A DNA stretch of 41,092 nt from an uncultured Ruminococcus sp. (lineage in GTDB: Bacteria; Bacillota; Clostridia; Oscillospirales; Ruminococcaceae): NCBI GenBank assembly GCA_902766335.1, contig CACXDI010000148.1:1-41092 (forward strand), read 5' to 3'. Position 1 is the stretch's first letter; every line of letters starts with the position of its first letter. This document shows positions 1 through 41,092 of this stretch, one piece after another. Both the position numbers and the translations under genes were made by a program. The notes under the pieces are model-generated. The model made no database searches and was not told the origin of the DNA. It worked only from the letters and a program-made list of their open reading frames with translations.

Positions 1-17
1 CCGACAGACCAGCCCGC

Positions 18-91
18 CGTCGTCAACTTTATGCAATCTGACGAAAAATCTGACGGCGTTTCTGACGCACAATGATTGTGCGGTGTTGCTT
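18..91. repeat. Partial copy (cut by the window edge) of a MITE-like palindromic repeat, inverted relative to the copy at 6296-6469
   Basis: tctgacgaaaaatctgacggcgtttctgacgcacaatgattgtgcggtgttgc matches the reverse complement of about 6298-6350 with 4 mismatches. Confidence 0.8.
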
Positions 92-99
92 ATACAGTA

Positions 100-130
100 C
101 CGCCCCTCCGCGTCAGACGTGAAGGGACGG
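100..130 (-). terminator. Probable terminator hairpin downstream of the XRE gene
   Basis: ccgtcccttcacgt-ctg-acgcggaggggcgg on the minus strand (G-U pairs, one mismatch) just after the stop at 137; weak U tract. Confidence 0.45.
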
Positions 131-136
131 TTTTCG

Positions 137-901
137 TTATCTCTTTTTGTATATCACAAGCTCCGGGTCTCTGCCGTCCTTTTCGTAGGTGCAGACCAGG
201 ATGAAATCCATGTTCGCAAGCACCCCGAAGCACCTGTCCCCGCCGAACTCGCACTCCAACTGATTGCCCAGATAGGTGGTGTCGTCATCGAGGAACTTGA
301 CTGTGTTTCCGTTTGGCAGACGGTAGGGAAGATTCACATAGCTCCCCACAAGCGCGTTGAGCTTTTCCAGCTTAGGCATACCCTCGATGTTCAGAGCGTT
401 TATCTCGCTGATGAGCTGCTGCTTGAACATATCAAATTCGCCGCCGTCGCTCAGCTGCTCGTAGCGCTTCCAGTAGTCCAGCTTCGGCAGCTTGTCTTTG
501 AGATACCTCCTCAGCTCTCCCTCCGTGTGACCGGTGTCCGCCATGTGCTTTATGCAAACGTCTATAAGATCGTCCATGTCGCTGTAGGTGTACTGTCCGT
601 CCGCGTAACACCATTTGCAGTAGCTGTCATTGGGCGAGCCGTCCTTCTCCCGGCTGATGATAGTCTCTTCCAGAGGCATACCGCAGCATTGGCAGATCAT
701 CTGCGCGGGCGTCCCCAGAAGCGTGTTGATAGATACGCCGAACAGCTCCGAGAGCAGCTTGAGCGTATCGGTGTTCGGCACAGTCTCGCCGGTCTCCCAG
801 CGGCTCACCGCCTGCCGCGTGACAAATACCTTCTCCGCAAGTGCGTCCTGGGACATTCCCTTTTGTGTGCGAAGCTCGTAGATTATATGCTTAGTTTCCA
901 T
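137..901 (-). CDS. XRE-family HTH regulator with putative zinc-ribbon domain and C-terminal domain of unknown function
   Basis: N-terminal HTH (MSQDALAEKVFVTRQAVSRWETG); CQCCGMPL...YCKWCY zinc ribbon; start moved to the ATG at 901 behind RBS aaggagg. Confidence 0.85.
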   Translation of the reverse strand: METKHIIYELRTQKGMSQDALAEKVFVTRQAVSRWETGETVPNTDTLKLLSELFGVSINTLLGTPAQMICQCCGMPLEETIISREKDGSPNDSYCKWCYADGQYTYSDMDDLIDVCIKHMADTGHTEGELRRYLKDKLPKLDYWKRYEQLSDGGEFDMFKQQLISEINALNIEGMPKLEKLNALVGSYVNLPYRLPNGNTVKFLDDDTTYLGNQLECEFGGDRCFGVLANMDFILVCTYEKDGRDPELVIYKKR

Positions 902-923
902 ACCGCTATCCCTCCTTGATATC

Positions 924-968
924 ATTGTACCACGGAAGAGCAAAGCAGTCAAGCAACTCTCAGTTGCT
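924..968 (-). promoter_or_regulatory. SigmaA promoter of the XRE gene with adjacent palindromic operator
   Basis: TTGACT (947-952)-17 bp-TACAAT (924-929); inverted repeat agcaact-ctc-agttgct at 952-968 abuts the -35. Confidence 0.7.
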
Positions 969-1161
969 ATCTGCCGTATTTTTCGATGTCCTCGTCGCTT
1001 ATCTCTCCGCCCACGTCCCAGTTCTTATCGTAGGCGAGCCGGTCATATACCCTGATATGCCTGCCGTCGTCGAGCACCAGCGTAGCCGTAGGCTCCTCGC
1101 CGGGCATGAATCCTTCGCAGCCGTTGTCCGGCTCGAAAAGATCGGTTATCCTGTGTTTCAT
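967..1161 (-). CDS. Small acidic hypothetical protein (64 aa)
   Basis: RBS aaaggag upstream; fills the gap in a co-oriented run of genes. Confidence 0.65.
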   Translation of the reverse strand: MKHRITDLFEPDNGCEGFMPGEEPTATLVLDDGRHIRVYDRLAYDKNWDVGGEISDEDIEKYGR

Positions 1162-1180
1162 AAGCAGCTCCTTTGCTTTT

Positions 1181-3349
1181 TTATACAGCCGTCCTCATTT
1201 TTGTGGTCTCACGCTGAGCCATTACGAGCTTGTAGTAAACGCCCTTTTTGCTCATCAGCTCCTTGTGAGAGCCGGTCTCGGCAAGCCTGCCCTTGTCCAG
1301 AACGAACAGCCTGTCCGCGCTCGACAGGGTAGAAAGCCGGTGTGCTATGGCGATAGTAGTCCTTCCCTTTGTCAGACGGTCAAGCGCCTGCTGTATCTGC
1401 TTTTCGGTGCGGGTGTCCAGCGATGCCGTTGCTTCGTCCAGTATCAGCACCTTCGGATCGCGGAGTATCGCCCTTGCTATAGCTATCCGCTGCCGCTCGC
1501 CGCCGGAAAGCTGGTAGCCCTTGTTGCCTACTCTGGTGTTGTAGCCGTCCGGCAGCTTGACGATGAAATCGTGAGCGTTAGCAGCCTTTGCGGCACGGAT
1601 TATATCCTCAAAGGAGGCAGCCGGATCCGCATAGGCTATGTTGTCGTAAACGCTGCCGTCAAACAGGAATGTCTCCTGCAAAACAACGCCTATCTGTGAG
1701 CGCAGGCTGTTCTGAGATATGCTCTTGAGCGGCACGCCGTCTATCGAGATCTCGCCCTCGGTGCAGTCGTAGAGCCGCATTATCAGATTTATCATCGTTG
1801 ACTTTCCGACTCCCGAATGACCTACTATGCCTATCATCTCGCCCTTGTTTATCTTGCAGGATATCTCCCTGAGCACCGGATCGTAGGGCTTGTAGCCGAA
1901 GCTTACGTTCTGAAATTCTATCTCGCCCTTGATATCAAGCTCCCGCGAGTCCTCGCTGTCCATGATCTCGCTGCGTTCGTCGATTATCTCGAAGATCTTT
2001 CCCGCCGAAACGGAGGCGTCCGCAAAGGTGCGGGGAATGAATATCAGCCAGAACAGCTGCTCGCTCAGCATAGCCGCGTAGCTTGTGAACTGCACCAGCT
2101 GCCCGACGCTCATGCTCCCGATAAGGACGTTCCTTCCGCCGAAGTACAGCACGAAATAGCTCCCCGCCGTCACCATGAAAAAGGAGAATGGCATGGTGAG
2201 ATACCATATTGTCTCGGCGCGTATGTTCGCTCTCACCAGCCGCTCGGAAGCGTCGGTGTAGCGCACCGATTCCCTGTCCTCGCTGCCGTAGCTTTTGACT
2301 ACTCTTATTCCGTTGAGTATGTCGTGCAGCAGCTCGCTGTGCCGGGTGCTGTATTTCCAGACCCTCGTGTAGTTCACTTTCATCGTGTCGTTGAGCTTTT
2401 TTACCATGACAAGCACCGGCGGTATCGGTATCAGCGTGAGCAGGGCAAGTCTCCAGTTGAGCGAGATCAGCAGCCCTGTCAGCAGCACCACCGAGAGTAT
2501 CCTTACTATCGCGTCCTTGCCGTTGGCGGTGATGAAGTCCTCTAGCTTAGCCGCGTCGTTGGAGATACGGTTTATCATCTCGCCCGCCGTGCGCCGGGAT
2601 ATTGAGCTCATGGAAAGCTGCTGCGATTTCCTGAACACCGTCTCCCGGAGATTCTTGCCGATGTTCAGCGATACCTTAAAGCTGTGCTTCATGTTGAAGT
2701 ATTCGAACACGCCCTCCAGCAGCATAAGCAATATCATGGAAACCGCAAGCAGCAGGATACCGGCTATGCTGTCCTTTTTGGGAGTGACGTACTTGTCTAT
2801 CAGCAGCCTGTCGAGGAACGGCACCGCCACCCAGATCAGCTGTGAAAGCACCGTGAATATGACCGCAATCGTAAAGCTCTTGCGGTAGGGAAGTATCATT
2901 TTAAGCAGCCGCACCATAGTCGATGCCGTGCTCTTGCAGAAAACGCACTCGCTGCTGCCCTCCAGCGGCAGCCCGCACTTGGGACAGACCGTCTCTTCCG
3001 CGCCCGTCTCTTTTATCAGCTCGTCCGTTCTGATGTAGTGGCAAAGCAGCTTGGCGACTTCGCCGTAGCGGGGGAACAGATCCTGGGTAAACCCGCAGAA
3101 GCCTGTCACCTCGCCGCCGGGAGCTATACCCTGAATGAAGGATGTGCCTATCCCCCGCCGTACAACAAATTCGGAAAAGTCCGAAATATTGTACACTTCT
3201 TCAAGCTCGCCGTCTATGTATATCTTTATTTCCTTTTCGGTAACGGCAAACACTCCGTCACATTCGTCGCCGCAGCCCGCAAACCCGAAGGGAAGTGAAT
3301 ACACTATACCCTCGCTGCCGCCGGGCGGAAGCTTCAGTATAAGCTTCAT
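1181..3349 (-). CDS. ABC exporter-type fused permease/ATPase with N-terminal extension and zinc-ribbon motif
   Basis: TM domain, Walker A GHSGVGKS, signature LSGGERQR, Walker B ILDEAT; CPKC...CVFC before the TM domain. Confidence 0.92.
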   Translation of the reverse strand: MKLILKLPPGGSEGIVYSLPFGFAGCGDECDGVFAVTEKEIKIYIDGELEEVYNISDFSEFVVRRGIGTSFIQGIAPGGEVTGFCGFTQDLFPRYGEVAKLLCHYIRTDELIKETGAEETVCPKCGLPLEGSSECVFCKSTASTMVRLLKMILPYRKSFTIAVIFTVLSQLIWVAVPFLDRLLIDKYVTPKKDSIAGILLLAVSMILLMLLEGVFEYFNMKHSFKVSLNIGKNLRETVFRKSQQLSMSSISRRTAGEMINRISNDAAKLEDFITANGKDAIVRILSVVLLTGLLISLNWRLALLTLIPIPPVLVMVKKLNDTMKVNYTRVWKYSTRHSELLHDILNGIRVVKSYGSEDRESVRYTDASERLVRANIRAETIWYLTMPFSFFMVTAGSYFVLYFGGRNVLIGSMSVGQLVQFTSYAAMLSEQLFWLIFIPRTFADASVSAGKIFEIIDERSEIMDSEDSRELDIKGEIEFQNVSFGYKPYDPVLREISCKINKGEMIGIVGHSGVGKSTMINLIMRLYDCTEGEISIDGVPLKSISQNSLRSQIGVVLQETFLFDGSVYDNIAYADPAASFEDIIRAAKAANAHDFIVKLPDGYNTRVGNKGYQLSGGERQRIAIARAILRDPKVLILDEATASLDTRTEKQIQQALDRLTKGRTTIAIAHRLSTLSSADRLFVLDKGRLAETGSHKELMSKKGVYYKLVMAQRETTKMRTAV

Positions 3350-3379
3350 ATATCTGCCCCCTTTCCTTTGTGTTTCAGA

Positions 3380-3910
3380 TCAAGTGAACATCTCCAGTAC
3401 CGAAAGGCTCTTTTTGTCCAGCCTGTGTATGTCCTCGCAGAAGTACTTGTTGCCGTCTGCGTCGTTGACATAGAGATAGCTGTCGGTGAGCATACGGAAG
3501 TTCTGATACCAGTCCTTTATGCATATGGTCTTTTCGCCCGCCGTAGTCAGCGACTTCACGAATATCGAGCCCTGCATATTGTCGCGTATGCTGTATACCT
3601 TGAGTATCTCCGGCATGAAGTACTTGTATTTCAGATAGCTGTCCAGTATTTTGTACTGTTCTTCCTCCAGGTCAGCCATGTTCTTTATGACACCTATCTC
3701 GTGGAACTCCTTCTCCTCGTCCTCGTAGGACAGGCTGATGTAGGTGGTCTTTGAGAAGAAGGGCACCAGCCGTGTGGGGTCTGTCTTGTGATAGACCTTG
3801 CCTTCGTATTCCAGCGTAAGGAATCCGCTCTTTTCGTGAGTGAGATGTATCTTCTTGCAGTCAAGGAGCTTCAGCTCATCGACTTTGTATAATTCTTCTG
3901 TTTCAGTCAT
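3380..3910 (-). CDS. DUF1854-like protein
   Basis: RLVPF..YISL..EIGVI..YFMPEI..I..DADGNKY pattern, size and position between two such ABC genes fit DUF1854; RBS aaggagg. Confidence 0.7.
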   Translation of the reverse strand: MTETEELYKVDELKLLDCKKIHLTHEKSGFLTLEYEGKVYHKTDPTRLVPFFSKTTYISLSYEDEEKEFHEIGVIKNMADLEEEQYKILDSYLKYKYFMPEILKVYSIRDNMQGSIFVKSLTTAGEKTICIKDWYQNFRMLTDSYLYVNDADGNKYFCEDIHRLDKKSLSVLEMFT

Positions 3911-3921
3911 GCTGCTCCTCC

Positions 3922-6192
3922 TTATTCGTTGATGAATTGCAGCGCCTCGAACTGCATCTTGTACAGATCGAAGTACTTGCCCTTTTTAGCTATAAGCTGA
4001 TCGTGTGTGCCGGTTTCCTTGAGCTCTCCGTTTTCGATAACGCAGAGCATATCCGCGTCGCGCAGCGTAGACAGCCTGTGGGCTATGGAAATTATCGTCC
4101 TGCCCGCCTTCAGCTTGTCTATGGACGCCTGTATCCGCCGCTCGGTGCGGGTGTCCATTGAAGCTGTGGCTTCGTCGAGTATAAGAATGTCGGGACGCTG
4201 TATTATAGCCCTCGCTATGGAAATGCGCTGCTTCTCGCCGCCCGACAGCAGCACTCCGCCCTCTCCGACTTTTGTATCGTAGCCGTCAGGCAGCTTCATG
4301 ATAAAATCGTGAGCGTTAGCCGCCTTAGCCGCTTCTATGACCTCTTCCATGGAAACCTTCGGGTCTGAATAGCGTATGTTGTCCGCGATAGAGCCGATGA
4401 ACAGATACGTCTCCTGCGAGACTATGCCTATGCACCGCCGCAGATCCTCAAAGGCTATGCTTCGCACGTTTACTCCGTCTATCAGTATCTCGCCGCCGGT
4501 GACATCGTATAGCCTTGCGATCAGGTTGATAATGGTGGATTTGCCGGCGCCGGTCTTTCCCACTATGCCGTACATCTGCCCCGCCTCGACTTTAAGGCTC
4601 ACGTCTTTGATTATCGGGTGTCCCGCTTCATACTCAAAGGACACGTTTTTAAGCTCTATCGAGCCGTTCATTCGCTCCATGCGCACCGGCTCGTCGGCTT
4701 CCTTGACCGAGGGCAGAGCGTCGGTTATCTCGAACATTCTCGACGCGGCGTCCATACACCTCGCCCAGCGGTCTCCTATCCATGTGAAGAAGTTGATCGG
4801 CTCGTAAGCCATTTCCGTGTAGGATATAAGCGTCGTCAGCGAGCCGAAGAGCAGATGTCCCCTTATGACCAGCACAGCGCCTATGTAGAAGAACAGCTTA
4901 CTGAGTATTCGGTAGAATGTCCATATCACCGGGATAGTTCCTGCGATACGCGAATTTATCGTGCTGTTTATAGCGAATGCAGTGCTGTTTTTGGCGGTGT
5001 ATCTTTTGGTCTCCAGGCTCTCGTTTGCAAATGCCTTGACCACCCGCTGTCCGTTCATGGCGTCGGAAAGCACCGAGTTTGCCGAGCGTGTGGCAACGTC
5101 GAACCGCCGGTAAAGCTTGCGTTGTGATCTGTAAAACCTGCTCTGGACGATCTCGATGAACGCTATGGAAAGTATCAGCCCGATAGAGAGCACGGGCGAC
5201 AGCGTCAGCATTATGACGGTGATACCCAGCAGCTTTACGATGTTGGTAAGCCCATAGGGCACTATGTCGGTGAAGAACCAGTAGACGTTCATGCTGTCGC
5301 GGTCAACTCTTGACATCAGCGAGCCTGTCTGCTTGCTGGTGAAAAACTCCAGCGACAGCCTTTGCATAGAGCTGAATATGTTGGTGCGGAGCCGGTGCGC
5401 TACCTTGGGCACTACCCTTGAGGTTATAAGCCCCGATACTATCCGCATGATCAGCGACACCAGATCCACCGAGATGACTATGCCTATCATCAGCGCCAGC
5501 TGTCCGTAGTGCTTTCCCTTCTCGTTGAGAATGTCATCGTAAAGCATCTTCGAGCCAAAGACCGGCGTCAGCACCGCCGTGAGATTGCACAGCAGTATCG
5601 TCAGCAGTATGAGCGCCACCGAGCCCTTGAACTCTCCGAACAGCTTCAAAAGCCTTCGGAATGTGGAGCGCCTGTCAACACAGTTGGGACATACCGGACG
5701 GTTGGGGTCAGGATAGGGCTCGCCGCATATGGGACAGTGGGTGTGCTTGCCTTCAAGCAGCGAATCGTCTATCGGCTCGCCCTTTATCGTCTTGTTGACT
5801 CTTTCGCAGAATTTCTCAAACTTGTCCGAAAACCCCAGCGAAAACCTCGCTATCGGGAACTCCTCGCCCTGGGCAGGCACCAGCATGAGCCTTGCCGCGT
5901 TTGCGTATCTGTCAACGTAAACGCTCTTTATGTCATCAAGCTGGAACTCCTCGTATCCCGAGGTCTTGAACGTCATGAGGGCAGGACGTTTTTCCTTTCT
6001 TTTCCGCTTGCCGTATTCCTCATAGCCGGATATGACCGACAGCGTTTCCGGCGTAAAAGTTATGTATACGTCTATATAACAGCCCTCGGCGTCCAGGTCT
6101 GCCTTCACGCAGTACATGAGCTTGTCCGCCGAGACGCCGCGCTTTGTCAGCTCCGTCTCGACAAGCTCCGGCATGACGTCAAAGTATTCCAT
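3922..6192 (-). CDS. ABC exporter-type fused permease/ATPase with N-terminal extension and zinc-ribbon motif
   Basis: Walker A GKTGAGKS, LSGGEKQR, ILDEAT; CPIC...CPNC; paralogue of 1181-3349. Confidence 0.92.
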   Translation of the reverse strand: MEYFDVMPELVETELTKRGVSADKLMYCVKADLDAEGCYIDVYITFTPETLSVISGYEEYGKRKRKEKRPALMTFKTSGYEEFQLDDIKSVYVDRYANAARLMLVPAQGEEFPIARFSLGFSDKFEKFCERVNKTIKGEPIDDSLLEGKHTHCPICGEPYPDPNRPVCPNCVDRRSTFRRLLKLFGEFKGSVALILLTILLCNLTAVLTPVFGSKMLYDDILNEKGKHYGQLALMIGIVISVDLVSLIMRIVSGLITSRVVPKVAHRLRTNIFSSMQRLSLEFFTSKQTGSLMSRVDRDSMNVYWFFTDIVPYGLTNIVKLLGITVIMLTLSPVLSIGLILSIAFIEIVQSRFYRSQRKLYRRFDVATRSANSVLSDAMNGQRVVKAFANESLETKRYTAKNSTAFAINSTINSRIAGTIPVIWTFYRILSKLFFYIGAVLVIRGHLLFGSLTTLISYTEMAYEPINFFTWIGDRWARCMDAASRMFEITDALPSVKEADEPVRMERMNGSIELKNVSFEYEAGHPIIKDVSLKVEAGQMYGIVGKTGAGKSTIINLIARLYDVTGGEILIDGVNVRSIAFEDLRRCIGIVSQETYLFIGSIADNIRYSDPKVSMEEVIEAAKAANAHDFIMKLPDGYDTKVGEGGVLLSGGEKQRISIARAIIQRPDILILDEATASMDTRTERRIQASIDKLKAGRTIISIAHRLSTLRDADMLCVIENGELKETGTHDQLIAKKGKYFDLYKMQFEALQFINE

Positions 6193-6295
6193 TTAGGTTT
6201 GCCCCCTTTCTTGTGTGGAATGATCCTAAAGCACCGGTCAGATCCTATCTCTCAGCGGGCTTTAGTGACCGCCCGGTGATTCAAGCGTTTTCTTT

Positions 6296-6469
6296 AGGCA
6301 ATACCGCACAATCGTTGTGCGTCAGATGCGCCGTCAGATTTTTCGTCAGAGTGACTAAAAACGACGCAGGCTTGCTGGCGCAAGTCAAGGAGTTTTTGGT
6401 TACTATGACGGAAAATATGCAAGCAGATGACGTGCAAAGGCGTTAGCCGGTGGTTGTGCGGTATTGCCT
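6296..6469. mobile_element. MITE-like 174-bp element with perfect 16-bp terminal inverted repeats and internal palindromy
   Basis: aggcaataccgcacaa (6296-6311) / ttgtgcggtattgcct (6454-6469); inner arms tttttcgtcagagtgactaaaaac / gtttttggttactatgacggaaaa; second copy at the window start; no transposase. Confidence 0.75.
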
Positions 6470-8175
6470 TTAAGATATTCTACCGCCCAGTCAAGCTCGT
6501 AGTCCTCTTTGTCGTGGAACATCTTCATAGCCGCTTCACGGTCAAAGGGGATATGTACCTCGACAGGATCCCGGCTTACCCGGTCAGGTTTGGTGTCGAT
6601 GTTCGGCTCGCCATTTTCGTTGAGCACCAGCCCGGTGGGATAGTACACCGTCACGATACCGTCCGAAAGAACGCTGATACCGCCGGTCTCCTGGTTGCAG
6701 CCGTTGGGATCGGTGATGCCCGCAAGGGTGACATTCGGCAGCTTGGAAAGAGACAGGGATAATCCGTCGCCCGCACTGGCACAGTCGCAGTTGGTGAGCG
6801 CTACCGCCTGGAGATCGGCGAACTCTCCGGTGCCGTGGATACCGTGATCGGAAACGCATATGTACTTGCCGTCCTTACGTATGCCAAGCCCCTGACCGTA
6901 CAGGTCATCATCGGTCAGCAGATCGCACAGCGCTGAGCCTATCTCGTCATAGCCGCCGCAGTTGTTGCGCAGGTCAATGACAAGATATTCCATGCCCTGA
7001 TCCTTCAGGCCGTTCAGCTTTTCCCGGAATATTTCCCTTGCATACTTCTGATCGCCGGTCAGTATGCCTACGTATTCTTCATAGACAGAATCAAGCTCCT
7101 CGGCGGTGATCTTTAGATAGCCGCACTTGTCGTCGAGCATTTTGGTGGTGAAATTCTCCTCCAGCAGTTTTTCCTCGCTGATCGGCGGTTCAAGACCTCT
7201 GAACCGAGCCGTTGCCTTGAATTTTGTTTTAAAGCTGCCGCTGTCGGATACTGTGACAGTCTGTTCCTTTCCGCCCTTGTCGATGAATGAGACTTCTACC
7301 GTATCGCCGCCCACAAGGTCGAGATTCATTACAGCGAGCATATCCGCGTTGGACTTTACCGGCTCGCCCTGATCGGGAGCGTCCTCTGCCGCCTTCAGAA
7401 CAGGCTTGCCGTTCCATTTGGTGATAACGGTACCGTCCTCGATACCCAGCTTTTTGGCTTTTTTGTTGGCGCATACGGCGATGACCTCTCCGCTGTCGAG
7501 CCTTACCGTCGCAAAGCCGTAATCGCGAATATCAAAACAGGTGGCAGGATCATCGGGCTCAAGAACGACTTCCGCATCCACATGACCGTCGTGAATTTCG
7601 TAGCAGAACATTTGTACCGTCTCGGCAAACTTTGCCGGATCCTGATCCTTTTCGGCTTTCTCCACCGCCGGCATATATTTGTCCTCCAGCGCCTGGAAAT
7701 CTACCTCCTTCCATTCCTTGAGGACATAATGCTCGTCCATATCCTGCACCAGCGAATGGAAGGACTCGGTGTAGCTCTCCCGCGTGTGGTTGAAGCTGTT
7801 GGGCGAGGTCAGCATAAAATACAGCCCGCAAAGGCAGGAAAGCAAACCGGTAAGCAGGGAGGATATCCTGTAGCCGATCCTCCGTCTTGCAAAGGGTATC
7901 GGCAGCAGCGCCAGTATACCTATTATATACATGGGGTAAAATCCGGCGAGCAGCGGCAGCGCGTACATTAAATAAATGTAAGCGTGTACGCCGCAGATGA
8001 TCAGCGGTATCAGACAAAGCAGCCTCCACCGTTTCAGCATTACCCCGTCGTCACTCCAGCAGCGGTGCAGTATCGCAAGGATCAGCATGACGAGCAGTAT
8101 TGCCGAGCACCATATTATGTGCGTGATATTTGACTCTGCAATAATATGCCGCAGGGCACCTAAGATATTTTCCAC
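6403..8175 (-). CDS. Membrane-anchored S41-family peptidase
   Basis: About four N-terminal TM helices; DGH, PDZ-like segment, DLRNNCGG and CASAGD (catalytic Ser) motifs; GTG start with RBS aggaga. Confidence 0.85.
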   Translation of the reverse strand: MENILGALRHIIAESNITHIIWCSAILLVMLILAILHRCWSDDGVMLKRWRLLCLIPLIICGVHAYIYLMYALPLLAGFYPMYIIGILALLPIPFARRRIGYRISSLLTGLLSCLCGLYFMLTSPNSFNHTRESYTESFHSLVQDMDEHYVLKEWKEVDFQALEDKYMPAVEKAEKDQDPAKFAETVQMFCYEIHDGHVDAEVVLEPDDPATCFDIRDYGFATVRLDSGEVIAVCANKKAKKLGIEDGTVITKWNGKPVLKAAEDAPDQGEPVKSNADMLAVMNLDLVGGDTVEVSFIDKGGKEQTVTVSDSGSFKTKFKATARFRGLEPPISEEKLLEENFTTKMLDDKCGYLKITAEELDSVYEEYVGILTGDQKYAREIFREKLNGLKDQGMEYLVIDLRNNCGGYDEIGSALCDLLTDDDLYGQGLGIRKDGKYICVSDHGIHGTGEFADLQAVALTNCDCASAGDGLSLSLSKLPNVTLAGITDPNGCNQETGGISVLSDGIVTVYYPTGLVLNENGEPNIDTKPDRVSRDPVEVHIPFDREAAMKMFHDKEDYELDWAVEYLKGNTAQPPANAFARHLLAYFPS

Positions 8176-8200
8176 TGTTCTTATCTCCTATCGTCAATCT

Positions 8201-8887
8201 TTACATAAGCGTCTGCTCGTTGATTATCAGATGAAAGTCCATGTTGAGGAAGTTCGCCGCCTTGCGGCAGAGCAGCATACGCTCAAGGAATATCTCAAAA
8301 TATTCGCCTATCTCGCCGTACCTGGTGTCTATCTCCAGCTTCAGCTTTATGGCGGTGTGCTCCTGGTTTATCTTCAGCTTTGAGGACTTGACCGAATAAT
8401 TCACTCTGTCGTGAATGTCATACTTGCTTGCGTCATCGTACTGCACACGGCTCCTTCTGACGTCCGATTTGTCCGCGATGATAAGCGCCGCCGCTATGCT
8501 GCTCACAGGTACGCCGCTGCCCTCGTCATGATTGCCGATAGCGCGTATCACGGGAGCGATGTCCTCAGAGGGCACACCCATTTTATCCAGAAGGTAAAAG
8601 GTCATCATAGCCCCCGACTGACTGTGGTCAACGCGGTTTATGATGTTCCCCAGATCGTGCATCCAGGCTGCCGTCAGCGCAAGATCAATGGTGTGATCGT
8701 CCTCGCCCAGCGTGTCGAGTATGTAAGCCGTGCGGTCTGCGACGACACCGATGTGAGCAAAGCTGTGCTCGGTGAATCCCATGGAATACAGCGACTTGTT
8801 CTGCTCCTCGATGTAAACGCTGATATCGTGATCGTGCTTCACTCTGTCAAAAAGAGGGAAGCGCTTTAATTCTTCCTGTACATTCAT
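8201..8887 (-). CDS. HD-domain phosphohydrolase
   Basis: TEHSFAH, MHDLGN, NHDE, IADKSD metal-binding motifs. Confidence 0.85.
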   Translation of the reverse strand: MNVQEELKRFPLFDRVKHDHDISVYIEEQNKSLYSMGFTEHSFAHIGVVADRTAYILDTLGEDDHTIDLALTAAWMHDLGNIINRVDHSQSGAMMTFYLLDKMGVPSEDIAPVIRAIGNHDEGSGVPVSSIAAALIIADKSDVRRSRVQYDDASKYDIHDRVNYSVKSSKLKINQEHTAIKLKLEIDTRYGEIGEYFEIFLERMLLCRKAANFLNMDFHLIINEQTLM

Positions 8888-8927
8888 TTTATCAGCCCCT
8901 TTATATTAAAATATTATTCCAGTATAG

Positions 8928-8956
8928 ATTATACCTTAAATATGGCAGATTGTCAA
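8928..8956 (-). promoter_or_regulatory. Consensus sigmaA promoter for the HD gene run
   Basis: TTGACA (8951-8956)-17 bp-TATAAT (8928-8933). Confidence 0.85.
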
Positions 8957-9037
8957 TAGTTTTCGGCAATAATGCCGGGCGGGCGCAGACTCCGGAACGA
9001 TCCGGCACACCTGACCAAAGCCATGCTCCCCAGCTAT

Positions 9038-9075
9038 GATGCAGCATAGCCGGCACAGATGCAGCATAGCCGGCA
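9038..9075. repeat. Tandem 18-bp direct repeat (period 20)
   Basis: gatgcagcatagccggca at 9038-9055 and 9058-9075. Confidence 0.85.
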
Positions 9076-9086
9076 TTTTATCGCTA

Positions 9087-9115
9087 TTGACAAAGCAGCC
9101 GCAAAGTGGTATAAT
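9087..9115 (+). promoter_or_regulatory. Consensus sigmaA promoter (extended -10) for the envelope locus
   Basis: TTGACA (9087-9092)-17 bp-TATAAT (9110-9115), with TGn before the -10. Confidence 0.85.
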
Positions 9116-9241
9116 TATACTGCTTACTGTAAAAAGGTTTTTGCTATTTGATCCCGCGAAAAACGTGCCCGGAAATATTGTCATTCAGCTGAGTAGTCAT
9201 ATGCCGGTCACTTCCGATATATTCAAAAAGGTGGAGAATTT

Positions 9242-11374
9242 ATGGCTGAATATTTTTATAATAACAATATAGCGACGATCATATTGTGCTTTCTGACTGT
9301 CGCGGTTTTTTTTCTTGCCTCGCTGATCAGGCGTGATACTCAGGTCATAAAAGGAAACTGTACGGTTTTATTGTATTCCTTCGTTGTGACCGCGTGCAGC
9401 GTTTCCGCAAGACTTAATTATCTCGAACACGGCTATACTGTTGTTATAGGCATGATCGTCACATTTGTTACAGCACTGATATTCGGCGCGTCAGCTTTCT
9501 TTCTGGGAAGAGATCTGATAAGAAGTAAAAAGCAGGGTATCAATCAGGTTTTTTCTTTCGATGAGAAGCTGAAAAAGCTTGCGGATAAAAAAGACAAAAA
9601 TGATAAAACCGGAAAGATCCCGTTTTTCAAGCGGGTGCTGTATATCATCGTCCCTGTGATCAGTCTGTCATATATGGTCACGGTGTTCGGCGTCTGTGAG
9701 ACTTTTTTTGCAAATCTTACGGATATGAATTTCGTGTTTTATGATTTCCTGAAGCCGATGCTCATTGTATTCCTTGCGTCAACGGTATTCATGACCTTGC
9801 TGGGAGCATTGATATTCAGAAGAGAAGGCTGCAAGGCTTTTGCGTCTTTTTTTGGTGCGATCTGCATACTTGCGTATATCCAGAATATTGCGTTCAATGA
9901 TAAAAAGATACTGGACGGATCGGCTTTCAACGTGAAATTCAACTGCGGAGTTTTCGGATTCGTTAATATGCTGATCTGGATAGCCGTGTGTACAGCACTT
10001 TTTATCCTGCTGAAAAGGTTCAGGGATATATATAAATATGTTATCGCCGCTTCCGGTCTTATACTTGTCATGCAGCTGGTGCCGCTTTTTGTAATGATAG
10101 CCAAGGCGCCGGACGATGCTTTGAAAAAAACGAACTGTAAGGTCTATTTGTGTGACGGAGCAGGTCAGTTTGAAATATCCAAAAATGAAAACGTTATGGT
10201 TTTTATCATGGATACCTTTTCCGCCAAGGATCTCAGTGATCTGATAAATAAAAATGAAGAATATAAGGAAAAGCTTTCTGATTTTGTTTTCTATGATAAC
10301 ATCGGCACCGAATCCTACTATACCTCTTTATCAGTGCCTTCTCTGATGACAGCAAAGGAAATAGATTATAGTATCCCGCTACAGGATGCGTATAAAAAAT
10401 GCTGGGAAAATCAGAACGCTGTTGATTTCTATAAAACGCTCCATGACGACGGCTATAATGTGAGATATTATACCGATACCCTCATCTATTCCGGCGGAGC
10501 AGAAAATATGATCGGCAAGATCGACAATATCAAAATGCAGGAATACAAGTACATTACGGAAAGTATGCCTACATACCGTGCTATGCTGAGGCTGTCGGAA
10601 TATAAGTACGCTCCTAATTTTATGAAGGTGCTGTTCATAGTGCAGGGGGCAAGCGAGCTGAATGCTTATACCAGCCCGCCTGATGAATATATCTATGACA
10701 CCCAGCAATGGTCTACATTTGCCGAGGATTCCCAGAGACAGGGGCTTGCGTATTATAATTATGATGTTTATAACGGGATAAAGGAAAGAACGACAGTATC
10801 CTCTGATGAAAAGCTTTTTACATTTATGCATACATGGGGAATGCACGAGCCTTACTACAGAGACGGAGATATAGATAATCACGATTTCCTTACCGCTGAG
10901 GAGGCGAGCGCATACTGCGTAGATATCCTGCTCGAGTATATGGATAGGCTCAAAGAAAACGGCTGCTATGAGAACAGTACTATAATATTGACTGCTGACC
11001 ACGGGGTACACGATGTTTATAAAAGCAGTCCGGTAATGCTTATCAAGCCTAAGGGCTACACCGCGGAGGAAATGACAGTCAATTCTGCACCCGGATTATT
11101 GCAGACTGATCTTCTTCCTACTCTGCTCGACATTATAGGCGAGGATCCTGAGAGCATCGGCACCTCTCTGCTGAGGCTCGATGAAGGAGCAGAGCGGACG
11201 CGGGTGATAATGGATCTTGAATATGACCGCAGCTTCCCGGAATGCCCCAAGACAGCTTCTTACGGCAGCTCCAGCTTCAACTGCTATACTAAGTATCAAT
11301 ATACCGGACGTGTGGGTGACAGCTCGGTTTATGTAAAGGAAGGACAGTACCCCATATCAGATTATTGGTGGTAA
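9242..11374 (+). CDS. Multi-TM alkaline-phosphatase-superfamily (LtaS/sulfatase-like) transferase
   Basis: About eight N-terminal TM segments, then VMVFIMDTF, YYTSLSVPSLMT (Thr nucleophile position), HEPY and IILTADHG. Confidence 0.75.
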   Translation: MAEYFYNNNIATIILCFLTVAVFFLASLIRRDTQVIKGNCTVLLYSFVVTACSVSARLNYLEHGYTVVIGMIVTFVTALIFGASAFFLGRDLIRSKKQGINQVFSFDEKLKKLADKKDKNDKTGKIPFFKRVLYIIVPVISLSYMVTVFGVCETFFANLTDMNFVFYDFLKPMLIVFLASTVFMTLLGALIFRREGCKAFASFFGAICILAYIQNIAFNDKKILDGSAFNVKFNCGVFGFVNMLIWIAVCTALFILLKRFRDIYKYVIAASGLILVMQLVPLFVMIAKAPDDALKKTNCKVYLCDGAGQFEISKNENVMVFIMDTFSAKDLSDLINKNEEYKEKLSDFVFYDNIGTESYYTSLSVPSLMTAKEIDYSIPLQDAYKKCWENQNAVDFYKTLHDDGYNVRYYTDTLIYSGGAENMIGKIDNIKMQEYKYITESMPTYRAMLRLSEYKYAPNFMKVLFIVQGASELNAYTSPPDEYIYDTQQWSTFAEDSQRQGLAYYNYDVYNGIKERTTVSSDEKLFTFMHTWGMHEPYYRDGDIDNHDFLTAEEASAYCVDILLEYMDRLKENGCYENSTIILTADHGVHDVYKSSPVMLIKPKGYTAEEMTVNSAPGLLQTDLLPTLLDIIGEDPESIGTSLLRLDEGAERTRVIMDLEYDRSFPECPKTASYGSSSFNCYTKYQYTGRVGDSSVYVKEGQYPISDYWW

Positions 11375-11392
11375 GATCGGAGAAGAGCAATA

Positions 11393-13291
11393 ATGGAATA
11401 TTTATACAGTTTTCTTAGAAAACTTATGGAGTTTTGTGCTTCGCTTACTGATATATATCCTATTATTATGATCGTGTTTACTTTTTTTACAAAGATCATT
11501 CTTTTGCCGATCAGTATATGGGCACAGTATAACGGTATCAAGATAGTTAAGATGTCGCCGAAGCTGCTTGATATAAAGATACGCTATTTCGGTGATAAGG
11601 ATACGATCAACGAAAAGACCGCGGCACTTTATAAGGCTGAGAAATACCACCCGTTTTTAAGTATCATACCGGTGGCGGCTCAGTTTACTATCCTTCTGGG
11701 AGTTATAGAGATCGTCAAGGTGCCAGAGCAGTCGGGGTTGACAGCCGAAAAGCTTATCTTTATGAACATAGACCACAGCAAGATCGCCGCAGAAGTAGGC
11801 GGGTGGTATATCCTGTTCCCGATATTTGCGGCGCTTTCCTCGCTTCTTTTGTGCCATTGTCAGAACAAAGCTCAGGTGCTTCAGTCGCAGCAGGGGAATA
11901 TAAATAAATACGGCATACTGATCTTTTCTACTCTGTTATCTCTTTATCTCGGTTTTTTTGTACGCTGCTCAATAACCCTTTACTGGATCGCAAGCAATAT
12001 TTTCAGCATTATCCAGATGTATATCCTGAATTGGGCGATCGATCCTAAAAAGTCTATAGATTTTGAAGCGCTGAAGCAGAAAAGCGAGGAATATGAAAAA
12101 ATGACAGCCGCCGGGAATAATCTTACCCGCGAGCAGATAAAACGTCAGAATGCAGATTACAAAAGATTCTTTTCTATCGCCAACAAGCATCTGGTATTCT
12201 ATTCCGAAAAGAAGGGCTTTTACAAGTATTATAAGCGTCAGATAGAATGGCTGCTGGATCATTCAAATATAGTGATACACTATGTGACCAGCGATCCTGA
12301 TGACGTTGTATTTGAAATGTCAAAGACAAATGACAGATTCAAGACGTATTTTATCGGTCAGAAAAAGCTGATAACCTTGTTTATGAAAATGGATGCCGAT
12401 ATATTATTGACAACCACTACTGATCTGGGAAATTACTATCTTAAACGAAGCTATGTGCGCAAGGATGTGGAATATATCTATTCCGTTCATTCGCTCACCA
12501 GCTTTAATCTGACGCTTAGAAAAAAAGCGCTGGATAATTATGATACTATCTTCTGTCCTACCAGACAGAATTACCTGGAAGTGAGGGCGCGTGAAAAGCA
12601 GTGCTCGCTGCCGGAAAAGAATCTGCTGGAGGTAGGCTACGGCAATCTTGAGGATCTTGCGGAGACCTACGAAAAATATAAGGAAAGCCATTACAAGAAC
12701 GAACGTATGACGGCGCTGATCGCACCCTCATATCAGATAGATAACATTCTTGACAGCTGTCTGGATAATGTCGTCGGTGCGCTGACAGAGCTCGGGTGCG
12801 TATGTATAATCCGTCCGCATCCCCAGTATATCCGCAGAAAACCTCAGCAGTGGGAGGAAATAGAAAACAAATACCGGGATGATGAAAACGTGGTGCTGGA
12901 ATCCGATTTCTCGTCGAATGACACTATTCTCCGCGCCGATCTCGTTGTGTCCGACTGGTCAAGCATATCGTATGAATATGTTTTCTCCACCTTGCGTCCC
13001 TGTCTGTTTATTGATACGCCGATGAAAGCTATCAATCCGGATCACGAGGAGATAGATGTTGTCCCCCTTGATAAAATGCTCAGAAATGTGGTAGGCAGGT
13101 CAGCTCCTCCCGAGGATAAGCAGGCTATAAAGGAAGCTGCTTCGTATCTGATCGAGCATTACTCTGAATACCACGATATCCTTGAGAAGACCCGCAGCGA
13201 GACGGTTTATAATTTCATGAAAAGCGCTGAGATCGGCGGAAATTATATCCTCTCACAGCTGATAAAAAGAAAAAATGGAGGAAATACATAA
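11393..13291 (+). CDS. YidC/Oxa1 insertase domain fused to a CDP-glycerol glycerophosphotransferase (TagB/TagF-like) domain
   Basis: N-terminal KIILLPISIW..PKL..IK..LYK..PF..Q..LYWIASNIFSIIQ (YidC); C-terminal HS, VGYG, LIAPSY, RPHP, SDWSSISYEY, RPCLF (TagF fold). Confidence 0.85.
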   Translation: MEYLYSFLRKLMEFCASLTDIYPIIMIVFTFFTKIILLPISIWAQYNGIKIVKMSPKLLDIKIRYFGDKDTINEKTAALYKAEKYHPFLSIIPVAAQFTILLGVIEIVKVPEQSGLTAEKLIFMNIDHSKIAAEVGGWYILFPIFAALSSLLLCHCQNKAQVLQSQQGNINKYGILIFSTLLSLYLGFFVRCSITLYWIASNIFSIIQMYILNWAIDPKKSIDFEALKQKSEEYEKMTAAGNNLTREQIKRQNADYKRFFSIANKHLVFYSEKKGFYKYYKRQIEWLLDHSNIVIHYVTSDPDDVVFEMSKTNDRFKTYFIGQKKLITLFMKMDADILLTTTTDLGNYYLKRSYVRKDVEYIYSVHSLTSFNLTLRKKALDNYDTIFCPTRQNYLEVRAREKQCSLPEKNLLEVGYGNLEDLAETYEKYKESHYKNERMTALIAPSYQIDNILDSCLDNVVGALTELGCVCIIRPHPQYIRRKPQQWEEIENKYRDDENVVLESDFSSNDTILRADLVVSDWSSISYEYVFSTLRPCLFIDTPMKAINPDHEEIDVVPLDKMLRNVVGRSAPPEDKQAIKEAASYLIEHYSEYHDILEKTRSETVYNFMKSAEIGGNYILSQLIKRKNGGNT

Positions 13292-13572
13292 TGTTTATGG
13301 ATCACATTTCAACACTTTCAGCAGAACTGTCATTATTTGCCGCTTTTCACGGCGAACGTGTCAGAACATACCTTGACCCGTCAGCAGTAACCTTTACCTT
13401 ACAGCTTATCGTCGGAGTGGTGGTTGCCGCAGGCGCAGCAGTGGGTATCATTATTTCAAAGCTCAAGAAAAAAGCCAAGGACAAGCTTGGCATAGACCTC
13501 GAAAAGAAGAAGGAAGTCGAGGACGATATAGTGGTCTATAATGATGACCAGAATGGCGAAAACAATAATTGA
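13291..13572 (+). CDS. Small single-TM membrane protein with YLDP motif and charged tail
   Basis: TAATG overlap with the upstream stop, RBS ggagga; YLDPS then a hydrophobic helix and KLKKKAK. Confidence 0.75.
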   Translation: MFMDHISTLSAELSLFAAFHGERVRTYLDPSAVTFTLQLIVGVVVAAGAAVGIIISKLKKKAKDKLGIDLEKKKEVEDDIVVYNDDQNGENNN

Positions 13573-13590
13573 TATTTGAGATCAAATAGC

Positions 13591-13626
13591 AGGAGCCTTG
13601 CTCCCGGTTTGGGGCAAGGCTCTTTT
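13591..13626. terminator. Intrinsic terminator between convergent genes
   Basis: gagccttgctcc / ggggcaaggctc stem followed by tttt. Confidence 0.8.
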
Positions 13627-13643
13627 GTTATGCCGTGTTGCTT

Positions 13644-14504
13644 TTAGAATATCGCTACTACTGCGCCGTCATATTCCTTCTCGATGAACTGCTTTACATC
13701 GTCGGTCTTGAGGGCGTCTATCAGCGCCTTTGTCTTTTCGTTCTGCTCCTCGCCCTTGCGGACTGCGATGATGTTGGCGTAGGTGTGAGCCGCGTCGCCG
13801 TCTGCGTTCTCTACTGCGAGAGCGGTCTTTATATCAAGGCCAGCCGCCAGAGCGTAGTTGCCGTTGATGACTGCCAGCGAGCCTTCGTCGGAGTTGCCGA
13901 ACTGAGCCGCTACCGTGTCAGCCTGAACGGTGGTGATCGTGTAGCCGCCGTCATCGACGATATCAAGGGTGGTGACGCCCTTCTCTGCTGAAGCGTCGTC
14001 GGGGAGCTTTATCAGACCCTCCTGCTGTAACAGCAGCAGAGCTCTTGTCTCGTTGCTGTCGTCGGCGGGGATAACTATGCTCGCACCTGCCTTAACGTCG
14101 GCAAGGGAGGTAACGCCGTTGCCGTAAAGTCCGAAGGGCTCGTAGTGTATCTCGGCAGCGCTTGCAAGATCGGTGCCGTTCTCGGCGTTGTAGCTGTTGA
14201 GGTAAGGCGTGTGCTGGAAGTAGTTGGCGTCAAGCTCGCCGTCGGTCAGAGCCTTGTTGGGCAGAACGTAGTCATCGTAGATCTTGATGTCGAGAGTCCA
14301 GCCCTTTTCCTCAAGCACCGGCTTGATGTGCTCGAGTATCTCGCCGTGAGGAGTGGAGGTAGCGCCTACCACAATGGTCTTGTCGGCGGCATCTGCCTTT
14401 GAGCCCTGGGTCTTGTCCGAAGCCTTGGTGCTGTTGCAGCCTGTAAGTGCAAATGCTGCAAGTGTGAATGCGATAGCGGTGGATATTATTCTGTTCTTTT
14501 TCAT
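13644..14504 (-). CDS. metQ: MetQ/NlpA-family ABC substrate-binding lipoprotein
   Basis: Lipobox LTGC; DYVLPN, DANYFQHTPYL, NETRALLLL, INGNYA; start at 14504 behind RBS aaggag. Confidence 0.93.
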   Translation of the reverse strand: MKKNRIISTAIAFTLAAFALTGCNSTKASDKTQGSKADAADKTIVVGATSTPHGEILEHIKPVLEEKGWTLDIKIYDDYVLPNKALTDGELDANYFQHTPYLNSYNAENGTDLASAAEIHYEPFGLYGNGVTSLADVKAGASIVIPADDSNETRALLLLQQEGLIKLPDDASAEKGVTTLDIVDDGGYTITTVQADTVAAQFGNSDEGSLAVINGNYALAAGLDIKTALAVENADGDAAHTYANIIAVRKGEEQNEKTKALIDALKTDDVKQFIEKEYDGAVVAIF

Positions 14505-14642
14505 TTTAAAAACTCCTTTATCATAAATTACTGTTTGTCTCTGAATGCCGGTGTCATACATCGCAGCATTCGCCCGAACCTGTAATTTATCCGAAGAAGC
14601 TCGGTGAATCTTAGTGTCATTTTTCATCTTTCCTTTTTTATT

Positions 14643-15317
14643 TCAAGCTGTTCGCTTGTCTGTTTTTCCTGCGATCCGCATACCAAATTCCTGTATCAGC
14701 TGAACTATGATGATAGTCAGCGCCACGCAGATCCATACTATCTCGCTGTTGAAGCGCTGATAGCCGTAGGTTATGGCGATCATTCCCAGTCCGCCGCCGC
14801 CGATCGTTCCCGCCATAGCGGAGTAGCCGAGTATCGTCACCAGCGAGATCACAGCGCCCACGATAAGCGCAGGCTTGGCTTCGGGGATAAGCACCTTCCT
14901 GATTATGTCAAGCTCGCTCGCTCCCATGGACTGCGCTGCTTCGATAACCCCCTTGTCCACCTCTTTCACCGATGACTCCACCATGCGTGCCACGTAGGGT
15001 ATCGCCGCAAGCACCAGCGTCACTATCATCGCCTTGTTGCCGAGGCTTGTGCCAACTATCAGCTTTGCCGCGGGCAGCACGGCTACCATAAGTATGATGA
15101 AGGGTATGCTGCGGAAGATGTTCACCAGTACGTCGAGTATCCGGTTGAGCCATGTTACCGGGCGGATACCGTCCTTTGAGGTGACGCATATCAGTACGCC
15201 CAGCGGCAGTCCGAAGAGGTAGGCGAAGAATGTGGAAATAAAGGTCATGTAGACCGTCTCCCAGATACCCAGCTGTAAAATACCGTTATCCCACAGCTTT
15301 TGAAGCATCTCCGACAT
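14643..15317 (-). CDS. metI: Methionine ABC transporter permease
   Basis: RSIPFIIL, EAAQSMGA, GYSAMAGTIGGGGLG; start at 15317 behind RBS ggagg. Confidence 0.93.
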   Translation of the reverse strand: MSEMLQKLWDNGILQLGIWETVYMTFISTFFAYLFGLPLGVLICVTSKDGIRPVTWLNRILDVLVNIFRSIPFIILMVAVLPAAKLIVGTSLGNKAMIVTLVLAAIPYVARMVESSVKEVDKGVIEAAQSMGASELDIIRKVLIPEAKPALIVGAVISLVTILGYSAMAGTIGGGGLGMIAITYGYQRFNSEIVWICVALTIIIVQLIQEFGMRIAGKTDKRTA

Positions 15318-16317
15318 TTTCCGCACCTCCTTCAAGCACCGTGTATGCTATGTTGTTCGCTTTCAGATAATTGCGCACTCTTGAAGCCGAGCGGCTGTCC
15401 TCGGGGAGCTGTAAGATCATCTCGCCGTAAGCCCTGCCCTCGATGTCCTTTGTCTGCGCGTAGAGTATGTTCAGCGGCACGCCGCTTGCAAGCACGATGT
15501 TCGACAGCAGGGGACTGAATGAGCTTTCGCCGTTGTAAATCAGCCGGATACGCTCGCCGCCTGTAATGCTCTCCACCGTTTTCAGCTCGGGTAGTATCAG
15601 CTTCTTGGCGATGTCCGACTTGGGCTCTGCAAAGACCTCTGCCACGTCGCCCACCTCGGTGACTACGCTGCTGTCCATGACTGCCACGCGGTCACATATC
15701 GAGTCGATGACCTTCATCTCGTGGGTTATGACTACTATCGTCACGTCCAGCTTTTTGTTGATATCCCGCATAAGCTCCAGTATCGAGCGTGTAGTGTCTG
15801 GATCCAGAGCGCTTGTGGCTTCGTCGCAGAGAAGGTATTTCGGCTCGGGAGCAAGCGCCCGTGCGATAGCGACTCTCTGCTTCTGACCGCCCGAAAGCTG
15901 CGACGGGTAAGCTTTTTCCTTATCGGAAAGCCCCACGAGCTGGAGCAGCTCCCGCGCACGCTTTTCCGCGTCAGCCTTCGGCACACCCGCTATCTCCAGA
16001 GGAAAGCATATGTTTTTCAGCACCGTCCTCTGCTCCAGCAGATTGAAGCCCTGGAAGATCATGCCGATATTCCGGCGGAGCTTTAACAGCTCCTTCTTTT
16101 TCAGTTTTCCAAGCTCGCTGCCGTCGATGATGACATGACCGCCGGTAGGCTTTTCAAGGAAGTTTATGCAGCGTACCAGCGTTGACTTGCCTGCCCCCGA
16201 AAGTCCGATGATACCGAAGATCTCACCGTCATTAATTGTAAGACTCACGTTGTTTAGAGCAGCAAATTCGCTTTTCTTTGTCTTGTATATTTTACTGATG
16301 TTTTTAAGCTCGATCAT
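15286..16317 (-). CDS. metN: Methionine ABC transporter ATPase with NIL domain
   Basis: GLSGAGKS, LSGGQKQR, LLCDEATSALDP, C-terminal NIL-like region. Confidence 0.94.
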   Translation of the reverse strand: MIELKNISKIYKTKKSEFAALNNVSLTINDGEIFGIIGLSGAGKSTLVRCINFLEKPTGGHVIIDGSELGKLKKKELLKLRRNIGMIFQGFNLLEQRTVLKNICFPLEIAGVPKADAEKRARELLQLVGLSDKEKAYPSQLSGGQKQRVAIARALAPEPKYLLCDEATSALDPDTTRSILELMRDINKKLDVTIVVITHEMKVIDSICDRVAVMDSSVVTEVGDVAEVFAEPKSDIAKKLILPELKTVESITGGERIRLIYNGESSFSPLLSNIVLASGVPLNILYAQTKDIEGRAYGEMILQLPEDSRSASRVRNYLKANNIAYTVLEGGAENVGDASKAVG

Positions 16318-16360
16318 ATTTGCCGCTCCTTTCTCTCGAATCCCTATCGGGTATGTATGA

Positions 16361-16389
16361 ATTATAGCACATATATCCTACCGAGTCAA
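16361..16389 (-). promoter_or_regulatory. SigmaA promoter of metNIQ
   Basis: TTGACT (16384-16389)-17 bp-TATAAT (16361-16366) with TG extension. Confidence 0.8.
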
Positions 16390-16464
16390 TAGGAAATATT
16401 AGACAAACATTTATCAACACTTCCGGTGTATCGTTGTGCAAATGATAAAATGTGATAAAACCTA

Positions 16465-16493
16465 TTGACATAGTATGAAATGTGTGCTATAAT
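16465..16493 (+). promoter_or_regulatory. Consensus sigmaA promoter of the ligase-suf-rrf2-metA operon
   Basis: TTGACA (16465-16470)-17 bp-TATAAT (16488-16493) with TG extension. Confidence 0.85.
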
Positions 16494-16546
16494 AATTAAA
16501 AACCATAGTGCATAGATAGGAATTTACTCAAACGGAGCGTGATCCT

Positions 16547-17932
16547 GTGAAAAAAGAAATGCTAAATGAAGCTATTTATAATAAGTATATATTACCCACC
16601 CAAAAAAAACGCAGCGATTCTATAGGTATAGAGATAGAACTGCCGGTAGTCGGTCTTTCGGGCGAGGCTGTCAGCGAGGAAAGCGTAATATCCGCTTCCG
16701 ACAGCTTCCGGGAGCATTTCGGCTTTGAAAGCTCGGCAAGGGACGACAACGGAGATGTCAACTCTATGACCGATAAGCGGACGGGGGATAACCTTTCCTT
16801 TGACTGCTCCTATTCCAATCTGGAGCTTTCCTTCGGAAAATGTGATGATCTCAACGAGATATACAGACGCTTTGAGATATACTATAAATATCTTCAGGGC
16901 GAGTTGCAGAGCAGGGGACTTACTCTTACGGGTATGGGCATAAATCCCAACTACGATATAAACCATAATTCCCCCGTGCCGAATGAGCGCTACAGAATGC
17001 TTTATCATTATCTGCATACATATAAAAGGTATGAGGGCACGATAGATATGAGCTTCCACAGACGCCCCGACTTCGGCACCTTCACCAGCGCCTCTCAGGT
17101 GCAGCTTGACGTAAAGCACGATGAGCTCATTGACACGCTGAATGTGTTCACTATGCTGGAGCCATACAAGGCGGTGCTGTTTGCAAACTCATACCTGCCG
17201 GAATATCCCGAGTATCTGTGTGCCCGGAATATGCTGTGGGAGCACAGTATGCAGGGATACAATCCGCACAATGTGGGAATGTTCGGCAGCAGGCTGGGCA
17301 GTATCGACGAGTTTATCGAGTACATAAAGTCGCAGTCGGTATACTGTACCATGCGCGGCGGCAGATATATAGATTTCAAGCCCACGGCGGTCAGGGAGTA
17401 TTTTTCGCTGGATAAGGTAGAGGGCGAGTACTTCGACGGCTCCGGTTATAACAGCACACTGTTCACACCCGATGAGGGCGATCTGGAATATCTTCGCACC
17501 TTTAAGTTTGAGGATCTTACCTTCCGCGGCACTATCGAATACCGCAGCTCCTGCACTCAGCCGATAAAGGACGTCATGACAGTTGCGGCATTCCACACGG
17601 GGCTGTCCGACAGGCTGGGCGAGCTTTCCGAGCTTATAGACAGTGACCGCACGATATATTCTCACGACTACACCGCCGCTGAATTGCAGGATATGCTCTC
17701 AAAGCGTGAGCTGCCCGGGTTTATAGACCGAAAGGGTCTGACGGCACAGCTTGTACGCATACTGGACATCGCGGCAGAGGGTCTGAAGCAAAGGCACAAG
17801 GGCGAGGAAGTGTTCTTAGCCCCGCTTTACGAGCGTGCCGAAAGGCTTACAAACCCCGCGCGGGAGATGATAAAAGCCGTAGAAAGCGGCACGCCGATCA
17901 TGAGCTTTGTGGAAAAATACGCGGCGATATGA
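16547..17932 (+). CDS. Glutamate-cysteine ligase family 2 (GCS2/EgtA-like) carboxylate-amine ligase
   Basis: IGIEIE, NLELS, ERY, TSASQVQLD, PYKAVLFANS, IEYRSSCTQP; GTG start. Confidence 0.75.
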   Translation: MKKEMLNEAIYNKYILPTQKKRSDSIGIEIELPVVGLSGEAVSEESVISASDSFREHFGFESSARDDNGDVNSMTDKRTGDNLSFDCSYSNLELSFGKCDDLNEIYRRFEIYYKYLQGELQSRGLTLTGMGINPNYDINHNSPVPNERYRMLYHYLHTYKRYEGTIDMSFHRRPDFGTFTSASQVQLDVKHDELIDTLNVFTMLEPYKAVLFANSYLPEYPEYLCARNMLWEHSMQGYNPHNVGMFGSRLGSIDEFIEYIKSQSVYCTMRGGRYIDFKPTAVREYFSLDKVEGEYFDGSGYNSTLFTPDEGDLEYLRTFKFEDLTFRGTIEYRSSCTQPIKDVMTVAAFHTGLSDRLGELSELIDSDRTIYSHDYTAAELQDMLSKRELPGFIDRKGLTAQLVRILDIAAEGLKQRHKGEEVFLAPLYERAERLTNPAREMIKAVESGTPIMSFVEKYAAI

Positions 17933-17955
17933 CTTCTCTAAAAGGAACTGATGAT

Positions 17956-19107
17956 ATGAACAACGATTTGTTTTACAAGGGCAGTTTTGGTCTTGAGCGT
18001 GAGACTCTGCGTGTAGACAGCAGCGGCAGACTCGCGCAGACTCCTCACCCCTTTGCGGACAGCGAGAATATCACGAGAGATTTCTGCGAAAACCAGATCG
18101 AGCTGATAACGCCTGTCTGTAAAAGCGTCGGCGAAGTGATGACCGAGCTGGAAAAGCTGGACAGAAGGGTGAGCGAGGAGCTTGCCAAAAACGGCGAGCG
18201 GCTGTGGCTCTACTCAAACCCGCCGTATTTTGAGAGCGAGAATGAGATCCCGGTAGCCGATTTTACAGGCGAGCACTCGGGCAAGCGAAGATACAGAGAC
18301 CTGCTGGAGCGGCGCTACGGCAAGCGGCTTATGCTCTTTTCGGGCATACATTTCAATTTCTCCTTCGACGAAGAGTACCTGAAAACGCTGTACAGCGGCG
18401 ATAATTTTGAGGGCTGGAGAAATGAATATTACCTCAGGCTTTACAAGCAGCTGAGCGTTCACAGCTGGCTGCCGCTGCTGCTTACAGCCGCAAGCCCCAT
18501 ATATGACCGATCGCTGGACACCGAAGGCGGTCACGGCTGTACCGTCAGCAGATACGGGTCTATGCGCAGCAGCGAAAGAGGCTACTGGAACGATTTTCTG
18601 CCGGTGCTCAGATATGATTCGCTGGAGGATCATATCGGCAGCATAAGGGAATATGTTGACAAGGGACTGCTGTTTTCGGCAAGCGAGCTGTATCTTCCGG
18701 TAAGGCTCAAGCCCAGGGGCGTAAACAGCATCGAGAGCTTCAAAAACGGCATATCTCACATAGAGCTGAGAATGTTCGATCTTGAGCCGTCCAAGCCGCT
18801 GGGAATAGATGAAAATGATCTTGAATTTGCCCACTACCTGATAATGTATCTCTCGGCGAAGGAGGACTTTGAGTACACTCCCGAGATGCAGGAGCAGGCG
18901 GTCAGGGATCACAAAAATGCGGCGCTGCTGGATCTTGAGGGCGTAAGCATAGGCGGCGTGCCGATACGCAAAAGGGCAGAGCAGATACTTGACGATATCG
19001 CTGAGTTTCTTGATGATGCTCACGTCCGTGAGATCATCGCCTATGAGAAACAAAAGCTGAACAACAGACCTTGTGAAAGGATCTTAAACCAGAAAATATG
19101 CGGGTAA
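17956..19107 (+). CDS. gshA: GshA-type glutamate-cysteine ligase (stand-alone; no GshF ATP-grasp domain)
   Basis: FGLERETLRV, DFCENQIELITP, YGKRLMLFSGIHFNFS, ELYLPVRLK, HIELRMFDL; start at 17956 behind aaagga. Confidence 0.8.
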   Translation: MNNDLFYKGSFGLERETLRVDSSGRLAQTPHPFADSENITRDFCENQIELITPVCKSVGEVMTELEKLDRRVSEELAKNGERLWLYSNPPYFESENEIPVADFTGEHSGKRRYRDLLERRYGKRLMLFSGIHFNFSFDEEYLKTLYSGDNFEGWRNEYYLRLYKQLSVHSWLPLLLTAASPIYDRSLDTEGGHGCTVSRYGSMRSSERGYWNDFLPVLRYDSLEDHIGSIREYVDKGLLFSASELYLPVRLKPRGVNSIESFKNGISHIELRMFDLEPSKPLGIDENDLEFAHYLIMYLSAKEDFEYTPEMQEQAVRDHKNAALLDLEGVSIGGVPIRKRAEQILDDIAEFLDDAHVREIIAYEKQKLNNRPCERILNQKICG

Positions 19108-19119
19108 GAGGGTGACGTA

Positions 19120-19878
19120 ATGTGCGAATTATTCGGCTTTTCGGCTGAAAGAAAAACTGATCTGAATGAATATCTCGAAAGCTTTTTTTCGCACAGCAGA
19201 CTGAACCCGCACGGCTGGGGGATGATGTATGAGGACGGCGTCCGGTGTGTCGTGAGAGAGCCTGTCAAGGCGACAGACAGCGTGATGCTGCCGGCTATCC
19301 TGGAAAGCATCCCGCCTCAGAAGATCATGCTGGCGCATATCCGCTACGCGACTGTCGGCAGTATCGCGGAGGAGAACTGCCACCCGTTCACGGCGCAGGA
19401 CATCTCGGGACGCGAGTGGACGCTGATACACAACGGTACGATCTATTCCGGCGGCGTGACCTACCGGTACTATAAGCAGCAGGCGGGCGACACCGATTCC
19501 GAGCGGCTGTTCCTGGCATTCATTGACCACATGAACGATGTGCTGTCGAAGGGCAGCATTACGGAGCGCGAAAGATTCCAGACGGTGAGCAGATTCATCG
19601 CGGACAACGCCCCGAGAAACAAGCTGAATCTGATGCTGTATGACGGCGAGCTGCTCTACGTCCACAAAAATCTTAAAAATACCCTCAGCTGCAAGCGGGT
19701 AGACGGCGGCATTATCTTTTCGACGCAGCCCCTCGACGAGGACGGCTGGGCGGCATTCCCGATAGCCCAGACGATCGCGTACAAAAACGGCAGCGAGGTC
19801 TATCGCGGCGAACGGCACAAGGGGATATTTATTCCGTCGCTTGAATACATCACGGCGCTTGATGCTATGAATATATAA
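19120..19878 (+). CDS. Class II glutamine amidotransferase, EgtC/YafJ/Dug3-like
   Basis: N-terminal nucleophile MCELFG, NPHGWG, AHIRYAT, NCHPF, HNG, GDTDSE. Confidence 0.88.
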   Translation: MCELFGFSAERKTDLNEYLESFFSHSRLNPHGWGMMYEDGVRCVVREPVKATDSVMLPAILESIPPQKIMLAHIRYATVGSIAEENCHPFTAQDISGREWTLIHNGTIYSGGVTYRYYKQQAGDTDSERLFLAFIDHMNDVLSKGSITERERFQTVSRFIADNAPRNKLNLMLYDGELLYVHKNLKNTLSCKRVDGGIIFSTQPLDEDGWAAFPIAQTIAYKNGSEVYRGERHKGIFIPSLEYITALDAMNI

Positions 19879-19899
19879 AAATATGAAAGGCTTGATAAT

Positions 19900-20646
19900 A
19901 TGTCAGAATTACTAAAGATAGAAGAGCTCTCGGCAGGTATAGAGGAGAAGGAGCTGCTGCACGGCATCACGCTTACGGTGGACGAGGGCGAGACCCACGT
20001 GCTTATGGGGCAAAACGGAGCAGGAAAATCCACCCTCGGAAGCACGATCATGGGCAGCCCCGAATACACGGTCACCGGCGGAAAAATATATTTCGGCGGC
20101 GATGACATCACGGAGGAGACCGCCGACAAGCGTGCAAAGCGCGGCATATTTCTTTCCTTCCAGAACCCGATCGAGATACCCGGGATAACCCTTTCGGAGT
20201 TTCTCCGCAATGCTGTGGAGCAGGTCACGGGCAAGAGAATAAAGCTGTGGGAGCACAAGAAAACCCTTAAAAAATCAATGGAAGCGCTGGGTATGGACAG
20301 TTCCTATGCTGACCGCGATCTGAATGTGGGATTCTCCGGCGGCGAAAAAAAGAAGGCGGAGATCTTACAGCTTCTGACGCTGAAGCCGCGTCTCGCCATT
20401 CTTGACGAGACAGACTCGGGGCTTGACGTTGACGCTGTAAAGGTGGTGTCGAAGGGCATCGAGGAGTACCGCAAAACGGTGGGCGGCACGCTCATCATCA
20501 TCACCCACAACGCGAAGATCCTCGAGGAGCTGCACGTTGACAGGACGCATATCCTTTCTAACGGAAAGGTGGTGCGCGAGGGCGACGGACAGCTGGCGTT
20601 CGACGTGCTGGCTGAAGGATTTGAGAAATATATCGGTGAGGTATAA
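19900..20646 (+). CDS. sufC: Fe-S assembly ATPase SufC
   Basis: MGQNGAGKSTL, FLSFQNP, NVGFSGGEKK, LDETDSGLDVD. Confidence 0.96.
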   Translation: MSELLKIEELSAGIEEKELLHGITLTVDEGETHVLMGQNGAGKSTLGSTIMGSPEYTVTGGKIYFGGDDITEETADKRAKRGIFLSFQNPIEIPGITLSEFLRNAVEQVTGKRIKLWEHKKTLKKSMEALGMDSSYADRDLNVGFSGGEKKKAEILQLLTLKPRLAILDETDSGLDVDAVKVVSKGIEEYRKTVGGTLIIITHNAKILEELHVDRTHILSNGKVVREGDGQLAFDVLAEGFEKYIGEV

Positions 20647-20650
20647 ATAA

Positions 20651-22060
20651 ATGAAACAGAAAACACAGGTTGCGGATATTGACCGTTCACTGTACGATTT
20701 CCGCTTTGACGAGGACGAGAATGACTTTCTTGACAGCGGCATCACCCCTGAGATCATCGGCGAGATATCCGATGAAAAGGGCGATCCCGACTGGATGAGG
20801 GAGTTTCGCCTGAAGTCACTTGAGATATACAACAGGACGAAAATGGTGGAGTGGGGCGCCTCGATAGAGGGGCTGGACATCGACAACATCGTGACCTACA
20901 TCCGCCCGAAAAGCCGCATGAACACCGACTGGGACAACGTCCCCGACGACATCAAGAACACCTTTGAAAAGCTGGGCATACCTCAGGCGGAGCGTGAGAG
21001 TCTTGCTGGCGTGGGCGCTCAGTACGATTCGGAGCTGGTCTACCACAACGTCCGCGAGGAGGTGGCGCAGTCGGGAGTGGTCTACACCGACCTGGAAAGT
21101 GCCATGCACGATCCGAAGTATGCGGACATAATCAAGTCGCACTTCATGAAGTTGGTGCCACCCACAGATCACAAATTTGCAGCGCTTCACGGTGCGGTCT
21201 GGTCTGGCGGTTCATTTGTATATGTCCCGAAAAACGTACACTTGGACATTCCGCTGCAATCCTATTTCCGTCTCAACGCAAAGGGCGCGGGACAGTTCGA
21301 GCACACGCTGATAATCCTCGAGGAGGGTGCGTATCTGCACTTCATCGAGGGCTGCTCCGCACCGAAATACTATGAGGCGGGACTGCACGCAGGCTGCGTT
21401 GAGCTGTATGTCGGTAAGGGCGCAACGCTGCGTTATTCGACGATAGAGAACTGGTCAAAGAATATGTACAACCTCAATACCAAAAGAGCATTAGTACAAG
21501 AAAACGGACGGATAGAATGGGTGTCCGGAAGCTTCGGATCCCACGTAAGCTACCTTTATCCTATGAGTATATTAAACGGCAGGGGAGCGAGCGCAGAATT
21601 TACCGGGATCACCTTCGCAGGCGAGGGGCAGGACCTCGATACGGGTGCGAAGATCGTTCACAATGCGCCTGATACCTCGTCCTATATGAACACGAAATCT
21701 ATCAGCAAATCAGGCGGGAAAAGCACGTTCCGGAGCGCTGTCACGGTGAACGAAAAGGCTGTCGGCAGCAAGTCCTCGGTAAACTGCGAATCGCTTATGC
21801 TAGATAACATCTCGCGATCCGACACGGTGCCGGTGATCGTCACAAAGACTGATAAATGCGACATCGGGCACGAGGCGAAGATAGGCAGGATCAGCGACGG
21901 AGCTATATTCTATCTGATGTCGAGAGGTCTTTCGGAGGAGGAAGCGAGAGCGATGATCGTGCGTGGCTTTGCGGACAATGTGTCCAAGGAGCTGCCGCTG
22001 GAATACGCGGTGGAGATGAACAATCTTATCGGGCTTGAAATGCACGGAAGCGTGGGGTGA
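20651..22060 (+). CDS. sufB: Fe-S assembly scaffold SufB
   Basis: AQYDSE, VWSGGSF, GQFEHTLI, EGCSAP, HEAKIG, LPLEYAVE. Confidence 0.96.
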   Translation: MKQKTQVADIDRSLYDFRFDEDENDFLDSGITPEIIGEISDEKGDPDWMREFRLKSLEIYNRTKMVEWGASIEGLDIDNIVTYIRPKSRMNTDWDNVPDDIKNTFEKLGIPQAERESLAGVGAQYDSELVYHNVREEVAQSGVVYTDLESAMHDPKYADIIKSHFMKLVPPTDHKFAALHGAVWSGGSFVYVPKNVHLDIPLQSYFRLNAKGAGQFEHTLIILEEGAYLHFIEGCSAPKYYEAGLHAGCVELYVGKGATLRYSTIENWSKNMYNLNTKRALVQENGRIEWVSGSFGSHVSYLYPMSILNGRGASAEFTGITFAGEGQDLDTGAKIVHNAPDTSSYMNTKSISKSGGKSTFRSAVTVNEKAVGSKSSVNCESLMLDNISRSDTVPVIVTKTDKCDIGHEAKIGRISDGAIFYLMSRGLSEEEARAMIVRGFADNVSKELPLEYAVEMNNLIGLEMHGSVG

Positions 22061-22064
22061 AAAA

Positions 22065-22874
22065 ATGGCGAACACAAAACTGAACATTCTCCCCGTACCC
22101 ACATTTGCGAGTCTGGGAGTGAATTATACAGAGCGTGATATATCAGAATATGAAATAAAGGATGTAACAGTATCCGACGATGATAACAAAGAAATAGTAC
22201 AGTACATTATTTCGGACACTATCACAAACATCACTGTTGATACAAACGTAAGCTCAAAGCTTATCCAGATCTTTGACGGCAGTTCTCAGACGGCTTCGAG
22301 GCTTAATGTCACTCTTGCGGACAACGCGAGACTTGACCTTGTTCAGCTGTATCTCGGCGGCGATTTGGTAAGCGAGATCGTCACCGAGCTGAAGGGCGGC
22401 AGGTCTGCTTTTACGGCGGATATTGCATACGATCTCGGGGCGGGCGAAGGGCTTGACCTGAATCTTGTCGCTAACCATTACGGCAGGAAAAGCAGCTCGG
22501 AGATCTCCGTGAACGGTGTGCTCCGGGAGGACGCCAAAAAGACCTTCAAGGGGACTATCGACTTTAAAAACGGTGCGGCTGGTTCCGTCGGCAGCGAGAA
22601 GGAGGAGGTCATTCTCATGAGCGAAAAAGCCGTCAACAAGACCGTCCCCGTTATCCTCTGCGACGAGGAAGATGTAATGGGCAATCACGGTGCGACGATC
22701 GGGCGTATCGACGAGCGCCACATCTTCTACATGAAGTCGAGGGGCATTCCCGAAGAGAAGATCTATGAGCTTATGGCGAGGTCAAAGCTTATGAAGGCTA
22801 TCCGGCTGATAGATGATAAGCAGACGAAAATAAAAATATATGAAACACTTGGGTGGGGTGATGAGAATGAGTGA
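22065..22874 (+). CDS. sufD: SufD-like Fe-S assembly protein (short form)
   Basis: FKGTIDF, PVILCDEEDVMGNHGATIG, FYMKSRGI; position between sufB and sufS. Confidence 0.9.
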   Translation: MANTKLNILPVPTFASLGVNYTERDISEYEIKDVTVSDDDNKEIVQYIISDTITNITVDTNVSSKLIQIFDGSSQTASRLNVTLADNARLDLVQLYLGGDLVSEIVTELKGGRSAFTADIAYDLGAGEGLDLNLVANHYGRKSSSEISVNGVLREDAKKTFKGTIDFKNGAAGSVGSEKEEVILMSEKAVNKTVPVILCDEEDVMGNHGATIGRIDERHIFYMKSRGIPEEKIYELMARSKLMKAIRLIDDKQTKIKIYETLGWGDENE

Positions 22875-24078
22875 CTACAAGGCGGATTTTCCGGTTTTCG
22901 CCGCATATAAAGACCTGGTATATCTCGACAGCGCAGCCACCACCCAGAAGCCCCGGCAGGTGCTTGAGGCGGTGGAAAAATACTACCGCGAGGAGAATGC
23001 CAACCCGCTGAGAGGTCTCTACGAGCTGAGCGTCAAGGCGACTGACGCGTATGAAAACGCCCGCGAGTCGGTGCGGAGCTTCATCGGCGCGGCAAGCACA
23101 CGGGAGATCATTTTCACCCGCAACGCCAGCGAGAGCCTGAACCTGATCTCTTACTGCTTCGGTGATCTTGTCCGCGAGGGCGACGAGATCTTAGCGGCAG
23201 TTTCGGAGCATCATTCCAACTTTCTGCCATGGCAGCAGCTTGCAAAACGCACAGGTGCAAAACTGAAATTTCTCGAATGTGACAAGCAGGGAGAATACAC
23301 CGCAGACGCCCTAAATGCAGCGCTTTCGCCGAATACTAAGCTGTTTGCCATAGCGCAGGTGTCCAACGTTTTCGGGCGGGTGAATCCTATAAAGGAGTTC
23401 GCGGATATCTGCCATAAAAACGGCACGCTCATCGTCTGCGACGGCGCTCAGAGCGTCCCGCATATGCCGGTGGACGTGCATGAGCTCGGGGTGGATTTCC
23501 TCGCTTTTTCGGGGCACAAAATGCTCGCGCCAATGGGTGTCGGCGTGCTTTACGGACGTGAGGAGCTGCTGGAGAAAATGCCGCCCTTCCTCTACGGCGG
23601 CGAGATGATCGAGTACGTCACCCGTGACGGCGCCACCTATGCCGAGCTTCCCCACAAGTTTGAAGCGGGCACGGTAAACGTGGGAGGAGCCGTCGGTCTG
23701 CACGCGGCGATCGACTATATCAACAGCGTGGGCTTTGAGAATATCGTCAGGCGAGAAAGCGCTCTGACGGCACTTGCATACGAATATATGAAACAAATAC
23801 CCCACGTCAATATCATAGGCGCGGATAGTGCGGCAGAGCATCACGGGATAATAACTTTCACGGTGGACGGCGTTCACCCGCACGACATCGCGGCTATCTT
23901 CGACAGCGAAAACGTCGCCATAAGGGCGGGTCACCACTGCGCTCAGCCGCTGCATCAGCATCTGGGAGTGCAGTCTACGGTGCGAATGAGTCTCGCATTT
24001 TACAATGACGAGCAGGATATCGAAAGGTTCATAACAACACTTAAAAGCATAAGGGGGCGCATGGGATATGGCGGATAA
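22867..24078 (+). CDS. sufS: Cysteine desulfurase SufS (group II)
   Basis: YLDSAATTQKP, SGHKM (PLP Lys), RAGHHCAQP. Confidence 0.96.
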   Translation: MSDYKADFPVFAAYKDLVYLDSAATTQKPRQVLEAVEKYYREENANPLRGLYELSVKATDAYENARESVRSFIGAASTREIIFTRNASESLNLISYCFGDLVREGDEILAAVSEHHSNFLPWQQLAKRTGAKLKFLECDKQGEYTADALNAALSPNTKLFAIAQVSNVFGRVNPIKEFADICHKNGTLIVCDGAQSVPHMPVDVHELGVDFLAFSGHKMLAPMGVGVLYGREELLEKMPPFLYGGEMIEYVTRDGATYAELPHKFEAGTVNVGGAVGLHAAIDYINSVGFENIVRRESALTALAYEYMKQIPHVNIIGADSAAEHHGIITFTVDGVHPHDIAAIFDSENVAIRAGHHCAQPLHQHLGVQSTVRMSLAFYNDEQDIERFITTLKSIRGRMGYGG

Positions 24079-24508
24079 TTTTTACAACGAGGTGCTGATC
24101 GATCACAATCTGCACCCTCAGCACCTGCACGAGCTGCCCTGTGCCACCTGCTCGAATGCGGGGCTGAACCCCACCTGCGGAGACTCGCTGACGCTGCACC
24201 TTTCCATTGACGGCGGCGTAATAAAGGACGGCTCCTTCACCGGTGTTGGCTGCGCCATATCGCAGGCTTCCACCGATATAATGCTCGATCTCATCATCGG
24301 CAGGACGCCCGATGAAGCGCGTCATCTGAGTGAGCTTTTCGGCAGGATGATAGGCGGGGAGATCTCAGATGATGAGCTTGAGGAGCTGGAGGAGGCAGGC
24401 GCTCTGCAAAGCATTTCCAAAATGCCTGCGAGGGTCAAGTGCGCAACGCTGGGTTGGAAGACGCTGGATAAGCTGCTTGGCGAACAGATAACCGGAGGTG
24501 GGTCATGA
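24068..24508 (+). CDS. sufU: SufU sulfur-transfer protein
   Basis: NPTCGD, GCAISQAS, RVKCATL. Confidence 0.95.
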   Translation: MADNFYNEVLIDHNLHPQHLHELPCATCSNAGLNPTCGDSLTLHLSIDGGVIKDGSFTGVGCAISQASTDIMLDLIIGRTPDEARHLSELFGRMIGGEISDDELEELEEAGALQSISKMPARVKCATLGWKTLDKLLGEQITGGGS

Positions 24509-24954
24509 AAGTCTCTACAAGAGTTGAATACGGAATAATCGCGCTTGCAGATATCGCGATAAACGGCGGAGACGGCAAGACCGTATCATCGTCGGATATC
24601 TCCGAGCGGCAGGATATCTCACAGAAATATCTGGAGCAGATAATCATAAGCCTGCGTCAGGGCGGATTCGTCAAGGGTCAGAAGGGCTCCCGGGGCGGCT
24701 ATGTGCTTTCGCGTCCCGCGGACAGGATCTATCTTTCCGAGGTGCTCAACGCCCTTGACAACAGCATTCTCGCCGACGCCTACGAAGACGGCGAGGACAA
24801 CACGGCTGGTATGCGCGGCTCGGTAAATTTCTGTCTGTGGAACAAGATCAACGGCTATATGCGCCGCTTTACCGAGCAGATGACCCTTGCGGACATCATC
24901 GCCGAGCACCGTGAAAATGCAGAAATATCTACGGAAAATATGTACTATATATGA
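24505..24954 (+). CDS. Rrf2-family regulator, CymR-like (lacks the IscR three-Cys motif)
   Basis: MKVSTRVEYG, ISQKYLEQI, KGSRGGYVL; only one Cys. Confidence 0.9.
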   Translation: MKVSTRVEYGIIALADIAINGGDGKTVSSSDISERQDISQKYLEQIIISLRQGGFVKGQKGSRGGYVLSRPADRIYLSEVLNALDNSILADAYEDGEDNTAGMRGSVNFCLWNKINGYMRRFTEQMTLADIIAEHRENAEISTENMYYI

Positions 24955-24969
24955 TCGGAGGAGAGTAAT

Positions 24970-25872
24970 ATGCCAATAAGACTGAAGGAATCGCTCCCTG
25001 TCATTGAAAAGCTGAAAAAAGAAAACATCTTCGCTATGACGGAGGAGCGTGCGATACATCAGGACATCAGAGAGCTGAAGATAGCTGTGCTGAATCTGAT
25101 GCCCGACAAGGAAAACACCGAGCAGCAGCTTTTGCGGCTGCTTTCCAACTCGCCGCTGCAAATAGAGGTGACGTTCATACGTCTTGTTTCCCACAAGTAC
25201 AAGAACACGCCGCTGTCCTATCTGCTGCGCAACTACAAGCCCTTCTACGAGATCGAGAACAAGTACTTCGACGGGCTGATAATCACCGGCGCTCCGGTGG
25301 AAAAGCTGGAGTTCGAGGAGGTGGACTACTGGGGCGAGCTCACCGCCATACTGGAGTGGAGCAGGATCCACGTCACCTCAACGCTGTACCTCTGCTGGGC
25401 GGCGCAAGCGGGGCTCTACTACCACTACGGCGTCCGCAAGACCGATTATCCCGGCAAGCTGTCCGGCATTTTTGAGCACACCGTTACCGATCCGGCAAAC
25501 GAGCTGGTGAGGGGCTATGACAAGCATTTCTACGCTCCCCATTCGAGACACACGGGCGTCAGCCGCGAGGATATTGACGGCATAAGCGAGCTTACGGTCA
25601 TCGCCGAGTCTGACGAGGCGGGAGTCTATATCGTCACCGACGGCAAGGGGAATGTGTTCGTCAACGGTCATCCGGAGTACGATCTATACCGGCTTGCCGA
25701 GGAGTATATCCGCGACACCGACGCAGGTCTTGAGCCGGCGATCCCCGCGAATTATTTCCCGGACGACGATCCGGAAAAGGAGCCGGTGAGCCGCTGGATA
25801 TCATCCTCAAGCCTGCTGTTTTCCAATTGGCTCAACTACTTTGTATATCAGATAACACCATATGAATTTTAA
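24970..25872 (+). CDS. metA: Homoserine O-acyltransferase MetA, predicted acetyl-CoA specific
   Basis: LNLMP, ITGAPVE (Glu at the specificity position), LCWAAQA (catalytic Cys), PHSRH, GHPEY. Confidence 0.94.
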   Translation: MPIRLKESLPVIEKLKKENIFAMTEERAIHQDIRELKIAVLNLMPDKENTEQQLLRLLSNSPLQIEVTFIRLVSHKYKNTPLSYLLRNYKPFYEIENKYFDGLIITGAPVEKLEFEEVDYWGELTAILEWSRIHVTSTLYLCWAAQAGLYYHYGVRKTDYPGKLSGIFEHTVTDPANELVRGYDKHFYAPHSRHTGVSREDIDGISELTVIAESDEAGVYIVTDGKGNVFVNGHPEYDLYRLAEEYIRDTDAGLEPAIPANYFPDDDPEKEPVSRWISSSSLLFSNWLNYFVYQITPYEF

Positions 25873-25877
25873 GCCTG

Positions 25878-25913
25878 AAAAAAGCGCTGTCCTTCATGAA
25901 CAGCGCTCTTTTT
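25878..25913. terminator. Bidirectional intrinsic terminator between the convergent operons
   Basis: A tract, stem agcgctgt / acagcgct, then T tract. Confidence 0.85.
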
Positions 25914-25919
25914 ATCGTA

Positions 25920-26252
25920 TCACACCAGCTTGTCCGAGATGAATCTTTTCAGCACCGCGTCGATGCTGCCGCTTACCTCAAAGACCCGCACCACCTTCTC
26001 GATCAGGTACGCCGCAGCCACCTCACCGATCTTCTGAACCAGCACCGCGTCGCAGTCGGAGAGCAGCTCGATGATCTTGTCGAAGCGGGTGGTATCATGC
26101 CCCAGACTGTGCTGACATGCGGCTACCGCGTCCCGCACTTCGATGTGCTCGTACCCCTCCTCCGACAGGTCATATACGCGGAAAAACTTTGCGTGCCCGA
26201 AATGCTCGTTGACGGTAAAGCCGTCTGATGTTGCTATCGCTATCCTTGCCAT
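25920..26252 (-). CDS. NifX/NifB-C-terminal family (dinitrogenase FeMo-cofactor-binding domain) protein
   Basis: IAIATSDG..VNEHFGHAKFF, LSDCDAVLVQKIG. Confidence 0.88.
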   Translation of the reverse strand: MARIAIATSDGFTVNEHFGHAKFFRVYDLSEEGYEHIEVRDAVAACQHSLGHDTTRFDKIIELLSDCDAVLVQKIGEVAAAYLIEKVVRVFEVSGSIDAVLKRFISDKLV

Positions 26253-26269
26253 ATCATCATTTCCTTTCC

Positions 26270-26296
26270 AAAAAGAGCTGCCTTTTACGGCAGCTC
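26270..26296 (-). terminator. Intra-operon terminator-like hairpin after the K-like gene
   Basis: gagctgcc-gtaaaa-ggcagctc-ttttt on the minus strand, directly before the next RBS. Confidence 0.75.
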
Positions 26297-26303
26297 CGTT
26301 TCG

Positions 26304-27644
26304 TTATTTGTATGTAGCCAACGAAGTGTTGTAGATGTCCTCGATGACCCTGAGACCGCCGGTGTAGCCCACGTAATTGGTGGTCAGCACTATGCGGTAG
26401 GGGGTGGGACAGGCTATCGACAGGAAGTCGGCGTCGATCTCAGCCGCAAGCTCCTTGTCCCAGCCGCTGCCCAGGATAAGCCCGCGTCCCTTGTGCTTCA
26501 AGCCGCGGATAACGTCCTGCATGGCGCCCGCATCGGGATCGAAGTACACCGGGATCTCCCGTTTGTCGGAGGCAGCCTTGATGTCCGCCGCTATCTGCTC
26601 CTGGTACTTCTTCGGCACGTTGTCCACGATGAACTGCTCCTTGGGAACAACGCCTGTCTCGTGCAGCAGGAATCTGGTGAGACCAACAACATACCCCGAA
26701 TCGTGGAGGATATGCGCGTAGGAGGGGAGTCCGTAGCGGAACTCCAGCAGGAAGGTGGCGAGGTTGTCAAGCTCCTCGTAGTAAGCCTTTTCCTCCTCCT
26801 CGATGAACTTTCTTGCCTTTTTCTCGTTGATCTCCGCGCCCTGCTCTATAGCAAAGTCAAGCACGCCGTTTAAGAAGCGTGTGGTCTCGTTTGCGCCGAT
26901 CGGCAGATAGCCGAACTTGAAGTAAGGCTGACCGTATCTTCTCTCCAGATTCTTGACGATAGGCTCGCCGTACCAGGGCGAGATGAACACATTGAAGTTA
27001 GCCTTCGGGATAGTCTGCCATTCCTTCACGCCGCCGGAATGGGGTCCGAAGAGGATATTGACTTTAAGCCCCAGCCCCTCCAGCAGCCGCTTGTATTCTT
27101 TGAGATTGCCCTTCCAGAACTGATCCTGATAGGGGATAGAAGCGATGACGTTGACCAGGTTCTTCTCGCTGCGCGAGGGATTCTCCTCCTCGAATCGGCT
27201 AACATACTGGTCTATGATCGCATTGACCACCGCCGAGTGAGATACATAGTTGTTAGACTTGAAGCCGGAGGTCTCAACGTGTACGATAGGTCTGTCCTCC
27301 TCGTAAAGGAACTCATCAGTGACGCTCGCCACGTCATCGCCCACGATACCTGCGGTACATCCGGTGACTACCACCTGCAAGTCGGTGTCCAGCACCTTGT
27401 AGGTGTTCTTGATTATATTGCGGAGCCTGTCGGTGCCTCCGAAAACAACTTCCTTTTCGCTGAAATTGGTGCAGGGCGCAGTCTCGCCGCCGGCATATCC
27501 CGCCGAGCGCTCAAAAAAGCCCTTTATCATAACTCCGCAGCCGGGTCCCGAATGAAGTATCGGAACGGCGCGGGGGATAGCTACCACCGTCTGCAAAGCA
27601 CCTATGGCGCAGGTGTAGCGCTCCTGTTCTATAAGTCCTGCCAT
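26304..27644 (-). CDS. Nitrogenase component 1 beta-like subunit (group IV NflK/MarK-like)
   Basis: P-cluster Cys motifs RYTCAIGA, HSGPGC, TGCTAGIVGDD; PIGANET; YVGYTGG. Confidence 0.88.
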   Translation of the reverse strand: MAGLIEQERYTCAIGALQTVVAIPRAVPILHSGPGCGVMIKGFFERSAGYAGGETAPCTNFSEKEVVFGGTDRLRNIIKNTYKVLDTDLQVVVTGCTAGIVGDDVASVTDEFLYEEDRPIVHVETSGFKSNNYVSHSAVVNAIIDQYVSRFEEENPSRSEKNLVNVIASIPYQDQFWKGNLKEYKRLLEGLGLKVNILFGPHSGGVKEWQTIPKANFNVFISPWYGEPIVKNLERRYGQPYFKFGYLPIGANETTRFLNGVLDFAIEQGAEINEKKARKFIEEEEKAYYEELDNLATFLLEFRYGLPSYAHILHDSGYVVGLTRFLLHETGVVPKEQFIVDNVPKKYQEQIAADIKAASDKREIPVYFDPDAGAMQDVIRGLKHKGRGLILGSGWDKELAAEIDADFLSIACPTPYRIVLTTNYVGYTGGLRVIEDIYNTSLATYK

Positions 27645-27659
27645 ATCTGTTCTTCTCCT

Positions 27660-29126
27660 TTACTTTCCGAGGAATGTGTAGGGCTCCTGTTCGAGCCACC
27701 ATTTTGTGTAGGGGTTCACCGAGTGCTGAGCGAGGTTCTTGACGAACTCATCGTTCTCGATAGTCTCAAGTATGCGCTCGCCGTAGTTGACGAGTCCCTC
27801 GTAGCCCATGCCGAAATGCTCGTCGCCCACCAGCAGCGAGGGTATGCCCAGCTTTGCGCCCCAGAGAGTCATGCCGCCGTGACGCGCAAGCAGAATGTCC
27901 GGCTTGATGCGGTTGAGCACGTTAACCAGCTCGAACTCCTGTTTGTTGCAGACGTTGTAGTTGGGGACGTCGCCGTAGTCCTCGACGGTGTGTCTGAGCG
28001 TGTCGGAGCGCTCGTCCTCGTTGTCATACTGCGGGTCATGATGGAATATCGCCGCACCCTGCGGCTCCATGCCAAGCTCCTTGAGCAGCGCAAGCAGCGA
28101 GTGACCGTGCGACGCACCCGCCGTAACGTAGGCGGTCTTGCCCTTCAGCTTCTCACGCAGCGCCTCGATCTTCGGCAGGTACTCCGCCTTCTTGCGGGCG
28201 AGAAATTCCTCGACTTCCTTTTCCTTGCCGAGTATCTGTCCCAGCTCTCTGAACCAGCGGTCAGTCTGGGCGATGCCGTAGGGGGGAGAATTGCGTATCT
28301 CCGGCACCCCGAAGGACTGCTCCAGCGCCGCGCCTAAGTAGCTGCCCAGCGTAGAGCAAGCCTGGATCGTCAGCGCCGCCTCGCTGGAATAGCTGAGGCT
28401 GTCAACTGTCGCGAAGGGGGTGATATAATTAGGCTCGTAGCCGAACTCCGCGAACCACTCGCGGAAAATATCGCTGCCCCAGAAGTTTATCACATTGATG
28501 ATGTTTCTCTTCTGCCTTGCGGGCTTGATGATCTTCCTTGCTATACCGTGATAGCCCGCGTCAAAGCCGGACGTCCACATCTTTGAGCGGAAGCCCTCGC
28601 AGAATACCGCCACAACGGGAATGCCCAGCTCCTTCTCAGCATTGTTGGTGACGCTCTCCACATCGTCGCCGATGATACCCGCAGCACAGGTGGTGATGAC
28701 GAATATCGCCTTAGGCTTTGCCCGCTTGTATACCTCGTGAATGGCAGCGTCGAGCTTTTTGCCGCCGCCGTAGATCGTATCCTTTTCCTCCAGATTGGTG
28801 GAGAATATCTTGCGCTGGGTGGGGTGCTCAAGCTGCCTTAAATAAGCGTTGACGCGGTATGTAAACGCGAACTCGTGCAGACAGGTGGAGCAGCCCACAG
28901 GACCGTGTGAAATGATCGCCGCGTCCTGAATAAGCGTCAGCGTGCAGGCGGCGTTTGAGGTGCCGCAGCCGAGACATTGGCTGAAAGACCTGCTCTTGTC
29001 TTTAAGCTTCCCGCAGCCGGAGCAGGCGCTCACCAGCTCCTTTGCCGTACCCTGAAACCCGGTAATGGAATTTAAGCGTATCTCGCGTATCTCCACCTCG
29101 GGTATATCCAGATTAACTTTACTCAT
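27660..29126 (-). CDS. Nitrogenase component 1 alpha-like subunit (group IV NflD/MarD-like)
   Basis: FSQCLGC, HGPVGC, STNLEEKDTIYGG, TTCAAGIIGDD, CEGFRSKMWTSGF, ACSTLG, GDEHFGMGYEG. Confidence 0.88.
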   Translation of the reverse strand: MSKVNLDIPEVEIREIRLNSITGFQGTAKELVSACSGCGKLKDKSRSFSQCLGCGTSNAACTLTLIQDAAIISHGPVGCSTCLHEFAFTYRVNAYLRQLEHPTQRKIFSTNLEEKDTIYGGGKKLDAAIHEVYKRAKPKAIFVITTCAAGIIGDDVESVTNNAEKELGIPVVAVFCEGFRSKMWTSGFDAGYHGIARKIIKPARQKRNIINVINFWGSDIFREWFAEFGYEPNYITPFATVDSLSYSSEAALTIQACSTLGSYLGAALEQSFGVPEIRNSPPYGIAQTDRWFRELGQILGKEKEVEEFLARKKAEYLPKIEALREKLKGKTAYVTAGASHGHSLLALLKELGMEPQGAAIFHHDPQYDNEDERSDTLRHTVEDYGDVPNYNVCNKQEFELVNVLNRIKPDILLARHGGMTLWGAKLGIPSLLVGDEHFGMGYEGLVNYGERILETIENDEFVKNLAQHSVNPYTKWWLEQEPYTFLGK

Positions 29127-29138
29127 GTCATTACTCCC

Positions 29139-30002
<864 letters not shown>

Positions 30003-30088
30003 TTACCTCACTTCATATTTACTGATATATCAAATACCATATGCGGTATTTTGACTGTATATACATATAATACATATTGTATTTTATA

Positions 30089-30970
30089 TCAACCGTGAGA
30101 GAACGTATCCTTTCTGGACAATCTCTGAAGGTCAATATATATCTGACTGCCGTAATCCTCGCCGCCGGGTATTCCCACAGCGTCCGCGCGGCACCGCTGA
30201 CAATGTCTGAACACGTCGATATATTTCGACGCCCGGAGTATCGCCCGCTCCAGCTCCATGCAGTCCGGCTCGCGGCTGTCCTTGAGCTTGGCGTTGGGTA
30301 TCAGCGGGATGATGTTGTAGATATCCGCACCCGCTTCCGCGACTGTCATCGCCACTTCCTCGATGTGATCGGCGTTGATGTCCGGCACCAGCACCGTGTT
30401 CACCTTGAGGGTTATGCCCGCCTCGCTTATGAGCCGTATGCCCTTGAGCTGCTGCTCTATCAGTATCTCTGCCGCTTCGACTCCCGTGTAGTGCTTGCCG
30501 TGCCACACGATACCGTCGTTGAGCTTCGCTTCTATCTCCGGGTCAACGGCATTCACCGTCACCGTCAGCGAATCAATGCCCACCTCGATGATCTCCTGCG
30601 CCTTCTCCGCAAGCAGCAGACCGTTGGTGCTCATGCACTTGACCAGCTGGGGAAATTCCTTCTTCACCAGCCGGAAGGTCTCCAGCGCGTAGGGACTCGC
30701 AAGCGTGTCTCCGGGGCCCGCGATACCAGCTACGTGTATCGCCGGACAGACCTCCAGTGCCCGCCGTATCGCTTCTATTGCTTCCTCGGGAGTGATGACC
30801 GTCGAGGTCACGCCGGGACGCTTTTCGTAGGTATTGAAGCTGCGCTCGCAGAAGCGGCACTGTATGTTGCAGGTGGGACTGATAGGCAGGTGCATACGTC
30901 CGTTCCCGCTGTTTGGTCCTTTGGCAAAGCAAGGGTGCTTTGTAGTCAGTTCTTCGTATGAGATCGCCAT
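30089..30970 (-). CDS. nifB: Radical SAM carbide-insertase NifB (stand-alone SAM domain; MarB-like)
   Basis: All NifB fingerprints: HPC, CNIQCRFC, EKRP, AGPG, TVTVN, CQRCRADA. Confidence 0.92.
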   Translation of the reverse strand: MAISYEELTTKHPCFAKGPNSGNGRMHLPISPTCNIQCRFCERSFNTYEKRPGVTSTVITPEEAIEAIRRALEVCPAIHVAGIAGPGDTLASPYALETFRLVKKEFPQLVKCMSTNGLLLAEKAQEIIEVGIDSLTVTVNAVDPEIEAKLNDGIVWHGKHYTGVEAAEILIEQQLKGIRLISEAGITLKVNTVLVPDINADHIEEVAMTVAEAGADIYNIIPLIPNAKLKDSREPDCMELERAILRASKYIDVFRHCQRCRADAVGIPGGEDYGSQIYIDLQRLSRKDTFSHG

Positions 30971-31317
30971 TTGTCACCCTCCCATTGTTTTTCTTCCATA
31001 AGCAGACACAGCGCCTGCTCGATAGTCAGCGGTATCTGATATACCCTGATACCCTGCTCCTCGATGTATTTCTTCGCGCCGGGGCCCGCCCTCTGCGCGA
31101 CTACGGCGCTGACGTCCGAGAGTATCCTTGCTGCTGCCTCAAAGTCCGATACCTCGTGGCTGCCGCCGTGACACGGCGGCTTCACCAGACGGTATCCGAT
31201 CAGCTCGCAGTCCTCCTTTTCGGTGTCCAGCAGCGCGATGTAGAACCGCTCCGCCTGCCCGAAATGCCTGTCGATATTCTCGCCGTCGCTGCTTGCAAAT
31301 GCTATCCTGTAGATCAT
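30946..31317 (-). CDS. NifX/NifB-C-terminal family protein
   Basis: IAFASSDG..IDRHFGQAERF, PPCHGG, AGPGA; overlaps the nifB start. Confidence 0.88.
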   Translation of the reverse strand: MIYRIAFASSDGENIDRHFGQAERFYIALLDTEKEDCELIGYRLVKPPCHGGSHEVSDFEAAARILSDVSAVVAQRAGPGAKKYIEEQGIRVYQIPLTIEQALCLLMEEKQWEGDKWRSHTKN

Positions 31318-31341
31318 ACTTTTCCTTTTTTGTCGCGATAC

Positions 31342-32250
31342 TCAGCCGAAAAGTCCCGTGCTGAAATATCTGTCGCCTCTGTCGGGGAACACCACGACGA
31401 TGACTCCCTTGTCGAGTCGGCTTGCCAGCTTTATCGCCGCCGCCATAGCCGCTCCCGAGGAGGAGCCTGCGATTATGCCTTCATTTTTCGCAAGCTGTCC
31501 CACCGCCGCAAAAGCCTCGTTGTCGTTTATTTTCACTACCTCGTCCACCAGACCGATGTCCATGGTGTCGGGTATAAAGTCGTTGCCGATACCCTCGATG
31601 TTGTAGTCGAAGTGTTCGCCGCCGCCTATGGTGGAGCCTTCGGGGTCTGCAAGCACGCCCCTGATGTCCGGGTCATGCTCTTTAAGGTACCGGGCTATGC
31701 CGGTGTAGGTGCCGCCGCTGCCCGCTCCCGCGATGAAGTGGGTCACCCTGCCGCCGATGTCCTCCCAGATCTCTTTGCCGGTAGTCTCGTAGTGAGCCAG
31801 CGGATTGTTGGGATTCTTGAACTGCTCCAGAGATATTGAATCGGGTATCTGAGCTTTAAGCTCATCAGCCTTGCGCACCGCCCCCAGCATACCCTCCGCA
31901 CGGGGAGTGTTGATGACCTCCGCGCCCAGCGCACGCATGAGCGCCTGCTTTTCTGCGGAGAATTTAGTCGGGACGGTGAAGATCACCCTGTAGCCTTTGC
32001 CAAGTGCCGCGAATGCGATTCCCAGTCCCGTGTTGCCGGCGGTAGCCTCGATGATCGTGCTGCCCGGCTTTAATCTGCCCTCGCGCTCGGCGGCGGCGAT
32101 CATGTACTCGCCGATCCTGTCCTTGACGCTGCCCGAGGGGTTATACATTTCAAGCTTTGCATATATCTGTACTTCGGGGGAGACCCCCATATTGTTCAGC
32201 CTCACCAGCGGTGTGTGACCTATAAGTTCATGCATATTCTCGTATATCAT
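31342..32250 (-). CDS. mccA: O-acetylserine-dependent cystathionine beta-synthase (MccA/YrhA-like) or cysteine synthase
   Basis: NPSGSVKDR (PLP Lys), ATAGNTG (MccA-type rather than CysK TSGNTG), GSGGT, IEGIG; paired with a cystathionine lyase. Confidence 0.75.
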   Translation of the reverse strand: MIYENMHELIGHTPLVRLNNMGVSPEVQIYAKLEMYNPSGSVKDRIGEYMIAAAEREGRLKPGSTIIEATAGNTGLGIAFAALGKGYRVIFTVPTKFSAEKQALMRALGAEVINTPRAEGMLGAVRKADELKAQIPDSISLEQFKNPNNPLAHYETTGKEIWEDIGGRVTHFIAGAGSGGTYTGIARYLKEHDPDIRGVLADPEGSTIGGGEHFDYNIEGIGNDFIPDTMDIGLVDEVVKINDNEAFAAVGQLAKNEGIIAGSSSGAAMAAAIKLASRLDKGVIVVVFPDRGDRYFSTGLFG

Positions 32251-32251
32251 T

Positions 32252-33409
32252 TTATTTTACCTCACTTGCCTTGATAGCGTTGTCAAGGTCTTCAAGAATG
32301 TCGTCTATATCCTCGATACCTATAGAAAGTCTTATCAGCCCGTCGGTGATACCCACCTTTTTGCGTATCTCCTCCGGGATAGAAGCGTGCGTCATGCTCG
32401 AGGGGTGGCATACCAGCGACTCCACGCCGCCCAGGCTCTCTGCAAGCGTTATCAGCTTAAGGCTCTCAAAGAACACCTTGATGTCGTAGTTGTCCTTGAG
32501 TTCAAAGGAGATCATCACGCCGCCGTTTTTAGCCTGCCGCCTGTTGACCTCGTAGCCCTTGTCGCTCTTGAGCCCCGGATAGTGTACGCTCTTGACCGCG
32601 TTGTGCTCTTTCAGGAACTTCGCCGCCGCCAGCGCGTTTGATACGTGCCTGTCGAGTCTCACGCCCAGCGTCTTGATACCGCGTATCAGCAGGAAGCTGT
32701 CGAAGGGCGGGAGCACTCCGCCGGTGGAGTTCTGTATGAAGGCTATCTGCTCCGCAAGCTCCTTTGTCTTGACCACCGCAAGCCCTGCCACAACATCACT
32801 GTGACCGCCCAGATACTTGGTGGCGCTGTGGATAACGATGTCAGCACCCAGCTCCAGAGGTCTTTGCAAATAGGGCGTCATAAAGGTGTTGTCAACTATC
32901 ACCAGCAGCCCGTGCCTGTGAGCGATCTCCGCTGCGGCGCGTATGTCCGTGACCGTCATCAGCGGATTTGCCGGGCTTTCTATCAGCACCGCCTTGACGT
33001 CGGATGTGATATCCTTCTCAAAGGCTTCCGCATCGTCGGTCTCGGAAATGGTGTAGTTTATCCCGAAATGGTCAAACACCTGATTCAGAAGCCTGAACGT
33101 CCCGCCGTATACATTAGAGGAGATCAGCACTCTGTCCCCCGAATGGAGCAGGCTCAGCACTGCCGTTTCCGCCGCCAGACCGCTTGCAAAGGCAAATCCC
33201 GCATAGCCGCCCTCCAGCTCGGCGATCAGCGCTTCCAGCGCTTCGCGGGTGGGATTGCCGGTGCGGGAGTACTCATACCCCCTCAGCTTTCCCAGACCGT
33301 CCTGCTTGAAGGTGGAGGTCTGATAGATAGGTACGTTCACCGCACCCGTTCTCTCGTCGATCGAGATACCGCCGTGTATCAGAGCGGTGTCTATTTTCCT
33401 GTAGCTCAT
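32252..33409 (-). CDS. mccB: Cystathionine gamma-lyase/synthase (MccB/YrhB-like)
   Basis: YEYSRTGNPTR, ESPANP, DNTF, SATKYLGGHSD, AESLGGVESL, MTHAS. Confidence 0.75.
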   Translation of the reverse strand: MSYRKIDTALIHGGISIDERTGAVNVPIYQTSTFKQDGLGKLRGYEYSRTGNPTREALEALIAELEGGYAGFAFASGLAAETAVLSLLHSGDRVLISSNVYGGTFRLLNQVFDHFGINYTISETDDAEAFEKDITSDVKAVLIESPANPLMTVTDIRAAAEIAHRHGLLVIVDNTFMTPYLQRPLELGADIVIHSATKYLGGHSDVVAGLAVVKTKELAEQIAFIQNSTGGVLPPFDSFLLIRGIKTLGVRLDRHVSNALAAAKFLKEHNAVKSVHYPGLKSDKGYEVNRRQAKNGGVMISFELKDNYDIKVFFESLKLITLAESLGGVESLVCHPSSMTHASIPEEIRKKVGITDGLIRLSIGIEDIDDILEDLDNAIKASEVK

Positions 33410-33434
33410 TTCTTTCTCATCCTTTCATATTTTT

Positions 33435-33485
33435 CCTATGTGCTTGGTATGAATTAATAATACAACAAAAAACTCTCTGTGTCAA
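33435..33485 (-). promoter_or_regulatory. SigmaA promoter of the mcc/nif-like operon with downstream CMTA-N9-TAKG box
   Basis: TTGACA (33480-33485)-17 bp-TATTAT (33457-33462); cctatgtgcttggtatg at 33435-33451. Confidence 0.78.
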
Positions 33486-33494
33486 GAGGAAAAT

Positions 33495-33510
33495 GTGATA
33501 ACGTTATCAC
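33495..33510. promoter_or_regulatory. Perfect LacI-type palindromic operator
   Basis: gtgataacgttatcac, 16-bp perfect palindrome with central CG. Confidence 0.8.
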
Positions 33511-33518
33511 GGTCAGAT

Positions 33519-34592
33519 TCAGATATAATACTCCGGCTCGTTCAGCTCCCTGAAGGGGTGACAGCTTTCGCGTATCACCAGCGTGCCTTCCACCTCAAGC
33601 CGGGACACTATCCTGTGCCCGCCCTTTATCCTGTCCAGCAGCAGCATGAGCGCGAACCGCACCATTTCGTTCTTCGGCAGGGAAATGGTGGTCAGCATGG
33701 GCTTGGTGTACTGGGCGGCGTCAATGTCGTCGCTGGATATCACGGAAGGCATATACCCTCTCTGCCGGCGCTTGCTCATCGCCCCCAGCATACCCACCGC
33801 CAGGATATCGTTCGCACAGTATATACCGGTGGGCGGTTCTTCCAGCGCACTGAAATACTCCATAGCCGCGATACCGCCCGCTTCATTCGGCAGCGTGTCG
33901 AAGATGTGGTCTATGTCCGGCGATATGTGATTGGCAGCCAGCGCCGCCTGATAACCCGCAAACCGCGATTCGTTATGACAGTCACCCACATACCCTATCC
34001 TTGTGTGACCCAGCTTTGCGAGATACTCCACCGCCGTCTGGGCTATCCTGCTGCCGTCGCAGAGCACCTCGTCAGCCTCGTAGTTGGTGGAGTTGCGGTT
34101 TATGGAAACGATGTTCTTCTCCTTCGCTTTAAGCAGCCTGAGTGCCTTGCCCGTCACCTTTCCGATGATGATGAGCCCGTCCGAGCGTGCTCCCGGCGAA
34201 GGATACAGCTCCTCCACCAGCTTTTGCAGCCTGTCGGTGCGGCTGAGCTTTTCGTCCGAAAACTCGGCGTTGTGCCATACGTGCCCCACGATACAGCCCC
34301 TGTCCCGGAGCTCCTTTTCCAGTATCATCAGCAGCTCGTCATAAAACGGATCGGCAGTCTCGTGAGCGTATCTCGTAAGCAGGATATCCACACGGTATAT
34401 CCGCTCCTCGCTCCTGCCGCCCGCCCTCAGCGAGCGTGCGCTTGCGTTGGGTATGTAGTTTATCTCACGTGCCGCCCCCAGCACCCGCTTTTTCACGTCC
34501 TCGCTGGAGCATTTGTGGTTGGGGTCTGAAAGTATCCTGCCCACCGTGGACACCGATACCCCGGTCATTTCGGAAATTCTCTTTAAAGACAC
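33519..34592 (-). CDS. LacI-family transcriptional regulator
   Basis: SLKRISEMTGVSVSTVGRIL HTH, YIPNASARSL hinge, LGHTRIG, NDILAVG, PMLTTI; GTG at 34592 behind aaaggcgg (alternative ATG at 34619). Confidence 0.92.
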   Translation of the reverse strand: MSLKRISEMTGVSVSTVGRILSDPNHKCSSEDVKKRVLGAAREINYIPNASARSLRAGGRSEERIYRVDILLTRYAHETADPFYDELLMILEKELRDRGCIVGHVWHNAEFSDEKLSRTDRLQKLVEELYPSPGARSDGLIIIGKVTGKALRLLKAKEKNIVSINRNSTNYEADEVLCDGSRIAQTAVEYLAKLGHTRIGYVGDCHNESRFAGYQAALAANHISPDIDHIFDTLPNEAGGIAAMEYFSALEEPPTGIYCANDILAVGMLGAMSKRRQRGYMPSVISSDDIDAAQYTKPMLTTISLPKNEMVRFALMLLLDRIKGGHRIVSRLEVEGTLVIRESCHPFRELNEPEYYI

Positions 34593-34616
34593 AAAATTAC
34601 CGCCTTTCCGATTATT

Positions 34617-34663
34617 CATATCAATTTAATATGAATTATATCAGATAGACGGTAAATTGTCAA
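34617..34663 (-). promoter_or_regulatory. Consensus sigmaA promoter of the LacI gene with CATA-N9-TATG box
   Basis: TTGACA (34658-34663)-17 bp-TATAAT (34635-34640); catatcaatttaatatg at 34617-34633. Confidence 0.78.
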
Positions 34664-34720
34664 TAGTCAAATTGTTAATTTTTTTAGAGCATTTCCGTGA
34701 AGCCTGGGCGCGGTGCTGCC

Positions 34721-36010
34721 TCAGATAAGTCCCGCTGCCTTGAACGCCTGCTCTAAGTCTGCGATAAGATCCTCCGCGTCCTCAAGACCGGCAGAAATGC
34801 GTATCAGGTTCTTCGGGATATCCGCAAGCACGAACTCCTCCTCGTTGAGCTCGCTGTGGGTGGTGTTGGGAGAGTCAACGATAAGCGATCTTGCGTCGCC
34901 GAGATTTACGTGATAGTTGAACAGCGTGATGTTGTTTAAGAACGTCGCCTCCTGCTCGGGAGTGCCCTTGATACCGAAGGCGAGCACTCCGCCGCCGCCG
35001 TTGGGCAGATTTTTCTCGGCGAGCGCCTTGAATTTGTAATCCTTAGCGCTGGGGTGGCGTACCCATTCTACAGCCGGGCTGCTCTCCAGATATGCCACGA
35101 TCTTCTCGGCGTTTTTCGACTGCTTGGCAACGCGCTCCGAGAGCGTCTCCAGACCGATTATCCCGAGATAAGCGTCCTGAGGAGAGAGCGCCGCACCCAG
35201 CAGATTCAGATACACCAGCGTCAGACGGAAGATAAAGAAATTGTCCGCAAATATGTCCGCGGGAGCCTTGCCCTTGAGCATAACTATCGGCTCAAAGAAC
35301 TGGGGATAGCGCTCCTTTGTGTAAAGGCTCATGTCGCCGTTGTCCAGCACAAGACCTGCGATGATATTTCCGTGACCGGTCAGCGCCTTCGTTGCCGAGT
35401 ATACCACGATGTCCGCACCGTGCTCCAGAGGTCTGTAGAGGTAAGGCGTCGCAAGAGTGTTGTCAACTACCACCGGCACGCCGTGCTTGTGAGCCACCTC
35501 AGAGATAGCGTCGATGTCCAGCAGGTAAGCGTTGGGATTGCTGATAGACTCAACATAGACCGCCTTGACGTCGTCGGTGAGCTCTGCTTCCAGCTTTGCG
35601 GGGTCAAGCACCGCGTCGGTGAGCTTGATCTTTATTCCCAGCTCCGGGAAAAGCCTGTCGAAGGCGTCTATCGAACCGCCGTAGAGGAAGGGAGAAGCAA
35701 GTATCGTGCCGCCCTTTGAAGCGAGGTTCAGCAGAGTGTAGGTGATAGCCGCCATGCCGGAGCCTACCGCTACAGCGTTCTTAGCACCGTCCAGAGCCTT
35801 CACCCGCTCGGCAAAATATGTCACCGTGGGATTGCCGACTCTTGTGTAAAGGTAGCCGGCTTCCTTGTAGGTAAAGAGATTCTGCGCGTGCTCCGTGTCT
35901 CTGAAATCGTATGCCGTTGTCTGATAGATAGGCGGGAGCACCGAGAGATTGTTGTCCTTGGGATCGTAGCCCGCTCTTATCTTTCTTGTGTCAAAATTCA
36001 GTTCTGCCAT
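34721..36010 (-). CDS. metY: O-acetylhomoserine aminocarboxypropyltransferase (sulfhydrylase)
   Basis: PIYQTTAY, YTRVGNPT, VDNTLATP, SATKALTGHG, GLETLSER, VNLGDARSL; start at 36010 behind aaagga. Confidence 0.9.
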   Translation of the reverse strand: MAELNFDTRKIRAGYDPKDNNLSVLPPIYQTTAYDFRDTEHAQNLFTYKEAGYLYTRVGNPTVTYFAERVKALDGAKNAVAVGSGMAAITYTLLNLASKGGTILASPFLYGGSIDAFDRLFPELGIKIKLTDAVLDPAKLEAELTDDVKAVYVESISNPNAYLLDIDAISEVAHKHGVPVVVDNTLATPYLYRPLEHGADIVVYSATKALTGHGNIIAGLVLDNGDMSLYTKERYPQFFEPIVMLKGKAPADIFADNFFIFRLTLVYLNLLGAALSPQDAYLGIIGLETLSERVAKQSKNAEKIVAYLESSPAVEWVRHPSAKDYKFKALAEKNLPNGGGGVLAFGIKGTPEQEATFLNNITLFNYHVNLGDARSLIVDSPNTTHSELNEEEFVLADIPKNLIRISAGLEDAEDLIADLEQAFKAAGLI

Positions 36011-36053
36011 TGTGACCATTCCTTTCGTGATGTGGTTTGCTTTCGATGTTTTG

Positions 36054-36082
36054 AGTTTACCGCAAAATCTCCGAAAGGTCAA
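36054..36082 (-). promoter_or_regulatory. SigmaA promoter of metY
   Basis: TTGACC (36077-36082)-17 bp-TAAACT (36054-36059). Confidence 0.65.
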
Positions 36083-36091
36083 GCACAAAGC

Positions 36092-36302
36092 GTGACAACG
36101 TTGCCGCAAGGCTCTTTTTATACCCCGCCGGTTCTCTGATAAACCTGCTTTATACCCCATCCGGACAGGCTGGGAAGGGGAGCGGTACTGCAATTTGTGA
36201 TAACGATACCGCCGTGTAAATACGCGGTCTGTGACGAGTTTCTTATGTCTGCCCGGCGGGATATTTTAAACCTGCGGCGGCACATCAGGATAACGTTATC
36301 AC
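36092..36302. promoter_or_regulatory. Three LacI-type operator copies upstream of metY
   Basis: gtgacaacgttgccgc 36092-36107, gtgataacgataccgc 36197-36212, aggataacgttatcac 36287-36302. Confidence 0.72.
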
Positions 36303-36450
36303 AAATCCCGCTGCCGATAAATCCAGGTTATATTCCTTTATAAATATAGTTTATCGGTGTTGAGCTTTTCCGCCCCATTTCATAAGCAGCGGCAAAAGCG
36401 TCGGAACACAAGGGCGTTTTTCGGCAATATGTTGAAATTTGTAAATTAAT

Positions 36451-36479
36451 TTGACATATTACTAAAAATATGTTATACT
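36451..36479 (+). promoter_or_regulatory. SigmaA promoter upstream of the LRR remnant
   Basis: TTGACA (36451-36456)-17 bp-TATACT (36474-36479), with TG extension. Confidence 0.75.
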
Positions 36480-36501
36480 ATCATTACGAAATTGTATATA
36501 A

Positions 36502-36804
36502 GGAGAACTTTCCGACGGCACAGCAGAGATCACGGGCTGCAAGGGTTCCTCCGCAAGTCTGTCTATCCCCGAAAAGCTCGACGGGAAAACCGTATCGCGC
36601 ATCGGCGCTTATACATTCTATAAGTGTACGAGCCTTACTGACGTAAAGCTCCCCAGCGGCTTAAAGACCCTTGACGATTACGTATTCTACGGATGCAGCG
36701 CTATAAAGACCATAACGATACCCGACAGCGTTACAAGCATGGGCGGCATGATCTACGTGTCGCGTCTTGCGGAGCTGCGGCGGCAGGCTTGCTTATTATT
36801 GTAA
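36502..36804 (+). pseudogene. Fragment of a BspA-type leucine-rich-repeat surface protein, no start codon
   Basis: Open frame reads SDGTAEITGCKG..LSIPEKLDGKTVSRIGAYTFYKCTSLTDVKLPSGLKTLDDYVFYGCSAIKTITIPDSVTSMG; in-frame TAA at 36499-36501 upstream; absent from the ORF track. Confidence 0.8.
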
Positions 36805-36891
36805 TGACCATATAGCCGCTTGGCGTCTGACGCACCTGCGGCGGATATATCACCGTGACATTGACCGTCACGTAACTGAGAGGGATAAGCT

Positions 36892-37494
36892 ATGCTTTTT
36901 AAAACAGGCAGACCAAGGATAATATTCAACTGGATAATGTCGTTGGTGCTGTTCATGCTCTTGTATGTGCTTATACACGAGACCGGACATCTTATAGTCA
37001 TGCTCGCCGTCGGAGCAGAGATAGATGAATTCAGCATATTAAATGCGCACGTCAGCTCTCACGGCGGGGATTATACCCCCTTCACCAAAATGCTCATGCA
37101 GGCAAACGGAGCGCTCCTCCCTCTGCTGATATCCTATGTTTATATGCTGCTCTACAGGAAGGATTCAAAGAGCTCCTTTTACAGGCTCTTCTCCTTTTAC
37201 GCAGGGCTGATACCCTCAGTGACCATGCTTGCGTGGGTGATGATACCCTTTGCTTTTATGAAGGGCAAAGCGCCGGCGGGCGATGACACCACCGATTTCC
37301 TTTTCACCTTCACCCAGTACGGACATCCGCTTATAGTCAGCGCCGTTGCGGCTATCCTGATGATGACAGGCTTTGTGCTTATCGTCAGAAAGGGGATACC
37401 CAATGACTGGATAGACGAGCTGAAGGCTATGAGGTGTACACCGCCGGCGAAAAATGAGCAAAGTGACAGTGAGCGGGACCATGCTCAGGTGTGA
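36892..37494 (+). CDS. M50-family membrane metallopeptidase
   Basis: HETGH within a TM helix, several TM segments, distal GDD; RBS gaggga. Confidence 0.75.
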   Translation: MLFKTGRPRIIFNWIMSLVLFMLLYVLIHETGHLIVMLAVGAEIDEFSILNAHVSSHGGDYTPFTKMLMQANGALLPLLISYVYMLLYRKDSKSSFYRLFSFYAGLIPSVTMLAWVMIPFAFMKGKAPAGDDTTDFLFTFTQYGHPLIVSAVAAILMMTGFVLIVRKGIPNDWIDELKAMRCTPPAKNEQSDSERDHAQV

Positions 37495-37586
37495 AAATGA
37501 TCCCGGGCAGAGTTCAGACGGGAACACCAACTTCCGGAACAAATTTTTTTCTCCATTCCGGAGAATGACAAACCGAAAAAATGTGT

Positions 37587-37621
37587 TATTGCTCCCCCAA
37601 GGTTTAGTTGGGGGAGCAATA
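37587..37621. terminator. Perfect 14-bp hairpin between convergent genes
   Basis: tattgctcccccaa-ggtttag-ttgggggagcaata. Confidence 0.75.
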
Positions 37622-37640
37622 TAATTGTGCCACTCTGTAA

Positions 37641-37913
37641 TTAGTGTTCAACAAGGAACAATACTGCGCTTCTCATCAGCCTGTGGGCGGCGACATGACT
37701 CTCATCATCATCGCAGCCTGTACTCCCGGCGAGGTCTTGGTCTGCACCCGGGAGTTTATCATCGAACTCGCCCTCGCTGATGATGACCGTCTCGCCCTTT
37801 TTGTGCGAGGAAGTTACCTTCTTCACCTTCAGCTTTGAACGCACCGCGTCATTGACGTGCGACTCTCACATACTGCACATCATGCCGTCTATCTTTACAG
37901 TTGTTTTGTACAT
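37641..37913 (-). pseudogene. Heavy-metal-associated (CopZ-like) domain gene with in-frame TGA in the metal-binding motif
   Basis: MYKTTVKIDGMMCSM*ESHVNDAVRSKLKVKKVTSSHKKGETVIISE; TGA at 37866-37868; RBS aaagga; C-terminus not HMA-like. Confidence 0.75.
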
Positions 37914-37914
37914 A

Positions 37915-40209
37915 TCATTCCATTCCTTTCAGTACGCCTACCATGTCAATGCGCTTGATACGCTTTGAGAACATAAAGCCTACCAGCACCGAAACTATCA
38001 TCACAAACGCCGCCGCCAGCAGATAGGTCAGCGGCTTGACCCGGCAGGGCCAGTCAATGGAGTCGCCGTTTGAGTCCATCATTTCCTGCAAAAGCTTCTG
38101 CCCGAAGGGCAGACCGCAGATGATACCCAGCAGCGACAGCCACAGGTTCTGCACCGATATCAGCCGGCGCACCCTCGGGCTGCCAAAGCCCATGACCTTC
38201 AGCGTGGCGAACTCCTTCTCGCGCTCGTTGAAGCTGAGGTTGCCCGAGTTGTAAAGCACCACGATTATCAGCAGGGAAGCGAAGAACACCATAAAGTAGA
38301 CCAGGAAATCCATGACCTCCATAGTCTTGTCAAAGGAGGCTTTCAGATCGTCCATATCGTGTACCGCCGACACATAGTCCCTGCCGGAAGCGGCGGCGCA
38401 GTCCTTCCCTGAGACTAACATCTGCGGCTTGAACTCAAAGCCCGCCTTTTCGTAGTCATCGCGCAGAATGGTGATGCCCGTTATCGACGGGTGCCGCGAT
38501 ATCAGCCCTATCTCGCTCTCTATCCACTTGTCGCCGTCCGCCGTTTTCCAGTATACCTTGTCGCCCTGTTTCAACCCCAGCTTTGCCGCCTGCTTCATGG
38601 TCAGCGCCACCGTGCCCTTTTTCAGCGGCACTACATTCAGCTCGCTGTCGGAAATGCAGAACAGCCCCTTGCCCTCTGTGACGGTCAGCTTGCAGCTGAT
38701 AATGTCGTCGGAAACAGGGTGATCCTCCGCCGCTATGGAGATGAGCCCCATGCCGATAAGCTCGCCGGAGTATTCGTCCGCGAGGTCTTCGGCGTCGCCG
38801 ATCGTGACGCTGTCGGAAAACAGCACCTGGCTCTGGTAGTTCTGCATATCGTCAAAATACCAGCCCCGAACAAAGCCCAGCGTGTCAAATGCGCCCAGTC
38901 CCAGCACCATGACGATCATGCCCATGCAGGTGCCGAACACGCCCATGAAGGCACGCATTTTCGAGCGCGAGATGTCCCGCAGGCTGTAGCGGGCGGTGAA
39001 TCCCAGTCTGTCCCAGAATGGGAGCTTCTCAAAAATGCAGGGCTTTGCGGTCTTAGCCGCCGCGGGACGCAGCGCCTCCGAGGGGTGTATCCTGAGTATC
39101 TGCTTGCAGGAGAGATATGACGCGCCCACGCAAAACAGCACTATCACCGCCGCGACAACTATGCTCTTGTAGTTGAAGCCGCCGCTCCAGCCGGGGACGC
39201 GGTAGAACTGGGAGAACATATCCACCATTATCCGCCCGAAGGTGTAAATGCCCAGCAGGATACCTGCCGCACAGCCCAGCACCGACAGTATAAAGCTGTA
39301 GCTCAGATAGTGCAGTATGATCTTTCGGTTCTTCATGCCCAGGGCGTTGAGGGTGCCGATCTGCGTCCGCTGCTGCGCTACCATACGCTTCATCGTGGTG
39401 GTGATGACCAGCAGCGCTATCGCCACGAACACGAAGGAGAATATGTAGGAAAATCCGTCGTGCTGGTTCAGCTCGTCCAAGAGACGGTTGCAGCCGTCAA
39501 TGCTCTTGCGGTCAGCTATAAAAGAATATTCGCCCTCAAGCGCCAAGTCTATCCTCTTTTCATAGGACAGCGCCTTGCCCTCGCAGGTAAAGATCATCTC
39601 GTTGTTTATCCGAAGCTCCTCCGGCAGAGTTTTCTGCGAGAGATAGGCAAACCCGATGTTGTGGAAGTCGGTGTCGGTGTCCGTAGAAGCGCAGCAAAAC
39701 ACGTGCTCCGGGGACATTATCAGTCCCTTGATCTCCTTCTCGATGTTCTGCCCCATAACGTGGACGGTGAATTTGTCGCCGATCTTCAGCCCCCAGATAT
39801 CCGCAAAGGCGTCGAACAGCCATATGCCATTTTCGTCGCCGGGGTCATATTCCTCGCCTTTGACGCTGTAGGGCTTTGTGACTATATTATCCTCCTGAAA
39901 ATAGCACCATATCTCGGCGGTGTTGTATTTTTCGTCCGCCTTGCCGAGGACTTCCGTTCTGAGCTGCACGTCCTTTATGCCGTCTATCGCGGCTGCCTTT
40001 TCAGCCTGCTTTTTGTCAAAGCTGCTGCCGTATATCCAACCGTCCGAAAAATTGGACTTGTTGTCAAATGCCGCCATAGCCTTCCGCCCGCCGATAACGT
40101 CAGCCTGAAAGCCGGTAAAGCACCACATCGCCACCGCGGCAAGCAGGAATATGGAGAAAAACTGCGCAAGGTTCGCCCGAATGTCACGGAGCATTTTTCG
40201 CCTTAACAT
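37915..40209 (-). CDS. ABC transporter permease with two FtsX/MacB-like domains
   Basis: QRTQIGTLNALG and EREKEFATLKVMG repeats with large extracytoplasmic loops. Confidence 0.9.
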   Translation of the reverse strand: MLRRKMLRDIRANLAQFFSIFLLAAVAMWCFTGFQADVIGGRKAMAAFDNKSNFSDGWIYGSSFDKKQAEKAAAIDGIKDVQLRTEVLGKADEKYNTAEIWCYFQEDNIVTKPYSVKGEEYDPGDENGIWLFDAFADIWGLKIGDKFTVHVMGQNIEKEIKGLIMSPEHVFCCASTDTDTDFHNIGFAYLSQKTLPEELRINNEMIFTCEGKALSYEKRIDLALEGEYSFIADRKSIDGCNRLLDELNQHDGFSYIFSFVFVAIALLVITTTMKRMVAQQRTQIGTLNALGMKNRKIILHYLSYSFILSVLGCAAGILLGIYTFGRIMVDMFSQFYRVPGWSGGFNYKSIVVAAVIVLFCVGASYLSCKQILRIHPSEALRPAAAKTAKPCIFEKLPFWDRLGFTARYSLRDISRSKMRAFMGVFGTCMGMIVMVLGLGAFDTLGFVRGWYFDDMQNYQSQVLFSDSVTIGDAEDLADEYSGELIGMGLISIAAEDHPVSDDIISCKLTVTEGKGLFCISDSELNVVPLKKGTVALTMKQAAKLGLKQGDKVYWKTADGDKWIESEIGLISRHPSITGITILRDDYEKAGFEFKPQMLVSGKDCAAASGRDYVSAVHDMDDLKASFDKTMEVMDFLVYFMVFFASLLIIVVLYNSGNLSFNEREKEFATLKVMGFGSPRVRRLISVQNLWLSLLGIICGLPFGQKLLQEMMDSNGDSIDWPCRVKPLTYLLAAAFVMIVSVLVGFMFSKRIKRIDMVGVLKGME

Positions 40210-40221
40210 ACCGCCGCCCCC

Positions 40222-40929
40222 TTACCACTCGATCTCGTTTGCGGAAAGAGGCTTTTCGTTCAGCTTTATGGACTTGATCTTTCCGTTTCTCATGTGTATT
40301 ATCTTGTTGGCGCACTTGGCGATATCCGCGTTGTGGGTGACGAGAATGACTGTGTTTCCGCTCTCGGTGGAGAGCTTTTGCAGCATATCTATCACCAGCT
40401 TGCCGGTCTCTGAATCGAGCGCTCCGGTAGGCTCGTCGCCGAGGATTATCTTCGGGGCTTTCGCCAAAGCCCTCGCTATCGACACCCTCTGCTGCTGACC
40501 GCCCGACATCTGGGAAGGGAACTTGTGCTTCTGGTCTGAAAGCCCCACGCGGTCAAGCATCTCATTAGCGTCCAGGGCGTTTTTCTTGATGTCCTTCACC
40601 AGCGCCACATTCTCATAAGCCGTCAGCCCGGGTATCAGATTGTAGAACTGGAAGATGAACCCTATGGTTTCCGCACGGTACTGCGACAGCTTTTTGTCCT
40701 TGAAGGAGGATATCTCCTGCCCGTCTACGATCACCTTGCCCTCGGTGGGGACGTCCATGCCGCCCAGCATATTCAGCACCGTTGACTTGCCCGCGCCCGA
40801 CTGTCCCAGTATCACCACGAACTCGCCCTCGTCTATGGTAAAGCTCACATGGTCTACCGCCGTCTGCATACCGTCGCCCTTGCCGTAGGTCTTGACTACG
40901 TCTTTAAACTCTACCGCTGTATTTGCCAT
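40222..40929 (-). CDS. ABC transporter ATPase (LolD/MacB-like)
   Basis: GQSGAGKS, GFIFQFYNL, MSGGQQQR, DEPTGALD, VTHN; start at 40929 behind gaggag. Confidence 0.93.
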   Translation of the reverse strand: MANTAVEFKDVVKTYGKGDGMQTAVDHVSFTIDEGEFVVILGQSGAGKSTVLNMLGGMDVPTEGKVIVDGQEISSFKDKKLSQYRAETIGFIFQFYNLIPGLTAYENVALVKDIKKNALDANEMLDRVGLSDQKHKFPSQMSGGQQQRVSIARALAKAPKIILGDEPTGALDSETGKLVIDMLQKLSTESGNTVILVTHNADIAKCANKIIHMRNGKIKSIKLNEKPLSANEIEW

Positions 40930-40973
40930 TTTTCTCTCCTCTTTTCCTTGTATCATCATTTTTTGTACGTACA

Positions 40974-41008
40974 GCAAAACGCAGAGCCTGTAAGATCACT
41001 CTGCGTTT
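40974..41008 (-). terminator. Terminator-like hairpin in the leader of the ABC operon
   Basis: aaacgcagag / ctctgcgttt 10-bp stem ending in a T tract on the minus strand. Confidence 0.65.
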
Positions 41009-41092
41009 ATACTAATCCCTAAAAGAACAGCAGACAAATCTCGGCACTGACGGCTCATCACTCGTCGTCAAGCTCCCTTGCAGGGCGACAGC

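Follow-up and report, generated by a model that had tools for sequence, protein, structure and literature searches.

A Group IV-A nitrogenase-like operon in a predicted sulfur regulon of a relative of Ruminococcus albus

What does a nitrogenase-like enzyme do when its genes seem to share a single operon with genes that likely serve cysteine synthesis, and when a predicted switch for sulfur sensing precedes them? Such an operon lies in the window analysed here, a 41,092-nucleotide stretch of DNA (contig CACXDI010000148.1) from a relative of the rumen bacterium Ruminococcus albus. Judged from its sequence and surroundings, the operon likely scavenges sulfur from an organic compound and probably does not serve nitrogen fixation.

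Gene content and clade of the operon

A first-pass annotation of this DNA had described a minus-strand run, mccB-mccA-nifX-nifB-nifH-D-K-nifX, behind a sigmaA promoter. Both are borne out (Table 1). The eight ORFs are intact, all on the minus strand and correctly placed in that annotation, and the gaps from the mccB-like gene to the last nifX-like gene are 1, 24, -25, 92, 12, 15 and 51 nt. The LacI gene, the palindromic operator, metY and the terminator-like hairpin that separates K from the final nifX-like gene had been missed. We found no Rfam riboswitch match within the window. NfaB has all of the motifs HPC, CxxxCxxC, RPG, AGPGD, TNG and CxxCRAD. The MccB-like lyase, under its family cut-off, is close to gamma-synthases in sequence. 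The identity of MccA is favoured by its best PDB matches, which we take to be OAS-dependent CBS enzymes, and by its loop motif, which reads IQGIG in a separate CysK encoded elsewhere in the genome (contig C210). The group of NfaH was read by eye against the Table S1 rows of PMC13753814.

Table 1. Features of the operon and its flanks (positions in the window)
Feature	Position	Strand	Evidence or detail
Three operator copies upstream of metY	36092..36302	.	Copies at 36092, 36197 and 36287; proximal copy 9 nt before -35 box at 36082
MetY, O-acetylhomoserine sulfhydrylase	34721..36010	-	TIGR01326 444.6 bits, below 495 cut-off
LacI-family regulator	33519..34619	-	Start likely ATG 34619 or GTG near 34592; invariant C-terminal tail EPEYYI, CysK-docking type
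Perfect 16-bp palindrome GTGATAACGTTATCAC, likely operator of adjacent LacI	33495..33510	.	9 nt upstream of -35 box
SigmaA-type promoter of operon, TTGACA-17-TATTAT	33457..33485	-	11/12 consensus match; relatives have same geometry
MccB-like cystathionine gamma-lyase / homocysteine desulfhydrase, 385 aa	32252..33409	-	NF005810 551 bits, below 594 cut-off
MccA-like O-acetylserine-dependent cystathionine beta-synthase (CBS/cysteine-synthase-like), 302 aa	31342..32250	-	Best PDB matches 5xw3, 5b1h; IEGIG loop
NifX-like cluster carrier 1, 123 aa	30946..31317	-	PF02579
NfaB, short radical-SAM NifB without fused NifX domain, 293 aa	30089..30970	-	TIGR01290 275 bits
NfaH Fe protein, NflH group I type, 285 aa	29139..29996	-	TIGR01287 457.8 bits, over 394 cut-off; Walker A, Cys99/Cys134
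NfaD catalytic alpha subunit, 488 aa	27660..29126	-	P-cluster Cys54/79/147; L-cluster Cys257/His416; Arg415; extra Cys51/61/82
NfaK beta subunit, 446 aa	26304..27644	-	P-cluster Cys12/36/96
Possible partial terminator between K and last nifX-like gene	26270..26296	-	Hairpin 26275-26296 + T5
NifX-like cluster carrier 2, 110 aa	25920..26252	-	Last gene of operon
Bidirectional terminator-like hairpin, common to operon and convergent metA	25878..25913	.	Sequence

By sequence, the D and K proteins belong to Group IV-A (Nfa), not to Group IV-C (Mar, methylthio-alkane reductase). The first-pass label, Group IV and Mar-like, thus stands in its first half, since the proteins are Group IV and not Group I-III, and falls in its second on tree, identity and cysteine pattern. 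The D/K phylogeny that had been proposed as a check was run as a quick tree without bootstrap, with Nif outgroups flagged for long branches. Window D lies within a 23-row clade (SH-aLRT 100) that includes the D proteins of Acetivibrio thermocellus and Endomicrobium sp. A 7-row IV-C-type clade is separate; its rows are look-alikes (L052, L042, L063, L073, L077, L081, P0125), with no Rhodospirillum rubrum MarD row, and the IV-A and IV-C reference labels were taken by eye from Table S1 of PMC13753814. Identity to window D is 75% for A. thermocellus D and 73% for Endomicrobium sp. D, versus 42-44% for IV-C-type D. A 2026 heterologous screen classes A. thermocellus D as IV-A (PMC13753814), and residues 1-60 of P0094 are identical by eye to its IV-A row Hth_A.

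The operon adds a member to a known group. Functional Mar in Clostridia and the link of IV-A to sulfur genes are already published; we found nothing in the literature on this IV-A operon in Ruminococcus, and a 2026 review names the function of Group IV-A as unresolved (PMC13474568). The operon is also carried by the named isolates R. albus 8, KH2T6, AR67 and Ruminococcus sp. YE71. NfaBHDK of Endomicrobium proavitum (IV-A; PMC13474568) falls in the same subclade and has the window's gene set, X, B, H, D and K without EN. Over the first 133 residues of D, a hand count against Table S1 gives about 86 identities. The cysteine pattern is the same: Cys 51/54/61/79/82/147/257 of window D correspond to 50/53/60/78/81/146/257 of E. 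proavitum NfaD, and Cys 12/36/96 of K to 13/37/97 of NfaK. The window differs in its sulfur regulon, MccAB, LacI operator and group I NflH, whereas E. proavitum carries an NflH of group II, and ammonium repression has been reported for it. A. thermocellus (Acetivibrio/Hungateiclostridium; Hth_A in Table S1 of PMC13753814) shares the group I NflH, and cystathionine and cysteine-synthase-like genes lie near its IV-A genes (Cthe_1559/1560; linkage inferred from locus tags).

Fold and active site

The nearest solved structure is R. rubrum MarBHDK (IV-C; PDB 9FMG, 9D9U), with 445 bits for D, 383 bits for K and 41% identity. Mar membership inferred from this best PDB match was rejected; MarDK is the nearest relative with a solved structure. 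Both systems have a minimal BHDK set and a sulfur context. They differ in clade, in two extra cysteines, and in regulation, which is by the LysR-type SalR in R. rubrum versus a LacI-type protein in the window. The NfaD model matches MarD (9fmg_A) with a TM of 0.93 and an rmsd of 1.4 Å, versus a TM of 0.65-0.73 for nitrogenases. Against the NifD, VnfD and AnfD families, window D reaches at best 181 bits, versus cut-offs of 486-874.

Both a P-cluster and an Fe8S9C L-cluster are predicted for NfaBHDK. All six Mar P-cluster cysteines, Cys270/His429 and Arg428 are present in window D/K and are common to nearly all Group IV; the Mar residues retained in D are W195, F199, C270, H375, R428, H429 and Cys73. 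The Mar S2B pocket pattern (His194/Trp195/His375 with Cys73/Gln74) is incomplete, as Met183 replaces His194 and Thr62 replaces Gln74. His194 occurs in 10/10 IV-C-type proteins versus 0/189 core IV-A proteins, and Gln74 in 10/10 versus 1/189. Core IV-A proteins have extra cysteines, Cys82 in 189/189 and Cys51 in 180/189. The equivalents of NifD Val70, Gln191, His195 and His442 are replaced in window D, as in Mar.

A LacI-family regulator and its sulfur genes

Under a matrix trained on relatives only, no site in the genome scores higher than the palindrome ahead of the operon (28.8 bits). Across 66 sites the operator lies 9 nt upstream of a -35 box in 60. In 32/32 lacI-bearing loci it precedes CGL, metY or lacI, versus 0/15 distant CGL-bearing loci without lacI, and LacI itself is present in 8/9 genus genomes with D versus 0/7 without D. 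In relatives the operator accompanies metY, Met/sulfonate-type ABC importers, gshA and cysE. Half of the operator-pattern matches in one genome, G001, precede sulfur genes (11/22). We found no operator on the contig that carries amtB-PII (C166) or at the window genome's own metNIQ and gshA promoters. A CcpA cre site is disfavoured: position 5 is T or C in 210/218 aligned half-sites, exact matches are limited to LacI-bearing genomes, which are also the larger ones, and the targets are sulfur genes. Our literature searches listed no paper evidently on a LacI-family methionine regulator in Ruminococcus or Ruminococcaceae.

The LacI protein ends in YYI in 32/32 cases, resembling the tails of CymR and CysE that dock in CysK. 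In Staphylococcus and Bacillus, the aromatic-Tyr-Ile tail of CymR inserts into the CysK active site (10.1101/2024.09.19.614015). The window tail is alike but sits on a LacI-family protein whose operator is upstream of the -35 box, and its docking in CysK is predicted by likeness. The window's Rrf2 protein also ends in a tail of this type.

Of the loci of at least 12 kb, 30/31 close and 22/24 distant ones have sulfur genes no more than 10 kb away, and in the remaining 2 distant loci there is a PatB C-S lyase. AmtB/PII or nifDEN were found in 0/55 of the close and distant loci. Linkage to MccAB is not universal (12/24 distant loci). The downstream cysteine route is complete in the genome, with SahH, CysE, CysK and MetY present. 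LuxS was found in 0/16 genus genomes, whereas SAH hydrolase is present in the window genome and 14/15 others; MccAB therefore has a normal homocysteine source, and direct demethylation of Met to homocysteine was rejected as a necessity. The co-regulated importer has an SsuA/TauA/NMT1 fold with four invariant cysteines in 16/16 aligned members. This fold names no ligand, as ThiY is about as good a match as SsuA, at 15-21% identity.

The first-pass annotation had seen no nifE/N, nifV, molybdate transporter or PII/amtB gene in the window, and this holds, modA included. Its proposed genome-wide search for nifEN and nifV returned neither in the assembly, which is 89.6% complete; NifV had no match over cut-off, ModA had no match, and no Mar or Nif was found. 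A PF00148 search of the genome returned D, K and four divergent genes on contig C100, and nothing else.

Readings of function

We lean, with slightly better than even confidence, towards NfaBHDK as a sulfur-starvation-induced C-S reductase for an imported polar organosulfur (thioether-type) compound other than the Mar substrates. Sulfur scavenging had been proposed at first pass, and the spread of the operator over sulfur genes and the sulfur gene context keep it the best reading. The suggestion that the substrate may differ from that of Mar now looks likely. By homology, NfaB would make the L-type cluster, the NifX-like proteins would carry it and NfaH would deliver electrons with ATP. The LacI protein, probably an activator, would work from near -52, and its YYI tail may let it read cysteine status by way of CysK. 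We guess that a polar substrate is taken up through the co-regulated importer, SsuA/NMT1-like or MetNIQ. MetY could then fix the freed thiol (methanethiol or a similar one) into methionine or homocysteine; this product could pass through SAM, SAH hydrolase and homocysteine to cysteine by MccA/MccB. We count several observations against the sulfur reading. Nfa of the same subclade in E. proavitum showed 15N2 uptake and acetylene reduction, with nfaH transcribed only without ammonium (PMC13474568). The link to MccAB, partial among distant loci, would suit Mar equally. During ethanol stress in A. thermocellus, nitrogenase and cysteine-synthase homologues were co-induced with urea-utilisation genes (PMC3478167). 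Two findings given above weigh on the same side: the lack of an operator match at this genome's metNIQ and gshA promoters, and an importer fold that names no ligand.

Other sulfur chemistry (sulfonate, sulfoxide, disulfide or thiosulfate to sulfide-level sulfur), or a role in the sulfur regulon as an electron sink or as a maturase of cofactors, we hold unlikely. The importer fold with its four cysteines speaks for it, the extra core IV-A cysteines could change the cluster, and Group IV-F is a precedent for sulfonate cleavage in Group IV. However, a sulfide product would let CysK and CysE make cysteine directly, with the co-transcribed MccAB unneeded, and the buried L-cluster ligands are those of the catalytic Mar-type site.

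That the enzyme works as Mar despite its clade, converting DMS, EMS or methylthioethanol to methanethiol and methane, ethane or ethylene, is in our view quite unlikely, even though the fold and cluster ligands are as in MarDK and the MetY-SahH-MccAB route suits methanethiol. All IV-A enzymes tested in the screen, the A. thermocellus one among them, were under 10 µmol/L/OD on EMS and methylthioethanol, and on DMS all but that of Clostridium magnum, which was not below the cut-off (PMC13753814). Group I NflH works poorly in the screen host and gave false lows even for true Mar, and the closest relatives in the screen (A. thermocellus, Butyrivibrio fibrisolvens and Lachnospiraceae KHCPX20) carry it; but the IV-A constructs include that of E. 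proavitum, listed with a group II NflH (PMC13753814). The methane or ethylene release raised at first pass is thus less likely than implied, because the clade is IV-A and essentially inactive on Mar substrates there. His194 and Gln74 are all but missing from core IV-A, and IV-A and IV-C are kept side by side in some genomes (L042, L052, L063, L073), which suggests different jobs.

A low-activity alternative nitrogenase with N2 fixation as its main role is very unlikely: NfaH does pass the nifH cut-off and the E. proavitum data favour it, but the rumen is ammonia-rich, the NifD residues above are replaced, NifV, ModA and NifEN were not found, and the regulon is one of sulfur with no operator at amtB-PII. 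N2 fixation was reported as weak in E. proavitum, and a review doubts it as the primary role of Nfa (PMC13474568). PMC4676874 describes no diazotrophic growth of A. thermocellus and acetylene reduction that was not ammonia-repressed, under locus tags that we take to be those of its IV-A system.

The sulfur C-S reductase reading can be drawn out further. Group IV-A, for years described as an alternative nitrogenase, might be an L-cluster C-S reductase of a second class. It would strip methyl or alkyl groups from polar thioethers such as methionine, S-methylcysteine or S-methylmethionine, pass homocysteine or cysteine directly to MccAB and release methane in rumen bacteria that degrade fibre, controlled by a LacI-CysK sulfur switch. 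This is speculative and, on balance, not likely.

This lineage is a clean test case for IV-A function, with named isolates, a defined operator and no Mar or Nif found in this assembly. From the operator one can predict when the nfa genes are expressed, and specificity could be probed at the two residues that differ, His194 and Gln74. NfaH passes the nifH cut-off; rumen nifH surveys would therefore count such cells wrongly among the nitrogen fixers. If the extended, methane-releasing reading were true, it would add a bacterial methane source in ruminants.

Operon integrity and clade assignment

The first-pass annotation had described a single eight-gene run behind a sigmaA promoter, and both parts of that description are borne out: all ORFs are intact and share one direction, spaced −25 to 92 nt apart, and the promoter scores 11/12. 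Family scans identified a cystathionine gamma-lyase-like gene (CGL), a CBS/cysteine-synthase-like gene, two NifX-like genes, a short NifB, a NifH-like protein (H), and two component-1 subunits (D and K). The nearest named loci, with D 93–98% identical, come from rumen Ruminococcus of the R. albus group, both MAGs and isolates, so a host of this kind is likely. In the source genome (2.53 Mb, 89.6% complete) we found no NifE/N-level match, no NifV above cut-off, and no ModA, PAPS reductase, or sulfate-binding protein. Apart from D and K, it has four component-1 genes, all very divergent and located on contig C100, in a cluster that reached no Nif, Vnf, or Anf cut-off.

The closest solved structures are R. 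rubrum MarD (445 bits) and MarK (383 bits), with other entries at ≤142 and ≤66, respectively, hence the earlier label "Mar-like." On its sequence, however, the system is a Group IV-A (Nfa) member rather than IV-C (Mar). D shares 75.1% identity with A. thermocellus D (P0094, identical over its N-terminal 60 residues to the Table S1 row of PMC13753814) and 73.3% with Endomicrobium sp. D, vs. 42–44% with two IV-C-type D proteins and 28% with NifD. The systems of A. thermocellus, B. fibrisolvens, Lachnospiraceae KHCPX20, and E. proavitum are listed as Group IV-A in Table S1, and by eye the starts of D and K are far nearer its IV-A rows than its IV-C rows. A quick maximum-likelihood tree of 63 selected rows (28 chosen loci, 25 chosen proteins, three Nif outgroups) placed D with A. 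thermocellus and Endomicrobium sp. in a 23-row clade, separate from a 7-row IV-C-type clade (SH-aLRT 100 for each). The cysteine numbering given for E. proavitum Nfa in a review (PMC13474568) is matched almost one for one by D and K.

IV-A and IV-C-type D/K pairs adjoin, with one B and H in common, in L052, L042, L063, and L073, the last (Clostridium arbusti) having three D genes. A Ca. Chlorohelix plasmid (L103, NZ_CP128401.1) carries a complete IV-A-like BXHDK with metY and flanking IS elements, and the Treponema saccharophilum plasmid pTS2 (L104, NZ_AP025290.1) carries two Group IV D/K pairs.

Active site and sulfur context

An untemplated model of D (pLDDT 89.5) gave a TM of 0.93 against 9fmg_A, vs. 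0.65–0.73 against nitrogenases. Residues were mapped by aligning D to MarD, using the numbering in PMC12552129. Cys73, Trp195, Phe199, Cys270, His375, Arg428, and His429 are retained, so that D/K are predicted to carry a P-cluster and an L-type cluster. None of the nitrogenase residues Val70, Gln191, His195, and His442 is kept. The Mar pocket residues His194 and Gln74 also both differ. Among kin sequences, which are non-independent, all 10 proteins of the IV-C type have His at position 194, where all 189 core IV-A proteins have Met, Val, Ile, or Leu; position 74 is Gln in 10/10 vs. 1/189, and Cys82 (189/189) and Cys51 (180/189) are specific to core IV-A. The first-pass interpretation is partly supported: neither clade nor pocket makes the enzyme a Mar, but Mar-like chemistry is most likely.

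Among loci of at least 12 kb, to which context counts were restricted, the CGL and CBS genes are both present in 30/31 close relatives (the remaining one is truncated). Distant IV-A loci carry at least one sulfur gene in 22/24 cases and both genes in 12/24, and AmtB/PII or nifDEN were found in 0/55. Methionine genes, MccA among them, also lie beside IV-A genes in a figure of PMC10418091. The genome has a separate CysK on contig C210 in addition to the operon's CBS-like gene, and MetY, SahH, CysE, and MetA were all found. Because CysK could take free sulfide directly, co-transcription with reverse transsulfuration genes implies an entry of sulfur at the level of methionine or homocysteine. This would fit a thiol-releasing C-S reductase; the context does not name the substrate.

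Features of the window and of compared loci
Feature	Location	Coordinates	Remarks
Operon	window, minus strand	33409-25920	CGL, CBS-like, NifX-like, NifB, H, D, K, NifX-like
sigmaA promoter	window	33485-33457	
Palindrome	window	33495-33510	perfect; upstream of operon
lacI	window	34619-33519	
metY	window	36010-34721	
Sulfur island flank	window	13644-25872	metNIQ, two glutamate-cysteine-ligase-like, class II amidotransferase, sufCBDSU, Rrf2/CymR-like, metA
Low-GC block (41-44%)	window	9242-13572	sulfatase-like gene, YidC-glycerophosphotransferase fusion; likely acquired
Two ABC exporter genes	window	1181-6192	on either side of a DUF1854 gene; adjoining S41 peptidase
Divergent nitrogenase-like cluster	L001 (source genome, C100)	2453-9920	between hydE and hypF; two NifH-like (49-51% to H), four component-1 genes
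LysR gene and Cys-rich SsuA/NMT1-like binding lipoprotein	L088 (source genome, C119)	1083-3805	divergent; three operator sites
Adjoining IV-A/IV-C-type pairs	L052	2405-13867	
Second IV-A-like D/K or IV-F-like pair	L099	8742-18000	
Second IV-A-like D/K or IV-F-like pair	L102	307-5793	
Second IV-A-like D/K or IV-F-like pair	L100	6660-11036	
Unannotated lipoprotein pair	L125	3219-4614	operator at canonical spacing
ECF S-component-like gene	L124	3144-3701	TIGR04002, below cut-off; operator at 10 nt

The palindrome, a probable LacI operator, and its predicted regulon

Matches to the palindrome at ≤3 mismatches number three in the window, against 0.07 expected. With a matrix trained on 109 sites from relatives, the source genome has three sites of at least 20 bits, at this operon, metY, and the C119 binding protein gene; lower-scoring matches are near shuffle background. 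All 32 loci carrying the LacI gene have sites 5′ of CGL, metY, or lacI. The 48 loci lacking it comprise 45 without a site, two close relatives truncated immediately upstream, and one with a stray match. LacI occurs with D in 8/9 genus genomes and in 0/7 genomes without D. Five LacI genomes have 13–25 pattern matches each (reversed control 0–2), and five other genomes have 3–7 (control 1–5), none exact.

In the related genome G001, sulfur genes lie downstream of 11/22 matches (this operon, lacI, metY twice, metNIQ three times, gshA twice, an SsuA-like importer, and a sulfate-ABC/cysK region). Three others precede genes of unknown role and eight are intragenic or unexplained. Other relatives have additional sites at cysE, at a sulfur-carrier/MoeZ gene, and at a second IV-A-like paralogue; no site was found at amtB-PII. 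The −35 box starts exactly 9 nt past the palindrome in 60/66 sites examined, covering at least seven unrelated promoters, a geometry that suggests the regulator may act as an activator.

LacI ends in EPEYYI in 32/32 orthologues, the window's Rrf2 protein in MYYI, and the genome's CysE in FYTI; three other LacI-type proteins compared have no such tail. CysK docking by such a tail is described for CymR and CysE in 10.1101/2024.09.19.614015.

In the C119 lipoprotein, Cys62, Cys130, Cys239, Cys240, and His127 are invariant (16/16). The permease gene that follows seems to break off close to the contig end, ~35 codons in, and the assembly did not yield the rest. In some members of the genus, this operator also stands before a second IV-A-like D/K (54–55%), accompanied by ABC importers of the peptide or Met type, and an IV-F-like pair adjoins a further copy of the Cys-rich protein. 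The L125 lipoprotein pair and the L124 ECF-like gene are candidate sulfur-compound importers.

Activity of related systems

In PMC13753814, 15/20 IV-C systems were active, including some from Clostridia. IV-A, D, E, and F systems gave <10 umol/L/OD, the one exception being C. magnum IV-A on DMS; these clades neighbor sulfur genes, and the authors call their function unknown. A group I NflH was common to all five low IV-C systems, and R. rubrum marBH rescued one of them. By eye from Table S1, H is likewise of group I, as are the NflH proteins of the closest clostridial relatives tested, which makes the negative result for those relatives weaker than it appears. E. proavitum is listed there with a group II NflH. 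For its Nfa, 15N2 uptake and ammonium repression are reported in PMC13474568, which however doubts that this is the primary role of Nfa; diazotrophic growth of A. thermocellus is given as absent in PMC4676874.

The present analysis adds this NflH caveat, the use of His194/Gln74 as a diagnostic between IV-C-type and IV-A proteins, and a tested regulon. The system belongs to Group IV-A, and the enzyme most likely works like Mar in its chemistry.
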